Virus record (IMG/VR): IMGVR_UViG_3300023174_005338
Span: 186,001 to 250,000 of that record
DNA length: 64,000 nucleotides
Reading direction: 5' to 3' (one strand)
Shown: in pieces, positions 1-64,000 of the stretch
How the letters are laid out: every line of letters starts with the position of its first letter
Position numbering within the stretch: the stretch's first letter is position 1
The notes under the pieces: model-generated
Databases searched by the model: none
Seen by the model: only the letters and a program-made list of their open reading frames with translations
What the model was told of the DNA's origin: nothing
Position numbers and translations under genes: made by a program

Positions 1-701
1 AAGATATCTGGCCTGTAATGCAGGATCAGTACCGGGCCAACGACAATGATCACTCATTGAATATCTATGCTGTGCTAGATGCTATCAACAAGCACAGTCG
101 TCCTGAAGAGATTCTCATGGGTGATGCTGGCAGTATCAGCTACGCAGGTCCTGTTGCGCTGAATGCCAAGCCGGGTCAACGTTTTATTTTCAGTCCAGCA
201 CAGGCAGACATGGGCTGGGCACTGCCTGCCGCAATTGGTGCCAGCATGGCCAGCAGTCAACCTATCATCAGCATCATAGGTGATGGCAGTTTTATGAGCA
301 ATATCCAAGAACTTGCCACAGTCAAGCAACACGAACTCAATATCAAATTTGTCATACTCAACAACGCAGGTTATTTGAGTATCAAAAATACACAAACAAA
401 ATATTTCAACGGTCGTGTGCATGGTACCAGCTCAGAAACTGGTCTGTGGTTTCCTGATTTTATGAACGTTGCTTCTGCATTTGGTATGAGCTATGTTGAC
501 ATGAGGTCGGCATCCGACCTGGACCGGTTTCCAGAAATCCTTGCCATGACAGGGCCTTGCATCATTGATTGCCGTTGCCACACGGATCAAGAAATTCTGC
601 CAGCCCAGGCATTAAAGGATGGCAAGCAAGCAGGCCTGCACGACATGACTCCATTCATTAGTGACCAAGAACTGGCTCGAGAAATGATTGTTAAAATTTA
701 A
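1..701 (+). CDS. ThDP-binding protein (acetolactate synthase-like), C-terminal part; 5'-truncated by the window
   Basis: ThDP motif GDGSF...VILNNAGY; DAGS and QADMGWALPAAIG segments; frame open back to base 3. Confidence 0.85.
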   Translation, partial: DIWPVMQDQYRANDNDHSLNIYAVLDAINKHSRPEEILMGDAGSISYAGPVALNAKPGQRFIFSPAQADMGWALPAAIGASMASSQPIISIIGDGSFMSNIQELATVKQHELNIKFVILNNAGYLSIKNTQTKYFNGRVHGTSSETGLWFPDFMNVASAFGMSYVDMRSASDLDRFPEILAMTGPCIIDCRCHTDQEILPAQALKDGKQAGLHDMTPFISDQELAREMIVKI

Positions 702-707
702 AACACC

Positions 708-1382
708 ATGTCATACCAAAAGATTCCTGGATTAGAAAACTTGGTTGAATTAAGAGACAGTTCACGGTACCCAGAATTAAAAAATCTGTGGTGGCCTCAA
801 TATGATCAGAGCATGTGGAGTTATATGCACAAGCACCGTATCGCGCCAGAATTTTTTGATCAGCTGATGACGCATGTCACTGGCACTGGTGTCGTGGTAC
901 AAGCTGGTGGCAACTGTGGACAGTATGTACGACAGTTTAGTCAACGATTTGACACTGTGTATACATTTGAACCAGATCCAACAAATTTTTTGTGTTTGAC
1001 TTTGAACTGCGGCGACAATGTGATAAAAACACAGGCCTGTGTAGGCAATGAAAGAAAATTTGTAAACACGAGCAAAGGCCATGATTCGGGCGCAATTCAC
1101 GTAAGCGGCCCAGGTAACTTATACACAGTGATCATTGATGACATGGATCTGCCGGCCTGTGATCTCATACAGTTGGACATTGAAGGTTACGAATATTTTG
1201 CCTTGTTGGGAGCTCGACGTACCATTGAACGATATCATCCTTTGCTCATGTTAGAATGGTGTGCGCCTTGGGCCAAGAGATATGGCGTGAGTTTTGAACA
1301 ATTTGAGAAATTGTTGGGCGATCTCGGCTACCGCCAAATTTTGACCAACATGACTGATTGCATTTACAAATACCAACCATGA
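708..1382 (+). CDS. FkbM-family SAM-dependent methyltransferase
   Basis: VVQAGGNCG, FEPDPTNF and LIQLDIEGYEYFAL motifs. Confidence 0.8.
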   Translation: MSYQKIPGLENLVELRDSSRYPELKNLWWPQYDQSMWSYMHKHRIAPEFFDQLMTHVTGTGVVVQAGGNCGQYVRQFSQRFDTVYTFEPDPTNFLCLTLNCGDNVIKTQACVGNERKFVNTSKGHDSGAIHVSGPGNLYTVIIDDMDLPACDLIQLDIEGYEYFALLGARRTIERYHPLLMLEWCAPWAKRYGVSFEQFEKLLGDLGYRQILTNMTDCIYKYQP

Positions 1383-2317
1383 AAACAGCATTGATTACCG
1401 GAGCCAATGGATTCATTGGTCACTACTTAGTAGAAGAATTCGCCAAAGATCACAGTGTGATCTGCGTGGTACGACCAGGCTCCACCAATATGGAACGGAT
1501 CAATCACTTGCAGGATCGTGTCACTGTGATTGAGCACGACATCAAAAATCCTTGTAGACACTTGCCAGCGGCGGATATTATATTGCATGCTGGTGCCAAC
1601 CCCAGTTCGGCCGACAGCCTAAGTGATCCCACAGCATCTGTCATGGACAATGTGCTGGGTACGTTGAACCTGTTGGAACATGCACGTCATACCGGAGTTG
1701 AAAGATTTGTTTATTATAGCAGTGCCGAAGTGTTTGGTCCCATATCCATTGGACACGACAGTCAACCAACTGATGCCTACAACAGCAACAGTCCTTATGC
1801 GGCTGGCAAAGCCGCCGGAGAAGAACTGTGCCTGGCCTATGCCAATTCGTTCAATGTCCCTGCCAGCATCATACACATCAACAATACCTTTGGGCCACGT
1901 TGCCAAAGCAATCGCTTGCCGGTGATCATTGTACGCAAATTACTCAACAATGAAACCTTGGACATACACGTGGGTCCCAGCCAATTGATTGGTGGCCGCC
2001 GTTGGTTCTACGCCGGCGATGTGGCCAGCCACACTCGATTTATCCTAAAGACCCAATCCGCCCGTTGTGAAAAATGGAACAGTGCCGGCAACAAGTTTAT
2101 CAACAATCTTGAATTTGCCCAACACATTGCCCAAATAATGGGCCGCGAACTACAGTATCGTTTGATTCCAGTTGATCGTCCTGGGCATGACTTGTGTTTC
2201 AGTGTGGATCCTGGAAAATTATATGAACTAGGCTGGCAAGCACCCAATACCCATGAACAACGGTTAACCCAAACGGTTGAATGGTATATAAACAATCCCA
2301 AATGGCTCTTACGATAA
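1379..2317 (+). CDS. NAD-dependent epimerase/dehydratase (NDP-sugar dehydratase-like SDR)
   Basis: TGANGFIG Rossmann motif, YYSSAEVFG, catalytic YAAGK, NNTFGP; ATG at 1379 overlaps upstream stop. Confidence 0.9.
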   Translation: MKTALITGANGFIGHYLVEEFAKDHSVICVVRPGSTNMERINHLQDRVTVIEHDIKNPCRHLPAADIILHAGANPSSADSLSDPTASVMDNVLGTLNLLEHARHTGVERFVYYSSAEVFGPISIGHDSQPTDAYNSNSPYAAGKAAGEELCLAYANSFNVPASIIHINNTFGPRCQSNRLPVIIVRKLLNNETLDIHVGPSQLIGGRRWFYAGDVASHTRFILKTQSARCEKWNSAGNKFINNLEFAQHIAQIMGRELQYRLIPVDRPGHDLCFSVDPGKLYELGWQAPNTHEQRLTQTVEWYINNPKWLLR

Positions 2318-2347
2318 TTGACAAACAGTAGAAAATTACTGTATAAT
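2318..2347 (+). promoter_or_regulatory. sigma70-type promoter
   Basis: TTGACA-18 nt-TATAAT; ATG follows at 2353. Confidence 0.75.
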
Positions 2348-2352
2348 AGTAT

Positions 2353-2883
2353 ATGAAGAAAATATATTATACTTGGTCGGATATTGAAAGTCAAACACAA
2401 GAAATCCTACGACAGATCCATTTAGACGCCTGGCGCCCGGACTATGTTGTAGGACTCACCCGCGGCGGACTTGTTCCAGCCAACCTGATCAGCCAGTATC
2501 TTGAGTGTAGAATGGAAACACTCAAGGTCAGTTTGCGTGATGGCGCAGAGCAGGAAAGCAACTTGTGGATGGCCGAAGATGCGTTTGGATGGCCCAAAGA
2601 AGCCAGCGGTGTCAGTGAAGAAAGCAAAAAGAACATATTGATTGTAGATGACATCAACGATTCAGGTGCTACACTCAACTGGATTCGCGATGATTGGATG
2701 AGTAGTTGTTTTGCTACCAGTCCGGTGTGGGATGAGATATGGGGTCACAATGTGCGTGTGGCTGTGTTGGTTGACAACGAATCAAGCAAGAATGAAATTC
2801 CTGTGAGCTACAGCGCAGTTGATCTAAATAAAGCTGAAGAAGATTGTTGGATTGTTTTTCCTTGGGAAGATTGGTGGAAATGA
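2353..2883 (+). CDS. Type I phosphoribosyltransferase (purine PRT/Gpt-like)
   Basis: VVGLTRGGLVPA and PRPP loop ILIVDDINDSGATL; C-terminal WIVFPWE. Confidence 0.85.
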   Translation: MKKIYYTWSDIESQTQEILRQIHLDAWRPDYVVGLTRGGLVPANLISQYLECRMETLKVSLRDGAEQESNLWMAEDAFGWPKEASGVSEESKKNILIVDDINDSGATLNWIRDDWMSSCFATSPVWDEIWGHNVRVAVLVDNESSKNEIPVSYSAVDLNKAEEDCWIVFPWEDWWK

Positions 2884-3074
2884 AGATACATTATAGAAAA
2901 CCTACGTTGTTAGAACAAATGACAGACGCTATTCGTGACACCAAAAAACCCATTGATTATTTTGAGTTGTCAGATGAAGAGCTTAACGCCAATTACAGCA
3001 ATTTTGATAGGACTATAAAAGATAAAGTTATACACTATTCATACAAGGGTGTTCCGGTAAAGGTTAAAGAATGA
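2880..3074 (+). CDS. Hypothetical protein
   Basis: Start/stop overlaps with both neighbours. Confidence 0.6.
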   Translation: MKIHYRKPTLLEQMTDAIRDTKKPIDYFELSDEELNANYSNFDRTIKDKVIHYSYKGVPVKVKE

Positions 3075-3946
3075 AAATAAAAGTCAGTGAAATATTTTAT
3101 AGTCTACAAGGCGAAGGTCGCTTTGTGGGTGTTCCCAGTGTGTTTTTACGGACCTATGGTTGCAACTTTACCTGTGCAGGATTTGGATGCAAGTCAGGAG
3201 AAAAGTCAACAGGTGCCGACGATGTGGCCGAAGTTGTGCATTTATATAACCGGTTTGAAGAACTGCCCTTGGTAGAAACCGGGTGTGATTCCTACGCAAG
3301 TTGGCATCCGGCATTCAAACATTTGAGCCCTACACAGACCACAGAAGAGTTGGTAGAACGCATGTTGGCACTGACTCCCAACAACATGTGGCAACAGAAC
3401 AATGGCAACGACGTGCATCTTGTGATCACAGGTGGAGAACCTTTGCTGGGATGGCAACGTGCCTATGCAGAACTGCTGAGCCATCCTAGGATGGCAGACT
3501 TGAAAAACATCACATTTGAAACTAACGGCACACAGGAACTACACAAGGACTTCCGTCACTTCTTGTTGGATTGGACATTAAATCCTAAATTAGGAAAGAA
3601 AGGTCCATCGGCCTTGACGTTCAGTGTAAGTGCTAAACTTTCAGCATCGGGTGAGTCATGGGAAGATGCCATCTGTCCAGACATTGTGATGAGCTATGCC
3701 GACATCGGACACACTTATCTAAAGTTTGTTGTGGAAACCGATGAGCATATTGTGGAGGCCATACGTGCCACGGATGCATATCGCCGTGCAGGATTTACTG
3801 GTGCAATCTATTTGATGCCACAGGGCGGAGTTGTTGAGCCATATGATAAAAATAAAAAACGCATAGCAGACATCTGCTGTCAGCAGGGCTGGAACTACAG
3901 TCCTAGATTGCATGTGGATCTCTGGGGCAACGGCTGGGGCAAATGA
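3071..3946 (+). CDS. queE: 7-carboxy-7-deazaguanine synthase QueE (radical SAM)
   Basis: SEIFYSLQGEG...FLRTYGCNFTC, VITGGEP, FETNGT, SPRLHVDLWG. Confidence 0.85.
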   Translation: MKIKVSEIFYSLQGEGRFVGVPSVFLRTYGCNFTCAGFGCKSGEKSTGADDVAEVVHLYNRFEELPLVETGCDSYASWHPAFKHLSPTQTTEELVERMLALTPNNMWQQNNGNDVHLVITGGEPLLGWQRAYAELLSHPRMADLKNITFETNGTQELHKDFRHFLLDWTLNPKLGKKGPSALTFSVSAKLSASGESWEDAICPDIVMSYADIGHTYLKFVVETDEHIVEAIRATDAYRRAGFTGAIYLMPQGGVVEPYDKNKKRIADICCQQGWNYSPRLHVDLWGNGWGK

Positions 3947-4176
3947 GTCCAATACCAGAACGTGTCAATCGCCCCGATGGTGCATTCTACATGCGTGCTG
4001 AGTGGAAACTGTGTAGGGTGGTATGGCCCAAGACCTGTGAGATCACAGGACGTAGACTATGGCCCGGAACCATGGCCTATCGTGGCATTGCTACCTGGAC
4101 CGGTCCGGGGGAACCTGTTTTAGAAGAACACTGGCATGATCGTCAGGAACATTTAATGTGGCAACTAAAGGAATAA
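3943..4176 (+). CDS. Hypothetical protein
   Basis: ATGA-coupled to queE in the same operon. Confidence 0.6.
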   Translation: MSPIPERVNRPDGAFYMRAEWKLCRVVWPKTCEITGRRLWPGTMAYRGIATWTGPGEPVLEEHWHDRQEHLMWQLKE

Positions 4177-4179
4177 ACT

Positions 4180-4935
4180 ATGAAACAACTTGCAAATCAA
4201 ATCGCAGAATGGATCAAGAACTATGCCAACAATGCTGGCATCCAGTCATTGGTGGTGGGTATATCGGGCGGAATTGACAGTGCTGTGGTCAGCGCACTGT
4301 GCGCCCGAACAGGGTTGAACACCGTGGCAGTGACCATGCCCATACGCCAACGTCCGGATCTACACGATCTCAGCATGCGCCAAGGTGCCTGGTTGGCACA
4401 ACACTTTGACAATGTACGGCATGAAATCATTGATTTGACTTCGACCTTTGATGAGTTTGAACAGCGTCTTGCCTCCTATGCTAATTTGTTGGGCATGGCC
4501 AACAGTCGCAGTCGACTGCGCATGGTTACCTTGTATCAAATTGCCCAAAGTGTTAATGGCATTGTAGTGGGCACAGGCAACAAGGTAGAAGACTTTGGTG
4601 TGGGATTTTATACTAAGTACGGCGACGGTGGCGTGGATATCAGTCCCATTGGTGACCTGCTCAAAACCGAAGTTTGGGATTTGGGCCGTGAGTTAGGTAT
4701 CCTGCAAGACATCATTGATGCGGCGCCCACAGATGGACTGTGGGATGATGGACGCACTGATCAAGATCAATTGGGTGGACTGACCTATGCTGAACTTGAG
4801 CTGGCCATGGCCCAAGACGAAGGTAGTAAACTGGTCAAAAATGGGCTGGAACTAGAACGCTTGCAAAAGTATCAAGCCTTGCGTGCTCGTAGCCTACACA
4901 AAATGCAACCTATTCCGGTGTTCAAAAAATCTTAG
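4180..4935 (+). CDS. nadE: NH3-dependent NAD+ synthetase
   Basis: PP-loop SGGIDS, NSRSRLRM, GTGNKVE, YTKYGDG, DISPIGDL, APTDGLW; no glutaminase domain. Confidence 0.92.
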   Translation: MKQLANQIAEWIKNYANNAGIQSLVVGISGGIDSAVVSALCARTGLNTVAVTMPIRQRPDLHDLSMRQGAWLAQHFDNVRHEIIDLTSTFDEFEQRLASYANLLGMANSRSRLRMVTLYQIAQSVNGIVVGTGNKVEDFGVGFYTKYGDGGVDISPIGDLLKTEVWDLGRELGILQDIIDAAPTDGLWDDGRTDQDQLGGLTYAELELAMAQDEGSKLVKNGLELERLQKYQALRARSLHKMQPIPVFKKS

Positions 4936-4985
4936 TCTGTGCTGATTCTCCAGATAAATTAGTGACATACTGATCAAAGGAAACC

Positions 4986-6224
4986 ATGGCAAAAATTGGA
5001 TTTGTAGGAATTGGAAAATTAGGGTTGGACTGTGCAGAAGTCTTTGCAGAAAAACACGAAGTACGCGGTTACGACATTCACCCACGCACCAGCGATAGTG
5101 TAAAAGTATGCGGCATTGAAGAATTAGTCAAAGAAAGTGAGTGGATTTTTATTGCTGTGCCTACTCCGCATGCTGAAGGCTACGATGGCAGTGTTCCAAG
5201 CAGTCACATGACTCCCCGAGACTTTGGTCACGATGCTGTTATTGATGCCATTAATAAAGTCAATCAATTTGCTACTACATCTAAAAAAGTCGTGTTGATT
5301 AGTACAGTATTGCCGGGAACGACTCGCAACAAGTTTGTTCCTTTGTTGGATTCCAAACACGAGTTTGTTTACAATCCTTATTTGATCGCCATGGGTTCGG
5401 TCAAGTGGGACATGGTCAATCCAGAAATGATCATGCTGGGCACTGAAGATGGTAACCTAACCGGCGTTGCCAGTGAACTTCACGACCTGTATGAAACCAT
5501 CATGCAGAACAATCCACGCTACGAAGTTGGCACCTGGGACGAGTGTGAAGCCATAAAGATTTTTTACAACACATTTATCAGTGCCAAAGTTGGCCTGGTC
5601 AATATGATCCAGGACTTTGCTATGAAGATTGGCAATATCAATGTGGATGTTGTGACCAATGCCCTGGCTCGCAGCACCATGCGTATCATGGGTCCTAAAT
5701 ACATGACAGCAGGCATGGGCGATGCAGGTGCTTGCCATCCCAGAGACAACATTGCTCTGCGTTGGTTAGCAACGGAATACAACATTGGCTATGACCTGTT
5801 TGACACAGTGATGCATGCTCGTGAAATCCAAGCACGAAATTTGGCCTTGTTCTTGGTCGAGCAGGCCGAGAAACACAACTTGCCTATTGTGATCCACGGC
5901 AAGGCCTACAAGCCTGACGTTGAATATTGTATCGGTAGCTATAGCACATTAGTTGGATTTTATGTAGCCGAAGCCGGTCATCGTTGTTATTATGTGGATC
6001 CCTTGGCCGATGACACAACCGATGTGGTCAATGATTTTGATCAGCCAGCAGTGTTTCTATGGGCACACAATCGCAAGATCACGTATGAATACACCGGTAA
6101 CACACCTGACACGCAACCGTACTGCAAAATTGAATCCGGCAGTGTTATAGTTGATCCGTGGCGTAAATTACCTGTTGACATGCCGGACATAACTGTGGTG
6201 CACTACGGCAATACTAGATTCTAA
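4986..6224 (+). CDS. UDP-glucose/GDP-mannose dehydrogenase family protein
   Basis: GIGKLG, AVPTP, STVLPGT, KIFYNTFIS, catalytic GGxC-like DAGACHPRD, GKAYKP. Confidence 0.88.
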   Translation: MAKIGFVGIGKLGLDCAEVFAEKHEVRGYDIHPRTSDSVKVCGIEELVKESEWIFIAVPTPHAEGYDGSVPSSHMTPRDFGHDAVIDAINKVNQFATTSKKVVLISTVLPGTTRNKFVPLLDSKHEFVYNPYLIAMGSVKWDMVNPEMIMLGTEDGNLTGVASELHDLYETIMQNNPRYEVGTWDECEAIKIFYNTFISAKVGLVNMIQDFAMKIGNINVDVVTNALARSTMRIMGPKYMTAGMGDAGACHPRDNIALRWLATEYNIGYDLFDTVMHAREIQARNLALFLVEQAEKHNLPIVIHGKAYKPDVEYCIGSYSTLVGFYVAEAGHRCYYVDPLADDTTDVVNDFDQPAVFLWAHNRKITYEYTGNTPDTQPYCKIESGSVIVDPWRKLPVDMPDITVVHYGNTRF

Positions 6225-6235
6225 CAAGGATACTC

Positions 6236-6625
6236 ATGGGACTATTTGATCGTTTTTTAAAGAAGAAAAAACCTGAGACCAAGGCCGAGCCAAGGCCTAA
6301 AAAAGTAGAAAAGACAGAAAAAGAACTGGCCAACGAACGTGGCGAACCTTGGGTGACTGTGATCAGTATGGACGTGGATCCCGACAACATGCAGGCCGGA
6401 TCATTTGAGCTAGACTGGAATGACAAATTTGTGGCCAACCTGGTGCGTGCAGGTTACCAGATGAATGCCAAAGATACTGACAGTGACATCGTAGATCGTT
6501 GGTTTACTGCTGTGTGTCGTAACATAGTGTTGGAAACCCATGAGCAGTACGAAGCCATGAATCCCGAACGCGATCGTGTGGTCAAAACTCGCAACCTTGG
6601 AGATGGCAGATCTGAAGTGTCATGA
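6236..6625 (+). CDS. Hypothetical phage protein
   Basis: 129 aa ORF with RBS AAGGA. Confidence 0.7.
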   Translation: MGLFDRFLKKKKPETKAEPRPKKVEKTEKELANERGEPWVTVISMDVDPDNMQAGSFELDWNDKFVANLVRAGYQMNAKDTDSDIVDRWFTAVCRNIVLETHEQYEAMNPERDRVVKTRNLGDGRSEVS

Positions 6626-7251
6626 CGTTATATGTCAATGGTGACAGTCACAGTCACGGAATGCATTTAAATCCTCATGAAAAATTTTCCAACATCGTGG
6701 CAAAAGAAATTGGATTCAGTGTTACAAATGCCGCTCATATTGGTGCAAGCAACGCTAGTATATTGCGTATCACCCAGGAATATATTGCAAGTGGAGCAAG
6801 TCCTGATTTTATACTGATTGGATGGACCACGTGGGAACGCGAAGAATGGTGTTATCAAAATCGGTACTACAATGTCAATAGTTCCGGACACGATCAATTA
6901 CCAACTGAGCTACAAGATTTATATAAAAAATGGGTGATAGAACAAACAGCAGAAACGTTGAATGTGAAGTCATTGTATTGGCACAATGAGATTTACAAAC
7001 TACATCAAGAACTCACAGAAAAAAATATCAAACATTTATTTTTTAATTGTATGTATAATTTTTTCCAACCCAATAATCAGCACGACTGGGGGACAACTTT
7101 TATTGGACCATACGATAATGATTCTAGTTATTACTGGTATCTACGCAATCAAGGATATGTCAGCGACAAATGGTATCATTTTGGATCTGACGGCCATGCC
7201 GCGTGGGCCCGTAAATTGATTAACTATATTAAAGAACACAATATTATATGA
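6622..7251 (+). CDS. SGNH/GDSL hydrolase-like protein
   Basis: LYVNGDSH block I, GASN block II, C-terminal HFGSDGH; paralogue of next ORF. Confidence 0.6.
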   Translation: MTLYVNGDSHSHGMHLNPHEKFSNIVAKEIGFSVTNAAHIGASNASILRITQEYIASGASPDFILIGWTTWEREEWCYQNRYYNVNSSGHDQLPTELQDLYKKWVIEQTAETLNVKSLYWHNEIYKLHQELTEKNIKHLFFNCMYNFFQPNNQHDWGTTFIGPYDNDSSYYWYLRNQGYVSDKWYHFGSDGHAAWARKLINYIKEHNII

Positions 7252-7952
7252 TGTTATATGTCAATGGTGACAGCCACACCGCTGGTGCCGAAGCCGTAAA
7301 TCCACATGCCTTTGCCCAAGACGATCCTGCATTATTTTATCTAGGGCGTAGTCCACATCCGGCCAATCTGGCTGTAAGCTGGGGGAAAATGGTAAGTCTT
7401 TCTCTAAGATCTGGATTTCGTTGCGACGCCGAAAGTGCCAGTAGCAACACCAGAATTATACGCACCACCCGAGACTGGTTAAACAGTGGCGGGCAGGATC
7501 ACCCAGATCAACTGATCATTATACAGTGGAGCACTTGGGAACGCGAAGAATGGTTGTACGACGGAATCTATTATCAAGTGGGGGCCAGCGGCACAGATCA
7601 TGTACCACAAGCTCTGCAAGAAAGATATCGCAACTATGTAATTGGCATTGATTGGCAACAAAAAATCCTTGAAGCACACAATGAAATTTGGAAATTTCAC
7701 CAGGAACTAAATGATCTGGGTGTTCACCATATTTTCTTTAATGGCAATAACAATTTTGATTGTATCACTGATTGTCGTGACTGGGGAACAAGTTATATTG
7801 GGCCCTATGATGCCAAAATGACCTATGATGCTATCATACGTAGCCAAAAAATAGGCACAGTTGCGCCCAATTCATGGCATTTTGGCAAGGACGGGCATAG
7901 CTATTTTCACCGTTTTATGTTACAATATATTATTGCAAACAAATTCATCTAA
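7248..7952 (+). CDS. SGNH/GDSL hydrolase-like protein
   Basis: LYVNGDSH, ESASSN, shared WSTWEREEW, HFGKDGH. Confidence 0.6.
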   Translation: MMLYVNGDSHTAGAEAVNPHAFAQDDPALFYLGRSPHPANLAVSWGKMVSLSLRSGFRCDAESASSNTRIIRTTRDWLNSGGQDHPDQLIIIQWSTWEREEWLYDGIYYQVGASGTDHVPQALQERYRNYVIGIDWQQKILEAHNEIWKFHQELNDLGVHHIFFNGNNNFDCITDCRDWGTSYIGPYDAKMTYDAIIRSQKIGTVAPNSWHFGKDGHSYFHRFMLQYIIANKFI

Positions 7953-7961
7953 GGTGGTGCT

Positions 7962-8972
7962 ATGCGGTATGTGCTGATTGACACAGCAAACATGTTCTTC
8001 CGTGCCAGACATGGTGCTTTTAGAGCCAGTGATACCTGGGAAAAAGTGGGTTTCGCCCTGCATGTGACCTTGATGGCTGCCAACAAAATGGCCCGGCGTT
8101 TTGAAGCTGATCACATGGTATTTGCCTTGGAAGGTCGCTCGTGGCGCAAGGACCTGTACAAACTCTACAAAAACAACCGCGCTGTGGCCCGTGCCGCACT
8201 CACAGAAGCCGAAGTTGAAGAGGACAAGATGTTCTGGGAAACCTATGATAATCTGACTAAATACTTGAGTGAGAAAACCAACTGTAGCGTGATTCGTTGT
8301 GCTACAGCCGAAGGCGACGACGTCATAGCTCGCTGGATCGCATTACATCCCCAAGACGAACATGTTATAGTCAGCAGTGACACTGACTTTGTTCAGCTAG
8401 TGGCACCCAACGTCAAGCAGTACAACGGAATCACCGACGAATTAATTACCACGGAAGGAATCTTCGATGCCAAAGGCAAAGCGGTTATCGATAAGAAAAC
8501 TAAAGAACCTAAGTCAACGCCGAACCCAGAATGGCTACTCTTTGAAAAGTGTATGCGAGGAGATAGCTCGGATAACGTGTTCTCAGCGTATCCCGGTGTC
8601 AGAACTAAGGGCACTAAGAACAAGGTTGGACTCCAGGAAGCGTTTGCGGACAAAGACAAAAAAGGTTACAACTGGAACAACATGATGTTGCAACGCTGGT
8701 TAGATCCCGACGGTGTGGAACACCGTGTGTTGGACGATTATGAACGCAATCGAACCTTGATTGATTTGACAGCGCAACCTGCAGACATCAAGGCTCTAGT
8801 GGATGCGGCCATACGTGAACAGATCAGCCACAAGGATGTGGGTCAGGTGGGAGTGCGATTCATGCAGTTTTGTGGCAAGTATGAACTGAACAAATGTTCG
8901 GAATCAGCCGACAGCTTTGGTCGCTGGATGAATGAAACATACAAAGGAGTGCTCAATGAAGCTAATAGCTAA
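7962..8972 (+). CDS. rnh: T4-like RNase H / 5'-3' exonuclease (FEN family)
   Basis: LIDTANMFFR, AEGDDVI, VSSDTDFVQL, GDSSDNVFS acidic motifs. Confidence 0.85.
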   Translation: MRYVLIDTANMFFRARHGAFRASDTWEKVGFALHVTLMAANKMARRFEADHMVFALEGRSWRKDLYKLYKNNRAVARAALTEAEVEEDKMFWETYDNLTKYLSEKTNCSVIRCATAEGDDVIARWIALHPQDEHVIVSSDTDFVQLVAPNVKQYNGITDELITTEGIFDAKGKAVIDKKTKEPKSTPNPEWLLFEKCMRGDSSDNVFSAYPGVRTKGTKNKVGLQEAFADKDKKGYNWNNMMLQRWLDPDGVEHRVLDDYERNRTLIDLTAQPADIKALVDAAIREQISHKDVGQVGVRFMQFCGKYELNKCSESADSFGRWMNETYKGVLNEANS

Positions 8973-9423
8973 ACCCGTGATAGACAAACAGTTTTGGATC
9001 TTGCAAGAAAACAATCGCAAGGTAGGCAATGTGGAAGCCTGTGCCGGAGGATATCAAGTCCGGCTCAACAATCAAGTGGAGCAATTTAAAACTATTAAAA
9101 TGGCAGCTCAACGAATCAACATACAGTTTGAATCTGCTGTAAAATTATCCAAACCCAAGGCCACCGTGGACCAGGTGCATGGATATCCAGTCAGCGGTCG
9201 AGTTTATAATCCCATGTGGGATGTCACTCGGCAGTTGCCAGTGTACACCAAGACAGCCAAGAGCAAGAGTTGGTTTGCCGCCGGATGGTATCGTGTGCGC
9301 AAAGGAAAAACCTGGCGCACCGTGATGTGCCCAAAATTGATCGTGATACAACGTTATCCTTATCAAGGACCATTTATGACTCAGGAGGCGTCCAATGACC
9401 ATGCACTTACAGAAGTTCGTTGA
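8956..9423 (+). CDS. Hypothetical phage protein
   Basis: ORF overlapping rnh stop; GGAG upstream of ATG 8956. Confidence 0.7.
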   Translation: MKLIAKPVIDKQFWILQENNRKVGNVEACAGGYQVRLNNQVEQFKTIKMAAQRINIQFESAVKLSKPKATVDQVHGYPVSGRVYNPMWDVTRQLPVYTKTAKSKSWFAAGWYRVRKGKTWRTVMCPKLIVIQRYPYQGPFMTQEASNDHALTEVR

Positions 9424-9604
9424 TCGTGTGCGTGGTCACGAAGCCCGCGGATCTCGAGACTTTGTGATGACCATGAACGAAGCCAAGGATCTACATGCCG
9501 ACATCACGCGACTACTAATCAACCTACAGACCCTACAAGAACAGGCAATAAAAACCAACAATAACGAGGTGGTACAGGTGGAAATAGGCGGCGGCCAGTT
9601 CTAA
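9395..9604 (+). CDS. Hypothetical protein
   Basis: RBS CAGGAGG upstream; start 9395 or 9401. Confidence 0.65.
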   Translation: MTMHLQKFVDRVRGHEARGSRDFVMTMNEAKDLHADITRLLINLQTLQEQAIKTNNNEVVQVEIGGGQF

Positions 9605-9644
9605 AATATACCTATATTTTGCCATAAATAAATGTAGGAGTTTA

Positions 9645-9935
9645 TTGATGAGCCGACCCAAACCCACTGTGTTAATTGAAGTAACAAACAAGAGTACCTA
9701 CAAGACCGAGCAAGTGTTGGCTTCAGAAGGTGTGTGGGCCGTGTTCTACGACAACAAGCCCATCAATCTCAAAACATTCAATCTCCTAGTGCAGTATCCT
9801 GGACCCAAATACAAAAAGGTCAGTTTTTCAAATCCCGGTCATGCCAGAAATCTTGCCAAGAAACTCAACACACAGTTTAAAACCGATCGGTTCACGGTGG
9901 TGTTGCTTCGTACCGGTGACCAGGTATATCCTTGA
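9645..9935 (+). CDS. Hypothetical phage protein
   Basis: Preceded by CATAAATA (9623-9630) and AGGAG. Confidence 0.7.
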   Translation: MMSRPKPTVLIEVTNKSTYKTEQVLASEGVWAVFYDNKPINLKTFNLLVQYPGPKYKKVSFSNPGHARNLAKKLNTQFKTDRFTVVLLRTGDQVYP

Positions 9936-9936
9936 T

Positions 9937-10308
9937 GTGCGTGACAAAAAGAAACTCACCGAAGAGCTGATAAAGCAACTGGATCCCGACCTGGGCGTCA
10001 CAGTCAAACAAGCCATGCAAACCTGGTGGTTCAACATAAGAAAAAACGGTGGTATGAGATTGACTGGGCCTGGTTACACAGTGTTCACAGAACAATTGGA
10101 TCTGGCACGCTACGAGTGGCCAATCCAGGATCCTCTGGCATTCAATCAACACATGATCCTGGATTTAGATAGGAAAATGCAGATGCCTTACTATATTTCA
10201 GCCACCAAAGGCATACCCAAAAAAATTGTGTTGTTTGGCAGCAAAGAAGCTGTCATGGTCAATCTCTATGGCAACCTACAACAATTTCTTGACAATTATA
10301 ACCCTTAG
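9937..10308 (+). CDS. Hypothetical phage protein
   Basis: GTG start right after the previous stop; in frame with track ORF 9841..10308. Confidence 0.6.
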   Translation: MRDKKKLTEELIKQLDPDLGVTVKQAMQTWWFNIRKNGGMRLTGPGYTVFTEQLDLARYEWPIQDPLAFNQHMILDLDRKMQMPYYISATKGIPKKIVLFGSKEAVMVNLYGNLQQFLDNYNP

Positions 10309-10317
10309 TGTTATAAT
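10289..10317 (+). promoter_or_regulatory. sigma70-type promoter for the CAU tRNA
   Basis: TTGACA-17 nt-TATAAT, 8 nt before the tRNA. Confidence 0.8.
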
Positions 10318-10325
10318 AAATTATT

Positions 10326-10413
10326 GGGCCGGACGCCGTATTGGTTGCAGGCAGCGGACTCATAATCCGCCTCAGAAATGACACTGTGGGTTCAAATCCC
10401 TCCCGGCCCACCA
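10326..10413 (+). tRNA. tRNA with CAT anticodon and long variable arm (Met/Ile2 by anticodon; charging identity uncertain)
   Basis: Acceptor GGGCCGG/CCGGCCC, A73, encoded CCA; anticodon arm GCGGA-CTCATAA-TCCGC; T arm GTGGG-TTCAAAT-CCCTC; 15 nt variable region. Confidence 0.85.
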
Positions 10414-10427
10414 GTTAAAAGATAAAT

Positions 10428-10610
10428 ATGATGATCGTGGAACAGCAAAAGAAGCCGCCCGTGGAACGTTACTACTACTCCGAAGACGAGTGGAGCAGGC
10501 TGGGCTGTGGTCCATTGCCGCCCGAACGAGATCGTGCCAGGCAGTTAGAAAATGTAGTGTCTCAAGGCAATCCCCGGATTGACGGCAAAAACATAAAAGG
10601 CTACAATTAA
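10428..10610 (+). CDS. Small hypothetical protein
   Basis: 60 aa ORF directly after GATAAATA. Confidence 0.55.
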   Translation: MMIVEQQKKPPVERYYYSEDEWSRLGCGPLPPERDRARQLENVVSQGNPRIDGKNIKGYN

Positions 10611-10611
10611 C

Positions 10612-10677
10612 ATGTGGTTGATATTTTTTGCCTTTATGGCCATAGTCATTTGTTATGGCATCATGTGGTTAAACTAA
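10612..10677 (+). CDS. Putative 21 aa hydrophobic micropeptide MWLIFFAFMAIVICYGIMWLN
   Basis: Manual translation; starts 2 nt after upstream stop; single TM-like. Confidence 0.35.
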   Translation: MWLIFFAFMAIVICYGIMWLN

Positions 10678-10696
10678 CATCTGGACGAACAATGAA

Positions 10697-10765
10697 ATGG
10701 AACAAGATTACAGTTTTGCCATTGGTGTAGTTGTGGTAGCTGTTATGTTCTTATTGATTTTATAG
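10697..10765 (+). CDS. Putative 22 aa hydrophobic micropeptide MEQDYSFAIGVVVVAVMFLLIL
   Basis: Manual translation; TM-like C-terminus; weak RBS. Confidence 0.4.
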   Translation: MEQDYSFAIGVVVVAVMFLLIL

Positions 10766-10814
10766 TTTCCACGTTCTTAAAACGTGGTGGTAGGACGGGC
10801 CGCAGGAGACAAGC

Positions 10815-10880
10815 ATGGAAGAATTTCAAAAACGGACATTGATTCTGGTGTTGTTGGCTTTCCATGCCATGACTATGTAG
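10815..10880 (+). CDS. Putative 21 aa micropeptide MEEFQKRTLILVLLAFHAMTM
   Basis: Manual translation; AGGAG RBS 6 nt before ATG. Confidence 0.45.
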   Translation: MEEFQKRTLILVLLAFHAMTM

Positions 10881-10886
10881 AATTGG

Positions 10887-10915
10887 TTGACACATAAATA
10901 GGTGTGTCGTATAAT
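10887..10915 (+). promoter_or_regulatory. sigma70-type promoter for tmRNA, with embedded CATAAATA
   Basis: TTGACA-17 nt-TATAAT; CATAAATA at 10893-10900. Confidence 0.8.
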
Positions 10916-10921
10916 AACGAT

Positions 10922-11177
10922 ATTGTTGTAATTCCTTCCAAGTGAAGGCGCTGTGGACCTGGGTGCAACTCCCAGCATCTCCACCCAAGTGTATTGTCTA
11001 GTATGTTTGGGCGGGGATGAATTAGGATCGACATGGTGAGCTAGTGCGGACGGCAACAGGCAAGGCGAAGGACCTAATCCTAGCAACTCTATTAAATGCA
11101 AACGCATCTAATGACGAGACCTTTGCCTTAGCGGCATGATCTCCGGGGCAACTATGCCTTGTGACCCAAACTAGTTC
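10922..11177 (+). ncRNA. ssrA: tmRNA, circularly permuted (two-piece); tag ANASNDETFALAA
   Basis: T arm CTGGG-TGCAACT-CCCAG and 3' acceptor CATCTCC-A (10959-10983) precede the 5' acceptor GGGGATG (11013-11019); G3.U70; tag frame 11098-11139; outer ends approximate. Confidence 0.9.
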
Positions 11178-11206
11178 AAAAAAAGCGACAGAAATGTCGC
11201 TTTTTT
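11178..11206 (+). terminator. Intrinsic terminator after tmRNA
   Basis: A7-GCGACA-GAAA-TGTCGC-T6. Confidence 0.85.
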
Positions 11207-11281
11207 GTTGACCTATGTCTACAATTACTAAATACTGGGTTGAGAAATCTCTCAGCATTCTTTTAAAAGGAAAATTCAAGC

Positions 11282-12403
11282 ATGAAAAAACTACTAGCAA
11301 CTATGTTGTTATCTCTTGGCGTAGCCACTTTGGCTCAAGCTCAGAGTTCAGTTACCATTTATGGTATCTTGGATGTGGGTTTCAGTGATAGAAATCTCAA
11401 AGGTTCTCCAGCAACAGCCACAAACACTCTCAACTCCAATCAGATTGGATCCAGCTACGAAACCGCTAGCCGTCTTGGTTTTCGAGGCACAGAGGATTTG
11501 GGCGGCGGCACTTCTGCATTCTTTACCATTGAAACTGGCCTGACACCAACCAGCTCCACAGTAAGCACATTCAATAATCGTCAAACATTTATTGGTCTTG
11601 GACAAAAAGGACTGGGTAATGTAGCCGTTGGTACACAGTATGGTCCAATCCACAAGGCTGTTGGTGTAACTGATCCAGGCCAGTACAACGGAGTTATTGG
11701 TTCGGTGATCTATCCAGCTGCTGGCACCGACGGTGGCCAAGCAAGTGTTGATGCGGCCTACACGATTCGTTTCGCGAATAGCGTGACAGCAACCATGGAT
11801 CGTCGTGCAGGCTTCAGTGCCAACGCGATCTACTCGCTCAACAACCAAGACAGCACCAAAACAGGTGCAACTACTGGTGGCACAGTCAACAACAACGCCT
11901 ATGGTCTTGGTGCTGACTACCTCATGGGTAAATTGTATGCTACCTTAGCATATCAAAGTGTCAAAAGCATCAACGACACATCAGCCACTGCCAGTGTTAG
12001 CTCGGCATTTGTTGGTACCAACACCACAGACAGCCAGCTTTATGCAGGTGCCACATATGATTTGGCCAAGGTCAAATTGTTTGCAGGTTACACTGATCGC
12101 AAGATCCAGAGCAATTTGAACAGCAATGCTAGTTTGAATCGTACAGCACAGCAGATTGGTGTACGTGGTTTCGTTACCAAGAAAGTTGAAGGTTGGGCTT
12201 CTGTGGGCAACGGCAAGTACAATGCATTTGGTACAAACCAAGCCACAGCCAACTTCACAGCTTACCAAGTTGGTAGCAACTACTGGATGAGCAAGCGCAC
12301 GAACTTGTATGCTATCGTAGGTAGCACACAAACTTCAAGCACAAGCCAAACCGGCGCACTCAGTGGCAACCAGTATGCCTTAGGCATGCGTCACACATTC
12401 TGA
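11282..12403 (+). CDS. Gram-negative outer-membrane porin, betaproteobacterial type
   Basis: Signal peptide ...AQA, SSVTIYGILDVG, SRLGFRGTEDLGGG, NNRQTFIGL, C-terminal GMRHTF. Confidence 0.9.
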   Translation: MKKLLATMLLSLGVATLAQAQSSVTIYGILDVGFSDRNLKGSPATATNTLNSNQIGSSYETASRLGFRGTEDLGGGTSAFFTIETGLTPTSSTVSTFNNRQTFIGLGQKGLGNVAVGTQYGPIHKAVGVTDPGQYNGVIGSVIYPAAGTDGGQASVDAAYTIRFANSVTATMDRRAGFSANAIYSLNNQDSTKTGATTGGTVNNNAYGLGADYLMGKLYATLAYQSVKSINDTSATASVSSAFVGTNTTDSQLYAGATYDLAKVKLFAGYTDRKIQSNLNSNASLNRTAQQIGVRGFVTKKVEGWASVGNGKYNAFGTNQATANFTAYQVGSNYWMSKRTNLYAIVGSTQTSSTSQTGALSGNQYALGMRHTF

Positions 12404-12422
12404 TAGTTGGATCATTAGGAAT

Positions 12423-12448
12423 AAAAAAGCTCCCGAAGGAGCTTTTTT
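12423..12448 (+). terminator. Intrinsic terminator after porin
   Basis: A6-GCTCC-CGAA-GGAGC-T6. Confidence 0.85.
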
Positions 12449-12465
12449 ATTTGATAAGTATTTGC

Positions 12466-13311
12466 ATGATTGATATTGTTACTGTAGTATTCAATGAAGA
12501 ATTACCTATTCTTGAAGTGCAGGCACAAAGTATAGAATTATATTGTCAAAATCTTGGCATCAAAAATATCTATGTAGTAGTGAATGATCATGATCCAGTG
12601 GCTGATCAAATCTATAAAGACTGGTGGGGCCAACTAAAAGATTGTGTGCAAATAGTACCCAGATCCCAATTTGGTTGCCGATTTGTAGACAATGGCTGGG
12701 TCAGTCAGCAGGCATTGAAGTTGTTGGGAGCCTCCCTAAGTCAAAATTCCTGGAGTCTGATTTTGGATGCAAAAACAATCATAACCGATCAAGTTTACCC
12801 AGATATTTTTGTAGAGGACAACAACAAACTGCGATTGAAAACACACAAGGTGTTGCCGGTGTTTTTGCCGTCGGCAAAAATTGCAGGAGAATTGTTTGGT
12901 ATTGAGGTTGAGAGTGTTCCAGAGCCCAGCGGCGTTCCATTTATATTCCACAACTCCACAGTTAGAGAACTTGTTGATCTGGTAAGTCAACTTACCGGGG
13001 AGAAGTTTGCAGAATGGTTTCAAGATCAGGGCATTTTGACCGAATTTATACTGTACGGTGCTTACGTTCAATACAAACACGGCGCCCTTGATCAGATTTA
13101 TACAGGAACTAATCAAAAAAAATTATCTGGAAACATTTGCCATTCCGAAATCAAGCTGTTTGATCAAAAACTACAACAATCAAATACACTAACTCCGCTG
13201 ACCATCGGAGTGCATAGGCGAGCGTGGGCACAGTTGACTAAACAACAAAAAAAATCTTACGTGGATTATTTGCTTAGTCGCAATATCAGCAAGGCACAGA
13301 TATTGTTATGA
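12466..13311 (+). CDS. Hypothetical protein, possibly GT-A-like
   Basis: IDIVTVVF N-terminal strand, GWVSQQALKL, LILDAK (DxD-like). Confidence 0.5.
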   Translation: MIDIVTVVFNEELPILEVQAQSIELYCQNLGIKNIYVVVNDHDPVADQIYKDWWGQLKDCVQIVPRSQFGCRFVDNGWVSQQALKLLGASLSQNSWSLILDAKTIITDQVYPDIFVEDNNKLRLKTHKVLPVFLPSAKIAGELFGIEVESVPEPSGVPFIFHNSTVRELVDLVSQLTGEKFAEWFQDQGILTEFILYGAYVQYKHGALDQIYTGTNQKKLSGNICHSEIKLFDQKLQQSNTLTPLTIGVHRRAWAQLTKQQKKSYVDYLLSRNISKAQILL

Positions 13312-13826
13312 AAGCCTTGGTCATGGTGGCACATCCTGACGACTGTGTGATATTTGCCTACAGTTTCATACACAACCATCCCGACTATGAGTGGACCATA
13401 TGTTACCTTACCTACTGTGAGTGGGAACCACGAGCACAAGAATTTCGACAGTTTTGGAATCTCAGAAACATACCAACAATATTCCTGGGCTATCGAGATG
13501 ATTATAGAGATATCGAAAATAAAAAAATCAGCTTTGATGAAGCACAGGCTCGCAAAGAAATCAACAATATTATTTTGAATTATGATTTGATACTCACCCA
13601 TGATGAACACGGTGACTACGGACATTTACATCATGTTTTTGTCAATCAGGCCACAGCAGAACATCCATACCGTATGACTTTTGCAGGGCCCGGACAGGGC
13701 ACTGTTAAATACTCAGTGGAACCAGGTGCCTACAGTCTAGATGAATTGCCCTTGCACAGAGATGTAATTGCTGGATTTCATTCAAACACACATACCAACG
13801 AATACAACACATGCAAAAACACCTAA
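13308..13826 (+). CDS. PIG-L/LmbE-family deacetylase
   Basis: VAHPDD and THDEHGDYGHLHH metal-binding motifs. Confidence 0.8.
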   Translation: MKALVMVAHPDDCVIFAYSFIHNHPDYEWTICYLTYCEWEPRAQEFRQFWNLRNIPTIFLGYRDDYRDIENKKISFDEAQARKEINNIILNYDLILTHDEHGDYGHLHHVFVNQATAEHPYRMTFAGPGQGTVKYSVEPGAYSLDELPLHRDVIAGFHSNTHTNEYNTCKNT

Positions 13827-14626
13827 TGGTAGCAGGCTGTAGTTACAGCGCACCCAGTCAAAGTCTTCCTGGCACCAGCTGGAGTGAAGTGCTGGCCGAG
13901 CGTCTGGGTTGGCGGTTGACCAACTTGGCTCGTCAAGGATGCAGCAACGGAGGAATCCGAATACAGATAGAGGAAATACGCCGGCAACGTCCAGACTTTG
14001 CCATAGTGACTCCTACCTTTTGGGATCGCATGGAGATACCTGCACATGGTGCCGCTTATGACTGGGACAAATCACAGACTCACAACCAAAATTCACTGCA
14101 AGATCATCTTCAAGATCGCACCATTGGTAATGGATACAACAAAGATGCTGGCATCCGAAATGTTAATTATGGCACAAAACCCAGCAACATGATCTGTGAA
14201 ACTATTTTCACACTGTCGCAAAATGGATCACATCCATATCGTTTGGGATTAATTCCGCGTGAGACTCAAACAGCAGTCAAACATTACATAGATCAACTGT
14301 ATGACAGCAACTGGAAAAAACAACAAGACGAATGGATCATGGTCGAGGGCGTGTTACAAATGTATTTTGATGGCTTGGCATTTTTTGTACAGCCCAGTCT
14401 GCTATGGCCATGGAATCCCAACAATGTCACGCAGTGGCGTCAAGCGTTCCCCAGCGTGTTGCCCGATCGATATATCATGCTCAATGAGCCAGAAAGTGTA
14501 TTGCCGCTAACTGGTAACAACACATTCACTGACCAGGATCCTGGATACCACGGCAGTCCTCGCAGTCAAGAGCTCATAGCTGAAAATTGGCATAGACGCA
14601 TAACCCAGGATCATGGCATACAATAA
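13811..14626 (+). CDS. SGNH-like hypothetical protein
   Basis: VAGCSYS, NLARQGCSN, C-terminal DPGYH. Confidence 0.5.
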   Translation: MQKHLMVAGCSYSAPSQSLPGTSWSEVLAERLGWRLTNLARQGCSNGGIRIQIEEIRRQRPDFAIVTPTFWDRMEIPAHGAAYDWDKSQTHNQNSLQDHLQDRTIGNGYNKDAGIRNVNYGTKPSNMICETIFTLSQNGSHPYRLGLIPRETQTAVKHYIDQLYDSNWKKQQDEWIMVEGVLQMYFDGLAFFVQPSLLWPWNPNNVTQWRQAFPSVLPDRYIMLNEPESVLPLTGNNTFTDQDPGYHGSPRSQELIAENWHRRITQDHGIQ

Positions 14627-15332
14627 CCTTGTGGTCAATGGTTGCAGTTACATGCAGGCCTATGCCCAGGGCGGCGGGCATCAAGACCTAGCGCAACGCC
14701 TGAATATTCCCGAGTCTCAAAGTTTGGCCATTGGTGGCAGTGCAAATACCAGAATAATGCGTACTGTTCTAAAACACAGTTATCTGGCCAATGAACCTAC
14801 ATTTTATGTCTTGGGAATGACCTTTCTGAGTCGTCTCGAAGTTCCGATTCTCAAAGATTTGTCAGACTTTGAAGGGCGATGGATCAACCCACAGAATCAA
14901 GAATTCAAAGATCGTTGGGAACACCACTGGACTGATCAAGACAGCAAGCTCTTTGTTGAAATCAAACTAAAAACAGAAGTGTACAGCATACTGGATCGAC
15001 TAGAAGATTTACAATATCGAATGTTATCCTTGGTTCGCGATCTTCGCAGTAGAGGACATGGGGTTATCATATATCAACAGGCCGATAATCTTTATCAAGA
15101 ATTTTTGGATAGTTCTAAAATGGCACCGATTGCAACATCCCCAGAAATCGTTCTCGGGTATCGCTGGCGAGCTGTGGCATGGCAGTCAGAAAATGGTGTA
15201 CCACCAATGGATTATGGCACTAACCCTCCACACAATGTACCAGCAGACATGCATCACCCAGCACCAGGACATCATCAAAAACTAAATGAGTTTTTGACTA
15301 ATTACATATCTGATCAAGGCTTGTTAAAATAA
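14613..15332 (+). CDS. SGNH-like hypothetical protein
   Basis: VNGCSYM, AIGGSAN, DMHHPAPGHH. Confidence 0.5.
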   Translation: MAYNNLVVNGCSYMQAYAQGGGHQDLAQRLNIPESQSLAIGGSANTRIMRTVLKHSYLANEPTFYVLGMTFLSRLEVPILKDLSDFEGRWINPQNQEFKDRWEHHWTDQDSKLFVEIKLKTEVYSILDRLEDLQYRMLSLVRDLRSRGHGVIIYQQADNLYQEFLDSSKMAPIATSPEIVLGYRWRAVAWQSENGVPPMDYGTNPPHNVPADMHHPAPGHHQKLNEFLTNYISDQGLLK

Positions 15333-16340
15333 TCAGCGACCGCCGCAACTGTTCACACATCCATATAATCGACCTTCGGCTATGCTATTTTTTGCCCAGG
15401 TCGCCTCTACACTGTTAAACCAAGCAACACAATGTTCAAGATCGTATTCTAATGCATTATTTTCCTTGATCAAGGGCAACAACTGTTGGTTACCTGGATG
15501 TGTCATTTGTCCTGGATAGAATCCCAAAAAGCAACAAGGATAAACTGACCCGTCGGCAGCTATGTATATTTCTTTCAAACGCTTGTGGTGACAAGTCAGT
15601 TGTAAAGGCATGGTATCTTTGTCAGATTTAATTGTGCGGGGATCAAACCACGTGATATGACTCTCCAGGAGATCTTTGACCGGTGGCGGATTTTGCCGCT
15701 CATGATCAGTGTAAGGTTGTCCTAACCAATGACTGAATTCTCCGGTGCGAGCGTACACTGGTCCACGATTGCGTCCTTCATCAATGTTTTCAAATCCAGC
15801 GAATCCCAAGTCCAGAGACAATTTCTTACAGGCCGCTTCCTGATGGCGATTGTGATCAAATGGAATAAATCTCCAGACAGCGTGGCCACCGGCTGCAATA
15901 AAAGCCTGAGCATTTGCAATCACAGTGTGCCAATTGGTGTCTTGTCTGTACACATCGTGCGTGTCAGCCAGACCGTCCAGGGCAAATCCAATCCGCACAC
16001 CAGGCCTGGCCAAGGAAGCCCACCATTCTGGAGTGCGCATGCTGCCGTTGGAGTTGATATACACCGGCACACCCTGATCGCAGAGATAGTGTACAATTTC
16101 ATGAGCATCATGTGCCAGACCAAAATCTCCCAAATTACCATTGAAGCTGATACCTCTACTGAGTTGTTGTAAAAAATCTGGTTTCAATATGTGCTTGATG
16201 TTGTCCAAGGTCAACTCGGTCACAGGATACCCACCATTGTAATCGTATCCGCGATAGTTTCTCATGCACATGGGGCAACGAGCATTACAACGGGTGGTCA
16301 ATTCTATTTGAATCTGACAAATGTCAGCGAGTTCGAGCAT
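15333..16340 (-). CDS. Radical SAM protein with C-terminal SPASM/twitch-like domain
   Basis: CNARCPMC; C-terminal C...[13 protein letters not shown]...CVNSC; start MLELAD at 16340 lies 5 nt after a TATAAATA (16353-16346). Confidence 0.85.
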
Positions 16341-16363
16341 AGAGATATTTATAAAATGGGTGG

Positions 16364-16392
16364 TTGACAAGGTATAAATACCTGTTTATAAT
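16364..16392 (+). promoter_or_regulatory. sigma70-type promoter with embedded TATAAATA, driving the putative attenuator leader
   Basis: TTGACA-17 nt-TATAAT; TATAAATA at 16373-16380. Confidence 0.8.
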
Positions 16393-16398
16393 ACTATT

Positions 16399-16497
16399 AT
16401 GTTGAATCGCACTGTGACCCATCTCGTACCACAGCCCAATTTCAGCGGGAGTGTCGTACTATGGACAATTTGCGAAGAATGGGATTCAGGGTATTGA
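16399..16497 (+). CDS. Putative attenuator leader peptide MLNRTVTHLVPQPNFSGSVVLWTICEEWDSGY
   Basis: ATG at predicted +1; stop codon lies in the antiterminator 5' strand. Confidence 0.6.
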   Translation: MLNRTVTHLVPQPNFSGSVVLWTICEEWDSGY

Positions 16498-16560
16498 ATA
16501 GTATAAAACATCATACGATATTCGAAACCCTGGAACTCGACACTCCGGGGTTTTTTATTT
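16485..16560 (+). terminator. Attenuator: mutually exclusive antiterminator and terminator
   Basis: Terminator AAACCCTGGA/TCCGGGGTTT + T tract (16525-16560); TTCAGGGT (16485-16492) can alternatively pair with ACCCTGGA (16527-16534). Confidence 0.7.
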
Positions 16561-16577
16561 TATAGAGAAAGGATAAC

Positions 16578-16751
16578 ATGTCGATTGATTACACAAAATT
16601 AAACGATCAAATTGTGAAACAGGCTTGGGACTACAACACAGCTTTTTTGAATCAAAAGCAGGTAGAAAAACTGTTTCAGAACAAGATTGATCGTGCGGCC
16701 GCAATGATTCGGGCTCGCGAGCAATTTGAAAAGTTAAACGAGGAAAATTAA
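16578..16751 (+). CDS. 57 aa hypothetical protein (MSIDYTKLNDQ...), first gene after the attenuator
   Basis: Manual translation; RBS AAAGGA. Confidence 0.65.
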   Translation: MSIDYTKLNDQIVKQAWDYNTAFLNQKQVEKLFQNKIDRAAAMIRAREQFEKLNEEN

Positions 16752-16904
16752 TCGCTTGAGTGGTTGCAGGCAACGAGGGCCTGTGTTACACTATAACTAA
16801 CACAAACGGGCGGGCACTAGGATGGAGTTCTTATTGTAGAACAAAAAATCAGTGTATAGTAAAGCACATTGGATGGACTAAGAGAAAGTTTGCCGACGGG
16901 CAAT

Positions 16905-16932
16905 GTAGGTTCAACTCCGTCACCCGCAACCA
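16905..16932 (+). pseudogene. Degenerate tRNA 3' remnant resembling initiator tRNA end
   Basis: GGTTCAACTCCGTCACCCGCAACCA; broken T stem, no matching 5' half at normal distance. Confidence 0.35.
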
Positions 16933-16933
16933 A

Positions 16934-17095
16934 TTATGATCTAGGACGGCAGGTGGCAAAGGCTGTCACAGCAGGGTCACGGAAGTTGAGGCCGTTGCTG
17001 AGTTGTTGACATATGGCAGCAGTGGACACTGGTTGTTCCAGTCGACGGACGAGGTCGCCGTTGAAGTAAACAAATAAGGTTAAAATGTATTCCAT
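16934..17095 (-). CDS. 53 aa hypothetical protein (MEYILTLFVYFNG...C...C)
   Basis: Manual translation; AGGAG RBS; hydrophobic N-terminus and two Cys. Confidence 0.6.
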   Translation of the reverse strand: MEYILTLFVYFNGDLVRRLEQPVSTAAICQQLSNGLNFRDPAVTAFATCRPRS

Positions 17096-17226
17096 GTGTA
17101 TAACTCCTAGTAATATATATCACATTGTATATGTGATTTTTGTAGGGATGCTATACATTTTTGTTATAAGTTTATGTCATGACAAAATATTTTTTTGAAA
17201 AATCATCCTTATAAGTAAATTTATAT

Positions 17227-18219
17227 ATGATACCTAAAAATTTAGACTTTGCCGCTGCACAACAGTTATGGATTTCTAAACTGAATCTTGATCCCAACGA
17301 TCTAAAATCAATCGAAATGCAATTACCGCATCCAAAATATGCTGATTTAATTTTAAACAGTCTGCAGTTTAAATCAACCAGACACGGTGAAAAATACCAA
17401 CTCGATTCGTATGCCAAGATCAAAGATCAGAGCTGGCCTGACTGCCATAGTTATCAGGATTTGTTGAAACTACCACCTCACATAATCGAAGAGTGTAGAC
17501 AGGTGCACGGTTTTGATTTTTCCATCTACGGAGAAGACCATATAGACCAAGAAAGATGGGACAAATTTCAAAATGGTCTTTGGCCTGTGTGGGAATTAGT
17601 GAGATACAAACATGTGATATTGGATCTCAAAAAATATTTCAAAGAAAAAATTGTTTTAGATTTTGCTGCACATGGTGGAATTATAAGTCTAATGGCACTG
17701 AAGATGGGAGCAAAGTTTGTACACTGTACCAATGTTCGAGACGAATATGTGAGTTTGGCTCAAAAAATGCTCGGTCTCTCTGAGTACAAAAAACAGTTTA
17801 AAACTTTTAGAGCAGACATACACGACTATGAGCACAATAAAAAAATTTGCAACGGAATAGATACCGTGTTGTTATACGGCATAATGTACCATGTCCACGA
17901 TCACTGCCAGATACTTGACAGTATAACTGCCGCTGGGCCAGATACCATTATAATTGACACTTTAGTTGATAATTCTATCATCAACAGCGACAAGGCCGTG
18001 GTCACGTGGTCAACAGAGTCTGCGGAAAATGTATGGAATGGATGGTTTGAAAATCAGCAAATTATTACCAATGGGGCACCAAATTTTGCATGGTTTAAAC
18101 TGTATCTATCACAAAAAAATTATCAACCGGTTCATTATGACAAATATTATTCTGCCAGTGTGGACACGTTGTCAGTACCTGATGCACAAAGATCAATAAT
18201 GGTCTTTGAAAGAGTGTAG
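17227..18219 (+). CDS. Class I SAM-dependent methyltransferase domain protein
   Basis: VLDFAAHGG motif I, GIMYHVHD; visibly AT-rich. Confidence 0.7.
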   Translation: MIPKNLDFAAAQQLWISKLNLDPNDLKSIEMQLPHPKYADLILNSLQFKSTRHGEKYQLDSYAKIKDQSWPDCHSYQDLLKLPPHIIEECRQVHGFDFSIYGEDHIDQERWDKFQNGLWPVWELVRYKHVILDLKKYFKEKIVLDFAAHGGIISLMALKMGAKFVHCTNVRDEYVSLAQKMLGLSEYKKQFKTFRADIHDYEHNKKICNGIDTVLLYGIMYHVHDHCQILDSITAAGPDTIIIDTLVDNSIINSDKAVVTWSTESAENVWNGWFENQQIITNGAPNFAWFKLYLSQKNYQPVHYDKYYSASVDTLSVPDAQRSIMVFERV

Positions 18220-18246
18220 TTCCTAATTAAAATTCAAATATTATCT

Positions 18247-18324
18247 GGTGGGGTGGCCGAGGGGTCCAAGGCAAGTGACTGCAAATCTCTACAACCGTTG
18301 GTTCGAATCCAACCCTCACCTCCA
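18247..18324 (+). tRNA. trnC: tRNA-Cys(GCA)
   Basis: Acceptor GGTGGGG/CCTCACC, U73, CCA; loop CTGCAAA; T arm GTTGG-TTCGAAT-CCAAC. Confidence 0.9.
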
Positions 18325-18326
18325 AG

Positions 18327-18403
18327 TCCGGAGTAGTTCCAATTGGCAGAACAGCGGTCTCCAAATCCGCGTGTTGGCGGTTCGAATCCGTCCTCCGGTG
18401 CCA
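18327..18403 (+). tRNA. trnW: tRNA-Trp(CCA)
   Basis: TCCGGAG/CTCCGGT acceptor (U1.U72), G73, CCA; loop CTCCAAA; T arm GGCGG-TTCGAAT-CCGTC. Confidence 0.9.
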
Positions 18404-18431
18404 ATTTATTTAGAAAAGAAAGGAGGCACGT

Positions 18432-19043
18432 ATGCCAGCAGTATTTTTAGTCAGCGACACGCACTTTGGTCACGCAGGTGTATGTCGCTTCACACGTAAC
18501 GATGGTGTGACCAAACTAAGACCATGGGACGATCCAGCGGAAATGGACGAAGCCATGGTAGCAGCCTGGAACGAGCGTGTGCGTCCTAACGACAAGGTCT
18601 ATCACCTGGGCGATGTGGTTATCAACCGCAAGAGTTTACCTATCATGAATAGACTCAACGGTGACAAGGTTCTTATCCGTGGCAATCACGATATCTTCAA
18701 GGACGAGGACTATACACCTTACTTCCGTAGCCTGCGTGGATACCATGTCATGAACGGCATGATCCTTAGCCATATTCCGGTTCATGCAGAGAGTCTGGGT
18801 CGTTTTGGAGTAAACATCCACGGTCACTTGCACGCTAATCGTGTCAAGCGGGCTCGTGGTGTTGATGCCCGCACAGGAGAAGTGTTGTACAGCGATGAGA
18901 TTGATCCACGGTATCACAATGTTAGTGTAGAACAACTTCCAGATTTTGCTCCGATCCTGTTTGAAGATGTGCTCAAACGCATCCGAGAAGAGGGTGGTAC
19001 AATAGGTTTCAAGAACGGCAACGGAACCACACAAGCGACCTAG
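18432..19043 (+). CDS. Calcineurin-like metallophosphoesterase
   Basis: SDTHFGH, LGDV, GNHD, SH, HGHLH motifs; RBS AGGAGG. Confidence 0.88.
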   Translation: MPAVFLVSDTHFGHAGVCRFTRNDGVTKLRPWDDPAEMDEAMVAAWNERVRPNDKVYHLGDVVINRKSLPIMNRLNGDKVLIRGNHDIFKDEDYTPYFRSLRGYHVMNGMILSHIPVHAESLGRFGVNIHGHLHANRVKRARGVDARTGEVLYSDEIDPRYHNVSVEQLPDFAPILFEDVLKRIREEGGTIGFKNGNGTTQAT

Positions 19044-19050
19044 CAGTTCG

Positions 19051-19130
19051 ACCCCGGTGGCGCAATTTTTGGTAGACGCACTCTCCTCAGAAGGGAGCTG
19101 TTGAAGGTTCGAATCCTTCCCGGGGTACCA
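19051..19130 (+). tRNA. trnL: tRNA-Leu(CAG) with short variable loop
   Basis: ACCCCGG/CCGGGGT, A73, CCA; Leu-type 3 bp D stem; loop CTCAGAA; 5 nt variable region. Confidence 0.85.
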
Positions 19131-19159
19131 TTGACATCCGCAGTGTTTTGTAGTATAAT
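19131..19159 (+). promoter_or_regulatory. sigma70-type promoter upstream of omega homologue
   Basis: TTGACA-17 nt-TATAAT. Confidence 0.8.
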
Positions 19160-19180
19160 TGTTGTTTACAAGGAGAAGCC

Positions 19181-19402
19181 ATGAGTGTAAGAATCGAAAG
19201 TCGCAGCAGTGAAATTGATACCGAACGCTGTGTAACCAATGCCGGAGGTCGTTATGATTTGGTTATTGCAGCAGCTCAACGCTTGAGAGAAATGAAACGC
19301 CGTGCCCGAGAAACCAACTCTTGGGTCACGCCCATTGATGCACTCAAAGAAGTACAGAGTGGAACTTTTAACATGACTGATTATTTGATAAAGGTAAAAT
19401 AA
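19181..19402 (+). CDS. rpoZ: RNA polymerase omega subunit homologue
   Basis: GGRYDLVIAAAQRLREM matches the NRFDLVLxAAxRARQ helix; IDALKEVQSG matches xIALREIEEG; RBS AGGAG. Confidence 0.75.
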   Translation: MSVRIESRSSEIDTERCVTNAGGRYDLVIAAAQRLREMKRRARETNSWVTPIDALKEVQSGTFNMTDYLIKVK

Positions 19403-19403
19403 C

Positions 19404-19562
19404 ATGGCACAACGTCAAAGTGCAGGTGAACTGAGTCGTACCATTGCCGGACAGTGGTCAAAAAGTGAAAAGCGTTCGGCCGCCAGTAGAAGCATCACAG
19501 AAGCCAACAAGAAGGCACATCAAGCTCTCAAAAAAATTGCTCAACAACAACGAATAACCTAA
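19404..19562 (+). CDS. 52 aa basic hypothetical protein (MAQRQSAGELSR...)
   Basis: Manual translation; starts 2 nt after omega stop. Confidence 0.55.
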   Translation: MAQRQSAGELSRTIAGQWSKSEKRSAASRSITEANKKAHQALKKIAQQQRIT

Positions 19563-19566
19563 TACC

Positions 19567-19641
19567 GCACCCTTCGTCTATCGGTTAGGACACGCCCCTT
19601 TCACGGGCGGAAGAGGAGTTCGATTCTCCTAGGGTGTACCA
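19567..19641 (+). tRNA. trnE: tRNA-Glu(TTC)
   Basis: GCACCCT/AGGGTGT, CCA; anticodon arm CGCCC-CTTTCAC-GGGCG; T arm AGGAG-TTCGATT-CTCCT. Confidence 0.92.
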
Positions 19642-19697
19642 AATATTTTATCAGTGATTATGCAAAATAAGTAAACATATCAATCAGGATCACAATC

Positions 19698-19898
19698 ATG
19701 GCAAAATCTCTACAACGCAAAAAACCTGGCTACACCAAAGCTGGTAATGTAAAAATTGTTAGTCTCAATGGCCGACAATTGACCAAGTTACTGGACAGCA
19801 CCAGTAAACCCAAAATCAAGGCAAAGATTCAACGTCGCATCACTGCTTTGGGTTATGTGGCGCCCGTAGTCGAAGAAGCAGTAGCGACTGCAGAGTAA
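19698..19898 (+). CDS. Small basic hypothetical protein
   Basis: 66 aa Lys-rich ORF; RBS AGGA. Confidence 0.6.
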   Translation: MAKSLQRKKPGYTKAGNVKIVSLNGRQLTKLLDSTSKPKIKAKIQRRITALGYVAPVVEEAVATAE

Positions 19899-19906
19899 AT
19901 TTCTGG

Positions 19907-19977
19907 GCCCTTTTAATATAATGGTAATATGCTAGATTTGTAATCTTGACATGGGAGTTCGATTCTCTCAAAGGGCA
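19907..19977 (+). tRNA. trnT: tRNA-Thr(TGT), CCA not encoded
   Basis: GCCCTTT/AAAGGGC; loop TTTGTAA; T arm GGGAG-TTCGATT-CTCTC; AT-only D stem. Confidence 0.75.
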
Positions 19978-19997
19978 TACTATTCCGAGGACACACA

Positions 19998-20162
19998 ATG
20001 AGCAAAATGAGTGACGTATTAAAACAGGCCTTGGCCAAAAAACAAGGTACACATCACCTCGAGGGCGATGACGCTCCTCAAGTGGAACGTAAAACAGCCA
20101 AACAGCGAGCGCCCGTGATTGGCAAAAAACCGCCCACAAGAAGTGCCGGGCGTGGACGTTGA
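19998..20162 (+). CDS. 54 aa basic hypothetical protein (MSKMSDVLKQ...GRGR)
   Basis: Manual translation; RBS GAGG. Confidence 0.55.
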   Translation: MSKMSDVLKQALAKKQGTHHLEGDDAPQVERKTAKQRAPVIGKKPPTRSAGRGR

Positions 20163-20186
20163 TACAAATGTTTCAAAATTCAATAC

Positions 20187-21329
20187 ATGTTCACGCTAGA
20201 TCACTGTGATTTAACACCGGACAAATTTGGATATTATTTGGTTGGCAACGCAAAGACCTATAGTAAACTAGAAGCGTTGGAAATACAAAAAGTAACCGGC
20301 GACTTTCCCCAGTGGAATTTCAACAATGAAATTTATCAAATCCAGGACTGGACACAAGAGCCCAGCACCACGCTTTGGGAACTTTACAAACAACGTGCAG
20401 TGCAAATAAGAAATTCATATGACTATGTGGTTTTATTTTACAGCGGGGGCAGTGACAGCCAAAACATGCTCAGCGCCTGGATGGCCAGTGGTTTAAAAAT
20501 TGATGAAATTGCCACTCAATGGAATGTTGCTGGAACTGGAAGCAGATCAACTTTTTGGAATGGAGAAGTAGATCGAGTGGCTTTGCCCTGGATCCAACAA
20601 TTAAAAAATCAAGGCTTGGAATTTAATTTTCGCTTGCTGGATATTAGTGCAGATACTCAAAATGTCATTGAGTTTCATGCACATGATTATGCCTATCATG
20701 CCAATACCGCTCTAAGTCCCAACAACTACGCCAAAAACATGTGGCGACATCAGATTACCGAATACAGACAAATCATAGAGTCTGGAAAAAAACTGTGTTT
20801 TGTATGGGGCAGTGAAAAACCGTTTTTGCTTTGGGATGGTCGACACTACTGTGTGTTCCAAGACATCATTGACAATTGTGTGAATCCCTACACTCAGCGT
20901 CAATATCACCAAGGCTGGTACGATGAACTGTTTTATTGGGCTCCTGAACTGCCACAAATTGTGATAAAACAAGTTCATGTATTAAAAAATTTTTGCCAGA
21001 CTAACTTGGATCCTGCAAACTTTCAGGACACGTTTACAAGACATGGATATAATCCACACATTAAAAAATGGCTACGAGAAGATGTTGTTAAAACTCTACT
21101 GTATCCTTACTGGGATACTTCGACTTATGTGGATGGCAAACCTCCCTCGATGGTGTTAAGTTGGAGAGACAATTGGTTGTTTGTCAGCACACAGGGACAG
21201 CAATATCGTGACTATTTACAAAGTCTTAAACAACAATTAGATTTGACCTGGTTGAATGATGTTGATCACATCAGCAAAGGTTTAAAAAATTGTATCTCAC
21301 CCCATTACTATTTAGAGGAAAAAAAATGA
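20187..21329 (+). CDS. PP-loop (adenine nucleotide alpha-hydrolase-like) protein of unknown function
   Basis: VVLFYSGGSDS; paralogue at 24928-26232. Confidence 0.6.
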   Translation: MFTLDHCDLTPDKFGYYLVGNAKTYSKLEALEIQKVTGDFPQWNFNNEIYQIQDWTQEPSTTLWELYKQRAVQIRNSYDYVVLFYSGGSDSQNMLSAWMASGLKIDEIATQWNVAGTGSRSTFWNGEVDRVALPWIQQLKNQGLEFNFRLLDISADTQNVIEFHAHDYAYHANTALSPNNYAKNMWRHQITEYRQIIESGKKLCFVWGSEKPFLLWDGRHYCVFQDIIDNCVNPYTQRQYHQGWYDELFYWAPELPQIVIKQVHVLKNFCQTNLDPANFQDTFTRHGYNPHIKKWLREDVVKTLLYPYWDTSTYVDGKPPSMVLSWRDNWLFVSTQGQQYRDYLQSLKQQLDLTWLNDVDHISKGLKNCISPHYYLEEKK

Positions 21330-22264
21330 ATATACTACGCGGTTTAATTTTATCATTGATCTTGTTTGCCACCGGTGTGCATGCAGATAAAAAGAATATC
21401 ACAGTGACTCTGCCATTTCCAGCCGGCGGCGCCACAGATCGAGTTTGGCGAGTATTGGATTCCAAGCTCACTGAGCAATTGCAAAGTCACGGTATCAAGC
21501 TACAGACAGAATACAGGGTCGGAGCCGGGGGCGGCATAGCCGGCACACATGTGGCCACTGCACCGGTTGGTGAAACACGTTTGCTGTTCACAAGTGCTAG
21601 TCTAATGATAGCACCCAGCTCAAATGACAATATAAATTATCGACCCAACGATTTTACAATGTTGGGATATTTTGGAAGTTTGCCAATGATGGTAGTAGTT
21701 CCAGCTGCTGGGCCAAAAAACATCAAGGAATTACAACAACTGTGTCGGACTAGGCCTATAATGTATGGGTCAGCTGGTGTTGGATCAACTGTGCATTTGG
21801 TTTCAGAAGAATTTTTAAAGTCTATCAACTGTTCTGCCACCCATGTGCCTTATAAAGGTGCCCCTGCAGCCATGCCTGATCTTGTGTCAGCACGCCTGGA
21901 TTTTGTAGTTGACTGGATTTCCAGCCCGACCATGAGCTTGGTCGAACAGAATCGACTCAATGTTGTTTTGATATTAGGACAAAACAGACTTAAACAATTT
22001 CCTCAGGTGCCAACTGCTGGGCAGGCAGGTTTAAAATTAGAGGCTCTAAATAATTGGCAGGTATTTGTAGCAAACAGCACAGCTGATACCAAGGAAATTG
22101 AAATCATACGTCGAGCCGTGCAACGAGTCATGCGCGATCCAGACAATCTAAAACTATTTACAGATCTAGGACTGGAAGGTGCAGGTAATACAGTTGATGA
22201 AAATTTTTTGTTTGACAACTATCAATATTATCAAAAAATCATTAAAAAATACAACTTAAAGTAA
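21326..22264 (+). CDS. Tripartite tricarboxylate transporter substrate-binding protein (Bug/TctC)
   Basis: Signal peptide, FPAGGATD, GAGGGIA, YGSAGVGSTVHL, HVPYKG. Confidence 0.88.
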   Translation: MNILRGLILSLILFATGVHADKKNITVTLPFPAGGATDRVWRVLDSKLTEQLQSHGIKLQTEYRVGAGGGIAGTHVATAPVGETRLLFTSASLMIAPSSNDNINYRPNDFTMLGYFGSLPMMVVVPAAGPKNIKELQQLCRTRPIMYGSAGVGSTVHLVSEEFLKSINCSATHVPYKGAPAAMPDLVSARLDFVVDWISSPTMSLVEQNRLNVVLILGQNRLKQFPQVPTAGQAGLKLEALNNWQVFVANSTADTKEIEIIRRAVQRVMRDPDNLKLFTDLGLEGAGNTVDENFLFDNYQYYQKIIKKYNLK

Positions 22265-22300
22265 TCGAATACTTGGTATGCAACTTGTTTTGTTTATGTC

Positions 22301-22384
22301 GCAATCATTGTCAATGATTGCACTAATCAACGCATTTGATTAGATTGGTATAAATACTTGATAAAATTGCTGACTTTCGTCAGC
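22301..22384. promoter_or_regulatory. Dyad repeats and late-type promoter upstream of dctP
   Basis: GCAATCATTG-T-CAATGATTGC; CTAATCAA-N5-TTGATTAG; TATAAATA 22349-22356; GCTGAC-TTTC-GTCAGC. Confidence 0.5.
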
Positions 22385-22418
22385 CGATGACACGTTCATA
22401 CAAATCAAGGAGATAAAA

Positions 22419-23366
22419 ATGACCGATAAACTTAAACTTCGTTGGGTTTTAGCACACGTACCTTACGATCTATTCCTGCGCAGTGCAGCAGCCTTTGCTA
22501 AAAAAGCTCACGAAATCAGTAATGGTCAAATTGAAATTGAGATCATGGGTCTTGAACAATACGAACAACGATACAACAACAATCAACCCGTCAACAAATA
22601 TGAAGTGTTGAATCTGGTTGATCAGGGTGTTATTGAAATGAGTCAGATGTACAATGCACAACTGGGTGCGATCAATCATGATCTACGTGCTTTGGACATG
22701 CCTTATCTGTTTGAAAATCACGAACATGCACGCCGTGTGCTTGACGGAGATATCGGACTCGACATGCTACAAGGTCTTTCCAAAAACAGCAACGTTAGAG
22801 GATTGGCATTTACATATTCAGGTGGATTCCGCATGATGGTGGCCAATGAGCCCTTGGAATCAGTGAATGACATTTCTGGACAACGAGTTCGCGTGGGACT
22901 CACACCAGTGGCTTCTGACACTTTCCGTTTGCTGGGTGCAGATCCAGTGGCCATGGGTGTGCATGCTGTAGCTGATGCCTTGAGAGACAATCAAGTGGAT
23001 ATTGGTGAAAATACCTGGGCTAGATTTTTCCGATCTGGTGTGTCGCACTATGCCACCCACGTGGCCAACACACGTCACAGCCTGTTCCTGACTGCAATTA
23101 TAATTAACAAAAACGTCTGGAATGGATTCACTGCCGAAACACAGGCCATGCTACAAGCAGCAGCATTACAAGCAGCCGAAGAAGAGCGCCAAGAAAGTTT
23201 AGCAGACAATGACGCAGTCATGGCCAAATGCCAAGAAGTCGGCATCAAGGTCTGGGACTGGAGTGATGAGCAATGTGCAGAAATGAAAGCAATCACAGCA
23301 CCTGTGTATGAAAAATACAAGGATCAGTTTTCAACCAACCTTATTGACAAAATCAAACAGTCATAA
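22419..23366 (+). CDS. dctP: TRAP transporter substrate-binding protein DctP-like
   Basis: LDMPYLF, GGFRMM, GQRVRV, LGADPVAM, VDIGEN, HSLF; no obvious signal peptide. Confidence 0.85.
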   Translation: MTDKLKLRWVLAHVPYDLFLRSAAAFAKKAHEISNGQIEIEIMGLEQYEQRYNNNQPVNKYEVLNLVDQGVIEMSQMYNAQLGAINHDLRALDMPYLFENHEHARRVLDGDIGLDMLQGLSKNSNVRGLAFTYSGGFRMMVANEPLESVNDISGQRVRVGLTPVASDTFRLLGADPVAMGVHAVADALRDNQVDIGENTWARFFRSGVSHYATHVANTRHSLFLTAIIINKNVWNGFTAETQAMLQAAALQAAEEERQESLADNDAVMAKCQEVGIKVWDWSDEQCAEMKAITAPVYEKYKDQFSTNLIDKIKQS

Positions 23367-23370
23367 CACA

Positions 23371-23391
23371 CTCGAGCGCAATGCGCTCGAG
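23371..23391. terminator. Hairpin between convergent genes
   Basis: CTCGAGCGCA-A-TGCGCTCGAG; no clear U tract. Confidence 0.45.
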
Positions 23392-23392
23392 A

Positions 23393-23965
23393 TCAAAAAA
23401 GGTTTTTGATCTTATCTGGAAGTTGTACAAAACTGATCTGTAGATTGATTCTTGGACTGACAAGATTTTCGGTGCTGTGCAACACCTGCCCGTTCAACAG
23501 ATACCAGGTATTTGCCGGAACTCGGATCGAATCTATCAAAGTTAGATCCGAGTATCGACCTCGGGCCAGTCCATCCTCTCTCACAACAGGGTGATTTTTT
23601 TCCTGCCAAAAACAAACTTCTGCATCTGGGCCCCCGTTGGTGATAGGAAATATCAACACATAATTCCTAACCTTGTCGGTATGTGCACCGGTGCTGGAAA
23701 TATCAGGAGCACCATCGCAGTACATGACAGTTGTGAATAACATGTCATTGCATATGTGTTGGCGCATCCAGGATTCACAGTCACGGGGTGGCACACGACA
23801 CATGTTGCGTCGGGCTGGTCCGTTGCATCCACGCCAGTCTTCCAAAATTCTTATTCCTGTGTATCCCATGTTGTGTTCTTGTGGAATGTTGCTTGTATCG
23901 ATTTGATCCAACAAGGTTTTTGGAGGTACAGGAAGACCAGGTAAAAGTTTGTAATTCCATGTCAT
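23393..23965 (-). CDS. Putative 2OG-Fe(II)/cupin-fold oxygenase
   Basis: AHTD (HxD) and distal VLHS followed by RINLQISF. Confidence 0.5.
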   Translation of the reverse strand: MTWNYKLLPGLPVPPKTLLDQIDTSNIPQEHNMGYTGIRILEDWRGCNGPARRNMCRVPPRDCESWMRQHICNDMLFTTVMYCDGAPDISSTGAHTDKVRNYVLIFPITNGGPDAEVCFWQEKNHPVVREDGLARGRYSDLTLIDSIRVPANTWYLLNGQVLHSTENLVSPRINLQISFVQLPDKIKNLF

Positions 23966-24023
23966 GCAATTACTTATGGCGGGTCACCGGTCACTAAATA
24001 TCACACATTTTACAAAATCTTTG

Positions 24024-24920
24024 ATGTCTTTTTTCAAATCCACTTATCCCATCATGTGCGCTGTAATGAACGGTGCAAGTGATATATCACTGGCCAAAGC
24101 AGTTGCACGGGCTGGAGCCACTCCCAGTTTGATGTTGTGGATACGTGATGCTCATGGTAACAAAAACTACCAATTGCTAGACCGAACCCTGGATGAATTT
24201 AAGACAGCCACCGGACACTGTGACTTGGTACTGGGTTTAATTTTTGATGATTTGTTAGATTACAACATGGTCAAATTGGTCAATGATTATCAAGTGGGGT
24301 ATGTGGAATTTTTGTCAGACCTGGTGGCACCAGAAGAGATCATGAAAGATCCCAAGGCTACCATACTGATGAAAAAAGCAAAAAAAACAACCAAAATACT
24401 GTGCAGAGTGTCGGATCACAATCAAATGTGCTGGTTTGCCGATGCATATTGTGCCAAAGGTTCAGATGGGGCAGGGTTTGGCGGCAAACTCACAGTTGAA
24501 CAGATGTTTGTCAAACAAAAAAATTTTACTCCAGACATACCTGTAATTCCATATGGTGGTATAGGTCTGGCAGAACACGTCAAACATTACACTGACCTAG
24601 GCGCACCAGGCGTGGCTGTTGGTACCTTGTTGGCGGCCAGTCAAGAAAGTTGTGTGAGTGCCCAAATCAAAGAGGCCATGATCAAAGCCACCAGTGAAGA
24701 TCTCTATAGATTCCCTGACACCGGACAACGAGCTCTGATTCTGGGCTCTTTGTCTGAAATCAACAAGGACACTCGACACTGGAACAAATTAGACAGCCTA
24801 AAAGCTGGCATCCACGGTGATGGAACCCAAGGCTTGATTTATGCTGGTCAAAGCATTGACTATGTTACAAAAATACGTACCGTGGAAGATATAGTTAAAG
24901 ATTTAGCGAAACTTGTATAA
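24024..24920 (+). CDS. Nitronate monooxygenase/FabK-family FMN oxidoreductase
   Basis: YPIMCAVMNG, KGSDGAGFGG, IPYGGIG, GVAVGTLLAASQES, YAGQS. Confidence 0.8.
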   Translation: MSFFKSTYPIMCAVMNGASDISLAKAVARAGATPSLMLWIRDAHGNKNYQLLDRTLDEFKTATGHCDLVLGLIFDDLLDYNMVKLVNDYQVGYVEFLSDLVAPEEIMKDPKATILMKKAKKTTKILCRVSDHNQMCWFADAYCAKGSDGAGFGGKLTVEQMFVKQKNFTPDIPVIPYGGIGLAEHVKHYTDLGAPGVAVGTLLAASQESCVSAQIKEAMIKATSEDLYRFPDTGQRALILGSLSEINKDTRHWNKLDSLKAGIHGDGTQGLIYAGQSIDYVTKIRTVEDIVKDLAKLV

Positions 24921-24927
24921 AACCAAG

Positions 24928-26232
24928 TCAACAAGACCAATGGTCGGTGGCAATCAAATCACTGGCACTGAATATTTTTCCGTTTATTGTGGTAATTTTG
25001 CTGGGTGGCATGGTCTGACCATGTAATTTTCCTACAGTGTACATCGGAGATTGATATCTAAGATATTGCCCAATGTCTCCATTACGGGCCTTGACAAAAA
25101 ACTTGGGATTTATCAGGGCCTGATGTGCATTTATGGCATGTTGCCAAGGCTTCAAATATTCCTGTGCATGTGGGTCAGAATGAAACCAATGGAACCATTC
25201 GGGACTATGGTGTGTGTTGGTTTGTTTATGAACCTGGAATGTTTTATGATCGTAACTGGGATACAACACAGCTTTTTTCAAGCGACGGGTTGTTTCGGAA
25301 CTTTCTTTTCTGATTTGGTTGACAGTATTTTTATGTGTCTCCCAACAGGCAAATGCTTTTCTGAAATGTGGATATTGATTGAGAAACAACAACAATGCCT
25401 GGGCTTGTTCACGAACTATCTCTGGCATGTCCGGAGTCCAATAAAAAAATTCTATGTTACGAGCCCATCCATCTGGCATGACATCACTTTTGCTGCCAGC
25501 ATTGGCGGCCATGTCATCAAAATACACACACAGCCAATCGTCGATGATTTTTACAAAAGGAGTATCAACTGCCAAAATTCCAGCCACACTGCCGTGTTGA
25601 TCTGTGCGTTGCCTTAACACTTGATCTAGAGCACGCCAACGTTGAATTACACTGTAGCTGTGTTTTTCTGCAATGAGTATGGTATCGTCGTGGCATTCGT
25701 TTTCTTCCAACTCAGACAAAACGTCACAGATAGTGACCTTGACTCTTGGATAGTTTTGTTGCAACCAGCGTAGCTTGGGCTCAATGGCAAAATCCCATTC
25801 ACTGGACATGTTTTGTGGCCGGGTGTCTTTGCTGGGATTATAACGACCTTTGAGACGACTGTGAGGCCATAGAATCACCACTTCATCCAGATGTATATTG
25901 TTCAATAAAAAGCTGTGCAGTACGGTCGTGCTGTCGCCGCCGCCGGACCAGGCCAGACAAAGCCATTTGTATTTTTGCCGCAGTTGCCAGGCGCGGTCTC
26001 GATAAAGATCATTCAGAGTCCGACCATTGGTCTGCATCCAATTGATTTTGTCATAGGTTGATCTGTTGAAATTCCAACTGATGTCCTGGCCGGTTCTGGT
26101 GGCTTCTTGCATGGCATACACTTTATGATTGAACGCTCGTTGGCCCACTTGGTAGTATCCATTCTTGGCAAAAAAAGATAAGCTAGCTGCGGTATCTGCC
26201 ACCACTGGCAAAGAAAATGATTCAGTCATACT
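24928..26232 (-). CDS. PP-loop protein of unknown function, paralogue of 20187-21329
   Basis: LCLAWSGGGDS; shared GYYxVG, WNFN and EFFYWxP blocks. Confidence 0.6.
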   Translation of the reverse strand, partial: SMTESFSLPVVADTAASLSFFAKNGYYQVGQRAFNHKVYAMQEATRTGQDISWNFNRSTYDKINWMQTNGRTLNDLYRDRAWQLRQKYKWLCLAWSGGGDSTTVLHSFLLNNIHLDEVVILWPHSRLKGRYNPSKDTRPQNMSSEWDFAIEPKLRWLQQNYPRVKVTICDVLSELEENECHDDTILIAEKHSYSVIQRWRALDQVLRQRTDQHGSVAGILAVDTPFVKIIDDWLCVYFDDMAANAGSKSDVMPDGWARNIEFFYWTPDMPEIVREQAQALLLFLNQYPHFRKAFACWETHKNTVNQIRKESSETTRRLKKAVLYPSYDHKTFQVHKQTNTHHSPEWFHWFHSDPHAQEYLKPWQHAINAHQALINPKFFVKARNGDIGQYLRYQSPMYTVGKLHGQTMPPSKITTINGKIFSASDLIATDHWSC

Positions 26233-26319
26233 GCATTTATTTACAGGCATCTGCATTTGTCTAAAAATAAACAGTGGTCATGACTCAAACTAAATATAGG
26301 TCTATCAGTTGGAAATCAT

Positions 26320-27210
26320 ATGAACATTATACGTGCAATATTGACAACTTTCCTTTGTTGGACTACTGTGGCCACGGCACAACCCAAATTAGAAATAGTT
26401 GTGCCTAATCCTCCTGGAGGAACCACGGATCAAGTGGCACGGCACATACAGTCTATTTTGTCTAGTCACACTGACAGATCTGTCATAGTTGTCAATAAAC
26501 CCGGTGCTTTTGGTAAAATAGCCATGGACTATGTGACCAGCAACTCGACCAAAAAAGACATGATACTGATAATCAGCACAGGAACTTTTGTACAGTCTGT
26601 GATAGACAGTAACAATGACTTGAAGAATTTTTATGTGGTAGCTCCTGTGATGACAACTCAAAGTGTGTTGGTGACTACCACAACATCTAATATCCGCAAC
26701 TGGAAAGAATTCTTGGCGCGAGCACGCAATGAACCTCTCAGTTGTGGTGTCAGCAACGGTGCTTCTAATCTGGCCGCTCAATACCTAATAAAAAAATTAA
26801 ACTTGCCCAATGTAGAAATTATTCCATTCAGTGGCAGCACAGGGGTCAATACATCTTTGCTTGGTAACCATATACAATGCGCCTTTGATACTTTGACTAC
26901 CCTGCAACCGCTGATTCAAGATGGAAAACTCTCCATATTGGCCACCATGGCCAACAAACCTCCCAAGCAATATCCCAATTTGCTATCAATCGAACAGAAT
27001 GTCCCTGGGTTTGATTTCCAAAACTGGTACGCCGTGGCTGTACATGATAAATCGTCAACAGAATTCATGAACTGGTATAGATTGGTCATGCCACAACTGC
27101 TCCAAGGAATTTCTAGTTTTGATGGAGTTTATGCAACACGCCCTCGGGCAGATTGGATCTCTGATCAAACTCAATTTGTTAACACCATGCTACAATACAA
27201 CAAAAAATAG
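26320..27210 (+). CDS. Bug/TctC substrate-binding protein
   Basis: Signal peptide, PNPPGGTTD, NKPGAFG, IPFSG, FQNWYAV. Confidence 0.82.
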   Translation: MNIIRAILTTFLCWTTVATAQPKLEIVVPNPPGGTTDQVARHIQSILSSHTDRSVIVVNKPGAFGKIAMDYVTSNSTKKDMILIISTGTFVQSVIDSNNDLKNFYVVAPVMTTQSVLVTTTTSNIRNWKEFLARARNEPLSCGVSNGASNLAAQYLIKKLNLPNVEIIPFSGSTGVNTSLLGNHIQCAFDTLTTLQPLIQDGKLSILATMANKPPKQYPNLLSIEQNVPGFDFQNWYAVAVHDKSSTEFMNWYRLVMPQLLQGISSFDGVYATRPRADWISDQTQFVNTMLQYNKK

Positions 27211-27236
27211 CTGTTGCTTTTACGCCACATATTAGG

Positions 27237-27265
27237 TTGACCAGCAATGCCTGTTTTGTTACAAT
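27237..27265 (+). promoter_or_regulatory. sigma70-type promoter
   Basis: TTGACC-17 nt-TACAAT. Confidence 0.6.
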
Positions 27266-27322
27266 ATACTTTATTGAACATAATTCAATAAATTATTTTA
27301 ACTTAAAAACAAGGACACAGCC

Positions 27323-28408
27323 ATGTCAGATACAAGAACCGTAACATCGGTGCAGGCTCGCAAAAGTCTTCTCCGAGCATTCAGCAAAAAACGCCCACTC
27401 TTTTTGTGGGGGCCTCCTGGCATCGGTAAAAGTGAATTGGTAGCAGACATTGCCCAAGAACTTGGTGGTTACATGATCGACCTCCGACTTGGTCAGATGG
27501 AGCCCACTGATATCCGTGGTATTCCGTTTTACAACAAAGATTCTGGCAAAATGGACTGGGCTGAACCGGTAGATCTTCCTACCAAAGAATTTGCCAGCCA
27601 GTATCCCATCGTGGTGCTATTCTTGGACGAGATGAATAGTGCCGCACCAAGTGTGCAAGCCGCGGCCTATCAGTTGATTCTTAATCGTCGCTGTGGCAAA
27701 TACTTCTTGCCTGACAATGTGGTCATGGTGGCTGCAGGTAATCGTGAAAGCGACAAAGGTGTGACCTATCGTATGCCCACGCCCTTGGCCAATCGTTTCA
27801 TACACCAAGAAATGCGTGTGGACTTTGCGAGTTATCAAGAGTGGGCAGTCAACAACAACATCCACAAAGACGTGGTTGGTTATTTGAGTTTTGCCAAGCA
27901 GGACTTGTATGACTTTGATCCCAAATCAGCCAGCCGTGCCTTTGCAACACCAAGGTCATGGACATTCGTAAGTGAATTGCTTGAAGATGAAGATGGCGAT
28001 GATGACACTATCATGAACTTGATTGCAGGTACTGTGGGCGAAGGTCTTGCTGTGAAGTTCATGGCACACCGCAAGGTTGCTGGACGCATGCCCAAGCCCG
28101 AAGATATCTTGAGTGGCAAAGAGAAAGATCTCAATGTCAAAGAAGTAAGTGCCATGTACAGCCTGGTCATCAGTATGTGCTACGAACTCAAAGGTGCTAT
28201 TGAACGCAAGGTGCCGGACAAACAGTTCCATGAAATGGCCGACCACTTCTTCAAGTACATGATGCAGAACTTTGAGACCGAGCTTGTGGTCATGGGTGCC
28301 CGTATTGCACTTACCACCTACAACTTACCGTTCCAGCCTACCAAGCTCAAGAATTTTGATGAGTTCCACAACCGCTTCGGCAAGTATATTTTGCAAGCTT
28401 CGGCCTAG
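27323..28408 (+). CDS. MoxR-type AAA+ ATPase
   Basis: Walker A GPPGIGKS, Walker B LFLDEMN, AAGN, LANRF. Confidence 0.88.
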   Translation: MSDTRTVTSVQARKSLLRAFSKKRPLFLWGPPGIGKSELVADIAQELGGYMIDLRLGQMEPTDIRGIPFYNKDSGKMDWAEPVDLPTKEFASQYPIVVLFLDEMNSAAPSVQAAAYQLILNRRCGKYFLPDNVVMVAAGNRESDKGVTYRMPTPLANRFIHQEMRVDFASYQEWAVNNNIHKDVVGYLSFAKQDLYDFDPKSASRAFATPRSWTFVSELLEDEDGDDDTIMNLIAGTVGEGLAVKFMAHRKVAGRMPKPEDILSGKEKDLNVKEVSAMYSLVISMCYELKGAIERKVPDKQFHEMADHFFKYMMQNFETELVVMGARIALTTYNLPFQPTKLKNFDEFHNRFGKYILQASA

Positions 28409-28477
28409 AGATAGGCCCGGAAGGCTGTGGTTCAACAAGGCTGTGTCCTACAGCCTTCCATCTTTGATTGACTGCAT

Positions 28478-28822
28478 ATGAACTATACTGTTACCCGACT
28501 GGATCGTAGATACGCTTACTGGGAGGAATTCAACTACATGATTGAGTTCCATAAAAATCGTGAGTGGGGCATGGGCACAGGTGTGCTAGACTTTGACCGT
28601 GCCAGAAAGTGGTTCAATGAGACCTACGGTTGGAGCCAGGAAGTAGACACCCGTAGAGAAATGGTTGCCAGCAAGGTGCGCTTGAACATAGACATACACG
28701 ATTTCAGTTATCTCAACACCGACTGGGCTTGGAGTTGTAGATATCAAGAATACAGGATCTATGTGAGCGATTCGGCCTTGACCATGTTTGAATTAAAGTG
28801 GAGACAGCATGCGCCTGCCTGA
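28478..28822 (+). CDS. Small phage protein (C-terminal FxLKW family)
   Basis: Ends ALTMFELKW; coupled ORF array. Confidence 0.65.
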   Translation: MNYTVTRLDRRYAYWEEFNYMIEFHKNREWGMGTGVLDFDRARKWFNETYGWSQEVDTRREMVASKVRLNIDIHDFSYLNTDWAWSCRYQEYRIYVSDSALTMFELKWRQHAPA

Positions 28823-29024
28823 TCCAGACTGGCCTTACATCTGCTACACCAGCCACCCTTGGCCCGAAGTGCAGGATTGGTGTGAGGCCAACGTTGGTGT
28901 GTTTGATCAGGATTGGTACAAGCTGGGCGAAGATATTATGGCCAGCATGATGACAGATTACAAAAGCACCTACATGTTCCGTGACGAGCATCATGCTGTG
29001 CTGTTCCAGTTAAGGTGGACATGA
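28809..29024 (+). CDS. Small phage protein (same family)
   Basis: Ends FRDEHHAVLFQLRW. Confidence 0.65.
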   Translation: MRLPDPDWPYICYTSHPWPEVQDWCEANVGVFDQDWYKLGEDIMASMMTDYKSTYMFRDEHHAVLFQLRWT

Positions 29025-29233
29025 TCAGAGTATTGGTCAAAAACGCCCAACAAGCCATGGATCTCAAACAGCGGGTGCTGGATGCTGGCTTGATTTTGCA
29101 TGAAGATTTTACCTGGGAATATAGACCTGACCCTTATGACGGCTACGACGACAGCTCACATGCACACCCTGAAGTCAGATTCATATTCCGCGATCCTGCA
29201 CAGGAAACTTTTTTTAGGATGCGATTTGAATGA
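29015..29233 (+). CDS. Small phage protein (same family)
   Basis: Ends FRDPAQETFFRMRF. Confidence 0.65.
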   Translation: MDMIRVLVKNAQQAMDLKQRVLDAGLILHEDFTWEYRPDPYDGYDDSSHAHPEVRFIFRDPAQETFFRMRFE

Positions 29234-29460
29234 TCCAGTTAGATCTATGGCCTCCGCCGCCATGGACCGAGGTTGTGGTCACTTGGGAGACCATGTTGCA
29301 CAATGCTGATCGGGTACCCAATAACATTACTGAGTGGTGTTATAGACATCCTGGGCACGGACGTTGGCACCTGCATGGGTTCCAGAGTACCGAAGGATTT
29401 GCTTTTAGATTTGAAGATGCTCGCGATGCTACCATATTTAGATTGTTCTGGGTTCGATGA
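29230..29460 (+). CDS. Small phage protein (same family)
   Basis: Ends FEDARDATIFRLFW. Confidence 0.65.
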   Translation: MIQLDLWPPPPWTEVVVTWETMLHNADRVPNNITEWCYRHPGHGRWHLHGFQSTEGFAFRFEDARDATIFRLFWVR

Positions 29461-29738
29461 ACTACTATTACGAACTTGACGAACGCACAAAAAAAGCCAA
29501 CTTAGAACAGTGGCACTTGTGGTGCATGCCCAACTGCTCGCCGGCTGAAGGTGGACGTATGTGTTTTAAAACACACGATGACTTTGTTGCCAACAGCCGT
29601 AGAGTCTGGTTGGAAAATGCCAATGGAGTTTACTTGGTCAAGCCGGTCTGGGGTATATACCGAGGGCAAGTAGATGATCGTGAGTTTACCATGATCAAAC
29701 TGCGTGCCCGGACCATAAAGTGGTGGGAAGATGAGTAA
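29457..29738 (+). CDS. Small hypothetical phage protein
   Basis: ATGA-coupled ORF in array. Confidence 0.6.
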   Translation: MNYYYELDERTKKANLEQWHLWCMPNCSPAEGGRMCFKTHDDFVANSRRVWLENANGVYLVKPVWGIYRGQVDDREFTMIKLRARTIKWWEDE

Positions 29739-30006
29739 AGACGAATACTATGCCAACACAGCCGCAAGATTGGACACTATCATAGGTGGAGACACCAGCC
29801 ATTATCAAAGGTTGATCCGAGTCAAAGCCGAATACGATGAGTTGGCTAGAGAGGTGCCAGTGGGTCAGGGATTCCTGACCTTTTATGACTATGTGAAAGA
29901 ATACTACGGAGTCAAACTCATGTTCGAAGGCGATGATTTGAAACTGGCCTACACTGTGATAGACGACAAAAAGTACACTGTGTTTCTACTAAAGTTCAAT
30001 AAATGA
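29731..30006 (+). CDS. Small phage protein (same family)
   Basis: Ends IDDKKYTVFLLKF. Confidence 0.65.
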   Translation: MSKDEYYANTAARLDTIIGGDTSHYQRLIRVKAEYDELAREVPVGQGFLTFYDYVKEYYGVKLMFEGDDLKLAYTVIDDKKYTVFLLKFNK

Positions 30007-30212
30007 TCAACTGGGCCTACATTGTTGCCAGATTGGTTGGTGCTATTGGTTCATGGATAGAAGCCAGCAATCTAAGAAACCGTTGTTTCAAAATGGCCGA
30101 GGAAGCTGAAATCATGATGACAGCCTTGGAAGACATAGAACGCATGAGCAAGGAAGATCGAATAAAACAGTATGCTCGCAGAGCCATTGACACTGTGCGA
30201 GGCTTGCCATGA
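30003..30212 (+). CDS. Small hypothetical protein
   Basis: ATGA-coupled ORF in array. Confidence 0.6.
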   Translation: MINWAYIVARLVGAIGSWIEASNLRNRCFKMAEEAEIMMTALEDIERMSKEDRIKQYARRAIDTVRGLP

Positions 30213-30529
30213 AGGTCACCGTCAAACCTGGCTTGATCATATTCCACAATCCCAAGGATTGGGAACCCATACAGTATCAACTAGGCCGTGATCACGGAAC
30301 CCGTGTGTTGATCAGTTATGTGTGCCGACGAGAGCTAGGATTTACCGTTCGCAGACACAAGGCTTGGGTGCCTTGGAGCGAAAAATACAGCAATGACGAA
30401 AATGTTTTTCTTGCTAGTATTGATCGGAATTTGTCTAATCGTTATACTCATCAGGTAGAAATACACTTAGATTTCTATGATCACGCTCAACAGACCTGGT
30501 TTGTGTTAAAATATCTCAACGCTCAATAA
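30209..30529 (+). CDS. Small phage protein (same family)
   Basis: Ends FYDHAQQTWFVLKY. Confidence 0.65.
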   Translation: MKVTVKPGLIIFHNPKDWEPIQYQLGRDHGTRVLISYVCRRELGFTVRRHKAWVPWSEKYSNDENVFLASIDRNLSNRYTHQVEIHLDFYDHAQQTWFVLKYLNAQ

Positions 30530-30550
30530 TATTTTAAAATTAAAAAACTT

Positions 30551-31282
30551 ATGACTTTCAAACATCGTATTGTTAATAGCAAAATCTTGGTTGAATATCC
30601 GCATGGTGCGGGAGGTGCATTTTTATCGCGTGTGTTGGCATGTTGCACCACAAATTTACCATGGAAACCTGGCCCGATAAATTTCCATAATTTGACTTAT
30701 AAAGTCAACAATGCTCATTGGTATGATGATCGGGCCAACAATATTATCAGTATCAACGATAGCCGGGCAAAATATAATTTTTGGATCTATTATTTTAGAA
30801 AACGTGTGGTTCATGAACTCATACATTATAGATATCAGCAACAGAGATGGATCAAATGTCCATATGCAGATGTAACTGCCAGAGAAGACGGATTGTGGTT
30901 ATTGAATCAGTGTAGATTTATCATGCAATATCAAACTAACCAACCTTGGAAAATTAGTTGGATAGAAATGTTGGAAAATCCCGCCAACAGTTGGAAAACC
31001 ATTCAAAATTTTTTAGAATCAAACAATCAACCCAACCATTGGAACATTGATCAATGGAACTCAGCGGTCGATGATTATCGAAAAACATTAAGCAAAGTAG
31101 TAATAAATCAACATCATGCGAGATGGCAAATCTGGGCCGCTGCTGTTTTGCAGGAACAAGGAATGATTCCCGATTTTGATTTGGTTGATAATTTTAGAAA
31201 GGTTGAATTTGTAAATTGGATCGACGGGCACAGTAACAAACTAGTTGAGTACACAAAACAAAGCCTATGGACACCAGGTTGA
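30551..31282 (+). CDS. AT-rich hypothetical protein
   Basis: 243 aa ORF; N-terminal YPHGAGGAFL is weakly sulfotransferase/P-loop-like. Confidence 0.55.
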   Translation: MTFKHRIVNSKILVEYPHGAGGAFLSRVLACCTTNLPWKPGPINFHNLTYKVNNAHWYDDRANNIISINDSRAKYNFWIYYFRKRVVHELIHYRYQQQRWIKCPYADVTAREDGLWLLNQCRFIMQYQTNQPWKISWIEMLENPANSWKTIQNFLESNNQPNHWNIDQWNSAVDDYRKTLSKVVINQHHARWQIWAAAVLQEQGMIPDFDLVDNFRKVEFVNWIDGHSNKLVEYTKQSLWTPG

Positions 31283-31307
31283 CCAATAAATCCGTTTTTG
31301 CTATAAT
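31279..31307 (+). promoter_or_regulatory. sigma70-type promoter with extended -10
   Basis: TTGACC-17 nt-(TGc)TATAAT. Confidence 0.7.
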
Positions 31308-31336
31308 ATTATATACAGTGAAAAAATAGGAGCAGT

Positions 31337-32629
31337 ATGAGCACAGCCAGCACCACACAAAACAAAAAAGAAGCCGACAAGTTCAAAGATCTGATTGGAC
31401 CCATGGATCCCAAACTGGATCGTGAAGTGCGTGAAAAACTGATCACAGCCAGGGTGGGCTTGCTACTCCGTGCCAGCTTTTTTGGTAACTTGGCCACCCG
31501 TTTAAAGTTGGTCAATGCTGACGAATGGTGTGGTACCGCGGCCACAGACGGGCGTCATTTCTATTACAATAGTCGTTTCATCGACATGCTCAAGCCCAAA
31601 GAAATTGAATTCTTGTTTGGACATGAGGTCTTGCATTGTGTGTATGATCACTTTGGTCGACGTGGTGACCGTGATCCCATGCTGTTCAACGTGGCCAATG
31701 ACTATGCTGTCAACGGCGACTTGAAAAAACATCGTGTGGGCGAGTTCATCACTTCAGTACCTTGCTTGTATGATTCAAAATATGAAGGCAAGAGTTCAGA
31801 AGAAATCTATGATGACCTGTATGAAAACGCTGAAAAGATCAACGTGTCAGATCTCATTGACAAGCTCTTGGATGATCATTTAGATGGCGAAGGTGATTCA
31901 GACAGTGATGAAGATGGTGACGAAAAAGATGGCCGGGGTAAGAAGCCCAAACTTAGTGCAGAAGAGCGTCAAAAGATAAAGGACGAGATCAAAGAAGCTG
32001 TGCTATCAGCGGCTGCGGCGTCGGATGGTGCTGGCAACTTGCCTGCAGGTGTAAAACGTCTTATACAGGACATGACTGCACCCAAGATGAACTGGCGTGA
32101 ATTGCTTCGCATGCAGTTGGAATCCACAATTAAATCTGACTTTACTTGGATGCGAGCCAGTCGACGTGGTTGGCACATGGATGCTGTCATGCCCGGTATG
32201 AAGAACGACGAGCTGATCGATATTGCCATTGGCATCGATGCATCGGGTAGTATTGACGAGCGCATGCTCAAGGATTTTTTGAGTGAAACCCAGGGCATCA
32301 TGGACCAGTTCCAGAGCTACAAGATCCATATCTTTACCTTTGATACTCGAGTGTATAATCCAGCACAATACAACAGTGATAACCTGGACAGCATCTGCGA
32401 TTATGAAGTCAAAGGTGGCGGCGGTACAGACTTTGACGCTATCTATAACTATTTGAAAGAAGAACAGATCGAGCCCAAGCGCCTGGTCGTGTTCACAGAC
32501 GGTTACCCATTTGGATCCTGGGGTGACGAAAACTATGCTGACACAGTGTGGATCATACACGGTAATACTACTGTGGTTCCGCCCTGGGGTCAGCATGCTT
32601 ACTATGAAAAGGAAAAAGCACATGCTTGA
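31337..32629 (+). CDS. Metallopeptidase-like/VWA domain protein (partner of MoxR-type ATPase)
   Basis: HEVLH zinc motif, acidic linker, MIDAS DASGS, GGGGTDF, VFTDGY. Confidence 0.82.
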   Translation: MSTASTTQNKKEADKFKDLIGPMDPKLDREVREKLITARVGLLLRASFFGNLATRLKLVNADEWCGTAATDGRHFYYNSRFIDMLKPKEIEFLFGHEVLHCVYDHFGRRGDRDPMLFNVANDYAVNGDLKKHRVGEFITSVPCLYDSKYEGKSSEEIYDDLYENAEKINVSDLIDKLLDDHLDGEGDSDSDEDGDEKDGRGKKPKLSAEERQKIKDEIKEAVLSAAAASDGAGNLPAGVKRLIQDMTAPKMNWRELLRMQLESTIKSDFTWMRASRRGWHMDAVMPGMKNDELIDIAIGIDASGSIDERMLKDFLSETQGIMDQFQSYKIHIFTFDTRVYNPAQYNSDNLDSICDYEVKGGGGTDFDAIYNYLKEEQIEPKRLVVFTDGYPFGSWGDENYADTVWIIHGNTTVVPPWGQHAYYEKEKAHA

Positions 32630-32792
32630 ACGTTTTAGACATTGGTATTTGACCAACGCAGTAGAAATCACTTGGTTTATCATTGGTGCCATGATCATGA
32701 GTGGCTTGATCTACTTTGGCCAAGAGCAGTACGTAAATGCGGTACTTTGTTGGTTCATAGCCGCGGCCAACTTCTGGTTCCGCAACAAATAA
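32622..32792 (+). CDS. Small two-TM membrane protein
   Basis: 56 aa with two hydrophobic segments. Confidence 0.55.
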   Translation: MLERFRHWYLTNAVEITWFIIGAMIMSGLIYFGQEQYVNAVLCWFIAAANFWFRNK

Positions 32793-32808
32793 GCCAGTCA
32801 GTTTAGCC

Positions 32809-32836
32809 AAAACACCCCACTTTGGGGTGTTTTTTT
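32809..32836 (+). terminator. Intrinsic terminator
   Basis: AAAACACCCCA-CTT-TGGGGTGTTTT + T tract. Confidence 0.8.
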
Positions 32837-32881
32837 ACGGCAAGAATAAATCAGGCCTTGATGCCCGTCGTAAATATCAGC

Positions 32882-33091
32882 ATGGACAATACACAAATTA
32901 CAATCGCAGATCTTGACACCATAAAAAATATCATTGATCTGGCCTGCACACGAGGTGCATTTCGTGGTGCAGAAATCAGTCAAGTGGGTGCTGTATACGA
33001 CAAGCTCTCATTATTTTTAGAAGCAGTAATAGCTCAAGCAAAAGAGCAAGAAACCAGCAACAACGCTGTCAGCCAACCTCAAGGAGAATAA
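32882..33091 (+). CDS. Hypothetical phage protein
   Basis: ATG shortly after TAAATA motif. Confidence 0.6.
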   Translation: MDNTQITIADLDTIKNIIDLACTRGAFRGAEISQVGAVYDKLSLFLEAVIAQAKEQETSNNAVSQPQGE

Positions 33092-33092
33092 T

Positions 33093-33815
33093 ATGGCATT
33101 TATGAAACACGTAGGCAAACATGGAGACCGCAGGGTATGCATCCTGTTCCGACAGGTTCCTGGTGAGGATCACATGGCCTTGATCATTTATCCAGAAACT
33201 CTACAAGCACACTGGCAACAGGCCATTCAGGCTGTGGTAGAAAGTGATATAGCACAGCAGGCTGAAGAATTAGCCGATGCCCTGCACCGTAATTTCTTGC
33301 CAGATGGTCGACCAATACTCGAAACCCTGCATCAAGAACGCATGATCAAGAAAGTTCGTACCAGTGACATCATTGTTACTCCCACAGCCCAAAGTAAAAT
33401 TCGTCTGGATGAACTCAACAAGATGCTTAACGAAATGAAACTGGGTGAAGCAGCCATCAAGAAAATGGCCGACAACGATGCCAGTCGCGGCATGGTAGCA
33501 CCCGAAGTCAAACGCAAAGCCGAAGCCGAATACAAAGCCAGCCAGGCACAATCACAGGCCGTGCCCAAGTTTCAAGCCTCACAGGATGGTGCACTCAGTG
33601 ATAGAGACATTGCTGCCAACATGGTGTTTCAGGCCAAAAAAATGGAGATCGAAGCCAAGTCCATGATTGCTGAAGCCGCACGCATGAAAAAAGATGCACA
33701 GCGCATGGATCCCAATGTGGTGGCCAAAGAAGCACCAGCCCCTGCTGCAAAAGCTGATACCAGCAAGCGCGGCCGTCCCTCTAAGACCAAGGCGGCGGCG
33801 GATGCAACACAATGA
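33093..33815 (+). CDS. Hypothetical phage protein
   Basis: 240 aa ORF, RBS AGGAG, Ala/Lys-rich helical C-terminus. Confidence 0.7.
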   Translation: MAFMKHVGKHGDRRVCILFRQVPGEDHMALIIYPETLQAHWQQAIQAVVESDIAQQAEELADALHRNFLPDGRPILETLHQERMIKKVRTSDIIVTPTAQSKIRLDELNKMLNEMKLGEAAIKKMADNDASRGMVAPEVKRKAEAEYKASQAQSQAVPKFQASQDGALSDRDIAANMVFQAKKMEIEAKSMIAEAARMKKDAQRMDPNVVAKEAPAPAAKADTSKRGRPSKTKAAADATQ

Positions 33816-34104
33816 TGATTTTTTAACACATTGGGAACGAATAGTAGCCGAAGTAAACAAAACCGACGTTCCCCTTGAATGCATTAAAAAAGTTGTTGTA
33901 AAACTAGCAGGCAACCGCCAAAAAACCATAAATGTTCATACCTTGTTAAAGCAAGGTCTAGATCTGTCTGAAGTAGAAAGCATGTTGACAAGATTTTTCA
34001 ATGAAAACGATCATGAAATCCGTGATGTAGACTTTGTGGTGGATGTCACAGCAGTGGCTGATCTTGTCCAGCCCGAAACCGACAAGTTGTTGGGCAAGCT
34101 CTAA
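33802..34104 (+). CDS. Hypothetical phage protein
   Basis: Overlaps previous stop; in frame with track ORF 33694..34104. Confidence 0.6.
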   Translation: MQHNDDFLTHWERIVAEVNKTDVPLECIKKVVVKLAGNRQKTINVHTLLKQGLDLSEVESMLTRFFNENDHEIRDVDFVVDVTAVADLVQPETDKLLGKL

Positions 34105-34109
34105 ATCTG

Positions 34110-34138
34110 TTGCAATAATTCAACGACTATGTTATAAT
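34110..34138 (+). promoter_or_regulatory. sigma70-type promoter
   Basis: TTGCAA-17 nt-(TGt)TATAAT; ATG at 34145. Confidence 0.7.
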
Positions 34139-34144
34139 AGTGTT

Positions 34145-34612
34145 ATGATATTCAATCATATTCGTAAACTCAAAGAAGACGGCAAGAAGATTGGCATCAC
34201 ATTTTCAACATTTGATATGTTGCATGCCGGTCACATTGCCATGTTGGCCGAGGCCAAGAATCATTGCGATTATCTAATTGCCGGCTTACAAACAGATCCC
34301 ACAATTGATCGTCCAAACACCAAAAACAAACCTGTACAAAGTATTGTAGAGCGTCAAATACAATTGGCAGCCTGTCGATATGTTGACGAGGTAGTAGTGT
34401 ATCAAACAGAACAGGATCTAGTGGACCTATTGCTAATACTTCCATTGGATGTTCGTGTGCTTGGTGTTGAATATCAAGACAAAGAATACACTGGTAAAAA
34501 GGAAGGCGCAGTTCGAGGCATTGTTCCAATTTTTAACGGTCGAGATCATTCATTCTCTAGTTCAGGTCTACGGCAACGTGTGGTGTCGGCCGAAGCCCAC
34601 AAGAAGAAGTAA
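34145..34612 (+). CDS. Cytidylyltransferase-like nucleotidyltransferase (TagD/RfaE-type)
   Basis: FSTFDMLHAGH (HxGH), CRYVDEVV, FSSSGLR. Confidence 0.85.
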   Translation: MIFNHIRKLKEDGKKIGITFSTFDMLHAGHIAMLAEAKNHCDYLIAGLQTDPTIDRPNTKNKPVQSIVERQIQLAACRYVDEVVVYQTEQDLVDLLLILPLDVRVLGVEYQDKEYTGKKEGAVRGIVPIFNGRDHSFSSSGLRQRVVSAEAHKKK

Positions 34613-34867
34613 GTGCAACGAATAAACTTCCATTCCTTTGGCATGGGCGATGTGGAGGATCCAGAATTGTATGCGGCATTGCCCTTGGGCGAGTTCATGG
34701 AAACTGAAAAAGGTCAATGGATCCGAGCGAACTGTGCGGATCCACAATACATTATCCGTCCTGACCCAAACACATATGGTACCCGTGTGATTGTGTATGG
34801 TGAGGTAGAGGACAGATCAGCAACGGAGTATTATTTACGATGGAACAAAATAGAACAATCCTGGTAA
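34613..34867 (+). CDS. Small hypothetical protein
   Basis: GTG start right after previous stop; ends EDRSATEYYLRW. Confidence 0.6.
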   Translation: MQRINFHSFGMGDVEDPELYAALPLGEFMETEKGQWIRANCADPQYIIRPDPNTYGTRVIVYGEVEDRSATEYYLRWNKIEQSW

Positions 34868-35817
34868 CAGGTGGCCTGGGTCTTATTGGGCACAATGTAG
34901 TAGCACAATTAGAACAACAAGGTCATCACGTGATCATTACCGATACCAAAACCAACTATGGAATTATTCCGCCGGCGGAGTTAGATTATCTCCTAACCGA
35001 ACGCCGTAAAAAAATAATCACAGATAGAATTTACAGCATAGACATTGCCGATCATGAAGGAATCAATTGGTTGATACGCACTCATCGCCCAGATACCGTA
35101 GTACATTTGGCCAGCTTTCCTCGACAAAAAGTTGTCAACGCAGACCCTCAATGGGGTAGTCGTACCATGAGCGAAGGACTGCTAAATTTATTAGAAGCTT
35201 CCAAAGCACACAATGTCTGCAAATTTGTTTACATCAGCAGTAGCATGGTCTACGGGGATTTTGCAGATGACGTCACAGAAGATGCCCAATGCCGACCACA
35301 GGGGCAGTATGGTATTATGAAACTGGCCGGCGAATGGCTTGTGCGAGATTACACACGTCGTACCAACATGTCACACATCATAATAAGGCCCAGTGCGGTG
35401 TATGGTCCATTGGATGTAGAGGATCGTGTGATTTCAAAATTCTTATTGACCGCCATGCGTGGTGGCGTTGTCAAGGTCAACGGCGCAACAGAAACCCTGG
35501 ATTTTACCTATGTAGATGATGCTGCCAAAGGTATAGTTGCCGCTACATTACTTGATGTTGTCAACAAAACATACAACATCACAAAAAGTCATTCACGTAG
35601 CTTGCTTGAAGCTGCCAAGTTGGCCGTCAAAATTGTTGGCAAAGGTATCATACAGATTCAAGACAAGGACGAAGATTTTCCTAGTCGTGGTGCATTAAAT
35701 ATACAAGCGGCGCAACAAGATCTTGGGTTTGATCCCCAAGTGGATGTAGAAGAAGGGTTTCAAAACTACTATGAATGGCTTAAACATTCCGTTTACTGGT
35801 CTCAAAAAACAGTATAA
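34840..35817 (+). CDS. NAD-dependent epimerase/dehydratase
   Basis: TGGLGLIG, YISSSMVYG, catalytic YGIMK, RPSAVYGP, DFTYVDD. Confidence 0.9.
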   Translation: MEQNRTILVTGGLGLIGHNVVAQLEQQGHHVIITDTKTNYGIIPPAELDYLLTERRKKIITDRIYSIDIADHEGINWLIRTHRPDTVVHLASFPRQKVVNADPQWGSRTMSEGLLNLLEASKAHNVCKFVYISSSMVYGDFADDVTEDAQCRPQGQYGIMKLAGEWLVRDYTRRTNMSHIIIRPSAVYGPLDVEDRVISKFLLTAMRGGVVKVNGATETLDFTYVDDAAKGIVAATLLDVVNKTYNITKSHSRSLLEAAKLAVKIVGKGIIQIQDKDEDFPSRGALNIQAAQQDLGFDPQVDVEEGFQNYYEWLKHSVYWSQKTV

Positions 35818-36847
35818 CAATCTAAGAACTGAAATCCTAGATGTAACCGATGCTGTGCTTAGGTCAGGCGATCTCATGAACGGCAACTATACCTTAGAGT
35901 TTGAAAACTGGTTGGCCAAAAAAAATCATGTAAAGTATGCTGTGACAGTGCATTCTGGCACACATGCCCTGGAAGCTATCGCTGAATACTATGCCACACA
36001 GACCTATATGCCTAGACCACCGCGTGTGTTAGTGCCGGCCATGACTTATGTGGCCACAGCCAATGCTTTCCTAAGAGCAGGATGGACCATGACCATAATA
36101 GACACCGACTATCATGGACTCATGGATCATAAAAAGATCGACAATACAGAAAGTTATCAAGCCATAGTAGCCGTTGGCCTGTACGGAGCCGCAGTACCCC
36201 GACACGAATACTTGAACAATCGCAGCGTGGTCATAGAAGACGGTGCCCAACACTGGCTGGCCAGCGACAGTCATCGAATAGGCAACAGTTGTGCCATCAG
36301 TTTTGATCCCATGAAGAATTTAAACAGTTATGGCAATGGTGGTGCTGTGGTCACCGATGACATAGACTTGCTGGAGTTTGTGCGTGAATGGCGCAATAAT
36401 TCTAAACCACATCATCAAACAACCGGTACCAACAGCCGCATGAGTGAGATAGATTGTGCGCAGATGATGGTCAAAACAAGGCACATAGATGCCTGGCAAC
36501 TGCGTCGTGGAGAAATAGTCAAGTATTGGATGGATCGCTTGCGAGGTACCGCAGCTCGCACTCTCATAGACAACAACAACTACGGCACGCATGCCTATCA
36601 CAAGTTTGTGATTGAGGTGTCCAACCGCGACACAGTGCAAAGGAATCTTGATCTGCGAAAGATAGAAACTCGCATACACTACCGCGAGCCTTTGCATGAA
36701 TTGCCGGCCTATGCAGAGTTTCCAGGACCTGACATGCTGAGTGCGGCCAGCAGTCTTGCACGCAGGGCACTAAGCCTGCCTCTTTATCCAGAACTTACAG
36801 ATCTGGAAGTGGACTACATTATTGATTCGTTAACAGATTGCGTTTGA
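35771..36847 (+). CDS. DegT/DnrJ/EryC1/StrS-family PLP sugar aminotransferase
   Basis: HSGTHAL, PAMTYVATAN, IEDGAQ, SFDPMKNL (PLP Lys), GNGGAV, LSLPLYP. Confidence 0.9.
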   Translation: MNGLNIPFTGLKKQYNNLRTEILDVTDAVLRSGDLMNGNYTLEFENWLAKKNHVKYAVTVHSGTHALEAIAEYYATQTYMPRPPRVLVPAMTYVATANAFLRAGWTMTIIDTDYHGLMDHKKIDNTESYQAIVAVGLYGAAVPRHEYLNNRSVVIEDGAQHWLASDSHRIGNSCAISFDPMKNLNSYGNGGAVVTDDIDLLEFVREWRNNSKPHHQTTGTNSRMSEIDCAQMMVKTRHIDAWQLRRGEIVKYWMDRLRGTAARTLIDNNNYGTHAYHKFVIEVSNRDTVQRNLDLRKIETRIHYREPLHELPAYAEFPGPDMLSAASSLARRALSLPLYPELTDLEVDYIIDSLTDCV

Positions 36848-38621
36848 TCAGGGCATAAGTGGCCAACCAGTCCCAGTCGTAGCTTTTGCGTAGTTGTTCC
36901 AAGTCTCCGTTGACTTCTTTGTAGTATTCTACTGCGTCCTCGGCGCCCCATTGGCTCCATTCTGAGTTTATTACAGTCTCGGGCACGGGTCCAAGCCAGC
37001 GATCCAATCTATATTTGCTTTCCACATCAGTTTGGCCACACAGCTTCACACACTCGCGAAATGCTGTGCGCCAGGCCATCCAGCGAGTTGAAGCATATTC
37101 AGCTGTGCCAGAAAGTATAGGAACAACTTCATGAGCACTATCCAAGGTAAAATCCAATCCTCGACCTAAATTGTTTAACACCAGTTTTTTATTGTATGCT
37201 ATCATGGCTTGGTGTCCATAGGTCAATCCATTTACAGGATTATGTGCATGGAAGATATAGTGTTTGGGTTCTTGTAATCTATCTGGTTGCCATGACCAAT
37301 CAAACTCTGGGTTGACTTGTAGCTTGGCAAACACAGCAAAGAACCAAGGTGTAGTACTGAGTTCTGCTGCAGCATGATATGCAGCCACACGTCCTGTGAC
37401 TCCTCGACTGACAGTCACACGATTATCTCGGCTGGCCGTTGCCAAAGACAATGCACGCAAGTTTTCCAAGGCATTGGGTTCACCATTTTCTATAAACACT
37501 ATATCAATTGGCTGTTCATCGTGCAGGTGTCTCTGTGTGCGATCTATATAGGAATAATCATAGAGTTGTGTTTTGATATAAGGCACCGCTGTCTTGGGAA
37601 CAATAACTTGGCTTGCTCCTGCACTAAGCGGCACAACGGTCTTGGTTTTTTCTCGCCACAATGGCACTGTAGGAACCTGTGAGACTGGTTCAGTGGCAAA
37701 CACTGCCAAGGGCCCGGCCCAAGAAATAGTTTTGACAGCTTCAACATGTGTATCATGATTGTGTAGTATCACTGGCAAAGGCCGGCGTGGAACTGATGTG
37801 CCAACAAAATTCAGGTCATACCAATCCAACAGTTCAAACTGACCTATGCGTTGGCGGAAGCTGGGCACATGCATGTAGAACGTGTCGCCGAACTTTTCAC
37901 CATCGCTGGCGAACACATGGAGCATGGTGCTTTGCCAAAATTCTGGATGCCAGCTAAAATCAAATCCACGGTAATCACACACACTACTAACAATCCAAAC
38001 ATATTCATGTTCAACTGTGTTAGCTATACGAGTTAATACATCTTTATAATTATCAAAATACCTAACAGTCTTGATAGCATTGGCAACTTGTCCAGCATTG
38101 CCATCCATGTGATCTATTTCTATGATGGGCGTGACTCCTTGTTTGGCACTGCCTCGTATCTGATCCACAAACTTGAGATCCGGACCTCCGTTGAAGTATT
38201 GTGGACCACCGGTGCGTTGATGTTGTGTACCAAATTGATAAGTGTAGGGCGGATCTGTGGGATCAGGATGCCATGACCAATCAAAACTTTCCACGTCAAA
38301 TCCTGCAGGTATGGTCCAGCTGGGTAAATCGTAATAGCGAGTTAGTTGTTTTTCAGTTCTATAGTGTGTTTCTGTGTAGTCACGTTTAGGCACTAGATAT
38401 GTACCTGAGTCTTTTTGCCATTGACTGGCCCAGGCATGACGTTGATGTGCTTGCCAGGGCACTGGTTCCCAAAGAAAATCAAAGCCAGTGTAGTCAGTTA
38501 AATAGTTGACCCACCAAAAATATCTAGTCCTACAGAGTTGTTGTGCATGTTCAAGGTTGTCAGCCTGCTGTTCATGTGCAAACAAGTTGGGTCGAATTCC
38601 AGAATAAAATACGTCAAACAT
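36819..38621 (-). CDS. Two-module glycosyltransferase-like hypothetical protein
   Basis: Repeated FD(W/F)xWxP motifs; C-terminal module (IDIVFIENGEPNA...AWRTAFRECVKL) resembles 52631-53560. Confidence 0.5.
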   Translation of the reverse strand: MFDVFYSGIRPNLFAHEQQADNLEHAQQLCRTRYFWWVNYLTDYTGFDFLWEPVPWQAHQRHAWASQWQKDSGTYLVPKRDYTETHYRTEKQLTRYYDLPSWTIPAGFDVESFDWSWHPDPTDPPYTYQFGTQHQRTGGPQYFNGGPDLKFVDQIRGSAKQGVTPIIEIDHMDGNAGQVANAIKTVRYFDNYKDVLTRIANTVEHEYVWIVSSVCDYRGFDFSWHPEFWQSTMLHVFASDGEKFGDTFYMHVPSFRQRIGQFELLDWYDLNFVGTSVPRRPLPVILHNHDTHVEAVKTISWAGPLAVFATEPVSQVPTVPLWREKTKTVVPLSAGASQVIVPKTAVPYIKTQLYDYSYIDRTQRHLHDEQPIDIVFIENGEPNALENLRALSLATASRDNRVTVSRGVTGRVAAYHAAAELSTTPWFFAVFAKLQVNPEFDWSWQPDRLQEPKHYIFHAHNPVNGLTYGHQAMIAYNKKLVLNNLGRGLDFTLDSAHEVVPILSGTAEYASTRWMAWRTAFRECVKLCGQTDVESKYRLDRWLGPVPETVINSEWSQWGAEDAVEYYKEVNGDLEQLRKSYDWDWLATYALIKRNLLTNQ

Positions 38622-39723
38622 GATTAGAATAGATGAGATTTACAACCATACATTTTGGCCTTGGCTTGAAAAAAATAGGCCAGGAACCAGAATGTTTTTT
38701 TGTGATCCACCGGGCCATACCGATCCTGAACATTTATTTAATCTAGGCCATGATGATGTCATAGAAACTGACTATGTGTTTTTTCACGATCAAGAACCGG
38801 TGGACGTTGATTTATATAGCCAGTTGTTTGATGACGTATTACGTAGAAACTCAGACGTATGGTGGCCAAACAAACCCATACCATTTGGGCACGTAATAGT
38901 GAGCGAGCGCGGTGATAGTGTAAAAAAACTATGTGACACATATGAATGGACCAGTCATTATTATTTTTACCATGGGTGGGCATGCTTAGATTGGTTCCGT
39001 GGTTATGATCGAACATTTTTAATTCCTCGCGCTCAATATAGAAATCCCATTCAAACGTTTATGAGTCCAAATCGCATTGTGGCCGGTAAAAGAGATCATC
39101 GTGTGTTGTTTCTTTACCATGTGTTCAAGCAAGGGCTGGCACATAATCATATCAGCGCACCCAGAATATGTCAATATGAAAATGTAGATATAACAAGTAT
39201 AGCACAAAAGTACGACAATGTATACCAGGACATTGCCACAGTTTTTGATCAAGCACAATTGCCCAGACTATTTGCCGGAGAAGAAACACAACAAATGACC
39301 AGTTGCTGGTTGGGAAACTTCGCCGAAGCACAGGACAGCCTGGTGTACGTGCCTACGGAAACAGTGTATTTTGGTCGTAGAACACACCTCACTGAAAAAA
39401 CATTCAAGGCCATTGCCCTGGAGATGCCGTTTGTGTTGGTGGCACCTGCTGGCAGTCTTGAATACATGCGTGAATACGGATTCCAAACCTTTGCTGGTAT
39501 CTTGGACGAAAGCTATGACGAAGAAACCGATGACCTTCGACGGGTAGAACGGGTAGTAAAACTTTTGAAAGATCTGGACGATCTCAGTGTACGTGAGCGA
39601 CAACAGATACATCAAGCCTGCTTGCCCCGAGTAGAACACAACTACAATCATTTTTATCGCAGTGGATTTAGCGACATACTGTGGAGTGAATTGATCAACA
39701 TGTTAAATGGCCTACCAGTTTAA
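38620..39723 (+). CDS. Hypothetical protein, GT-B/fucosyltransferase-like C-terminus
   Basis: ETVYF...LTEKTFKAI...GFQTF...DESYD; paralogues at 39707 and 50163. Confidence 0.55.
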   Translation: MIRIDEIYNHTFWPWLEKNRPGTRMFFCDPPGHTDPEHLFNLGHDDVIETDYVFFHDQEPVDVDLYSQLFDDVLRRNSDVWWPNKPIPFGHVIVSERGDSVKKLCDTYEWTSHYYFYHGWACLDWFRGYDRTFLIPRAQYRNPIQTFMSPNRIVAGKRDHRVLFLYHVFKQGLAHNHISAPRICQYENVDITSIAQKYDNVYQDIATVFDQAQLPRLFAGEETQQMTSCWLGNFAEAQDSLVYVPTETVYFGRRTHLTEKTFKAIALEMPFVLVAPAGSLEYMREYGFQTFAGILDESYDEETDDLRRVERVVKLLKDLDDLSVRERQQIHQACLPRVEHNYNHFYRSGFSDILWSELINMLNGLPV

Positions 39724-40897
39724 TTTTGCTGCTGATACCGTGTCGAGAAGCAAGGCTTATCCGGCCTTGGCCAAATGGTCCGCGCAACCTTATACCGCAG
39801 AGTGGCGTCAATTCCGTTATCACTGGCCTTACACTGTGCCCTGCGAACTGCACGAACATTGTGCCACCCATGATTTTTCTCATCACATTCACACTGTAGA
39901 GAATTGCTCTGGTGCAAAAAATTTCTATACCGTTGGCTTGGGATTCTTTGATTTCAATATTGATTATTTTTCTTTGATTCCCGATCAAGTGTTTGAACGT
40001 GGTATCACTGTGGTCTTTTACTATCACGAAGGAGACAATCCCTATCGCATAAAACATCGCCTGGATCGACTGTGTGCCAGCCATGGGCTAGATCTCAAAT
40101 GCTATCGTTTTGTATCAGGTAACACCGCTGCCGATCAAATAGAAAACTTTGCCTGGTTTCCAGATCATGAGTTATTATACTGGCATCGCAATCAATCAGT
40201 GCCTGCTACACCCATTCACTTTGACCCCAGACCTTATTGGTTTACCATATTGAATCGCACTCACAAATGGTGGCGTGCCACAGTCATGGCTGATTTACAG
40301 CGTGCCGGCATGTTAGATGTGAGCCAATGGAGTTACAACACTGACATAACTGTAGGTGACGATGCCGCAGACAATCCCATAGAAGTAGATGTGTTGGGCC
40401 TACGTGACGATGTGTCACAATTCCTTAAACGTGGACCTTATGCCTGCGACAACTTCACTGCTGATCAACACAATGATCATCATTTGCACGTGAATCGGTA
40501 TTACACAGACAGCTACTGCCATGTTGCAATAGAAACACACTTTGATACCGATCAGTCGGGCGGTGCTTTTCTCACAGAAAAAACATTCAAACCCATCAAA
40601 CATGGCCAACCTTTTGTGATAGTTGGTGCGGCTGGCAGTTTACAGGCCCTGCGAGATCTGGGTTATCGTACATTTGATCATGTGATTGATCCCAGTTATG
40701 ATTTGGAAACTGACAACACTCGACGTTGGCAAAAAATCTTGACCACAATACAGTACATACAAGCACAAGATCCAGATCAGTGGTTTCAACAATGTGCCAA
40801 CGACATCCAACACAATCAACGACATTTTTTAAGTTCAAAATACGACAGATTAAATACCTTATATGATAAACTCCTACACCAGCTGGCAACCACTTGA
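39707..40897 (+). CDS. Hypothetical protein, GT-B/fucosyltransferase-like C-terminus
   Basis: ETHFD...FLTEKTFKPI...GYRTF...DPSYD. Confidence 0.55.
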   Translation: MAYQFNFAADTVSRSKAYPALAKWSAQPYTAEWRQFRYHWPYTVPCELHEHCATHDFSHHIHTVENCSGAKNFYTVGLGFFDFNIDYFSLIPDQVFERGITVVFYYHEGDNPYRIKHRLDRLCASHGLDLKCYRFVSGNTAADQIENFAWFPDHELLYWHRNQSVPATPIHFDPRPYWFTILNRTHKWWRATVMADLQRAGMLDVSQWSYNTDITVGDDAADNPIEVDVLGLRDDVSQFLKRGPYACDNFTADQHNDHHLHVNRYYTDSYCHVAIETHFDTDQSGGAFLTEKTFKPIKHGQPFVIVGAAGSLQALRDLGYRTFDHVIDPSYDLETDNTRRWQKILTTIQYIQAQDPDQWFQQCANDIQHNQRHFLSSKYDRLNTLYDKLLHQLATT

Positions 40898-41882
40898 AGA
40901 AGTCATAGTGGGTCGTGCCTACAGCCCTGACTACTTTGACTTTATTGACAATGCCCAAGTTCGCTGTCAATTACAGCAGATCCTGGCTGAAACCCAAGAG
41001 GACCTTGACAATCTCCAAAGGACCATAGAACAATACGGAGCCCGTGTGCGTAGACCAAATCTACCACCAAAAGATCAGTTTATATGGTTTCAGACTGAAG
41101 GTGGAGGTGCTCCGTTGCCTCCGCTGACACCAAGAGATTGGCAAATTAGTCTGGGGCAAAAACTCTTGCGTGTGCTCAACATGCCTGAGCTGGATGACAT
41201 CTGTAATGACTATTCTGATCAGGTTGTAAACCCACACAAAAAACGTTGGGATCCTGAGTGCTTACTCAATGGTGCCAGTGCAAGTTGTATTGTGCGTGTA
41301 GGACGTGATGTGTTTTTTGACAACAGCGATTTTCTACGACCAGAACAAACAGCCTGGATAGTAGAAAATTGTCTAGGACCTGAATACAGAATACACGAAG
41401 CTGTCACCGACGGTCATGGTGATGCTGTGTTTGCTATTTTGAAACCTGGTGTGATATTAAGCAGTAAACATGACATGCACCTAAACTTGGCACAAGATTT
41501 TCCAGGTTGGGAAGTATTAAAGATCTGGGATAGCAGCATCTGGGCCGCCATGGAAGTGGGCAAGTTCAAATACGAAGAGTCGCCAGGAGCATGGTATGTG
41601 CAGGGACAGACGCCCACACCCGAGTTCACGCAATTTGTTGATACCTACCTAAACAAGTGGACTGGCTTTGTGGCCGAAACTGTGTTTGATGTCAACTGCC
41701 TGGTGCTGGATGAAGAAAATGTGATATTCAGTGCCTACAACAAACAGGTTTTTGATTTCTGCAAGCAACACAGGATCAATCCCATAATCGCAGAATTGCG
41801 TCATAGTTATTTTTGGGATGGTGGTATAAGTTGTTGCACCCAAGATCTACGTCGTCGCGGTGGTCTTGAGACTTATTTGTAA
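40863..41882 (+). CDS. Amidinotransferase-family (pentein) protein
   Basis: NSYTSWQPLEEVIVG, PRD, GHGD, C-terminal GGISCCT. Confidence 0.8.
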   Translation: MINSYTSWQPLEEVIVGRAYSPDYFDFIDNAQVRCQLQQILAETQEDLDNLQRTIEQYGARVRRPNLPPKDQFIWFQTEGGGAPLPPLTPRDWQISLGQKLLRVLNMPELDDICNDYSDQVVNPHKKRWDPECLLNGASASCIVRVGRDVFFDNSDFLRPEQTAWIVENCLGPEYRIHEAVTDGHGDAVFAILKPGVILSSKHDMHLNLAQDFPGWEVLKIWDSSIWAAMEVGKFKYEESPGAWYVQGQTPTPEFTQFVDTYLNKWTGFVAETVFDVNCLVLDEENVIFSAYNKQVFDFCKQHRINPIIAELRHSYFWDGGISCCTQDLRRRGGLETYL

Positions 41883-42415
41883 AAATAAAAATAACTGCTG
41901 AGTCTGTAGGCGTCTGCTGGCACAGGATTAAACATACCATGCCATTGTAAGGGCTGGCTACCGTCAGGATCAAGATGATTCAACATGATGTAGCCTGAAT
42001 TGGGCACACTGTCAAATTGATGTTTCAAACTATTTGTGTTTTTAAAATGATAAAACCCAGTTCCGTACTGGTCACTGGGCATTATCCAATATAGTTGCAT
42101 GGCATTAGGTAAATGCCCGTCGGTGTGCATGCTACAAGTAAATCCAGGTTCGTCCAACCACCAGTGCCCGTGGCAGGATTGAAATTCAGTGCCCAGGCTC
42201 TGATTGATTGTTGGCAAACACTTTTCTATGTATCGATTGACTTGTCTGACTCGTGAGTCATCATTTGTAATTTTTCTACGGGGCCAATTTTCTTGAAGAT
42301 TTTCTTTTTGCCAAGGCAGTTCAGTCCATTGTATTACTAAAATTTCATTCAATTGCTCTTGGGGCAACAGATCACTCACATGCCATAAACGATGATCAAT
42401 TTGTTCAATCATCAA
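41873..42415 (-). CDS. Putative 2OG-Fe(II) oxygenase-like protein
   Basis: MHTD (HxD), distal WHG, RLSSY. Confidence 0.5.
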   Translation of the reverse strand: MMIEQIDHRLWHVSDLLPQEQLNEILVIQWTELPWQKENLQENWPRRKITNDDSRVRQVNRYIEKCLPTINQSLGTEFQSCHGHWWLDEPGFTCSMHTDGHLPNAMQLYWIMPSDQYGTGFYHFKNTNSLKHQFDSVPNSGYIMLNHLDPDGSQPLQWHGMFNPVPADAYRLSSYFYFYK

Positions 42416-43878
42416 CTGAAAACCTTAACTCCATACTTTTGTTCAAATCTATCAGCGTCAGCACGATCGTTGATCATAGGCTCGCCTCTAATGTTGAGAC
42501 TGGTATTCAGCAACATGGGACATCCAGTGGCTTCATACCAGGCCTCTAAGAGCGATCTAATGCCTGAGCCGTCAGACGCAACAGTCTGTACTCGGCTAGT
42601 GTTATCCACATGACAGATAGCAGGGTATAGGTCAGGACGGCGGCAATTTGCGACTGACTGCATATAAGGACTGCTATGCCAACCGCGGGGCATATGAAAA
42701 AGTTCATGCACATGCTCTGCCAGGACAACCGGCGCAAACGGTCTAAACTTTTGCCTACGTTTGATCTCATTGACTTGATCCTTTATATCTGATCCTCGGG
42801 GATCGGCGAGGAGACTTCGATTTCCAAGGGCTCGGGGTCCAAATTCTGCTCGACCACTAGCGACACCGACGATTCTATCACTTTGTAAATGATCAACGAG
42901 GGCATCAACAGGATACGTTCCTGAGATTGCATGGCCAAGGAACGCATTCCGCCAGTGGAGGCGTCTTCCATGGGCCAGTGCGGCAGCACCAAGGCTGTTG
43001 CCAGCATCGCCAGGACAAGGCATGATCCAAATGTTTTCAAAATATTCACCGAGTTTTCTATTAGCAAGACAGTTCAAAGCCACGCCGCCCTGATAGACTA
43101 GATTAGAACTCCAGCCAAATTCTTGGGCACGACGCATAACACTATATATCAATTCTTCTGTTAAAACCTGGGCACTTGCGGCAATATCTTCGTTGGATGC
43201 AGACCGCAACCAGTCAGGCTCAATGCCTATGTGTAGATTGTCTTCCAGCAAGGCCCGGCATTCTTCAACGTAACATGGCTGTCCGTAGGCACTCATGCCC
43301 ATGGTGATGTATTCTTCATCTAGGGGGTGTAGGCCAATGCGCTGAGTAATCGCACTATAAAACAGCCCGATGCTCCTGGGATAAGTTTGGCTCCAAAGTT
43401 TCTTATAACATGCTCGATTTGTTGCGTTATATTCTGCTCCCCATATCGAGATGGTATCAAACTCGCCTATGGCATCTACGATCACACAAGTGGCACGATC
43501 GTAGGGGCTGGTTTGAAAACCTGCAGCCGCATGGCACAGGTGATGACTGTAAGTTTTTATCTGTCCGGGCGGATGTTGCAACCATGAGCCCAATTGATTC
43601 TTTAATATCTGCTTGACAGTCACATTGGACCAATCTATACCTTGTCCTGACACAAAATTACGTGCTTGTTTTAACCAAGGACGTTCATAATATGCAATGG
43701 TGTCTATGTCGTATTCACAGAATTCTGTCAATAATTCTGGACAAAGATTGGCATCGTTTTTCTTTTTTGAATATCGTTCGCTGTGACCGGCAAATACAAT
43801 TTCACCGTCGCTGCGTATGAGCGTGGCAGCTGCGTCATGAAATCCAGCACTGAGTCCCAGTGTGTACTGATGCTTCAT
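42412..43878 (-). CDS. Carbamoyltransferase (CmcH/NodU/TobZ family)
   Basis: GFHDAAA, HHLCHA, GGVALN, GPRALGNRSLLADPR, RPFAP, LNTSLN. Confidence 0.93.
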   Translation of the reverse strand: MKHQYTLGLSAGFHDAAATLIRSDGEIVFAGHSERYSKKKNDANLCPELLTEFCEYDIDTIAYYERPWLKQARNFVSGQGIDWSNVTVKQILKNQLGSWLQHPPGQIKTYSHHLCHAAAGFQTSPYDRATCVIVDAIGEFDTISIWGAEYNATNRACYKKLWSQTYPRSIGLFYSAITQRIGLHPLDEEYITMGMSAYGQPCYVEECRALLEDNLHIGIEPDWLRSASNEDIAASAQVLTEELIYSVMRRAQEFGWSSNLVYQGGVALNCLANRKLGEYFENIWIMPCPGDAGNSLGAAALAHGRRLHWRNAFLGHAISGTYPVDALVDHLQSDRIVGVASGRAEFGPRALGNRSLLADPRGSDIKDQVNEIKRRQKFRPFAPVVLAEHVHELFHMPRGWHSSPYMQSVANCRRPDLYPAICHVDNTSRVQTVASDGSGIRSLLEAWYEATGCPMLLNTSLNIRGEPMINDRADADRFEQKYGVKVFS

Positions 43879-43976
43879 TTGTAAATAAACGGGTCTCGTT
43901 TGCGAAGTTCTTTTAATTTTTTACGATAACGAATTTCTAATTTGATACGATCGATTAAGATTTTTATCCAAGACAT
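43875..43976 (-). CDS. 33 aa basic peptide MSWIKILIDRIKLEIRYRKKLKELRKRDPFIYK
   Basis: Manual translation; fills the gap and is ATGA-coupled to the carbamoyltransferase. Confidence 0.6.
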   Translation of the reverse strand: MSWIKILIDRIKLEIRYRKKLKELRKRDPFIYK

Positions 43977-45019
43977 TTGATTTGTTTCTCCATGTAATCG
44001 GTGTCACTCCAGTCATATTCATACTCATCACCGGCTGTGCTGGTGCGTATGGCATGAACATTAAGATGTGTATTTAATTGATGCCAAATTTCACGATAAT
44101 CTTCTGTTCCAAAACTGCGAACAAGATCCACTTGCCCTACCTGTGGATGTCCAATGGTCAAACTCTTGTTGTTTGGGTCAATGCCATTGGCCGTTAGCCA
44201 TTCGCGGAATTCCTTTAACTGTCGGATCTGCCAGGGAAATTCACCCGGATTGTTGGCCCACTCTATGTCAAAGTCGCCCGCGGCCTCAGTCTGATTTTTG
44301 AGGCTGGTGGTTGTGAGTTCTCCTAGTCTTGAGTCACGTCCTTCGTCCTGGAACACTTCCCAGTGATGTTTGCCAACGGCTTTGTTCACACCCACATATA
44401 CTCCGCCCAGACTGCGATTGATTGTGTCAATCCCAAACAGTTCATAGTCTTCTGCATCCAACACGAATCTTGGAGCTGATAGCCAGCACATGAGTTGGCT
44501 GGGTCTTTGCCATTCAGGTGCTGTGTGTTTTTTGCGCCACGATAGCTGCCAGCTTTCAAACTCGTGACACAGGAGATTTAATTGTCTGATGTGCCAGCGT
44601 GTGGCGTTGTCGGCACGCCAGTAGTAATCGCTGATGTGTCCGCTGCTGCCTTGTAGATCTTCAAAGTATCTGTGCAGTTGATTGAAATGATCGTGATTGA
44701 CTCCGCCTCGATCATCCACACTGTTGATCATATCAAAGTGATCCGTTATATGATATCCTATGCTGGAATTGTTTATGGCCTGTATGCTGAGATTTATTTG
44801 TTCCAATAGATAAGGGCCATTTCTAGGACCGTCTGCAAATCCAAAAAAACAATAGTTCTTTTCCAAGTGATAATTATTTTGTAGAAGATTGTTCAAAGCG
44901 GCCAGCCATTTGCGACTGAGACTGTTGTCATACACGTTGACATACACACGCAACACATTGTCTGGCGTGCCTAGATCTAGCTCTACAACATCAAGCGGTA
45001 ATTGATTGGTACCAGTCAT
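43964..45019 (-). CDS. Hypothetical protein
   Basis: 351 aa ORF coupled within the radical SAM operon. Confidence 0.7.
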   Translation of the reverse strand: MTGTNQLPLDVVELDLGTPDNVLRVYVNVYDNSLSRKWLAALNNLLQNNYHLEKNYCFFGFADGPRNGPYLLEQINLSIQAINNSSIGYHITDHFDMINSVDDRGGVNHDHFNQLHRYFEDLQGSSGHISDYYWRADNATRWHIRQLNLLCHEFESWQLSWRKKHTAPEWQRPSQLMCWLSAPRFVLDAEDYELFGIDTINRSLGGVYVGVNKAVGKHHWEVFQDEGRDSRLGELTTTSLKNQTEAAGDFDIEWANNPGEFPWQIRQLKEFREWLTANGIDPNNKSLTIGHPQVGQVDLVRSFGTEDYREIWHQLNTHLNVHAIRTSTAGDEYEYDWSDTDYMEKQIKCLG

Positions 45020-46298
45020 AGATATCCTGATTTGATCTTAGTATGTCGGCCATGGTATAGGAATCGCCACGTATTTGTTCTAATTTTAGCACACGACGTT
45101 TGCCTTTTGCAAGTTCTGCTTGCCATTGTTCAGGCCATTGTTCAGCGAATGTGGGTCGTTGTTTGAGTTGTAGCAACACATCTTGTAAGGCACCAGCAGG
45201 CAGTTTTGCTACCAGATTGTCTACGGTGCTGTCTAACAACGGTCTAGGCAAGGCCAAAGGACTCATAATGATATCGGGAGTAAAACTAAATATTACCTTG
45301 GCCAAGACATCCACTCCTAGCTCATCGGCTAGCTGTTGTATGTTTTCCACTTCAAACAGGCCAGGCAAGGTCAAAGTAAAGTCAATGCGCATTTGTCTGC
45401 GATGTCGAACATGTTCAAGGCCTTGTTTAAAGTTTACCAACCACCCATCGTAGGCCAGTCCTGTGCGGATGTATTCTCCTGTTTTTCCTGTTCCGTCGAG
45501 GCTGGCACAAATTTGCCAATCACGTAGATATACCAAGACATCACGGTAAAGATTACAACCACGCCAATACACGCGACTGAGATTAGTATTGTATCTTGCA
45601 TAAACATTTTTTGCATCTCCTAGTTCAATAATTCTGCGCATGTAGCGCCAGTGTTGTTCGTACATCAGTGGTTCGCCGCCCACCCAATAAACTTCTTCCA
45701 CACGATGTTGTTCCACAGCCAAGGCAAATTCAGCTTCAATCTGGCTGTCTTGATAGGCTGTGATTTGTTCGCGCACAGCGGGTTGCATCCAGGTGTTTTT
45801 GGGATTGCTCCAATCAATCATGTTGTGTTGACGTTGTTCGCTTTCCCACGCACTGGATAACATGTCTCCGCAAGTACGACATTTGAAATTACAAAGATTA
45901 CTGAATCTGTAATCCCAACTCACAGGTCGAACCCGGGTGAATCCATAGCGATCTGTAGACCTCATACATTCTTCATATTTGTGTTCAAACAATCGATTGA
46001 AATAATCTCTATATACATCAGTGTTCAATAACTTGTTGTTGCACACTTCGCATTCAGGCAATGTCTCGCCTTTCATCATTCTTAACCTCACGCTTCGCAT
46101 GTGAGGACTGTTCCAGTGTTCGTCTAGGCCAACCGGTTGATAGGTACCAGTGCCGGTGGCAGTGTCAATATACTGTTCAAAGTTTTGTGCAGGTTCTCTG
46201 CTGGCACAACACATGCGTCTTTCAGTTTGTGGACTAAGGTATGTGTGTGTCCATGGCGCCATGCACAAGGTTTCGGGTCTTTTAGCAGGGGCCGGCAT
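44991..46298 (-). CDS. Radical SAM protein with N-terminal twitch/SPASM-like domain
   Basis: CMAPW...MCC...CEVC; CNFKCRTC; VGGEP; NTNL. Confidence 0.88.
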   Translation of the reverse strand: MPAPAKRPETLCMAPWTHTYLSPQTERRMCCASREPAQNFEQYIDTATGTGTYQPVGLDEHWNSPHMRSVRLRMMKGETLPECEVCNNKLLNTDVYRDYFNRLFEHKYEECMRSTDRYGFTRVRPVSWDYRFSNLCNFKCRTCGDMLSSAWESEQRQHNMIDWSNPKNTWMQPAVREQITAYQDSQIEAEFALAVEQHRVEEVYWVGGEPLMYEQHWRYMRRIIELGDAKNVYARYNTNLSRVYWRGCNLYRDVLVYLRDWQICASLDGTGKTGEYIRTGLAYDGWLVNFKQGLEHVRHRRQMRIDFTLTLPGLFEVENIQQLADELGVDVLAKVIFSFTPDIIMSPLALPRPLLDSTVDNLVAKLPAGALQDVLLQLKQRPTFAEQWPEQWQAELAKGKRRVLKLEQIRGDSYTMADILRSNQDIYDWYQSITA

Positions 46299-47499
46299 AT
46301 TCTATCAATTGTGCAAATTCGGGTTCCACGGTGGCAAGATTTTGTTGTCGTTTGCGATCAAGATCGGCCACTCGCATGCGCAGTATAAATCCATCTAAAC
46401 TGGCACCATTGTTCATAAAATCAACGATTTTGATAAATTCATCCTGATGTTGTTGACTGACCTGTGCCTGACCAAGTCTTTGTGTTACTGTTTGTTTGAC
46501 CGACTCGGGCAAGGTATTGATACTGAAATAGTAGGCTTCATGCATCATATTCCAATACACAAAATCAAATGACTGCGTATCGATCCACGTGGCCAGGTCT
46601 TCAAGATAGTACACATTGAACACATTCACGGTACTACATACTTGTAGTTGTATATTGCTATGGCGATCACGCATGAGCGCAAATTTGTTTATATTTTCTA
46701 CCACCTCTGACCATACGGCATTGGTGCGTTGATATTCAAATCTAGCACCCACGTCATCGATGCTGAAAGCTATTTCCACAGTTTTAAAATGTTGCCATAC
46801 GTGCTCGGCCTGCTCAGGATACTGTGTGCCGTTGGTATTGTAGTGTATTTCTATGTTGCGAGCTAGACCGCGATCCACCAGGCGTTGCAACAGGTCAAAG
46901 TGTTCTTGTATCATGAATGGTTCACCACCAGTAAACTCGATGTATCTGATCTGATCTGATACTTGTTCAATCTCCTGCCAGAATGTGGGATTCTCTCTGG
47001 GCCAGGCACCTGCCCGCAACATTTGATAGTGATGATTGCTTTTGCGATCTTCGTCAGGTCCTAGGTTGGCCAGTTCTTCTGTGGCAAAGGTGCTTGAGCT
47101 CCAGCTACCACAGATACGGCATTTAAGATTACATATATTGCCCAATTTTAAATCTAAAAACATCAAAGGTTCGGCATCTAATGTCCAGTCTGTCACAGGT
47201 AACATGTGCTTGAGTCTGTCCAAGGTGTGCATGCGTTTGCTAGTACGGCCTGCACGTTCTTCTCTCCAGCACTTGCGGCATGTTTGTGGTTGTTCACCAT
47301 CAATAAACTGTTGTCTTAATCTGCGCATACTATGGCTATTTTGTATGGTGGCAAACTTGGCAGTGGCCAGATTAAACTTTTCTCCTGAGTTATCTACTAT
47401 TTCTTCTTCGGCCAAGCAACAAGGTCTCACAGTGCCAACGGGACTGGTTTCCAAGCTGACCCAAGGCAACACACAAAATTTATTGTGAGGTATTTTCAT
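46282..47499 (-). CDS. Radical SAM protein with N-terminal twitch/SPASM-like domain
   Basis: CVLPW...PCC...CRKC; CNLKCRIC; TGGEP; NTNG. Confidence 0.88.
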   Translation of the reverse strand: MKIPHNKFCVLPWVSLETSPVGTVRPCCLAEEEIVDNSGEKFNLATAKFATIQNSHSMRRLRQQFIDGEQPQTCRKCWREERAGRTSKRMHTLDRLKHMLPVTDWTLDAEPLMFLDLKLGNICNLKCRICGSWSSSTFATEELANLGPDEDRKSNHHYQMLRAGAWPRENPTFWQEIEQVSDQIRYIEFTGGEPFMIQEHFDLLQRLVDRGLARNIEIHYNTNGTQYPEQAEHVWQHFKTVEIAFSIDDVGARFEYQRTNAVWSEVVENINKFALMRDRHSNIQLQVCSTVNVFNVYYLEDLATWIDTQSFDFVYWNMMHEAYYFSINTLPESVKQTVTQRLGQAQVSQQHQDEFIKIVDFMNNGASLDGFILRMRVADLDRKRQQNLATVEPEFAQLIEYAGPC

Positions 47500-48848
47500 A
47501 ATTGTTTTAAAATTCTATGTTGTCTTCCGGCTGGTGCTCGAGTTGATTCTGGTCTATACTGCATGATCGCTTGCAATTCTGGAACCACATCAATCAATTG
47601 TTCATTGCGACACCAGTCAAGATCATCCACAGTGCGCCAAAAATCTGGCAGTAGATGTTGATTGTTCGTGGCCATCATGAACTCTATGGCTCCACGAAAT
47701 CCGCCCACAGCTCTTTGTATGGTATCAATAGGTTGGAGCCAGGCAATGTGATCTTCAAAATCCTGTTTGAATTGCTGTTTGATTTCTGGCGGCAACATGT
47801 CTATGCGATAGTTCTGAGGACCTTGCAGGATATTCAAGTTGAAATCCTTGGCCTCAATAAATCCTGATTCCACCATGTAGCGATGAAAACGAGTAAAGTT
47901 CCAGATGTTCATCATGCTAAGAGTAGGACTGATCATGAAATCTATGTGCGGACATTCTCTTTTGAGATCACGTATGTTTTGTTCTACTTTGTCCCAGTTG
48001 GTGCCTGATCTTATAACCTCAGCTCTGGCCCCCATGTCATCCAAGCTGGCAGCAACACAAACATTCGGAAAGTGTTTCCATAATTCTAACACACTTTCTC
48101 TTTTGTAGTTTAAATCATTGAGATTGGTATTGTAGATCAATCGCACATTGGTATTGCCTTTTTCAATCAGCAGTTTAAGAATGCGATTGTGTTCTTCCAT
48201 GATCAAAGGTTCGCCACCGGCAAAGTATATCTGTTCCAGGTGTGGAATGTGCTCTTGCATTTGTTCCCATACATCTTCTTCATGGCGCCCAGCAAAACTC
48301 ACACGTGGACGCAATTCTTTGCCCCAGAGTTTGACATCATCATCATACCACCGGCTGCTGAATATACTGCCACAACTGCGACATTTTAATTGACAGATGT
48401 TGCTGAATCTCACGTCCCAGTAGTGCAATTGAAAATCTGGGTAGGTTCCGTCGGGTAAGGTTTGATCTACACTGTCTATGAACTGTGCAAAGTTTTTGTT
48501 GCTGTTGTTACGCATGCTGGCAAAACCTGCGGCTTCTTGTTCATAGCAATCAGCACACTCTCGACAGGGCCGGTCATCCAACATGTTACGACGCATTTCA
48601 CGCATGGGCTCATCATTCCAAATTTCACGCATGGTCTTTTCTTTGAAGTTGCCCACTGGATGTTTGGCTACTCCCAAGCAACAAGGATAAGCACGACCGT
48701 CGGGCCAGGCATGCAAATGTATCCAAGGCAACATGCAGAACGAGTCCGAATCCATGAGTCGGTGACGTTGTTGTTCGGTAAGATCTTCTAGTTTGACGTA
48801 GCTGGGAACTCGGTCATTCCAGTTATATTTGCCTAATATTTTGCTCAT
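47496..48848 (-). CDS. Radical SAM protein with N-terminal twitch/SPASM-like domain
   Basis: CMLPW...PCC...CADC; CQLKCRSC; AGGEP; NTN. Confidence 0.88.
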   Translation of the reverse strand: MSKILGKYNWNDRVPSYVKLEDLTEQQRHRLMDSDSFCMLPWIHLHAWPDGRAYPCCLGVAKHPVGNFKEKTMREIWNDEPMREMRRNMLDDRPCRECADCYEQEAAGFASMRNNSNKNFAQFIDSVDQTLPDGTYPDFQLHYWDVRFSNICQLKCRSCGSIFSSRWYDDDVKLWGKELRPRVSFAGRHEEDVWEQMQEHIPHLEQIYFAGGEPLIMEEHNRILKLLIEKGNTNVRLIYNTNLNDLNYKRESVLELWKHFPNVCVAASLDDMGARAEVIRSGTNWDKVEQNIRDLKRECPHIDFMISPTLSMMNIWNFTRFHRYMVESGFIEAKDFNLNILQGPQNYRIDMLPPEIKQQFKQDFEDHIAWLQPIDTIQRAVGGFRGAIEFMMATNNQHLLPDFWRTVDDLDWCRNEQLIDVVPELQAIMQYRPESTRAPAGRQHRILKQL

Positions 48849-50182
48849 AATGTATCGTACCATTCTTTCAGCACAGGAAATGTCTCCGTAAAGTTTTTGT
48901 TTCTACGCTGATCGTATTGTGTATAAAACTGTCGGAAATCGTTGAGTAGTTTAGGCATGTCAAAGGCTTCACTGTGTGGAGTTTTCACTTGGTCTAGGTA
49001 TGCTATCAATCGCTGAGTGTGATTGACCTCATGTTCGTGCATGTAATCTTGATTGCGATGTTTGTCTAACCACATGATCAAACGATTACGATAATATAAC
49101 TTCAAATGCTCAGGCAAGACCAATGAGCTTTGAAAACTAGGAAATCTTAGAATATTCAGGGTAAAGCTCACACGTTCACGCCCATAGACCTTTTTCAATC
49201 GCACCAATTGATCTAAAAACGTGTCCAGGCTGTCTAAACACAAGGCATTGATGGTGCACATGACATGAACAGCACGTATGTGATCATGCTCCAAGAGTTC
49301 TTGCGCATTGTGCATCCAAAGATCATAGTCTAGCCCGTCTCTGATGTATTCGGCCTGGGTGCCGTGGGCTTCATTGCTGGTATAAATTTCCAAGTGTGGT
49401 ATATCCTTTGTTTTTTCCACAAACTCCAACAACTTGAGACGATCCATGCCTAGATTTGAGTTGATGGCCAGGCGTGTGGAACTTTTGCCTTTGTTGGTCT
49501 TGAACCAGTCAATCAGCCGCCACAGTTCACCGCTCATGGTAGGCTCGCCGCCGGTTATGCGGAGTTCTTGTAAGGTCTTGTGTAGATCGGATTCCCACCA
49601 GGCAAAAAATGCATCAACATAGGGATTTGATTCGCCAAATCGATACACTTGAGCACTGTCATGTTCGTGTGTGAAATGATTACGACCATCGCTGACAAGA
49701 TTTGTATAGGCGCCGTTGTTTCGGATATCCTTGACCCAGGTGCTGCTGAAAGCAGGATTACAATAACTGCAAGCAAACTGGCAGGTGCGATCAAACGCTA
49801 TTTCAAGAGTACGTAGATTCACGTCGTCTTGTGGCGGCGTGGCAAATGCCTGATCAAGGGCCTCTAAGGGATATATTTTGCTTTTGTAAACACGGTCACT
49901 GACAGCATCCACTCCCATGTCTTCAATCTTCCAGCAGTACTCACAGCCAGGCGGACGTTCACCGGTCAGCATTTGCACACGGTCTTGTTTCTTTTGTTTG
50001 GTGTTGTGTATAGCACTGGGATTGGTCTTGATTTCTTCTCGATCAATGGCATGTGCCGGTGGATGATGGCAACTGGTAGTCTGTCCTGATCCCAACCATA
50101 TGGTAGCATTGTACCACTTGGCCGCACAGAAGCTGGCACTTTTAGTGTCCAGGACTTGTTGTTTAAACTCCAGATCGTTCAT
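48845..50182 (-). CDS. Radical SAM protein (CxAKW/HPP subfamily)
   Basis: CAAKW...SCHHPP...CEYC; CQFACSYC; TGGEP; NSNL. Confidence 0.88.
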   Translation of the reverse strand: MNDLEFKQQVLDTKSASFCAAKWYNATIWLGSGQTTSCHHPPAHAIDREEIKTNPSAIHNTKQKKQDRVQMLTGERPPGCEYCWKIEDMGVDAVSDRVYKSKIYPLEALDQAFATPPQDDVNLRTLEIAFDRTCQFACSYCNPAFSSTWVKDIRNNGAYTNLVSDGRNHFTHEHDSAQVYRFGESNPYVDAFFAWWESDLHKTLQELRITGGEPTMSGELWRLIDWFKTNKGKSSTRLAINSNLGMDRLKLLEFVEKTKDIPHLEIYTSNEAHGTQAEYIRDGLDYDLWMHNAQELLEHDHIRAVHVMCTINALCLDSLDTFLDQLVRLKKVYGRERVSFTLNILRFPSFQSSLVLPEHLKLYYRNRLIMWLDKHRNQDYMHEHEVNHTQRLIAYLDQVKTPHSEAFDMPKLLNDFRQFYTQYDQRRNKNFTETFPVLKEWYDTL

Positions 50183-51230
50183 TGATATATTGGGCAAACT
50201 GTTGTGGGAACTCTTTACGAACTTGCAGACGAAGTTCTGCCAAGCGTTGTTGATTGTATTTACATTTATCTTCTGCAGCCGTTATAAAACTTGATAAATC
50301 TTGCCGGCAAAGATCGTTGACCACGGTCACTATGCGGGCCAGGCGTTCTTGATTGTTGTCAATTTGATCAAATGATTCATCTATCACGTGACCAAAGGTT
50401 TGAAATCCTAACTTGTGTATATCACGATAGTAGCCTCGGTTGGCTACGGCTATCCACGGGTGTCCAATTGCTACTGGCTTCCATATCTTTTCTGTTCTAA
50501 AACTGTACGGATAATCAAATACAGTCTCAGTTACTAGGCTAAAGTAAGTGTCGAGATATGGCCTAGGATTAAGATATATTTCGCCCCAATCGTTGTTGAA
50601 CAATGCCGGTTTGGCATATCCTGACATAGACATGGTAGTATTTTGTTTGTAAAAATCAAATTCATAACAAGCGGGTAAAAGTTTGATATCACCTGCTGCC
50701 GAGTCCAAGTTGGTCCACAGAGCTTGATCCAACACGTTGGCCAGATTGTCTAACAACTGTCGACGATGACGCCGTCCACGACCATTCAGACACAAAAACT
50801 TGTAAGGTCGCGAATCTGACCATTGATCCTTGTACTGCTGTATGGCCAAGTAGTTCTCACTGTAGTCAAGAATCTTGGGCATGAAGTTTTCGTAGTAAAG
50901 ATAAGGTATATCCGATTGCATGTGCCCACCCGAGATGATCAAGATACGACCTTGCTGGACCAGTTCTTGTATGCCCAGGCCTTGTATTTGCCGGAGCATG
51001 GTGTCGCTGCCTTCGGCTGGATTGCCCAGTATGGGTAGTATGGTGCCTTGAGTGGCTAGGTCACGTATGCGATCAATGTTGGCGTTGAACTGTTGACGAC
51101 TGATAAGATAGATTGCTCCGGGTATCACCTTGTGCGTGGCAAAGTCATAGAAAGATTCATCTTGCCAGGCTCTGGTGAACTCCTTGACTTCACAACATTG
51201 ATCAACAACCAGCTTACGATTGCCGAGCAT
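50163..51230 (-). CDS. Hypothetical protein, GT-B/fucosyltransferase-like C-terminus
   Basis: ETVFD...RTEKIWKPV...GFQTF...DESFD; start uncertain (51230 or 51257). Confidence 0.55.
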   Translation of the reverse strand: MLGNRKLVVDQCCEVKEFTRAWQDESFYDFATHKVIPGAIYLISRQQFNANIDRIRDLATQGTILPILGNPAEGSDTMLRQIQGLGIQELVQQGRILIISGGHMQSDIPYLYYENFMPKILDYSENYLAIQQYKDQWSDSRPYKFLCLNGRGRRHRRQLLDNLANVLDQALWTNLDSAAGDIKLLPACYEFDFYKQNTTMSMSGYAKPALFNNDWGEIYLNPRPYLDTYFSLVTETVFDYPYSFRTEKIWKPVAIGHPWIAVANRGYYRDIHKLGFQTFGHVIDESFDQIDNNQERLARIVTVVNDLCRQDLSSFITAAEDKCKYNQQRLAELRLQVRKEFPQQFAQYINERSGV

Positions 51231-52629
51231 GGTACTCACATTCCGCCCACCAGGCACTCATTTCAGGAAACACAGTCAAAAAATCAGTACCGTGCCTGCG
51301 ATCTGCTTCGTTAAAAAAGCGATAAAAGTCTGCTTTGTTTTGTTTTATATATGTGGGATCCAGTTGTTGGCCATCACGCATCCAGGCTATGTCACGATCT
51401 AGCCTAGCTATCTCATAATCTTTGAATCCTTGGAATCTGGTGGCTTCAGTTTCTGTTTGTCGTATCATCCAGGCCCAAAGATATTCTAACTGTTCTGCAT
51501 ACGACTCGGGCAAGATTTGCAGGCTCTGCCAGGCGGGTTGGCGCAACACCGGAGTATCAAACCATACTCGTTGATAAGTCTTGCTGTAAATTTTACGCAG
51601 ACCCAGTATGCCTGCAAACAAATTTGGAAGTCCAGTAACACTTAGATTGTTCATGGTCACGATAAATGTCACACTGTTACGACCAGGAATCTCAGTAAGG
51701 AACTGATTTACTCTGTCCCACAATAAATCAAAGTTCAGGCCGTGTCTGATGTATTCGGCCTGTGAACCAAAACTGTCAAGACTGACATACTGCATGAAGT
51801 GTTCAATCCGTTCGCCCTCACACAATTGTTTGACATAGCCTAGATACTTCTGCCAAGATTTTTCATCCACGCTGAAGTTTGATGTCACGTTCAAGTGTAA
51901 ATCTGGTTTGGGATTGTCCAACACATAGTCAAACACTCGATAGGTATTTCGATCTAGTAAAGGTTCACCACCGGTCATACGGAAGTGTTCCAGTTCTGGA
52001 TATAAGGTAGGCCACCACGCCCAAAACGCATCCACATAAGGGTTTTGTTCTCTTACTGGTATAGGACGATTACGCCCAACAAAGTGGCTAGGATCATTGT
52101 GGACAGTTGAAGTAGGATATCCACCATGGGTGTTAACTTCCTGCTGCCAGGTGCTCGAAAACTGCGGACTGCAATAGCTACAAGCAAGATTACAAGCATG
52201 ATTAAAATTGACTTCGACATAACTAGGGACAACATCTTCATCTCCGATTGAATTTACTACAACATCAAAGTCCTTGGCAGCCCAGGGCTCACCACTACGG
52301 TAGTGTCTATCTGATAATTTGTTGTTATCTTCCATTGCCCAACAATAGCCGCACTCGCTAGAGCGTTCTTGCCGTAACATTATCTTACGCTGTTCTTTTT
52401 TGTGCGGAGTATTATGTAACGCACTAGGATTGTCTGCTAATAGCTCTGCAGGAATAGGGTGCAGTGGAGGATGATAACAACTGTTGTTAAGCCCTGTGGG
52501 CAAGTGTAGGCTAACCTGTTTCCATTTGGCCAAGCAGAGTGCGGGGCCAAGATTCGCCTTCATGAACTCTGCATCGCCTAGGAATTTTGATTTAAAGTCG
52601 GTTACAACTTCATCGCCTTTGTTTTGCAA
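51214..52629 (-). CDS. Radical SAM protein (CxAKW/HPP subfamily)
   Basis: CLAKW...SCYHPP...CGYC; CNLACSYC; TGGEP; TSNF; TTG start. Confidence 0.88.
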   Translation of the reverse strand: MQNKGDEVVTDFKSKFLGDAEFMKANLGPALCLAKWKQVSLHLPTGLNNSCYHPPLHPIPAELLADNPSALHNTPHKKEQRKIMLRQERSSECGYCWAMEDNNKLSDRHYRSGEPWAAKDFDVVVNSIGDEDVVPSYVEVNFNHACNLACSYCSPQFSSTWQQEVNTHGGYPTSTVHNDPSHFVGRNRPIPVREQNPYVDAFWAWWPTLYPELEHFRMTGGEPLLDRNTYRVFDYVLDNPKPDLHLNVTSNFSVDEKSWQKYLGYVKQLCEGERIEHFMQYVSLDSFGSQAEYIRHGLNFDLLWDRVNQFLTEIPGRNSVTFIVTMNNLSVTGLPNLFAGILGLRKIYSKTYQRVWFDTPVLRQPAWQSLQILPESYAEQLEYLWAWMIRQTETEATRFQGFKDYEIARLDRDIAWMRDGQQLDPTYIKQNKADFYRFFNEADRRHGTDFLTVFPEMSAWWAECEYHARQS

Positions 52630-52630
52630 T

Positions 52631-53560
52631 TTACCAACCTTCTTGCTGTCGTATTACATCAATTTCTCTAGTCATTACACCACGGTTGTGCCAATTGCTT
52701 CTGTAGTGTTGTTTGAAGAAAGCACTCTCTGGCGCCATGACATTGAGCATGGGTAGATCTAGTTGTGTAGCAAGATCTTCGGCCACACGTCCGGCCAATA
52801 TATCAGGATTGGTATCTTTGACTGTGTGCCAAAGTTGTTCTAGTTCTGCAAAGTCTTGTACTGCTCGATGATTCCATTGCGGAGTGATCATGGTCATGTA
52901 TGTGCCCATTCTTGCCCCAGCTATAGCCCAGGCACCGTGTTCCACATCACGTCCTATGTTGTGCCATATGGTTAAATGATCTAGATTACGTTGATGCACA
53001 CGTTCGCGGAATTCTGCTATTGTAGGCCTGGCACCTCGGTTTAGGCACATCTTGACTCCTTCACGGAAGCCGGCACGCCATGCATGAAATGCCGATCCAT
53101 TGGGATATGTTGTTGAATAACAATCATGCATGGCCCAATACAATGGATCAAAACAAAACTCTACTTCGGTTTCTGCTGTACCGTTGGTAGCTTCATGCGT
53201 TTTCATATTGTTGGCAAAGGTTCTAGTCCATGAACTTAGTCCACCGTTACCGTACATGAGTCCGTTGACATGATTACGAGCACGCCAACGAAACACGGCT
53301 TGCTCATATTCTGGAGTAGAGAACTTCAAAGTAAGATTAAAAAACTGTTGATTAGGAATATTATCCCCGTCAATAAGAATAAAACGTTCGGTGTCGCTGG
53401 CACCAGCAGCGGCCTTGTGTGCAGCATCACTGCCTTTGACTCCATCAACTCTGCGGGCCCAAGGAATCATGTTTTTGATTTTGACCCATGTTTCTTCTTT
53501 GTTGGGCTCGTCGTAGGTCAAGTATATGCAGTCTAAATCTGCTATGTCAACTGAGTTCAT
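52631..53560 (-). CDS. Glycosyltransferase-like (GT-A) protein
   Basis: YLTYDEPN, VKGSDAAHK, LIDGDN (DxD). Confidence 0.55.
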   Translation of the reverse strand: MNSVDIADLDCIYLTYDEPNKEETWVKIKNMIPWARRVDGVKGSDAAHKAAAGASDTERFILIDGDNIPNQQFFNLTLKFSTPEYEQAVFRWRARNHVNGLMYGNGGLSSWTRTFANNMKTHEATNGTAETEVEFCFDPLYWAMHDCYSTTYPNGSAFHAWRAGFREGVKMCLNRGARPTIAEFRERVHQRNLDHLTIWHNIGRDVEHGAWAIAGARMGTYMTMITPQWNHRAVQDFAELEQLWHTVKDTNPDILAGRVAEDLATQLDLPMLNVMAPESAFFKQHYRSNWHNRGVMTREIDVIRQQEGW

Positions 53561-53903
53561 GATTTACCGTGTTCCATTTCACATATGGTTGATCCAGATC
53601 GACTATTACGCACACATCGCGAGGATCGCATGTGGTTCCATTCAAGTCGCTGGGTTGTAATTTTTTAACAGTGATAACCGATTTGATATAGGTAAGTTTA
53701 CCATCGATTACCTTGACATTAAACGGCGCCAATGCATACGTTGACTGATCCACTTCTACGTAATTACCAGGCAATTCCTCCATGCTGTAGATTATAGGAG
53801 ATCCATCATCATTGTAATACAACCTATAGAATATGGGTTTAGGTTCCGGAATAGCTCTCAAGATCGCCCAAAATTCTTCTTCGGTTAATGGAGTGTCACT
53901 CAT
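53547..53903 (-). CDS. Hypothetical protein
   Basis: Coupled ORF in minus-strand operon. Confidence 0.65.
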   Translation of the reverse strand: MSDTPLTEEEFWAILRAIPEPKPIFYRLYYNDDGSPIIYSMEELPGNYVEVDQSTYALAPFNVKVIDGKLTYIKSVITVKKLQPSDLNGTTCDPRDVCVIVDLDQPYVKWNTVNHELS

Positions 53904-54159
53904 CTTTGGCCTTTTGAAGATTACGTTTTTCTTGGATAGTCAAATGATCTTTGACTGTTTTATTGTGTCTGGGATTTGAACACATGGGACAATTGGGAAC
54001 GCCACAGTCCATGGCATGATGTTTGGCCAAACGGTGTGGTTCCTCTACAACTTTGTTGACCATGCCGTGGCTTTTGGCAATCTTTAATTGTTTCTCGATA
54101 GCAGCATGGTCTTTGTGTAGCCGTTTGCTGTGTTTAAATTTGTCTTGGTCTTTGCTCAT
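53896..54159 (-). CDS. Small basic His/Cys-rich protein
   Basis: HHAMDCGVPNCPMC possible metal site. Confidence 0.6.
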   Translation of the reverse strand: MSKDQDKFKHSKRLHKDHAAIEKQLKIAKSHGMVNKVVEEPHRLAKHHAMDCGVPNCPMCSNPRHNKTVKDHLTIQEKRNLQKAKDE

Positions 54160-54877
54160 TTGTCCACTCCTTGATGTGATAGTGCACCATGCCCCATTGA
54201 GACACAGTATTAATTCTAAATGGGTCGTTTTCCCATATTAGTTCTTTTGTCCAGTCGTCTCGTTGTATAGGATTGATATGGCGTTTCATGTGTACTATAG
54301 TTGGGCCTAATCCTGCGGGCAAGGTCACTCGTTCTGGACCCATGATGACAGCGGCCATGGCATATACTACGTCAGTTGTTGGCAACTCATCTGGAAATTT
54401 TAAAATCTTCTTGTAACTATCCCACTGTTCAAATATTTGTCGCACCAAATCAAAAAATTCTTTGGCAGTTGCACTGAGTCTCCAATAAGTGATGGCATTA
54501 TATACATCAGGCAACTGATTTTGATCAAAGATTTTTCTATACGATCTTGACTCGGCAGGTTGATCATAGAATGTTCTGGCGCCTTGACTCACAACCACAT
54601 CGCGATGCTCAAACAAAGTCCACCAGTGATCTATTGGACTGGCACAAATCATGTCCGCTTCTAGTTTAATAGTTTGCCTGTAAGGACTTATTGCAAAACA
54701 TTGCCAGTCATTGGCAAAGCCACCTTGATCACCATAGGGCAACATGTCTGCTGTGACAATGGTCACATTGGCCGCAGGATGGAGTTTGATAATACTGTCT
54801 TTGAGTTGTTTAGCACAGCGTTCGTATTCTGTGCCAATGGCTGGAATCACATAGCCACGTTCATGAGTGATTGGCAA
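54134..54877 (-). CDS. GT8-like glycosyltransferase-fold protein
   Basis: SPYRQTIKLEADM, YNAITYW, IVHMK. Confidence 0.5.
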   Translation of the reverse strand: MPITHERGYVIPAIGTEYERCAKQLKDSIIKLHPAANVTIVTADMLPYGDQGGFANDWQCFAISPYRQTIKLEADMICASPIDHWWTLFEHRDVVVSQGARTFYDQPAESRSYRKIFDQNQLPDVYNAITYWRLSATAKEFFDLVRQIFEQWDSYKKILKFPDELPTTDVVYAMAAVIMGPERVTLPAGLGPTIVHMKRHINPIQRDDWTKELIWENDPFRINTVSQWGMVHYHIKEWTNEQRPRQI

Positions 54878-55616
54878 CGATGTCTCCTAATTGGCTCTTG
54901 CCCATGGCATGGAAATCTTGAGTCAGCTCAATCCACCGAGCACGTCCTTCGCTGTTTACAAAATCCACACGATACTGATCTTGTGATAATAGTGTAAGTT
55001 GGTGTTCGGGAGTCAGTGTAGCCAGTCGCCAAGGTATATCGGGATGATCTAGAGTGTGCCCATTTACGATCAGCAAGGCGATACTGAGTGCGTGATCGTT
55101 TCTGTATGTGGGTGTGTTATTTTTGTAAATGTTTCGGTAGTGAGTCCAATTGTCTCGTATCATGGCCATGGCGTCAAATATTAATTCTGCCTGGCGACAC
55201 TTGTTGAAGATCATGACAGTGGCCCACCACATGGGCATACGCACACCGCCAAAATAATTAAGGCCTTGAAAGTTGTTGCATCCAGTGACATCATAGGCCC
55301 AGCGGTGTGCTACAAAGTCTTGACCCGAATCTAACACACTGCGCAGTTGATCACTTGCAACCACATAGTCAGCATCCAACACCAGAGTACGGTCCCAGGG
55401 TGTGAGTCTGTACGCATCCATCCTATTGGTGTTGTGCCAGGCCACCGTGCCCACATCTGAGAAATGCCTTGACCCCGAATCTGTCCTGGAATCATCGGTT
55501 ACTATGTGTGTGGGTATGCCTAGATGTCGTTCTATGTTCTTGGCACTCCAACAGGCCATGGCCTTGTAATCAATCTGATCATTGTTGCGAGCAAATATCA
55601 ACGCACCTGTAGTCAT
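54861..55616 (-). CDS. GT8-like glycosyltransferase-fold protein
   Basis: TPWDRTLVLDADY (DxD), WATVMIF, RNDHALSIA. Confidence 0.55.
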   Translation of the reverse strand: MTTGALIFARNNDQIDYKAMACWSAKNIERHLGIPTHIVTDDSRTDSGSRHFSDVGTVAWHNTNRMDAYRLTPWDRTLVLDADYVVASDQLRSVLDSGQDFVAHRWAYDVTGCNNFQGLNYFGGVRMPMWWATVMIFNKCRQAELIFDAMAMIRDNWTHYRNIYKNNTPTYRNDHALSIALLIVNGHTLDHPDIPWRLATLTPEHQLTLLSQDQYRVDFVNSEGRARWIELTQDFHAMGKSQLGDIVANHS

Positions 55617-55921
55617 CTATTGCGATTGAGTTGTTCGTAATCCGTCAACCAGGCATTGAGTTGTTCTTGCCAGCGTTCTGTTGCCAGGTTCCATAGTTCC
55701 TTGGTATTGACCTTAACAGGATTTTTGTACAGGTCCATCAATACCACTTCCTTATCCATAACACAACAGTTCAAAGTAGAGAGCAGTTCTGGGCCAGCCT
55801 GCCACATGCCGCCAGCATGGGCAAAAGTCAGTTTAGCTTGATATTTTTCACGCAGGGTCTTCCTTGCGGCTTCGTGCTCAAATCTGGCGCGACTGTGAGC
55901 AATTAATTGGTCAGTATCCAT
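55613..55921 (-). CDS. Hypothetical protein
   Basis: ATG 6 nt after an extended -10 (TGtTATAAT) on the minus strand. Confidence 0.65.
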   Translation of the reverse strand: MDTDQLIAHSRARFEHEAARKTLREKYQAKLTFAHAGGMWQAGPELLSTLNCCVMDKEVVLMDLYKNPVKVNTKELWNLATERWQEQLNAWLTDYEQLNRNR

Positions 55922-55953
55922 GCGTTTATTATAACAGAAAAATTAGATAAAAC

Positions 55954-55974
55954 AAAGCCCCTTGCGGGGCTTTT
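55954..55974 (-). terminator. Intrinsic terminator closing the structural operon
   Basis: Minus strand AAAAGCCCC-GCAA-GGGGCTTT-GTTTT. Confidence 0.75.
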
Positions 55975-55990
55975 GGCTAAACAGTTTGGC

Positions 55991-57001
55991 TTAAGCTACA
56001 CTAGCTGCAATAGTGGGTGTGCCCCAGCTGTTGGACAGAAATGTTGTGCTGGGTGGTCGATATGTGACCAAGGTTGTTGGTGCCGTGCCGGTGATGGTGG
56101 TACTGGGGCTGTTGGTGGCTGTGCCGCCAGAAATATTGGCACTTGTTCCTGGACCAGTGGCGCCATCGTCTGTCCAGGTTGTGACTAGGGTCAACACGGT
56201 GCTACTTGTTGCTGTGGCCGTGGTGGTTATGGATTCTGGTTCATAAGGTGCTGCAGTTTGGTTGAGCTGGAATATGGTAATGGGTGAAGTGGTTAGGTTG
56301 TACCAGCCCGTGGTGGTGGCCAGTTGGGATTGGGTGCCACCAGTGCCACCAATCCTGGTGGTGCCAGTGTAGACCTGGCTGGCAATGGTTTGTGAAGCAC
56401 TATTGACACGACCTGACAAAAAGATTGATCCACAAAATCCAGCTAGAGCATTCCAATCGGCATCATGGTCTGTACCGGTACTGGATTTGCCATACTGTAT
56501 GCGTACCAGACCACCGGCGTTCCAGAAATATCTGGCCTGGGCTGCACTGGGGAATGTGATGGTATGAGTGAATGTTATGGTCCAGGCCGCTTGTCCTGAA
56601 CCAGTGGCTGTGGTTTTGCTGGTGGTGCCGGAAAATATTCCGTATTCTGTGCCACTTGCGGCTGCGTTGCCGCGACTAGCAGTAAGATTGAGTAGATCAG
56701 TGTTGAGTGCGGACAAGATGCTGATGGTGTTGCCAGCCACAGGAGCTGTGCGTGCAGTTATGGCCACACCAGTATGATTGCTTGCTGTGGCCAGATTGTT
56801 GACCAAGGTAGCCCATTGTGTGGCAGTTACTGTGTTGCCTGTTGAAGGATTGGCAACCACGGTCTGTCCCCAGCCGCGGTCTGTGGAACCCACATTCCAA
56901 AAGTCATTGAGATTGGCTATAGAGGTGCCGCCCGCGGATGTGGGTCCTACGAAACCGTTGTAGTCTGATGCTTGGATTAGTCCGCCTACTGAATATGTCA
57001 T
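55991..57001 (-). CDS. Putative virion structural protein (Thr/Gly/Ser-rich, tail/baseplate-associated)
   Basis: Composition and position among structural genes; no enzyme motif. Confidence 0.6.
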   Translation of the reverse strand: MTYSVGGLIQASDYNGFVGPTSAGGTSIANLNDFWNVGSTDRGWGQTVVANPSTGNTVTATQWATLVNNLATASNHTGVAITARTAPVAGNTISILSALNTDLLNLTASRGNAAASGTEYGIFSGTTSKTTATGSGQAAWTITFTHTITFPSAAQARYFWNAGGLVRIQYGKSSTGTDHDADWNALAGFCGSIFLSGRVNSASQTIASQVYTGTTRIGGTGGTQSQLATTTGWYNLTTSPITIFQLNQTAAPYEPESITTTATATSSTVLTLVTTWTDDGATGPGTSANISGGTATNSPSTTITGTAPTTLVTYRPPSTTFLSNSWGTPTIAASVA

Positions 57002-57016
57002 TTTCTTTTTCCTAGT

Positions 57017-58297
57017 TTACTTTATGGTCACGATGGCTTCTACTGTGCCAATACCTGTGCTCAATTTATCTTGTAACGATCGGCCAATCACGTTGAACGC
57101 TGTAGCTTCACCAAGCTGTGCTGCGCGGGCTTGACCATTTCCAGCTGCAACCAATCTATCGCCTTTGCATACTTGACCTACAACTTTTACAGGAACTCGT
57201 CCAGTCATTGCAACTGGGGGATGTGTTTCGTCTGAGCCTGCTCCGCTGTTCATCAGGTATGCTGCTTGTGTACTTATGACTCCAAACACTTTTTCGCTTA
57301 AATCGTCGGTAACTAGGGTGATTTCTGCAGAACCGCCCAACTCTACCACAGTTCCTGCGTCGTAAAAAGTGTCGGCTTCAAAACGTTCGGCCATGTCGGC
57401 GTACTGGGCTGTGATTCTAGTGCCACTCACAAATCCATTAGCACCAAATATGGTCAGTGACGGTGTGATGTTACCAGCCACGTTGACACCAAGGTAAAGA
57501 TTACCACCTGCTGTTTGATTTCTAATGGTCACATCGGTACCGCTTACAGTGGCCCTAAGGTCGCTGTTGGCTCCTACGCTGAGCCCGGTGTTGTTCAACA
57601 CCGACAAGGTGCCAGTGGTTGATGTATTGGCGTCTGACCGCATGAATTGGCTGCTGGTTAAACTGTTCAGGGTCTGGGCATTTGTAGCAGTGCCCTGGAA
57701 CAAGGGAACCTGCGAGCCGATCAAAGTGCTGAGTGTGATGCCTGGACGTACTGTTGTGAAACCGCTGATGGCCACCTGTGGAGTAAACGTGGCATCCTTG
57801 CTGATGATACCCACTATGGCATCGTTGACAAAGAGTTCAACAACCACGTGGTCTACGCTGACGTTGTCGGTTATGGTGGCCACGATAGCACCCGAAGTAC
57901 CTTCACCGGCGCTGAACTGTGGACCTACCAACAGAAATGCGGAGCCGGTCCATACTTTTAATTGTTGGTTTACTGTATCATACCAAAGGTCGCCAGTTAC
58001 GTTGCTGGTTGGAGCAGATGATGATGCTGTGGCTGCTGAAATTGTTTTGAATGTGGTACCGTTGTAGACCTTGAGCAGGCTGTTGCCAGAATCCCACCAA
58101 AGTTGCCCTTCCAGGGGTGCACCCGGTGGCGTGGTGTTGCTACCGCTTTCTAACAGACGAATAAAGTCCTGGTTCAAAAACTCACCATAACCAGCATAAT
58201 TTTTACCAACCAGCACCATGGAACTGGCTGTGTTGATAGTACCGTCGGCTATGGTAGCGAATACTGTACCATCTGTTAGTGTGATTGTGTATGACAT
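57017..58297 (-). CDS. Putative tail/baseplate fibre with C-terminal autoproteolytic chaperone-like domain
   Basis: GQLWWDS/GDLWYDT repeats; C-terminal YADMAERF...GVIST...PVAMTGRVPVKV...KGDRLV. Confidence 0.65.
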   Translation of the reverse strand: MSYTITLTDGTVFATIADGTINTASSMVLVGKNYAGYGEFLNQDFIRLLESGSNTTPPGAPLEGQLWWDSGNSLLKVYNGTTFKTISAATASSSAPTSNVTGDLWYDTVNQQLKVWTGSAFLLVGPQFSAGEGTSGAIVATITDNVSVDHVVVELFVNDAIVGIISKDATFTPQVAISGFTTVRPGITLSTLIGSQVPLFQGTATNAQTLNSLTSSQFMRSDANTSTTGTLSVLNNTGLSVGANSDLRATVSGTDVTIRNQTAGGNLYLGVNVAGNITPSLTIFGANGFVSGTRITAQYADMAERFEADTFYDAGTVVELGGSAEITLVTDDLSEKVFGVISTQAAYLMNSGAGSDETHPPVAMTGRVPVKVVGQVCKGDRLVAAGNGQARAAQLGEATAFNVIGRSLQDKLSTGIGTVEAIVTIK

Positions 58298-58344
58298 TTA
58301 TTGCTCCGTGTTCAAGTATTTAGCGTTTCGTAATATGTTCATAT

Positions 58345-58953
58345 TTATGCGGCACTCAAGTTAGTCAAGGTTTGAATGCGCAGGGTATAATCTATCTGTA
58401 TCTGACGATTTAAGCTCTTTTGTACTGGGTGAAAAATCACATGCGTGATCAACAACAGATTACTTGCACTTCCGTTCCAGCACTGCAACCCCAGCTCGTC
58501 AAACACATATTCGCCGTTGAAATTGGTTGAATTGTCAAAGGCCTGTTGTCCTGCGGGTTCACCGTAGTCCAACAAACACGTGGTTATGATATCAGTGTAT
58601 ACTGCTCCAGAAGTGTGCACCACGGTCAAATAGTTGTTGGCTGGATCTGTGTTGGAGGCTGAATTGTCGTCGACCACTTTGCTGTAAGTTTCATTGTACA
58701 GGCTGGCATTTTGCCCAGTGGTGTTGGGTGGCAAATAAGTGATCACACCGGTGGGATCTACAGCGCTACCACCGTTGCCAAAGGCCATTTTGTAGATATA
58801 TCCGATATTTCTGTCAGCTAGAGTATTGGCCATGCAGATGCTGATATTTTCATAGTGTATGGCGTTCTTTTTGTCCACAAACACTTCACCTGAATGGGGA
58901 TCGTAGATTTTCAAAAAGCCTTGTACGTTGGTCAATGTAGGCGTTAGAATCAT
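58345..58953 (-). CDS. Putative virion structural protein
   Basis: Within structural operon; beta-rich; FDELGL, HPVQKSLNR. Confidence 0.55.
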   Translation of the reverse strand: MILTPTLTNVQGFLKIYDPHSGEVFVDKKNAIHYENISICMANTLADRNIGYIYKMAFGNGGSAVDPTGVITYLPPNTTGQNASLYNETYSKVVDDNSASNTDPANNYLTVVHTSGAVYTDIITTCLLDYGEPAGQQAFDNSTNFNGEYVFDELGLQCWNGSASNLLLITHVIFHPVQKSLNRQIQIDYTLRIQTLTNLSAA

Positions 58954-59099
58954 GCTCGTTTCTCCACAAAAACCTGTTGGGTAGCAGGATCAAATATTTT
59001 TACAAAACCCTGCACAGAAATGCTTCCAGTTTCGTTGGGACGCTTGGGAGCAGGTACTGGGTTTGTGTTGATTTGCTCGGTTGCTTTATTTTCATTCAT
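58950..59099 (-). CDS. 49 aa protein resembling the N-terminus of the next gene
   Basis: VQGFVKIFDPATQQVFVEK vs VQGFLKIYDPHSGEVFVDK; ATG follows TAAATA. Confidence 0.6.
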   Translation of the reverse strand: MNENKATEQINTNPVPAPKRPNETGSISVQGFVKIFDPATQQVFVEKRA

Positions 59100-59115
59100 G
59101 CTGTATTTACCTTGA

Positions 59116-62100
59116 TTATAGGCCCCGTAAAAACCTTGCCGCCGCGGTGTTGGTAATCTGCAAGGGTTCACCATTGCTGGCGGTGCCAGCGCCGGGTGCG
59201 TACCAGGTAACACCGCGTCTGACCAGAATCAAAACTTCTACTCCAGAGTCGGGCGGTGTTTCAAAGGTTATTTCCACTGGATCTATTGCATCTATTGTGT
59301 AGGCAGCAACAACAATCACTGTCTCTGCAGATGGAGCCGTGGTAAAAGTCAACGTTGTGTTAACTATGGTATAATCAACATTGATGACTTGTAACCCTCC
59401 ATTTATGGTTACCACCGAATCAACCGTTGCCACAACTCCAGACAACGCAAAAATCTTTGTAGACCCGTCACCTATAAAGTGTTCTGACTGGCTGATTCCG
59501 CCAACAAACACCTGCAGAGCATCTGGTCTCAACGTGCTGTCTTCTTGATCAATGCTGACATCGCTGGCCACAAATGTGGTTGTTGTTCCGTCGCCGGTGA
59601 ATGTATTGCTATCAATATAGTTTTGATAGGCTTCTGGTAAAAGATTACCTCGTCCCAGATTGTAAACCGTGACTCCTAGCACGTGAGCTGTGATGGCCGT
59701 GCCTGCTGTACCACGCAACAGTCCACTGACGGTGTTGTTGCTTGTGTTTCTTTCACGATACATTATGCGCTCGGCATTGATTGTGATCACTCCCCAAACA
59801 TTGTTGGCGAAATCTGGTTCAGGCAAGGCCGTGGCATTGGCCACGTAGATAATGTCATCGGTGATGGTCACAGCGGCTGTTGTGGTTGTGGTAGTTTCTG
59901 GAGTGATACGATAGGTAGCTTGCACTCCACGCATGTCCTGGAATATACGGAAGGCCATGGCTTCCGGAACCACAGTATTGGTAAATTGTGTGATCATGAC
60001 CACATCGTTGACGTTGAGTATGCCCGATGTCAGAATTAATTCTGTTCCGTTGATCACAAATTGCTGATTGTTGAACAGTCGACTACCATTCAATGACACC
60101 CATAATCTGTCAGGATCCGTGATGATCACACCTAGATCCAAACTGTTGGTGGTTGTAGTATTACCTTGAGTATAGTCATAGCTGCCTGGATCTCCAGTGG
60201 TGTTGCCAACGTCAAAGTCCACACTGTCGTAGGGTTCATTGACTACAACGCCTGTGATTACTGGTCCCACAAAGCACTGGGTCAATATAGCTTGTTGCCG
60301 TGGGTCATTCCAGGTTGTCACAGCAATCACGTCACCTAGGCTGGGTTGTAGTCCACTGCCGGCATTGAATACCAGTTGATCACCGTTGACATAACACTGT
60401 ACATTAGTGGTCACATAGATCAGTATTTCAGATCCTATTGCTGGCTCGGTGGCAAATATCACTTCTCTGACTGTGCCGTCGTAGGGTTCCACCACAAAAT
60501 CTGTGCCCAGAGTTTGCGGTATGCTATTGATGTAGACCTTGACTTGATTGTCGGCAATGATGCTTTGATTGAATCCCAAACGATCGGGCAAGGTATAAGC
60601 AGTACTGCCATCGCCCACGTGGCGGATACCGCCGGCAGTTCTGGCACGCACTCCGTTTACTGTGACTATCAGGCATTCAGGATTGGTAAAAATCAAACTG
60701 TTGTCCAAGGTAAAACTGAGTCCAGATCCAATGGCGTTGATTATCTGTGTTTGTGGCGCACTCCAGCTGTAGTTGACCGGGATGTTGCCAACGGCCGTTA
60801 TGGTGGGAGCCAGCACGTACAGCGTGATGCTGTCGGTAAAGGTGTAGGTGGTGCCAAAGGTAACTGTGGTAGCAAATTGTCCAGTGGGTGCATAGGTATA
60901 GTTTGTGGTTATGACCCCATTGACAAAGATCACAAATTCTTGTATTTCTGGTGTAACACCGTCAATTTGATAATAAGCCACTGGCACAGTAACAGAGTTA
61001 CCTATGTCAGCACCATTGTAGACAGCCTTGTAAAGTTGATTGCCCCCGCCTATTTCATAGGCTGTGATCACTATGATATCACCAGCGTTTACATTTCCTC
61101 CAGGAATCATGTTCACAGTGCGATCCACATAGTTCACGGTGTAATCTGTGCCCAGATGTAGATCAATTTGTTGAGTTTGATTTGACACAAACACCAGTGC
61201 GGTATAAGGCTCCACACCTGCAAAACTCAAATTTGGTTCAGTTATATCCAAGGTATATTTGATCTGTGCAGAAGGAAATCCATGTCCCTGTTGCAACCAA
61301 TCGCTGCCAGGGCGTGTGTACACACGCAGATCCAGGGTGTCAAATTCGCTGCCGGGCACCAACTCTTCGGGGGCATGACTACTGTAAGGTCCAACGTAAA
61401 CTCCACCATCAACATTGATATCTGTGGCTCTGGTTCCTAGATACGGGTCCAGATATGCACTGCTGTAGGCCGCATCTAGAATGCCTGGATCATAGGTTGG
61501 ACGACCCACAGCATCAAATGAAATGTTGTCAAATGGATTGATGTCATAATTGCCCACATCAAATCCGGTGTTTTGATTGAAGTCCGGTGCATCAACCTGT
61601 ACTCCAGGGTAATCTACACCATCGATCAACAGTGGCAGACTCAGTCCTGGCATGTTGTCGGTGGGTGTGTAAAATCCCATGGTGCGATCCACTCCACTCA
61701 AACTGTCGGCCTGTACACGAGTCCACTGATCCAAATCAAAGTTTTTATAAAAATTAACCGGAATGTTGTTCAGGGTCGCCAGCGTGGCCTTGTTGAGTTC
61801 AATGACATTTCCATTGATTTCTGCAATTATGGTGTTGTCTGGAATGTTAAATCCGGTGACCAACAACCCTTGAACTAAACCGACTGGGGAAACCACTGTG
61901 ATGGAGAATGATCCTGCTGAGGCTGTGGCTGTGGTGGTCACAGGCGAATTTGTGATTGTTCCATTGGCTTGCCAAACTTGATCAAGATATCTGACCTGTG
62001 TTCCTTCAGCATAACTGGCCACTAGATATGACCACTCAACTATGTCACTGGCGTATTCATAACGATCATACCTGATCGTGGTTTTAATGCTTCTGACTAG

Positions 62101-64000
62101 ATTGTTGCCCATGACCGGTACCAAGCCATAGCCATAGTTGGCAGTGCTGTCGTTGGTGTCATTGACTGCTATGGACGGCGTGGTCAAATAACTGGTACCA
62201 GGTTGAGTCACTGTAACTGTGGCAATGGTTCCATTGGCTCGTAAAACTGCTGTGGCCTGTGCTCGCAGACCTGAATAGGTCAGAGTAGCAGTTCCATTGG
62301 CTAGACTTCCACTGGTAAATCTTGGTGCATTGGTTCCTGTGGTGCCAGCCACGGTCACAGTGTACAAATTGTTGCCATAAAACACCTGATCACCCAACGC
62401 AAGAGCAGTTGAAGCAGTCCATTCGTTGCCTATGGTTATGTAAGGCACAGCAGAATACGTGGTAGTGGTATCAATCACAGTGATGGCCTGCACACTCAGT
62501 CCGTAGTTGTTGAACCAATCACTCCAGGGTCTTTGCAACCAGATCTCTGCATCAGCCGAGGCATCACTGACAAATGATTGTGTCACACTGTTGCTGTAGT
62601 CATACGGTGTGAGTACGGGACTCACAAACTGCGGAATGTCCAATGTGGTATTAAAATAGGCCGGAACATCATAGTCAGTTAGAGCTCCTGCATACAGATC
62701 TATACCATCATATATGAGATTAAATTGAAGATTCTGCACATGATAAGGCTTGACTTCATTGAGATAGTCCAGCACAAAAGTCTGATTGTCTGGTTGGAAC
62801 AGCTCATAGGGCAGTAATCCGCGAATCACATGATCCACAGTGATATAACTGGTTTTGATCAACCATTCTGGAGCACCAAATTCACTGTAAATGAACTTGA
62901 ACAACAAGATCAAACTCTGATTGCGTTCGATCAACAAATCATCCACAAACAGTTCTTCATTGATGGCTCGAACGATATAGCGTGTTTCGGTATTGGGTGC
63001 CTGATCAAAATAATTGCCGTCAAATACCTGAGCGTCAAAACCGTAACCACCCAGAGCATAGTTCCACAAAGTTTCACTGAATTCTATGGTACCATCTTGC
63101 AAGACCACACGATCCCATCCAAGATCAGTGCGCAAGTAAATTTCAAATTTGCCTTGGCCGTTGGCAGTGACCTTGACACTGCTGCCTACTGGTGCTGTTT
63201 GCAAATTCAGTGTTTGCAGACCAGCGACATTGGCCACCGTGGCCACAGGCTGTATGCTGGAGTTGTAACCAGGCCGGTACCAGTCAATGTAGTTCCAGTA
63301 CAATGTGGTATCATAGGTCTGCACTTGCACCAGATCCAACACTCGTTGACCTGGCTGGGTGCCAGCGTTGACCTGATATATGGTCCAGCGACCATTTTGA
63401 CTGGCATCATTGGTCACTAGATATCTATAACCCAAGGGCACGACGTACAGATTTTGATAACTCAACACTTCAAGATTGGCCACTTCAAAATCCCAGGCAC
63501 CAGACACCGAGGATGGTATGGGTTCCTGAGAATTCAACAGATTAAAATTACGAGTTTCACTGATGGGAAACTGAGCCAACACTGTGTTGGCGCGACCTAG
63601 ATAGTTTTGCAATGCATTGAAACGATTTTCAAACATGCTCTGTCTAGGGCGGAATTGCACACCATACTGCATGCCTGGACTCAGCAGTGGATCTGGCACC
63701 ACAGCTCCAGTGGTAGTGGTTCCACTCAGACTGTCCAGTAATTTCCTATAGAGATTGGCATTCAAAAACGCATTGGGTTTGCCATCAGGAATAAACTCAT
63801 ATTCCTGGTGCACATCAGCTGTGCCTCCTTGAATCTGTCGATCATATTCCACATGCAAAATTGTGTTGTTGGCCGACAGCAAACTGCCAGCATTGTACAA
63901 GGCTATGGCATTGGCAGTCAAGGCTGCAATGTAAGGCAGACCGCTGCCGGCGGGATTTAAAATATAACTGGCAATGGCAGTGGTACTCAGTGTTTTTCTG
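59116..64000 (-). CDS. Very large virion structural protein (baseplate/tail-associated), 5'-truncated by the window
   Basis: >1600 aa; frame open to the window edge; recurring F(I/V)GDG(S/T)T repeats and beta-rich Ig-like segments. Confidence 0.7.
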   Translation of the reverse strand, partial: RKTLSTTAIASYILNPAGSGLPYIAALTANAIALYNAGSLLSANNTILHVEYDRQIQGGTADVHQEYEFIPDGKPNAFLNANLYRKLLDSLSGTTTTGAVVPDPLLSPGMQYGVQFRPRQSMFENRFNALQNYLGRANTVLAQFPISETRNFNLLNSQEPIPSSVSGAWDFEVANLEVLSYQNLYVVPLGYRYLVTNDASQNGRWTIYQVNAGTQPGQRVLDLVQVQTYDTTLYWNYIDWYRPGYNSSIQPVATVANVAGLQTLNLQTAPVGSSVKVTANGQGKFEIYLRTDLGWDRVVLQDGTIEFSETLWNYALGGYGFDAQVFDGNYFDQAPNTETRYIVRAINEELFVDDLLIERNQSLILLFKFIYSEFGAPEWLIKTSYITVDHVIRGLLPYELFQPDNQTFVLDYLNEVKPYHVQNLQFNLIYDGIDLYAGALTDYDVPAYFNTTLDIPQFVSPVLTPYDYSNSVTQSFVSDASADAEIWLQRPWSDWFNNYGLSVQAITVIDTTTTYSAVPYITIGNEWTASTALALGDQVFYGNNLYTVTVAGTTGTNAPRFTSGSLANGTATLTYSGLRAQATAVLRANGTIATVTVTQPGTSYLTTPSIAVNDTNDSTANYGYGLVPVMGNNLVRSIKTTIRYDRYEYASDIVEWSYLVASYAEGTQVRYLDQVWQANGTITNSPVTTTATASAGSFSITVVSPVGLVQGLLVTGFNIPDNTIIAEINGNVIELNKATLATLNNIPVNFYKNFDLDQWTRVQADSLSGVDRTMGFYTPTDNMPGLSLPLLIDGVDYPGVQVDAPDFNQNTGFDVGNYDINPFDNISFDAVGRPTYDPGILDAAYSSAYLDPYLGTRATDINVDGGVYVGPYSSHAPEELVPGSEFDTLDLRVYTRPGSDWLQQGHGFPSAQIKYTLDITEPNLSFAGVEPYTALVFVSNQTQQIDLHLGTDYTVNYVDRTVNMIPGGNVNAGDIIVITAYEIGGGNQLYKAVYNGADIGNSVTVPVAYYQIDGVTPEIQEFVIFVNGVITTNYTYAPTGQFATTVTFGTTYTFTDSITLYVLAPTITAVGNIPVNYSWSAPQTQIINAIGSGLSFTLDNSLIFTNPECLIVTVNGVRARTAGGIRHVGDGSTAYTLPDRLGFNQSIIADNQVKVYINSIPQTLGTDFVVEPYDGTVREVIFATEPAIGSEILIYVTTNVQCYVNGDQLVFNAGSGLQPSLGDVIAVTTWNDPRQQAILTQCFVGPVITGVVVNEPYDSVDFDVGNTTGDPGSYDYTQGNTTTTNSLDLGVIITDPDRLWVSLNGSRLFNNQQFVINGTELILTSGILNVNDVVMITQFTNTVVPEAMAFRIFQDMRGVQATYRITPETTTTTTAAVTITDDIIYVANATALPEPDFANNVWGVITINAERIMYRERNTSNNTVSGLLRGTAGTAITAHVLGVTVYNLGRGNLLPEAYQNYIDSNTFTGDGTTTTFVASDVSIDQEDSTLRPDALQVFVGGISQSEHFIGDGSTKIFALSGVVATVDSVVTINGGLQVINVDYTIVNTTLTFTTAPSAETVIVVAAYTIDAIDPVEITFETPPDSGVEVLILVRRGVTWYAPGAGTASNGEPLQITNTAAARFLRGL

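What the first reader, a model, noticed from the sequence alone, without database searches (positions are those of the whole stretch)
10326..10413. CAU-anticodon tRNA on a class II (long variable arm) scaffold
Seen: 88 nt tRNA with CAT anticodon, 3 bp D stem with a 12 nt loop, a 15 nt variable region containing a TCA-GAAA-TGA hairpin, A at position 8, A73 and a U.U pair in the T stem. It has its own consensus promoter. Established: bacterial long variable arms are normally limited to Leu, Ser, Tyr and Sec tRNAs; bacterial LeuRS relies on A73 and D-arm architecture rather than the anticodon. Inference: it may be an unusual Met/Ile2 tRNA that evades tRNA-targeting defences, or be charged with another amino acid and so mistranslate AUG/AUA.
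Basis: partly seen in the sequence, partly recalled or inferred. Interest (0 to 1): 0.65.

Follow-up and report, generated by a model that had tools for sequence, protein, structure and literature searches.

The report
Phage copy of long-armed tRNA-Ile2
This jumbo-phage gene is a real, promoter-driven tRNA with a CAU anticodon and an extra arm; it is the form of the AUA-reading isoleucine tRNA (tRNA-Ile2) used by Ralstonia, Cupriavidus and Paraburkholderia, most likely carried to feed the phage's many AUA codons, not to mistranslate or dodge defences.

Summary
Window 10326-10413 (+) is an 88-nt tRNA with a CAU anticodon, a 3-bp D stem with a 12-nt loop, a 15-nt variable arm (3-bp stem plus GAAA loop), A8, A73, a U50.U64 mismatch and a 12/12 sigma-70 promoter.

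It is not a one-off. The same scaffold occurs in at least 27 viral contigs and 84 Burkholderiaceae genomes, always with CAU. Covariation is strong, and all three variable-arm pairs co-vary.

In six host genomes checked for CAU tRNAs, the only ones found are initiators, one universal elongator-Met type and this gene. In a 121-genome family sample:
- all 14 carriers lack the canonical class I tRNA-Ile2, which 74 other genomes have;
- six genomes have a 77-nt intermediate with the same acceptor stem, A8 and T arm.

The five carriers tested keep an intact TilS.

The tRNA has G3:C70, C4:G69 and C5:G68, the published TilS determinants. It lacks the Met acceptor-stem determinants and the A14 needed for Leu identity.

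AUA runs at 18.1 per 1000 codons in the phage against 1.2 in a Ralstonia proxy host; AUG is not enriched.

Verdict: a phage-borne, lineage-specific tRNA-Ile2 for AUA decoding (confidence about 0.8). Mistranslation and defence evasion are not supported. I found no paper describing the class II architecture. Charging and lysidine modification remain untested.

The parts
10289..10294 (+). -35 hexamer TTGACA of the tRNA's own promoter
   Evidence: 12/12 match, 17-nt spacer
10312..10317 (+). -10 hexamer TATAAT, preceded by TG. It ends 8 nt before G1, so I infer a primary transcript with a leader of about 0-2 nt
10326..10413 (+). 88-nt tRNA gene, anticodon CAU, CCA encoded: class II-shaped tRNA-Ile2
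10326..10332 (+). acceptor stem 5' strand GGGCCGG, pairing with 10403-10409. It carries G3:C70, C4:G69 and C5:G68
   Evidence: All 7 pairs co-vary. TilS determinants are from PMC12514573
10333..10334 (+). A8 C9, invariant in the family. A8 goes with U14 (10339), the reverse of the usual U8:A14
   Evidence: 42/42 A:U
10335..10352 (+). D arm: 3-bp stem GCC/GGC and 12-nt loop with G18 G19. A15 (10340) co-varies with U48 (10385)
10354..10370 (+). anticodon arm GCGGA-CTCATAA-TCCGC, with anticodon CAT at 10361-10363. Identical to the Ralstonia condita gene
10371..10385 (+). 15-nt variable arm. The hairpin TCA-GAAA-TGA is at 10372-10381; the last base (10385) acts as position 48
   Evidence: 3/3 stem pairs co-vary, 100% paired. 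Levitt pair
10386..10402 (+). T arm GTGGG-TTCAAAT-CCCTC with a U50.U64 mismatch
10403..10413 (+). acceptor stem 3' strand CCGGCCC, discriminator A73 (10410) and CCA (10411-10413)

Best explanation
The gene encodes tRNA-Ile2, the minor isoleucine tRNA that is transcribed with a CAU anticodon. It reads AUA only after the host enzyme TilS converts C34 to lysidine, after which IleRS charges it. It has the unusual shape this tRNA has in one Burkholderiaceae lineage (Ralstonia, Cupriavidus, Paraburkholderia, Trinickia): a hairpin in the variable region, a 3-bp D stem and a reversed 8:14 pair. The acceptor stem and anticodon arm of the ordinary tRNA-Ile2 are kept. The 337-kb, 46% GC phage expresses its own copy from a consensus promoter to raise the supply of an AUA decoder in a GC-rich host that hardly uses AUA. 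Shown here: the structure, its conservation and covariation, the gene-content logic in hosts, the identity nucleotides and the codon-usage gap. Inferred: lysidine modification, charging with Ile, expression, and the actual host of this phage.
For: 1. Real, conserved tRNA.
2. The D-arm signature is tied only to CAU: 27/27 viral and 84/84 bacterial called genes.
3. The full inventory of Ralstonia condita gives 48 tRNAs. Three have CAU: an initiator, a 77-nt class I gene with an A32 loop, and this class II gene. The only other Ile tRNA is GAU and there is no UAU. No group I intron that could hide another Ile2 was found.
4. Five more carriers show the same picture.
5. In a 121-genome family sample, 14 have the class II gene and none of them has the canonical class I Ile2 signature, which 74 others have. 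Six have a 77-nt intermediate with the same acceptor stem, A8 and T arm.
6. The A32 class I type is present in carriers and non-carriers alike, so it is the elongator Met.
7. The canonical class I type aligns with the PGAP-annotated E. coli tRNA-Ile(CAT).
8. TilS is intact in 5/5 carriers, 164-168 bits against a cut-off of 93.6.
9. G3:C70, C4:G69 and C5:G68 are present. These are the determinants shown experimentally for B. cenocepacia and E. coli TilS (PMC12514573). A73 and C4-G69 are Ile determinants (PMC9976931).
10. Phage ATA is 18.1 per 1000 codons against 1.2 in the proxy host; ATG is 20.3 against 24.4. Other contigs with phage-type copies have 35-54% GC and ATA at 6-29 per 1000.
11. The nearest cultured phage infects Ralstonia solanacearum.
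Against:
- The host of this metagenomic phage is inferred, not known.
- The E. coli IleRS determinants U12-A23 and C29-G41 are not present, though the canonical Burkholderiaceae Ile2 also lacks C29-G41.
- The mutual exclusivity may reflect one or a few evolutionary events.
- The phage has no TilS of its own, so extra tRNA helps only if host TilS is not limiting.
- Codon counts rest on crude ORF calls.
Confidence: 0.8

Rival explanations
1. It is an elongator tRNA-Met: C34 stays unmodified, MetRS charges it through the CAU anticodon, and it reads AUG.
For: CAU and A73 are the main MetRS determinants (PMC9976931). ARAGORN labels it Met by anticodon. Unmodified tRNA-Ile2 can be methionylated to some degree (PMC12514573).
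Against: It lacks U4-A69 and A5-U68. Carriers and non-carriers all have a separate, nearly identical elongator-Met-type gene. If this were Met, carriers would have TilS and AUA codons but no Ile2. AUG is not enriched in the phage.
Confidence: 0.07
2. It is a leucine-type class II tRNA with a changed anticodon. LeuRS, which ignores the anticodon, charges it, so AUG or AUA is read partly as Leu (deliberate mistranslation, as proposed for nematode nev-tRNAs).
For: Class II shape, 3-bp D stem, A73. BLAST relatives include a phage tRNA-Leu(UAA) with a similar variable arm. nev-tRNAs are leucylated in vitro (PMC3333845).
Against: A14 and the U8:A14 pair, key to Leu identity in E. coli and A. aeolicus, are replaced by U14/A8 in all 42 sequences. 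It is a single-copy core gene that takes the place of Ile2 in its hosts. A class I intermediate links it to Ile2, not to Leu.
Confidence: 0.04
3. The phage copy mainly serves as a nuclease-resistant replacement or decoy against a host tRNA-cleaving defence. This could hold alongside codon supply.
For: Phage-type copies form their own lineage with A15:U48 and often U50.U64. Phage tRNAs that escape anticodon nucleases are known (my own knowledge).
Against: The odd scaffold is the host's own. The anticodon stem-loop is identical to the host's. No defence system targeting tRNA-Ile2 is known to me. The AT-ward changes match the phage's lower GC.
Confidence: 0.06
4. It is an integration target (attP-like copy of the host tRNA) or a decaying passenger gene.
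For: Proviruses do sit next to the host gene, and a truncated copy exists (L005, L009, L016, L029, L033).
Against: No tyrosine integrase in the phage. The record has direct terminal repeats. The gene is full-length with every helix intact, a perfect promoter and an encoded CCA.
Confidence: 0.02

Closest known systems
Bacterial tRNA-Ile2 (ileX type; CAU anticodon converted to lysidine-AU by TilS)
   Same: CTCATAA anticodon loop, A73, and the G3:C70, C4:G69 and C5:G68 acceptor pairs of the B. cenocepacia substrate. It takes the place of this gene in host genomes. Phages of lower GC than their hosts often carry tRNAs for A-ending codons (my own knowledge).
   Different: 15-nt variable arm with a co-varying hairpin instead of a 5-nt loop; 3-bp D stem with a 12-nt loop; A8:U14 instead of U8:A14.
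Bacterial tRNA-Leu (class II)
   Same: Overall class II outline, 3-bp D stem, A73, and a short variable-arm hairpin with a GNRA-type loop.
   Different: CAU anticodon; no A14; acceptor stem of Ile2 type; linked by a class I intermediate to Ile2.
Nematode nev-tRNAs (class II tRNAs with Gly or Ile anticodons; PMC3333845)
   Same: A long variable arm on a tRNA whose anticodon belongs to a class I amino acid.
   Different: nev-tRNAs are extra genes leucylated in vitro. This one replaces the normal decoder and lacks a key Leu determinant.
allo-tRNAs (8/4 or 9/3 acceptor/T structure; PMC5389517)
   Same: Non-canonical long-armed bacterial and phage tRNAs with unexpected anticodons.
   Different: This tRNA has the standard 7/5 acceptor/T geometry and A73, not Ser identity.

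Membership tests
tRNA (Rfam RF00005) | Cloverleaf with four helices, T-loop TTCRANN, G18 G19 | tested here: met
   44.2 bits against a cut-off of 29; ARAGORN; 99.3% of cells paired across 42 sequences
Class II (long variable arm) tRNA | Variable region longer than 10 nt that forms a stem-loop | tested here: met
   15 nt; 3-bp stem plus GAAA loop; 3/3 pairs with compensatory changes and no mispair
tRNA-Ile2 | CAU anticodon in a C32-U33-CAU-A37-A38 loop, with A73 | tested here: met
tRNA-Ile2 | TilS acceptor-stem determinants C4:G69 and C5:G68, plus G3:C70 for the Burkholderia enzyme | tested here: met
   GGGCCGG/CCGGCCC; determinants from PMC12514573
tRNA-Ile2 | It is the only candidate AUA decoder in genomes that keep tilS | tested here: met
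tRNA-Ile2 | Lysidine at position 34 and charging by IleRS | not testable with these tools
   needs LC-MS or tRNA-seq and charging assays
tRNA-Ile2 | E. coli IleRS core determinants U12-A23 and C29-G41 | tested here: not met
   C12-G23 and G29-C41. The canonical Burkholderiaceae class I Ile2 also has G29-C41, so these are probably not used in this lineage
Elongator tRNA-Met | U4-A69 and A5-U68 with the CAU anticodon (PMC9976931) | tested here: not met
   C4-G69 and C5-G68; a separate Met-type gene is present in all genomes looked at
Initiator tRNA-fMet | C1xA72 mismatch and three G-C pairs at the bottom of the anticodon stem | tested here: not met
   G1-C72; stem ends G-C, G-C, A-U; separate initiator genes exist in hosts
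tRNA-Leu | A73 plus A14 / the U8:A14 tertiary pair (PMC9976931) | tested here: not met
   A73 is present, but position 14 is U and position 8 is A in 42/42 sequences
tRNA-Ser / tRNA-Tyr | Ser: G73 and a long variable stem. Tyr: GUA anticodon | tested here: not met
   A73, 3-bp variable stem, CAU anticodon

The most novel reading that the evidence does not exclude
The extra arm and the reversed 8:14 pair are not neutral decoration. They would be an added identity device that this lineage evolved to keep tRNA-Ile2 apart from tRNA-Met, for example by blocking MetRS on the unmodified precursor or helping TilS/IleRS. That would make this the first natural class II tRNA serving a class I amino acid in the core translation of free-living bacteria, with a phage sub-lineage (A15:U48, U50.U64) tuned separately.
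Probability: 0.25. Interest if true: 0.7.

Novelty: new variant of a known kind. Interest (0 to 1): 0.5.

Why it matters
Textbooks and recent reviews limit bacterial long variable arms to Leu, Ser, Tyr and Sec. Here an essential minor tRNA of well-studied genera (Ralstonia, Cupriavidus, Paraburkholderia) and of their phages breaks that rule, with a class I intermediate preserved in relatives. That gives a natural series for asking how TilS, IleRS, MetRS and LeuRS tolerate or use a variable arm and an 8:14 swap.

It is also a practical warning for annotation. Anticodon-only tools call it tRNA-Met, and its shape suggests Leu. For the phage itself the biology is ordinary: supplying a rare-codon tRNA.

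Tried and rejected
- Megablast of the locus against GenBank phages found nothing.
- One search used a wrong spacer (the real gap is 23) and is void.
- A group I intron hiding a second Ile2, as reported for some Burkholderia (PMC8450103), was looked for. None was found in two carriers. The one in P. sacchari lies in tRNA-Leu(UAA).
- The 36 pattern hits in other phyla are chance 18-mers in coding DNA. An extra CAU-like hit in G001 is not a tRNA.
- BLAST of the Met-type gene against E. coli was uninformative.
- Ralstonia phage RsoM2USA, the only cultured relative, has about 46 tRNAs but not this one.
- No TilS and no integrase in the phage.
- Eight literature searches found no description of a long-armed tRNA-Ile2. 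This covers only the held library.
- The large protein searches, structure prediction and complex prediction were not needed.

Full report
WHAT IS THERE

The window is bases 186001-250000 of a 337,119-bp virus record with direct terminal repeats. It has about 46% GC and densely packed genes.

ARAGORN and Rfam both call a tRNA at 10326-10413 (+) with anticodon CAT. Read from the sequence, it has:
- a perfect 7-bp acceptor stem GGGCCGG/CCGGCCC, then A8 C9;
- a 3-bp D stem with a 12-nt loop;
- anticodon arm GCGGA-CTCATAA-TCCGC;
- a 15-nt variable region with the hairpin TCA-GAAA-TGA;
- T arm GTGGG-TTCAAAT-CCCTC with U50.U64;
- A73 and an encoded CCA.

A 12/12 TTGACA-17-TATAAT promoter with an extended -10 TG ends 8 nt before G1.

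The whole phage has only this tRNA, a permuted tmRNA, Cys-GCA, Trp-CCA, Glu-UUC, Thr-UGU and one further tRNA seen only by Rfam.

IT IS A FAMILY, NOT AN ODDITY

A pattern that fixed only part of the anticodon arm and the T loop, and required class II spacing, found 29 IMG/VR loci. 24 of them carry called class II CAU genes, and 18 of those share an almost invariant D arm including A8 C9.

A pattern on that D arm alone found 31 viral loci. All 27 called genes have CAU and are 86-88 nt long.

84 are 88-nt CAU tRNAs, nearly all from Paraburkholderia, Ralstonia, Cupriavidus, Trinickia and 'Burkholderia sp.'. The other 36, from other phyla, are chance 18-mers in coding sequence.

On 42 distinct sequences, 99.3% of cells pair and 15 of 23 pairs show changes on both sides. 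All three variable-arm pairs co-vary without a single mispair. No shuffle of 500 reaches this, and slid controls pair at 31-54%. D-arm invariance is partly imposed by the search pattern, but one search did not constrain it.

Two tertiary signals fit an L-shaped fold:
- Position 8:14 is A:U in 42/42 sequences, the reverse of the usual U8:A14.
- Position 15 and the last variable-arm base are A:U in all 16 phage-type copies, and G:C in all 22 bacterial copies and the 4 provirus-edge copies. This may be a single evolutionary event.

WHAT IT IS IN THE HOSTS

A full tRNA inventory of Ralstonia condita gives 48 tRNAs. Three have CAU: an initiator, a 77-nt class I gene with an A32 loop and acceptor GGCGAAU, and the class II gene. 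The only other Ile tRNA is GAU, and none has UAU. So the class II gene must be either the elongator Met or Ile2.

The tRNAscan-SE 2.0 paper warns that some Burkholderia hide Ile2 behind a group I intron. No such intron is found in R. condita or P. sediminicola, and the one in P. sacchari lies in tRNA-Leu(UAA).

Family members without the class II gene have the same A32-type gene plus a third class I CAU gene, with acceptor GGGCC.. and a U43-UGGU variable loop. That third gene aligns along its length with the E. coli gene that PGAP annotates as tRNA-Ile with CAT. It is therefore the canonical Ile2, and the universal A32 type is the elongator Met.

In a sample of 121 family genomes:
- 14 have a full-length class II gene, and none of them has the canonical Ile2 signature, which 74 of the others have.
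- Six further large genomes have neither. They have a 77-nt CAU tRNA with the same GGGCCGG acceptor, A8 and T arm as the class II gene, but a 5-nt variable loop. This is an intermediate form.

Five more carriers show only initiators and one Met-type gene. The five carriers tested keep an intact TilS. Enzyme present, canonical substrate not found, AUA codons in use: the class II gene is the only candidate substrate.

IDENTITY NUCLEOTIDES

Published work shows that E. coli TilS uses C4:G69 and C5:G68. B. cenocepacia TilS in addition needs G3:C70, which alone restores 60% of activity when put into E. coli tRNA-Ile2 (PMC12514573). The phage tRNA has all three pairs; the Met-type gene has none.

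The identity review lists A73 and C4-G69 for bacterial Ile, U4-A69 and A5-U68 for Met, and A73 with A14 / U8:A14 for Leu (PMC9976931). The phage tRNA fits the Ile acceptor-stem set, fails the Met acceptor pairs and lacks A14. It also lacks the E. coli Ile core pairs U12-A23 and C29-G41, but so does, for 29-41, the canonical Ile2 of this family.

The tRNAscan-SE supplement flags no Ralstonia or Cupriavidus genome as missing a CAU subtype. This implies that automatic isotype models already sort this gene into Met or Ile2.

WHY THE PHAGE CARRIES IT

By crude ORF calling, ATA is 18.1 per 1000 codons in the phage and 1.2 in R. condita loci. That is a 15-fold excess and the largest absolute gap of any codon. 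ATG is 20.3 against 24.4.

Other contigs with phage-type copies have 35-54% GC and ATA at 6-29 per 1000. Provirus-edge host-type loci have 58-62% GC and ATA at 2-6 per 1000.

The phage copy differs from the nearest bacterial gene (Paraburkholderia acidicola) at 5 of 88 positions and from Ralstonia copies at 7. Its anticodon arm is identical to the host's. The only cultured relative found through a window protein is Ralstonia phage RsoM2USA, which does not carry this gene. The phage has no TilS and no integrase.

RIVALS

An elongator-Met role fails on gene content and acceptor pairs. Leucine mischarging fails on A14 and on the gene's role as the sole AUA decoder. Defence evasion fails because the scaffold and anticodon arm are the host's own, though the distinct phage sub-lineage leaves a small door open. 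An att-site or pseudogene reading fails on intact helices, the promoter and the lack of an integrase. None of these was tested biochemically.

LIMITS

- The host of this metagenomic phage is inferred.
- Host genomes are drafts and sample genomes unnamed, so absences are 'not found in those searched'.
- The exclusivity pattern may rest on few evolutionary events.
- No expression or modification data could be obtained.
- Eight literature searches found no description of a long-armed tRNA-Ile2, but only the held library was searched.

VERDICT

The gene is a phage-borne member of a lineage-specific, class II-shaped tRNA-Ile2 family, used for AUA decoding. It is ordinary as phage biology and unusual as tRNA architecture.

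Noticed in passing
window 19051-19127 (+): A tRNA seen only by Rfam (50.2 bits), not by ARAGORN. It has a Leu-type D arm, anticodon loop CTCAGAA (CAG, Leu), A73 and CCA, but only a 5-nt variable loop. This is a class I-shaped tRNA-Leu, the mirror image of the finding.
   Followed up: partly
window 10873-11230 (+): A permuted (two-piece type) tmRNA with tag ANASNDETFALAA. It matches the Betaproteobacteria tmRNA model (131.6 bits) and has its own 12/12 promoter at 10887-10915. The Burkholderiaceae hosts' own tmRNA type was not checked.
   Followed up: no
window 11282-12403 (+): A phage-encoded Gram-negative porin (Pfam Porin_4, E 2.4e-36) directly after the tmRNA.
   Followed up: no
L002:373-460 (Rhodobacter phage RcXuper, OP186293 11855-11942): An 88-nt gene annotated tRNA-Lys(ctt). 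It has the same anticodon stem, variable-arm design (TGC-GAAA-GCA) and T arm as this family, but U8 G9, another D arm and anticodon CUU, one base from CAU. It is a second class II tRNA with a class I anticodon.
   Followed up: partly
L013:12833-12927, L020:1238-1329, L024:4036-4130, L038:10039-10129: ARAGORN-95-nt 'tRNA-Ile(tat)' genes with very long variable regions in viral contigs that also carry the class II CAU gene; in L020 and L038 they sit beside tRNA-Leu(taa). They could be a second, TilS-independent AUA decoder.
   Followed up: no
L010:1134-1220, L032:1676-1761, L030:7569-7654: Unrelated 86-87-nt CAU tRNAs with long variable regions in other large viral contigs. L010 also has 88-90-nt Val(tac) and Cys(gca) calls, so long arms on class I anticodons may be wider spread in phages.
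   Followed up: no
L042, L043, L046 (about 80 nt from the D-arm match): The D-arm signature is followed by an insertion before CTCATAA. This may be an intron-bearing or degenerate copy, and ARAGORN does not call it.
   Followed up: no
L033:860-905; L005, L009, L016, L029 (contig edges): A 5' half-copy that ends right after CTCATA, and host-type copies at the edges of 42-53 kb proviruses from isolate genomes. The host tRNA-Ile2 gene looks like a prophage attachment site.
   Followed up: partly
L229:1470-1840 (Paraburkholderia sacchari): A group I intron (48.4 bits, just under the cut-off) interrupts tRNA-Leu(UAA) in the anticodon loop.
   Followed up: yes
window 42412-52629 (-): A carbamoyltransferase (Nol-like, E 6e-92) and three radical-SAM proteins lie in a row, possibly a nucleotide- or sugar-modification cluster.
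   Followed up: no

What the first reader, a model, noticed from the sequence alone, without database searches (positions are those of the whole stretch)
10887..11206. Circularly permuted two-piece tmRNA carried by a phage
Seen: the tRNA-like 3' half (T arm 10959-10975, acceptor strand CATCTCC, A73) comes before the 5' half (GGGGATG, 11013). A 29 nt intervening segment between them can fold (CCCAA...TTGGG). The acceptor stem has the G3.U70 alanine determinant. CATGG/CTGTG and GAGCTAG/CTAGTTC helices close the structure. Resume codon GCA after ATTAAAT gives tag ANASNDETFALAA-stop. The gene has its own promoter and terminator; the T loop is TGCAACT and CCA is not encoded. Established: permuted ssrA occurs in alphaproteobacteria, some marine cyanobacteria and a betaproteobacterial lineage (Dechloromonas); phage tmRNAs are known, mostly one-piece. 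Inference: the phage supplies its own ribosome-rescue RNA with a betaproteobacterial-style tag plus an extra ASN. No smpB is visible in the window.
Basis: partly seen in the sequence, partly recalled or inferred. Interest (0 to 1): 0.8.

Follow-up and report, generated by a model that had tools for sequence, protein, structure and literature searches.

The report
Phage-borne two-piece (permuted) tmRNA gene
A freshwater jumbo phage carries an intact, circularly permuted "two-piece" tmRNA (ribosome-rescue RNA) gene of the betaproteobacterial type; the call is correct, but phage two-piece tmRNAs are already known, so this is a new lineage of a known kind and not a new kind of thing.

Summary
ARAGORN calls a permuted tmRNA (tag ANASNDETFALAA). 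Rfam beta_tmRNA scores 131.6 bits (threshold 84) end to end, and tmRNA_permuted scores 124.1 bits (threshold 47). The gene has a perfect sigma-70 promoter, a 7-bp acceptor stem with G3.U70, a T arm, a 27-29-nt spacer hairpin, P2 helices, pseudoknot PK1, the tag frame, a 3' hairpin and a terminator.

The window is a jumbo phage: its RNase H is 54% identical to PA5oct's, it has virion proteins, and it is syntenic with 320-kb viral contigs. The probable host is Polynucleobacter; this rests on inference.

The gene sits in the same slot in relatives. It belongs to a diverse beta-type lineage found on 82 IMG/VR and 74 metagenome contigs. That lineage is absent from 185,579 bacterial species genomes and lies outside the Rhodocyclaceae clade.

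The odd T loop always co-occurs with a remodelled D-loop analogue. No smpB is in the window.

Novelty is modest. Permuted phage tmRNAs are catalogued (53 of 133 unique forms, PMC9004378), although I found no beta-type one in deposited phage genomes. Processing, charging and tagging remain untested.

The parts
10887..10915 (+). Sigma-70 promoter: -35 TTGACA, 17-nt spacer, -10 TATAAT. The inferred start is about 10922, right at the first P2 base.
   Evidence: 12 of 12 matches. The Rfam beta_tmRNA model includes this promoter region and aligns to it.
10922..10985 (+). Acceptor piece (first RNA piece): the 5' strands of P2, the T arm, the 3' acceptor strand, A73 and C74-C75.
   Evidence: Helix assignments come from the Rfam alignment and from the covariation analysis.
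10959..10975 (+). T arm: stem CTGGG/CCCAG with loop TGCAACT. The loop is non-canonical (G at position 55, A at 57).
   Evidence: the T stem is 100% canonical, and the two outer pairs, which the search pattern left free, show 5 and 4 pair types; the variant loop always co-occurs with an altered D-loop analogue (9 of 9 against 0 of 175).
10976..10985 (+). Acceptor 3' strand CATCTCC, discriminator A73, then CC. The next base is C, so A76 must be added after transcription.
   Evidence: C follows ACC in 60 of 97 bacterial beta-type genes, whereas 70 of 87 viral-type genes encode CCA.
10986..11012 (+). Intervening segment removed from the precursor. Together with C74-C75 it forms a 12-bp hairpin stacked on the acceptor stem across an A.C mismatch.
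   Evidence: MFE fold; 67 of 86 viral relatives keep a stem of 9 bp or more at the base of the spacer, although spacer length ranges from 25 to 210 nt.
11013..11206 (+). Coding piece (second RNA piece): the 5' acceptor strand, the D-loop analogue, the P2 3' strands, PK1, the tag frame, the 3' hairpin and the terminator.
11013..11031 (+). Acceptor 5' strand GGGGATG (G3 pairs with U70), then the D-loop analogue AATTAGGATCGA.
   Evidence: L393, found independently through the porin, has GGGCCCG/CGGGTCC with G3.U70 retained.
11032..11058 (+). P2 3' strands. CATGGTG (11032-38) pairs with CGCTGTG (10949-55). GG (11052-53) pairs with CC (10934-35). CAACA (11054-58) pairs with TGTTG (10924-28).
   Evidence: 1287 of 1288 and 920 of 920 cells are canonical. 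The pairs 10950-53 with 11034-37 were unconstrained by the search pattern and show 3-4 pair types each.
11058..11081 (+). Pseudoknot PK1. Stem 1 is AGG/CCT (11058-60 with 11073-75). Stem 2 is AGGA/TCCT (11069-72 with 11078-81).
   Evidence: 78% and 82% of cells are canonical, with up to 4 pair types per pair. L099 has CAGT/ACTG and GAT/ATC at the same places.
11098..11139 (+). Tag reading frame: resume codon GCA, peptide ANASNDETFALAA, stop TGA.
   Evidence: the terminal Ala codons of relatives use all four synonymous codons, indicating selection at the peptide level.
11150..11176 (+). 3' hairpin AACTA/TAGTT with the conserved loop GCCTTGTGACCCAAA. The loop's GCCT could pair with AGGC at 11063-66.
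   Evidence: Rfam structure. L108 has GACAT/ATGTC, a compensatory change; the second and third pairs are canonical in 165/166 and 151/164 cells. The long-range AGGC/GCCT pairing is invariant and therefore untestable.
11178..11206 (+). Intrinsic terminator: an A run, stem GCGACA/TGTCGC, then a T run.
   Evidence: paired in the Rfam model. (fold, -15.4 kcal/mol). Not listed by the simple terminator scan.

Best explanation
This is an intact, expressed-looking ssrA gene of the circularly permuted beta type (Rfam RF01850), resident in a freshwater jumbo phage.

Proposed mechanism:
1. The host sigma-70 RNA polymerase transcribes one precursor from the promoter at 10887-10915 to the terminator at 11206.
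2. The spacer hairpin (10986-11012) is cut out, by RNase P at G1 (11013) and by 3' trimming after C75.
3. The host CCA-adding enzyme supplies A76.
4. The acceptor piece (about 65 nt) and the coding piece (about 194 nt) stay together through the acceptor stem and the P2 helices.
5. Host AlaRS charges the RNA through G3.U70.
6. Host SmpB and EF-Tu deliver it to ribosomes stalled on broken mRNAs.
7. Translation resumes at GCA (11098) and appends ANASNDETFALAA. The C-terminal ALAA sends the product to ClpXP-type proteases.

The likely benefit is to keep ribosomes free in an infected cell, where host and phage mRNAs are being cut. This would act alongside the phage's own tRNAs.

Shown here: the gene anatomy, family membership, conservation and covariation, its position in a phage, and its virus-specific lineage. 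Inferred: transcription, processing, charging, use of host SmpB, the fate of the tag, and the benefit to the phage.
For: - Detection: ARAGORN calls a permuted tmRNA with a tag. Rfam RF01850 scores 131.6 bits (threshold 84) over model positions 1-331, and RF04321 scores 124.1 bits (threshold 47).
- Expression signals: a perfect promoter and a terminator.
- Precursor: the fold gives the T arm, the acceptor stem and the spacer hairpin.
- Covariation over 184 unique sequences supports the T stem, P2, PK1 and acceptor pair 5-68.
- Independent relative: L393, on a 319,721-bp contig with a porin only 60% identical, has the gene in the same slot. Four acceptor pairs are changed but G3.U70 and the tag ANASNDEVFALAA are kept.
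- Peptide selection: synonymous codon variation at a conserved ALAA.
- Co-evolved loops: the T-loop variant is perfectly associated with a changed D-loop analogue, which argues for co-evolution over decay.
- Phage identity: RNase H 54% identical to PA5oct's, virion structural protein matches, PHROG hits, and synteny with IMG/VR contigs of up to 320 kb.
- Virus-resident lineage: the pattern occurs on 82 IMG/VR and 74 metagenome contigs and in none of 185,579 bacterial species genomes. It lies outside the Rhodocyclaceae clade.
Against: - No experimental or transcript evidence. One metatranscriptome holds exact contigs over 10676-10993 at a depth of about 2.5, but they start upstream of the promoter, so DNA carry-over is not excluded. 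Other RNA runs hold at most 23% of the gene's words.
- The T loop lacks U55 and G57, which are nearly universal. The consequences for SmpB, EF-Tu or modification enzymes are unknown.
- PK1 stem 1 is only 3 bp in this copy.
- CCA is not fully encoded.
- No smpB is in the window, and the rest of the genome was not seen.
- The host is inferred and not demonstrated. If it is Polynucleobacter, its own ssrA type was not examined.
- Part of the apparent invariance is by construction. The search patterns fixed acceptor pairs 1-3, the inner T stem and the 5' strand of P2-A.
- A related phage (L392) has the porin but no adjacent tmRNA, so the gene is dispensable in some relatives.
Confidence: 0.78

Rival explanations
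1. The RNA is made, but it does not act as a normal rescue RNA. With its remodelled T loop and D-loop analogue and its lengthened tag, it might compete with the host tmRNA for SmpB or ribosomes as a decoy or inhibitor. Alternatively it might give tagged proteins a different fate that serves host takeover.
For: - The T loop UGCAACU together with the D-loop change is confined to a minority of the clade (9 of 184) and needs at least 3 changes on the tree.
- Tags in the viral lineage are very diverse. They include conserved ~29-residue tags ending in LAV.
- A CDS-less mycobacteriophage tmRNA was reported to inhibit the endogenous tmRNA (PMC11915505).
Against: This copy keeps every element needed for normal function: G3.U70, A73, PK1, an Ala resume codon, an NDE motif and a C-terminal ALAA. 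The ALAA ending is under peptide-level selection. The closest relatives with canonical T loops carry the same tag (L393).
Confidence: 0.14
2. It is a relic: a piece of host ssrA picked up by imprecise excision of a temperate phage, or an attP-type copy of the 3' end of ssrA, with no function of its own.
For: Phages and genomic islands often integrate into ssrA and carry fragments of it (PMC9004378; PMC4383910, listed). Two IMG/VR sequences, L015 and L025, fall inside the bacterial clade and look like such host-derived copies.
Against: - The gene is complete from promoter to terminator.
- It is conserved in the same slot across phages whose proteins are only 60-90% identical.
- It shows compensatory changes.
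- It has no counterpart in 185,579 bacterial species genomes.
- It is only about 70% identical to the nearest bacterial genes.
- No integrase domain was found among the window's ORFs.
Confidence: 0.03
3. The stretch is bacterial and not viral. On this reading the window is a bacterial chromosome or a chimeric assembly, and the tmRNA is the cell's own gene. The neighbouring porin and solute-binding protein genes would fit this.
For: Cell-like genes lie nearby: a Porin_4 gene directly downstream, plus TctC and DctP genes and sugar-nucleotide enzymes. The nearest cellular porin is chromosomal in Polynucleobacter.
Against: - The porin plus DUF6492 plus PIG-L block, with the tmRNA, recurs on contigs of 320-364 kb that are full of small ORFs without Pfam matches and of tRNA arrays.
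- The RNase H is closest to PA5oct's, and the window has virion and tail-fibre-like proteins.
- A single metagenome contig covers the region continuously at even depth.
- The real Polynucleobacter locus has a quite different context.
Confidence: 0.03

Closest known systems
Two-piece (permuted) ssrA of Rhodocyclaceae: Rfam RF01850 beta_tmRNA, the 'third lineage' of Sharkady and Williams 2004 (Dechloromonas/Azonexus, Thauera, Accumulibacter and others)
   Same: - Same gene order, same helices, and the same conserved 3' loop GCCUUGU-ACC-AAA.
- Same promoter-to-terminator layout. The full-length model match is well above threshold.
- Same tag core, NDExFALAA.
- The base after ACC is often C, as here.
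   Different: - Only about 70% identical, and outside the bacterial clade on a long branch.
- 45% GC against 55-68%.
- A 13-residue tag against the invariably 10-residue ANDE[RQH]FA[LIV]AA.
- Part of one P2 sub-helix is deleted.
- The T loop is non-canonical.
- It is carried by a phage whose probable host, Polynucleobacter, is not in that bacterial family.
Permuted tmRNAs of cultured phages: OM43 phage Melnitz; pelagiphages HTVC008M and Mosig; Caulobacter phiCbK-like phages; Synechococcus phages S-CAM1, S-CAM3 and S-SSM7; Stenotrophomonas, Citrobacter and Bordetella phages (PMC9004378, Table S1)
   Same: A complete two-piece ssrA carried by a large lytic-looking phage of aquatic bacteria, often near tRNA genes. 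The function is presumed to be support of translation, and none has been tested biochemically.
   Different: - Those described in detail are of the alpha or cyanobacterial type.
- Melnitz's gene sits with a glutamine riboswitch. Rfam found no riboswitch here.
- No record among the 50,697 INPHARED genomes matches this lineage beyond a T-arm-sized stretch.
Unannotated permuted tmRNAs in Achromobacter phage JWDelta (KF787094), Tunturiibacter phage Tunturi_5 (PP885688, 309 kb) and Xanthomonas phage Xoo-sp13 (MN047793, 309 kb)
   Same: Phage-borne permuted tmRNA-like genes, two of them in jumbo phages, recognised by RF04321. They share a T arm and acceptor strand similar to the one in L393.
   Different: They do not reach the beta_tmRNA threshold. 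ARAGORN finds a tag in only one of them, and it is not degron-like. They are not syntenic with this phage.
One-piece tmRNAs of mycobacteriophages (Bxz1 group) and other phages, and the CDS-less tmRNA of phage DS6A
   Same: A phage-encoded trans-translation RNA that depends on host SmpB.
   Different: These have standard gene order, or lack a tag frame. They are unrelated in sequence and have different hosts.

Membership tests
Permuted (two-piece) tmRNA, beta type (Rfam RF01850 / RF04321) | Covariance-model score at or above the curated threshold, over the full model | tested here: met
   RF01850 scores 131.6 bits against a threshold of 84, over model positions 1-331. RF04321 scores 124.1 bits against 47. 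Nine relatives score 117-173 bits.
Permuted (two-piece) tmRNA, beta type (Rfam RF01850 / RF04321) | Circular permutation: the 3' tRNA-like half (T arm, acceptor 3' strand, ACC) lies upstream of the 5' half (G1...), separated by a removable spacer | tested here: met
   The 3' half occupies 10959-10985 and the 5' half starts at 11013. ARAGORN flags the gene as permuted. The spacer forms a hairpin whose basal stem is kept in relatives.
Permuted (two-piece) tmRNA, beta type (Rfam RF01850 / RF04321) | A 7-bp acceptor stem with the G3.U70 alanine identity pair and discriminator A73 | tested here: met
   The invariance seen in the pattern-fetched set is partly by construction. L393, found independently, keeps G3.U70 while four other pairs change.
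Permuted (two-piece) tmRNA, beta type (Rfam RF01850 / RF04321) | T arm with a canonical T loop (UUCGAUU type: U54, U55, C56, purine 57, A58) | tested here: inconclusive
   The T stem is present and covaries. The loop is UGCAACU: U54, C56 and A58 are kept, but position 55 is G and 57 is A. The variant is shared by 9 of 184 sequences and always comes with a changed D-loop analogue.
Permuted (two-piece) tmRNA, beta type (Rfam RF01850 / RF04321) | P2 helices that hold the acceptor piece and the coding piece together | tested here: met
   The helices 10924-28 with 11054-58, 10934-35 with 11052-53, and 10949-55 with 11032-38 are 100% canonical, with compensatory changes at the unconstrained pairs. 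One short sub-helix of the Rfam model is partly deleted here.
Permuted (two-piece) tmRNA, beta type (Rfam RF01850 / RF04321) | Pseudoknot PK1 just upstream of the resume codon | tested here: met
   An H-type pseudoknot at 11058-11081. Both stems covary, although stem 1 is only 3 bp in this copy.
Permuted (two-piece) tmRNA, beta type (Rfam RF01850 / RF04321) | A short tag frame that starts at an Ala codon without an AUG and ends in a hydrophobic ...ALAA degron plus a stop | tested here: met
   GCA at 11098, then ANASNDETFALAA and TGA. The ALAA ending is conserved with synonymous codon variation.
Permuted (two-piece) tmRNA, beta type (Rfam RF01850 / RF04321) | Processing into two RNAs, alanylation, SmpB binding, and tagging activity | not testable with these tools
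   The only data are low-depth metatranscriptome contigs, which are inconclusive.
Permuted (two-piece) tmRNA, beta type (Rfam RF01850 / RF04321) | Placement within the bacterial (Rhodocyclaceae) beta clade | tested here: not met
   The 97 bacterial sequences form one clade (support 100, branch length 1.4) that excludes the window and 84 other viral sequences. The window's gene is therefore a structural member of the family but belongs to a separate, virus-resident branch.
Phage-encoded tmRNA | The gene lies in a genuine phage genome, not in a host flank | tested here: met
   Phage hallmark similarities, synteny with contigs of 320 kb, and no integrase domain found.
Phage-encoded tmRNA | An accompanying phage smpB (not required; absent from most phages that carry a tmRNA) | tested here: not met
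   No SmpB Pfam hit among about 74 window ORFs. Only 64 kb of a genome of probably more than 300 kb was examined.

The most novel reading that the evidence does not exclude
The beta-type two-piece tmRNA may be primarily a viral gene family. It is a diverse, old lineage maintained in freshwater phages, many of them large. Those phages include ones whose hosts, such as Polynucleobacter, probably use a one-piece ssrA. The single tight Rhodocyclaceae clade would then be either its sister or a derivative, meaning that a phage gene replaced the cellular ssrA. Within the viral lineage the RNA has been re-engineered in three ways: alternative pairs of T loop and D-loop analogue, tags ranging from 9 to about 30 residues, and in some copies a small membrane-peptide ORF nested in the spacer. 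This suggests functions beyond plain ribosome rescue.
Probability: 0.15. Interest if true: 0.75.

Novelty: new member of a known kind. Interest (0 to 1): 0.4.

Why it matters
Phage-borne tmRNAs are one of the least understood ways in which large phages prop up or rewire host translation. None of the two-piece ones has been tested biochemically.

This locus adds a well-defined example that still has all its parts, and it comes with about 90 natural sequence variants. Those variants give ready-made covariation data for the beta-type structure. They include a natural experiment in T-loop and D-loop co-variation, and a wide range of tag peptides.

The result also shows that the betaproteobacterial permuted form is far more diverse in viruses than in cells. 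That bears on how the third permuted lineage arose.

For genome annotation, it warns that ssrA hits in metagenome bins can come from phages.

Tried and rejected
It is complementary and appears in the single-sequence MFE, but it is rejected by covariation (39% canonical). L108 has no complement there, and the 3' strand instead forms a local hairpin with compensatory changes.
- **Thermodynamic cofold of the two pieces.** It recovers the acceptor stem, T arm and terminator but not the comparative P2. It was not used for the model.
- **Nucleotide searches of INPHARED** with the window's tmRNA, with 25 kb of the window, and with the L393 tmRNA. There was no relative; only T-arm-length hits appeared.
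- **Strict phage-type pattern in bacterial genomes.** Zero hits. This is informative, but it means no donor was found.
- **Host-capture hypothesis (recent copy from Rhodocyclaceae).** Rejected by about 70% identity and by tree position.
- **Rooting the beta-type tree with other permuted tmRNAs.** Only 112 columns were usable. Viral monophyly was not rejected (p-AU 0.62) and the bacteria formed a clade (support 93). The direction of transfer cannot be told, and some 'outgroup' rows may themselves be beta-like.
- **Expression and processing from public RNA runs.** The only exact RNA-library contigs are at depth of about 2.5 and start upstream of the promoter. Inconclusive.
- **Supplements of the tmRNA database paper, and Sharkady and Williams 2004.** Nothing usable was held. 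The ssrA form of Polynucleobacter could therefore not be checked.
- **Local hairpin CCUUC/GAAGG (10934-48) as an alternative to the short P2 sub-helices.** It is 78% canonical overall and holds only in the viral sequences, where the pattern fixed most of it. Left open.

Full report
**1. The observation**

ARAGORN reports a permuted tmRNA at 10894-11230 with tag ANASNDETFALAA. Rfam gives two matches above threshold. RF01850 beta_tmRNA scores 131.6 bits (threshold 84, E = 7e-40) and covers the whole model, from its promoter region to its terminator (10873-11206). RF04321 tmRNA_permuted scores 124.1 bits (threshold 47). This is not a chance resemblance.

**2. Anatomy**

- A perfect sigma-70 promoter (TTGACA, 17 nt, TATAAT; 12 of 12 matches) sits at 10887-10915. 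It places the start at about 10922, the first base of P2.
- The acceptor piece runs to C75 at 10985. It holds the P2 5' strands, the T arm (10959-75), the acceptor 3' strand CATCTCC and A73.
- The next base is C, so A76 is not encoded. The same is true of 60 of 97 bacterial beta-type genes, whereas 70 of 87 viral-type genes encode CCA.
- The spacer (10986-11012), together with C74-C75, folds into a 12-bp hairpin. It stacks on the acceptor stem across an A.C mismatch.
- The coding piece starts at G1 (11013). It contains a D-loop analogue, the P2 3' strands, an H-type pseudoknot PK1 (11058-81), the tag frame (11098-11139), a 3' hairpin with the family's conserved loop (11150-76) and a terminator (11178-11206).

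**3. Covariation**

I collected 184 unique beta-type sequences: the window, 86 viral or metagenomic, and 97 bacterial. I scored each helix in window coordinates.

A caveat applies. The search patterns fixed acceptor pairs 1-3, the inner three T-stem pairs and the 5' strand of P2-A, so invariance at those positions is by construction. The results at unconstrained positions are as follows.

| Helix | Result at unconstrained positions |
|---|---|
| T stem, two outer pairs | 100% canonical, with 5 and 4 pair types |
| P2, 10950-53 with 11034-37 | 735 of 736 cells canonical, 3-4 pair types each |
| Acceptor pair 5-68 | 4 pair types |
| PK1, both stems | covary |
| 3' hairpin | compensatory changes (AACTA/TAGTT here, GACAT/ATGTC in L108) |

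An independent check comes from L393, which I reached through the porin gene and not through any tmRNA pattern. Its tmRNA has the acceptor stem GGGCCCG/CGGGTCC, so four pairs are changed and G3.U70 is kept. It also has a different T stem, an encoded CCA, and the tag ANASNDEVFALAA.

**4. The tag**

Relatives carry ANDETFALAA, ANDEVFALAA and similar tags. The window's subclade has ANAS- or ANAA- followed by NDE[VT][FY]ALAA. Across the set, the last two Ala codons use all four synonymous codons while the residue stays the same. That shows selection on the peptide.

**5. The T loop**

UGCAACU has G at position 55 and A at 57. This variant (TGCAA[A/C]T) occurs in 9 of 184 sequences. It always comes with a changed D-loop analogue, either AAYYAGGA or UACUCAGUAU in place of the usual ACNNGGYU. 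None of the 175 canonical T loops has such a change. The variant needs at least three changes on the tree. This looks like a co-evolved alternative elbow and not like decay. What it means for SmpB or EF-Tu is unknown.

**6. Is it a phage?**

Yes.
- The RNase H/flap endonuclease (7962-8972) is 54% identical to that of the PA5oct group.
- The 1601-residue ORF and its neighbour match virion and tail-fibre proteins.
- Other ORFs hit PHROG families strongly.
- Many ORFs have no Pfam match, and tRNA genes are scattered through the window.
- L099, L100, L108 and L393 are syntenic, and the last two lie on contigs of 320 kb.
- The downstream porin has 80-91% identical copies on many contigs of 320-364 kb.
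- No integrase domain and no SmpB domain was found in about 74 ORFs.
- The DNA comes from freshwater and lake metagenomes.

**7. Host (inference only)**

The nearest cellular porin (60% identity) lies in a normal chromosomal context. It belongs to a 44% GC bacterium whose cytochrome b is 92-94% identical to those of named Polynucleobacter strains. The phage is 45% GC and carries TctC, DctP and porin genes typical of Burkholderiales. I could not examine the ssrA of Polynucleobacter.

**8. Lineage**

The phage-type form of the acceptor piece is found on 82 IMG/VR contigs and 74 metagenome contigs. It is found on none of the 185,579 bacterial species genomes. Rfam classifies diverse members as full-length beta_tmRNA at 117-173 bits.

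Bacterial genes are about 70% identical to the window's. They come from 55-68% GC genomes and all carry 10-residue tags. On the tree they form a single clade (support 100, branch length 1.4), with only two 'viral' sequences inside it. The window and 84 other viral sequences lie outside and are much more diverse. An attempt to root the tree was unresolved. So this is not a recent capture from a host. The direction of any ancient transfer is open.

**9. What is already known**

Buchholz et al. 2022 (PMC9004378) described the two-piece ssrA of phage Melnitz. By ARAGORN they counted 53 two-piece forms among 133 unique phage tmRNA structures, in the Caulobacter phiCbK group, cyanophages, pelagiphages and others. 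The 2025 tmRNA database lists 79 phage sequences.

I also found unannotated permuted tmRNAs in phages JWDelta, Tunturi_5 and Xoo-sp13. These match the generic permuted model only.

I found no beta-type example among 50,697 deposited phage genomes or in the searchable literature.

**10. Verdict**

This is a correct and careful first-stage call. The gene is real, intact, under selection, and phage-borne. It is a new member, from a so far undescribed viral branch, of a known kind of element. Its activity rests on inference from anatomy.

I score interest at 0.4. The kind is known, but the virus-only beta lineage, the paired T-loop and D-loop change, and the tag and spacer diversity give specialists something concrete to test.

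Noticed in passing
window 11282-12403 (+): A Gram-negative porin gene (Porin_4, E = 2e-36) lies 76 nt downstream of the tmRNA terminator. It has 80-91% identical copies on many contigs of 320-364 kb, so it is conserved cargo of this jumbo-phage clade. The nearest cellular homologue (60%) is a chromosomal Polynucleobacter porin.
   Followed up: partly
window 21290-22264, 22419-23366, 26320-27210 (+): Two TctC ('Bug') proteins and one DctP periplasmic solute-binding protein are encoded by the phage. Together with the porin, they suggest the phage boosts host nutrient uptake. The family mix is typical of Burkholderiales.
   Followed up: partly
Relatives L359, L363, L287, L327, L374, L246, L311, L348 (spacer between ACC(A) and G1): In these copies the tmRNA spacer is 90-99 nt. 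It holds AAGGA, 6 nt, then ATG and a conserved hydrophobic mini-ORF (MF[DE]NW[QH]W.Y.WG.A..NY...). The ORF is conserved at the protein level across nucleotide-divergent copies. It may be a small membrane peptide gene nested in the pre-tmRNA spacer. The window's spacer lacks it.
   Followed up: partly
Relatives such as L100, L241, L251, L322, L378, L380 (tmRNA tag frames): A sub-lineage of the same viral tmRNA family has conserved tags of about 29 residues. They read AKANTGEVTVSGKN[IV]KFSARS..RQSLAV and end in LAV or FAV, not LAA. Another sub-lineage has ...FTGNTVGGRVAVAA. L100 is a syntenic relative of the window phage. Such long, conserved tags suggest a role beyond a simple degron.
   Followed up: no
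window 42412-52629 (-): A carbamoyltransferase (NodU/Nol-like, E = 6e-92) is followed by five consecutive paralogous radical-SAM proteins of 405-471 residues. A further radical-SAM gene lies at 15333-16370. The block looks like a modification or biosynthesis cluster of unknown product.
   Followed up: no
window 10326-10413 (+): The tRNA-Met (CAT) gene is 88 nt long and has a long extra arm, which is unusual for a Met or Ile2 tRNA. It encodes its CCA, unlike the tmRNA 500 nt downstream. Rfam also finds a tRNA at 19051-19127 that ARAGORN does not list.
   Followed up: no
L394 (KF787094 about 19.7 kb), L395 (PP885688 about 158 kb), L396 (MN047793 about 39 kb): Achromobacter phage JWDelta and two 309-kb jumbo phages, Tunturi_5 and Xoo-sp13, carry permuted tmRNA-like genes. 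RF04321 scores 66-96 bits against them. They are not annotated in the records.
   Followed up: partly
L133 (JBDNIA010000294.1, labelled a Crocinitomicaceae MAG); also L183 and L199: Beta-type permuted tmRNAs occur on contigs binned to Bacteroidota and Desulfobulbus MAGs. L133 is 40% GC, has tag ANSEYALAA and scores 152 bits with RF01850. These are probably misbinned phage or betaproteobacterial contigs. Three Cupriavidus records (L137, L196, L200) also carry a beta-type gene.
   Followed up: no
L392 (204-kb contig, porin 82% identical): This relative has the porin but no tmRNA next to it, and the upstream genes differ. The tmRNA-porin pairing is therefore not universal in the clade.
   Followed up: no
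window 4180-4935 and nearby: The window contains an NAD synthase, a cytidylyltransferase-like protein and a phosphoribosyltransferase. Together they suggest a phage NAD salvage or synthesis module.
   Followed up: no

What the first reader, a model, noticed from the sequence alone, without database searches (positions are those of the whole stretch)
16364..16751. Candidate phage-encoded ribosome-coupled attenuator whose control codons match the phage's own downstream tRNAs
Seen: a consensus sigma70 promoter puts +1 at about the ATG (16399) of a 32-codon ORF. Its last codons (TTCAGGGT, 16485-16492) can pair with the 5' arm of a strong terminator (16525-16553). The alternative hairpin is extended by GAATA/TATTC and GTAT/ATAC, so terminator and antiterminator exclude each other. 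Codons 22-28 are TGG ACA ATT TGC GAA GAA TGG. Four of the five downstream tRNAs read exactly these codons: Trp-CCA, Thr-TGT, Cys-GCA, Glu-TTC. Established: this geometry is that of trp/his-type attenuators, where a ribosome at the stop covers strand 2 and a ribosome stalled upstream frees it. Inference: the phage senses depleted or nuclease-cleaved host tRNAs and switches on read-through into the 57 aa gene and possibly the tRNA region. Caveats: an antisense ORF and an AT-rich methyltransferase lie between the attenuator and tRNA-Cys, and tRNA-Glu/Thr also follow a separate promoter at 19131.
Basis: partly seen in the sequence, partly recalled or inferred. Interest (0 to 1): 0.85.

Follow-up and report, generated by a model that had tools for sequence, protein, structure and literature searches.

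The report
Leader-peptide attenuator guarding phage tRNA genes
A 337-kb freshwater phage and about a hundred relatives put a tiny translated gene, which always contains Trp and Cys codons, and a switchable terminator in front of their own tRNA gene cluster, so slow translation should turn the phage tRNA genes on; this is a classic bacterial attenuator in a use not described before.

Summary
It also holds across 134 related loci with 97 distinct leader sequences. The module is: near-consensus promoter, then a leaderless 32-53-codon ORF, then a hairpin (P1) holding the stop codon, then an intrinsic terminator, then an RBS and a 57-aa gene (p57). The last 3-5 sense codons pair with the 5' arm of the terminator, and this pairing co-varies with terminator sequence. 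The ORF stays open, shows a coding substitution pattern, and survives a switch to Shine-Dalgarno-led initiation. In relatives p57 is followed within about 6 nt by a same-strand tRNA array. In two lineages the module sits directly before the array with no p57. The methyltransferase-like gene in this window is a lineage-specific insertion. All 97 leaders contain Trp and Cys, the two most enriched residues. tRNA-Trp (44/46) and tRNA-Cys (41/46) are the two commonest isotypes in the arrays. Best reading: a three-strand, ribosome-dependent transcription attenuator that raises phage tRNA expression when leader translation lags, probably at Trp/Cys codons. Nothing was tested experimentally. It matches no Rfam family, and literature searches found no such attenuator described.

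The parts
16364..16392 (+). Sigma-70-type promoter, TTGACA-17-TATAAT, with a conserved ATAAATA block in the spacer
   Evidence: 12/12 consensus match. The spacer motif occurs once in the 64-kb window. The promoter is conserved in all related modules.
16399..16497 (+). Leaderless leader ORF, 32 codons (MLNRTVTHLVPQPNFSGSVVLWTICEEWDSGY)
   Evidence: The ATG lies 6 nt after the -10. The ORF is open in 97 distinct homologues. pN/pS is 0.31-0.46 and changes are in excess at third codon positions. Six variants carry a 5'UTR with a Shine-Dalgarno sequence instead.
16462..16473 (+). Candidate sensing codons: Trp TGG 16462-16464 and Cys TGC 16471-16473
   Evidence: Trp and Cys are present in 97/97 leaders, against 56% and 38% expected. 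They are the two most enriched residues. The Cys codon lies 14 nt upstream of the antiterminator strand.
16485..16492 (+). Antiterminator 5' strand (TTCAGGGT), formed by the last sense codons of the leader ORF
   Evidence: It pairs with 16527-16534. This pairing is predicted in every variant and co-varies with the terminator arm.
16494..16525 (+). Hairpin P1, whose 5' arm carries the stop codon (TGA 16495-16497, inside the conserved motif TGAATAG)
   Evidence: Its lower helix is 90% paired across 42 sequences. The motif offers stop codons in two frames.
16525..16560 (+). Intrinsic terminator: 10-bp stem, 9-nt loop, T6-A-T4 tail
   Evidence: 95.5% of cells are paired. Four pairs show compensatory changes, a count reached by 0/500 shuffles. 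The covariance model R1 hits 16468-16556 at 83 bits, and this is its only hit in the window.
16578..16751 (+). p57, a conserved 57-aa two-helix protein of unknown function and the first gene after the attenuator
   Evidence: Found in 139 loci. AlphaFold pLDDT is 82, with a helix-turn-helix-like hairpin shape and no fold or family match.
16759..16875 (+). Conserved structured non-coding RNA of unknown kind, lying in the read-through transcript
   Evidence: nhmmer finds it in more than 60 loci. RNAalifold shows compensatory changes at 14 of 17 pairs. No Rfam match.
16876..16937 (+). Degenerate remnant of the tRNA-Met that follows p57 in relatives
   Evidence: Alignment A3 shows the T arm, the acceptor 3' half and CCA retained, and the anticodon arm lost. 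ARAGORN and Rfam do not call it.
17227..18219 (+). AT-rich methyltransferase-like gene, an insertion specific to this phage between p57 and the tRNAs
   Evidence: The full-length protein is found only on the window's own contig. It shows weak similarity to CmoB and other methyltransferases.
18247..18403 (+). tRNA-Cys(GCA) and tRNA-Trp(CCA), the likely regulated targets
   Evidence: Called by ARAGORN and Rfam. Cys and Trp are the commonest isotypes of the related arrays, 41/46 and 44/46. No + strand terminator-like site lies between 16751 and 18247.

Best explanation
This is a ribosome-dependent (leader-peptide) transcription attenuator at the head of the phage's tRNA operon.

Proposed mechanism. 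Transcription starts at or next to the AUG of a short ORF. A 70S ribosome loads on the leaderless 5' end and follows the RNA polymerase.

- If the ribosome reaches the stop codon in time, it covers the last codons and the 5' arm of hairpin P1. The terminator 5' arm is then free to pair with its 3' arm, and transcription ends after about 155 nt.
- If the ribosome is absent or lags, the last codons pair with the terminator 5' arm as a basal extension of P1. The terminator cannot form. Transcription then continues into p57, a conserved small RNA and the tRNA array.

The lag most probably occurs at the single Trp and Cys codons, which lie at least 13 nt upstream of the antiterminator strand. The circuit would therefore raise phage tRNA synthesis when decoding capacity is short, above all Trp-tRNA and Cys-tRNA, and lower it when supply is adequate. 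That is negative feedback.

Shown by sequence comparison: the parts, their mutual exclusivity, the translation signature, and the linkage to the tRNA array. Inferred: the direction of the switch, the role of the Trp and Cys codons, and the physiological signal.

My confidence is about 0.85 that this is a translation-coupled attenuator of the tRNA operon, and about 0.5 that Trp and Cys decoding is the specific input.
For: 1. Conservation. The module is present in 134 of 139 p57 loci, with 97 distinct leader ORFs of 32-53 codons. The start codon lies 6-11 nt after the -10 in most of them.

2. Translation. pN/pS is 0.31-0.46. In the closest family, differences by codon position are 532/441/932. 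Six variants have replaced leaderless initiation by a 26-61-nt 5'UTR with a Shine-Dalgarno sequence and keep the ORF. The Cys codon is TGT 62 times and TGC 52 times.

3. The 3' end of the ORF acts as RNA. The window's ORF is shifted by +1 nt relative to its family. It keeps the nucleotides but changes the last residues, and it stops at the TGA of TGAATAG instead of the TAG.

4. Antiterminator. In folds made before the terminator 3' arm exists, the 5' arm pairs with the ORF end in 44/44 and 97/97 variants. This still holds in 43/44 when the whole 5' part is left free.

5. Covariation of the antiterminator with the terminator arm: GGGT/ACCC, GGGC/GCCC, GGGGTTC/GAACCCC, GGGTCTT/AAGACCC, GGGTCC/GGACCC, CGAGG/CCTCG and GAGGC/GCCTC. 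On a fixed alignment, 9 pairs show double changes against 4.0 in shuffles (0/500 shuffles reach 9), and 74.5% of cells are paired against at most 51.5% when the partner is slid. For the terminator, 95.5% of cells are paired and 0/500 shuffles reach the observed value.

6. No room for another promoter. The T-run lies about 20 nt before the p57 start codon.

7. Target. A same-strand tRNA array starts about 6 nt after p57 in several lineages. In L005 and L006/7 the promoter, a leader with Cys and Trp, the antiterminator and the terminator sit directly before the array without p57.

8. Trp and Cys. Both occur in 97/97 leaders. They are the two most enriched residues, 2.3x for Cys and 1.7x for Trp. 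Cys changes position when the usual one is lost (L178, L175, L223). The nearest Trp or Cys codon lies 13-16 nt before the antiterminator edge in 48/97 leaders. tRNA-Trp and tRNA-Cys are the two commonest isotypes of 46 distinct arrays. Residue enrichment in leaders correlates with tRNA isotype prevalence, Spearman rho 0.57, p 0.008.
Against: There is no experimental evidence. The phage is uncultured and no relative is present among cultured phages.

Each leader has only one or two Trp and Cys codons, not the tandem runs of classic attenuators. The peptide is under moderate purifying selection and has family-level motifs (PQPN, YWS). The residues could therefore matter for the peptide itself.

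The 97 leaders are homologous, so universal Trp and Cys are not 97 independent events.

A few arrays lack tRNA-Cys (5/46) or tRNA-Trp (2/46) within the sequence held, yet their leaders keep the codons. Outside Trp and Cys there is no codon/tRNA match.

The terminator conformer is on average 4.5 kcal/mol more stable than the antiterminator conformer. Read-through therefore depends on kinetics that cannot be computed here.

In this window 1.5 kb separates p57 from tRNA-Cys. This stretch includes an inserted gene and a promoter-like site (10/12) at 18206-18233. Control of tRNA-Cys and tRNA-Trp may therefore be weaker in this phage than in its relatives.

One relative (L153) reads through the terminator in frame.
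Confidence: 0.6

Rival explanations
1. A general translation-capacity sensor. The attenuator reports only whether a ribosome loads on the leaderless 5' end and keeps pace with the polymerase. It would respond to global shut-off, loss of initiation capacity, or ribosome-targeting defence. Trp and Cys would be conserved for another reason.
For: There is no anti-antiterminator, so any failure of translation gives the antiterminator. The leaderless start is conserved. Leaders have only single Trp and Cys codons, and no other codon/tRNA match exists.
Against: It does not explain why Trp and Cys are the only two universally retained rare residues. It does not explain why Cys relocates when lost. It does not explain why these codons sit just outside the ribosome footprint of the antiterminator strand. 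It does not explain why the same two isotypes head the prevalence list of the arrays.
Confidence: 0.22
2. A nascent-peptide (arrest-peptide) sensor in the manner of TnaC. The conserved Trp and neighbouring residues would act inside the ribosomal exit tunnel, perhaps with a small molecule, to stall the ribosome and so set read-through.
For: pN/pS is below 1, and family-level motifs surround the Trp: L-W-x-I-C-E, Y-W-S, I-W-V-W.
Against: The peptide is barely alignable between families. The order and spacing of Trp and Cys vary: W..C, C..W and CW all occur. No match to known arrest peptides was found in any library. A stall near the stop codon would favour termination, not read-through.
Confidence: 0.08
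3. The small ORF encodes a peptide that functions in its own right, for example a precursor modified by the neighbouring radical-SAM/SPASM enzyme (15333-16370, minus strand). The terminator would merely set the ratio of peptide transcript to downstream genes.
For: A radical-SAM protein with a weak SPASM hit is transcribed divergently from the same intergenic region. Cys and Trp are typical cross-link partners in such peptides (my knowledge).
Against: The radical-SAM gene adjoins the module in only about 10 of 44 distinct versions. Only 14 of the 80 radical-SAM loci kept have p57. The C-terminal residues are not conserved as amino acids, since a frameshift is tolerated. The spacing between Cys and Trp is not fixed. 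The rival leaves the co-varying antiterminator unexplained. The module travels with the tRNA array.
Confidence: 0.05
4. The terminated transcript of about 155 nt is a phage small RNA, and the ORF is incidental.
For: A strong promoter is followed by a strong terminator. The RNA is structured, z = -2.07. Attenuator-derived sRNAs exist in bacteria, for example rnTrpL (PMC6614838, listed).
Against: The ORF is kept open in 97 variants of differing sequence and length. It has a coding substitution pattern and, in six variants, a Shine-Dalgarno-led start. p57 and the tRNAs have no other promoter in most loci. A trans-acting role could be added to attenuation but does not replace it.
Confidence: 0.03

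Closest known systems
Leader-peptide transcription attenuators of amino-acid biosynthesis operons (trp, his, leu, thr, ilv, pheA) in Proteobacteria
   Same: Both have a promoter-proximal short translated ORF, an intrinsic terminator before the first structural gene, and an antiterminator that shares a strand with the terminator. In both, a ribosome at the stop codon favours termination and a ribosome stalled upstream favours read-through. This rests on textbook knowledge.
   Different: Here there are three strands, not four. No 1:2 anti-antiterminator or pause hairpin was found. The leader mRNA is leaderless. Leaders carry single Trp and Cys codons instead of runs. The element is phage-encoded. 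The regulated genes are tRNAs, a small protein and a small RNA, not biosynthetic enzymes. No Rfam leader model matches: His_leader scores 15.7 bits against a threshold of 49.
E. coli pheST (pheM leader) attenuator
   Same: An attenuator of the translation apparatus itself, read out through cognate codons in a leader peptide (my knowledge, not tested here).
   Different: It controls an aminoacyl-tRNA synthetase, not tRNA genes. It is a bacterial element with a Shine-Dalgarno-led start and a run of Phe codons.
Mycobacterial polycysteine leaderless short ORFs (Canestrari et al., bioRxiv 10.1101/834739)
   Same: A leaderless sensory short ORF is the first cistron. Ribosome pausing at Cys codons reshapes downstream RNA structure and switches on operon genes.
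   Different: Those elements act on translation, by unmasking a ribosome-binding site, not on a terminator. They carry Cys runs and control cysteine metabolism in a bacterial chromosome.
T-box riboswitches
   Same: The functional goal is the same: expression of translation-supply genes is coupled to the state of a specific tRNA through a terminator/antiterminator switch (my knowledge).
   Different: T-boxes bind uncharged tRNA directly and need no ribosome or ORF. No T-box model matches here.
pyrBI/pyrE coupling attenuators and the TnaC/tna leader
   Same: The outcome depends on how closely the leader-translating ribosome follows the polymerase (pyrBI), or on a Trp-containing leader peptide (TnaC) (my knowledge; PMC8429421, listed).
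   Different: In pyrBI the ribosome prevents terminator folding, which is the opposite sign. The tna leader uses Rho and free tryptophan.

Membership tests
Ribosome-mediated (leader-peptide) transcription attenuator | A short ORF immediately downstream of the promoter that is translated | tested here: met
   The ORF is open in 97 distinct homologues and its start position is conserved. pN/pS is 0.31-0.46 with an excess of third-position changes. Six variants are Shine-Dalgarno-led. This is a computational signature only.
Ribosome-mediated (leader-peptide) transcription attenuator | An intrinsic terminator between the leader ORF and the first regulated gene | tested here: met
   A 10-bp G+C-rich stem with a T-run lies about 20 nt before the p57 start. 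95.5% of cells are paired, with compensatory changes.
Ribosome-mediated (leader-peptide) transcription attenuator | An antiterminator mutually exclusive with the terminator, with one strand inside the footprint of a ribosome at the leader stop codon | tested here: met
   The last 3-5 sense codons pair with the terminator 5' arm in 97/97 variants. Covariation and a swap control support the pairing.
Ribosome-mediated (leader-peptide) transcription attenuator | Regulatory codons for the sensed amino acid or tRNA, placed so that a stalled ribosome leaves the antiterminator strand free | tested here: inconclusive
   Trp and Cys codons occur in 97/97 leaders, and the commonest distance to the antiterminator strand is 13-16 nt. 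They are single codons, not runs, and the peptide is also under selection.
Ribosome-mediated (leader-peptide) transcription attenuator | A strand-1 anti-antiterminator or pause hairpin, so that an untranslated leader terminates (trp/his type) | tested here: not met
   With the whole 5' part free, the antiterminator still forms in 43/44 variants. No conserved upstream partner was found.
Ribosome-mediated (leader-peptide) transcription attenuator | Read-through responds to translation of the leader in vivo or in vitro | not testable with these tools
   This needs reporter assays, in vitro coupled transcription-translation, or Term-seq and Ribo-seq.
Rfam leader families (Trp, His, Leu, Thr leaders) and T-box | A score at or above the family's gathering threshold | tested here: not met
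   No hit at gathering thresholds. The best leader hit is His_leader at 15.7 bits against 49, E = 9.3.
RiPP precursor plus radical-SAM/SPASM maturase pair | Conserved adjacency of the precursor gene and the maturase gene | tested here: not met
   They are adjacent in about 10 of 44 distinct module versions. Only 14 of the 80 radical-SAM loci kept carry p57.
RiPP precursor plus radical-SAM/SPASM maturase pair | A conserved core peptide with fixed cross-link residues | tested here: not met
   The C-terminus tolerates a frameshift. The order and spacing of Cys and Trp vary between families.

The most novel reading that the evidence does not exclude
The leader is a dedicated gauge of the two scarcest decoders, tRNA-Trp and tRNA-Cys, and closes a negative-feedback loop on the phage's own tRNA array. 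When host plus phage supply of these tRNAs falls, through host shut-off, dilution or tRNA-cleaving defence nucleases, ribosomes pause at the single UGG and UGY codons. The antiterminator then forms and the array, with p57 and a new structured RNA, is transcribed. When supply recovers, the array is attenuated. This would be the first case of tRNA-gene homeostasis by leader-peptide attenuation and the first such attenuator described in a virus.
Probability: 0.45. Interest if true: 0.88.

Novelty: new variant of a known kind. Interest (0 to 1): 0.78.

Why it matters
Phage tRNA genes have been debated for 50 years. They have been explained as codon compensation, as a replacement for a decaying host pool, or as decoys against tRNA-cleaving defences (PMC10264068, PMC11464382, PMC11555353). 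How phages decide when to express them has hardly been addressed in that work.

A conserved attenuator in front of the array says that expression is conditional, and that the condition is read by a translating ribosome. This gives a directly testable model of what the tRNAs are for. If Trp-tRNA or Cys-tRNA limitation induces the array, the tRNAs serve supply or defence evasion on demand.

The element also extends leader-peptide attenuation in three directions: to viruses, to leaderless mRNAs in a probable proteobacterial host, and to tRNA genes as targets. It provides a compact, portable sensor of translation speed. Finally, it brings to light two unstudied conserved parts of the same operon, p57 and a 115-nt structured RNA.

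Tried and rejected
- Rfam, at gathering thresholds over the whole window and at E <= 10 over 16300-17300: nothing for the leader.
- Cultured-phage database, DNA search of 15300-19200 and protein search with p57: only tRNA hits or none.
- Genome collection: one 1.6-kb contig, in a bin labelled Bacteroidetes. It gives no reliable host assignment.
- p57 function: Pfam, PHROGs, NCBIfam, ESM Atlas, PDB sequence search and Foldseek were all uninformative.
- Search for a trp-like strand 1: none found.
- Lineage-specific co-variation of leader codons with array content: no signal beyond Trp and Cys, and the test has little power because both are nearly universal.
- My mononucleotide shuffle control for antiterminator pairing was weak, because G-rich ORF ends still pair with CCC. 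I replaced it with the swap control and column-wise covariation counts.
- RiPP-precursor reading: rejected because adjacency and core-peptide conservation both fail.
- In the window's minimum-free-energy fold, GGGAGTGT (16447-16454) also pairs with ACACTCC in the terminator loop and 3' arm. I did not test its conservation.
- Four literature searches returned no paper that describes an attenuator before phage tRNA genes. The library is incomplete, so this is not proof of absence.
Full report
WHAT IS IN THE WINDOW

The window comes from IMGVR_UViG_3300023174_005338, a 337,119-bp viral contig from a freshwater metagenome.

- A 12/12 sigma-70 consensus promoter lies at 16364-16392.
- An ATG lies 6 nt after the -10 hexamer and opens a 32-codon ORF, 16399-16497.
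- The codons TGG ACA ATT TGC GAA GAA TGG occupy 16462-16482.
- The terminator has AAACCCTGGA (16525-16534) paired with TCCGGGGTTT (16544-16553), a 9-nt loop and a T6-A-T4 tail.
- A 57-aa gene, 16578-16751, has an AAGGA ribosome-binding site.

TTCAGGGT (16485-16492) can pair with the terminator's 5' arm. This helix stacks on a hairpin, here called P1 (16494-16525), whose 5' arm contains the stop codon. In this phage the extended structure is the minimum-free-energy fold of the whole leader, at -44.5 kcal/mol and z = -2.07.

Downstream on the same strand lie tRNA-Cys, tRNA-Trp, tRNA-Glu and tRNA-Thr. A fifth tRNA at 19051-19127 is called by Rfam only, and I read its anticodon as Leu-CAG. No Rfam family matches the leader.

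THE MODULE IS CONSERVED

I searched viral and metagenome contigs with the neighbouring radical-SAM protein and with an alignment of the 57-aa protein (p57). This gave 139 loci with p57.

In 134 of them the same module precedes p57: a near-consensus promoter, a short ORF, P1 with the stop codon, the terminator, about 20 nt containing the ribosome-binding site, then p57. There are 97 distinct leader ORFs of 32-53 codons. They fall into at least seven peptide families that barely align with each other.

The T-run lies about 20 nt before the p57 start. That leaves no room for a separate promoter, so p57 can be expressed only by read-through.

The exceptions are informative:
- One lineage (L005 = L095) has the promoter directly before p57.
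- One (L189) has an HNH-like gene in place of the leader.
- One (L153) has a frameshift that carries the ORF through the terminator.

THE ORF IS TRANSLATED, BY COMPARATIVE CRITERIA

The start codon sits 6-11 nt after the -10 in most variants, so the mRNA is leaderless or nearly so. Six variants instead have a 26-61-nt 5'UTR with a Shine-Dalgarno sequence and keep the ORF.

Upstream of the structured 3' end, pN/pS is 0.44, 0.46 and 0.31 in three families. In the largest family, differences by codon position are 532/441/932. The Cys codon is TGT 62 times and TGC 52 times.

At the 3' end, by contrast, the nucleotides are conserved rather than the amino acids. The window's ORF carries one extra nucleotide relative to its family. 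This changes the last five residues, keeps the pairing strand, and ends at the TGA of the conserved TGAATAG, whereas relatives end at its TAG.

THE SWITCH

If each leader is folded up to the point where the terminator's 3' arm has not yet been made, the 5' arm pairs with the last 3-5 sense codons. This holds in 44/44 versions and then in 97/97. It still holds in 43/44 when the entire 5' part is left free. There is therefore no trp-like strand 1.

After full synthesis, the conformer with P1 plus the terminator is on average 4.5 kcal/mol more stable than the antiterminator conformer, with a range of -2.1 to +16.7. The decision must therefore be kinetic.

The pairing co-varies. The nucleotides flanking the GGG/CCC core change together: GGGT/ACCC, GGGC/GCCC, GGGGTTC/GAACCCC, GGGTCTT/AAGACCC and GGGTCC/GGACCC. 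Lineages with different terminators (CCTCG, GCCTC) have matching ORF ends (CGAGG, GAGGC), and in those lineages the terminator 3' arm changes too.

Counts on a fixed MAFFT alignment of 42 sequences:
- Terminator: 95.5% of cells paired, four pairs with compensatory changes, reached by 0/500 shuffles.
- Antiterminator plus P1: 74.5% paired against at most 51.5% when the partner is slid. Nine pairs have double changes against 4.0 in shuffles, reached by 0/500. This understates the pairing, because the register shifts between families.

A ribosome at the stop codon would cover both the antiterminator strand and the 5' arm of P1. The logic is therefore that completed translation gives termination and absent or delayed translation gives read-through.

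WHAT IS CONTROLLED

In relatives, p57 is followed on the same strand by a tRNA array. In several lineages the first tRNA begins about 6 nt after the p57 stop codon.

A covariance model of P1 plus the terminator finds a single copy in the window, 16468-16556 at 83 bits. It finds two further lineages, L005 and L006/7. There the same promoter type, a leader ORF containing Cys and Trp, the antiterminator and the terminator lie directly before the tRNA array with no p57 in between. In L005, p57 has its own promoter upstream. The attenuator therefore travels with the tRNA array.

In the window, the tRNA-Met that follows p57 in relatives has decayed to a remnant. A methyltransferase-like gene, found full-length only on this contig, has been inserted before tRNA-Cys and tRNA-Trp. 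No + strand terminator-like site lies between p57 and tRNA-Cys. A 10/12 promoter-like site does lie at 18206-18233.

TRP AND CYS

All 97 leaders contain at least one Trp and at least one Cys. From the window's proteome, 56% and 38% of peptides of these lengths would do so. They are the two most enriched residues, Cys 2.3-fold and Trp 1.7-fold.

Their order and spacing differ between families: W..C, C..W and CW all occur. When the family-typical Cys is lost, another Cys appears elsewhere, as in L178, L175 and L223. That pattern fits a requirement for the codon more than for a structural residue.

The nearest Trp or Cys codon lies 13-16 nt before the predicted antiterminator edge in 48 of 97 leaders. 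This is about the distance from an A-site codon to the leading edge of the ribosome (my knowledge).

Among 46 distinct downstream arrays, tRNA-Trp (44) and tRNA-Cys (41) are the two commonest isotypes. Residue enrichment in leaders correlates with isotype prevalence, Spearman rho 0.57, p 0.008.

The residue after Trp varies freely within the closest family, so Thr is not conserved. Glu is near its background frequency. Without the Trp and Cys codons, the leader matches the phage's own tRNA set no better than long ORFs of the same locus do.

The caveats are that the leaders are homologous, that the peptide is under moderate constraint, and that the codons are single.

INTERPRETATION AND RIVALS

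I conclude with about 0.85 confidence that this is a translation-coupled, three-strand transcription attenuator gating the phage tRNA operon. I put about 0.5 on Trp-tRNA and Cys-tRNA supply being the specific input.

The rivals are:
- a general translation-capacity sensor;
- a TnaC-like nascent-peptide sensor;
- a peptide that functions by itself, for instance as a substrate of the divergent radical-SAM/SPASM gene;
- a small RNA.

The radical-SAM idea fails on adjacency (about 10 of 44 versions), on the frameshift-tolerant C-terminus, and on the variable Cys-Trp spacing. The small-RNA idea fails on the coding signature.

COMPARISON WITH KNOWN SYSTEMS

The element works like the trp/his class of leader-peptide attenuators. 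It differs in five ways: it lacks strand 1, it is leaderless, it has single sensing codons, it is viral, and it controls tRNA genes.

The nearest conceptual relatives are these:
- The mycobacterial polycysteine leaderless short ORFs, which unmask a ribosome-binding site rather than a terminator (10.1101/834739).
- The pheST attenuator, which controls another part of the translation apparatus.
- T-boxes, which reach a similar goal without a ribosome.

Four literature searches found work on why phages carry tRNAs and how tRNAs counter tRNA-cleaving defences. They found nothing on an attenuator before phage tRNA genes. I rate the finding a new variant of a known kind.

LIMITS

All evidence is computational. 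The host is unknown. The beta-type two-piece tmRNA on the contig and the lake origin of the related contigs suggest a freshwater betaproteobacterium, but that is inference. No cultured relative was found.

Noticed in passing
window 16759-16875 (+): A conserved structured RNA of about 115 nt lies directly after the p57 stop codon and occurs in more than 60 related loci. It has four helices, and 14 of 17 predicted pairs show compensatory changes. Invariant single-stranded motifs are AACGAG, AAACGGGCGG, GGATGGA and TATAGTAAAGCA. It has no Rfam match. It is absent where a tRNA-Met follows p57 directly, and it also follows the p57-less attenuator of L005. Its function is unknown.
   Followed up: partly
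window 16876-16937 (+): A remnant of the tRNA-Met that follows p57 in relatives. The T arm, the acceptor 3' half and CCA are retained, and the anticodon arm is lost. ARAGORN and Rfam do not call it.
   Followed up: yes
window 10326-10413 and 10873-11206 (+): A phage-encoded tRNA-Met and a permuted (two-piece) beta-type tmRNA with tag ANASNDETFALAA. The pair lies 0.5-4 kb upstream of the attenuator in many relatives, so the synteny is conserved.
   Followed up: partly
window 19131-19402 (+): A second 12/12 consensus promoter is followed by a 73-aa ORF with weak similarity to RNA polymerase omega/Rpb6 (PF01192 E 1e-4, TIGR00690 E 2e-4, both below their cut-offs). After it come a small ORF, tRNA-Glu, another small ORF and tRNA-Thr.
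   Followed up: no
window 17227-18219 (+): An AT-rich 330-aa methyltransferase-like gene with weak hits to the tRNA U34-modifying enzyme CmoB and to other methyltransferases. The full-length protein is found only on this contig, so it looks like an insertion into the tRNA operon.
   Followed up: partly
window 16364-16392 (+): The promoter spacer carries a conserved ATAAATA block (GGTTGACA-N4-ATAAATA-N6-TATAAT). The block is kept in the related modules but occurs only once in the 64-kb window. It may be a binding site or an overlapping element.
   Followed up: partly
window 15333-16370 (-): A radical-SAM protein with a weak SPASM hit is transcribed divergently from the attenuator promoter. It is widespread in this phage group (122 relatives), and its nearest named families are cofactor and peptide maturases, all far below their cut-offs.
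   Followed up: partly
window 16447-16454 with 16541-16547 (+): In the minimum-free-energy fold of the window's leader, GGGAGTGT (codons 17-19) also pairs with ACACTCC in the terminator loop and 3' arm. This would be a second way to block the terminator. Its conservation was not tested.
   Followed up: no
L153:2076-2346; L189:3741-4011; L101 (about 1.9 kb upstream of p57): Three variants among relatives. In L153 a frameshift carries the leader ORF through the terminator. In L189 an HNH-endonuclease-like gene replaces the leader. L101 carries a tRNA with a CTA anticodon, which resembles an amber suppressor.
   Followed up: no
window 21290-22264 (+): A TctC (Bug) family periplasmic solute-binding protein encoded in the phage, PF03401 E 1e-32. 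It may be an auxiliary metabolic gene and a hint at a betaproteobacterial host.
   Followed up: no
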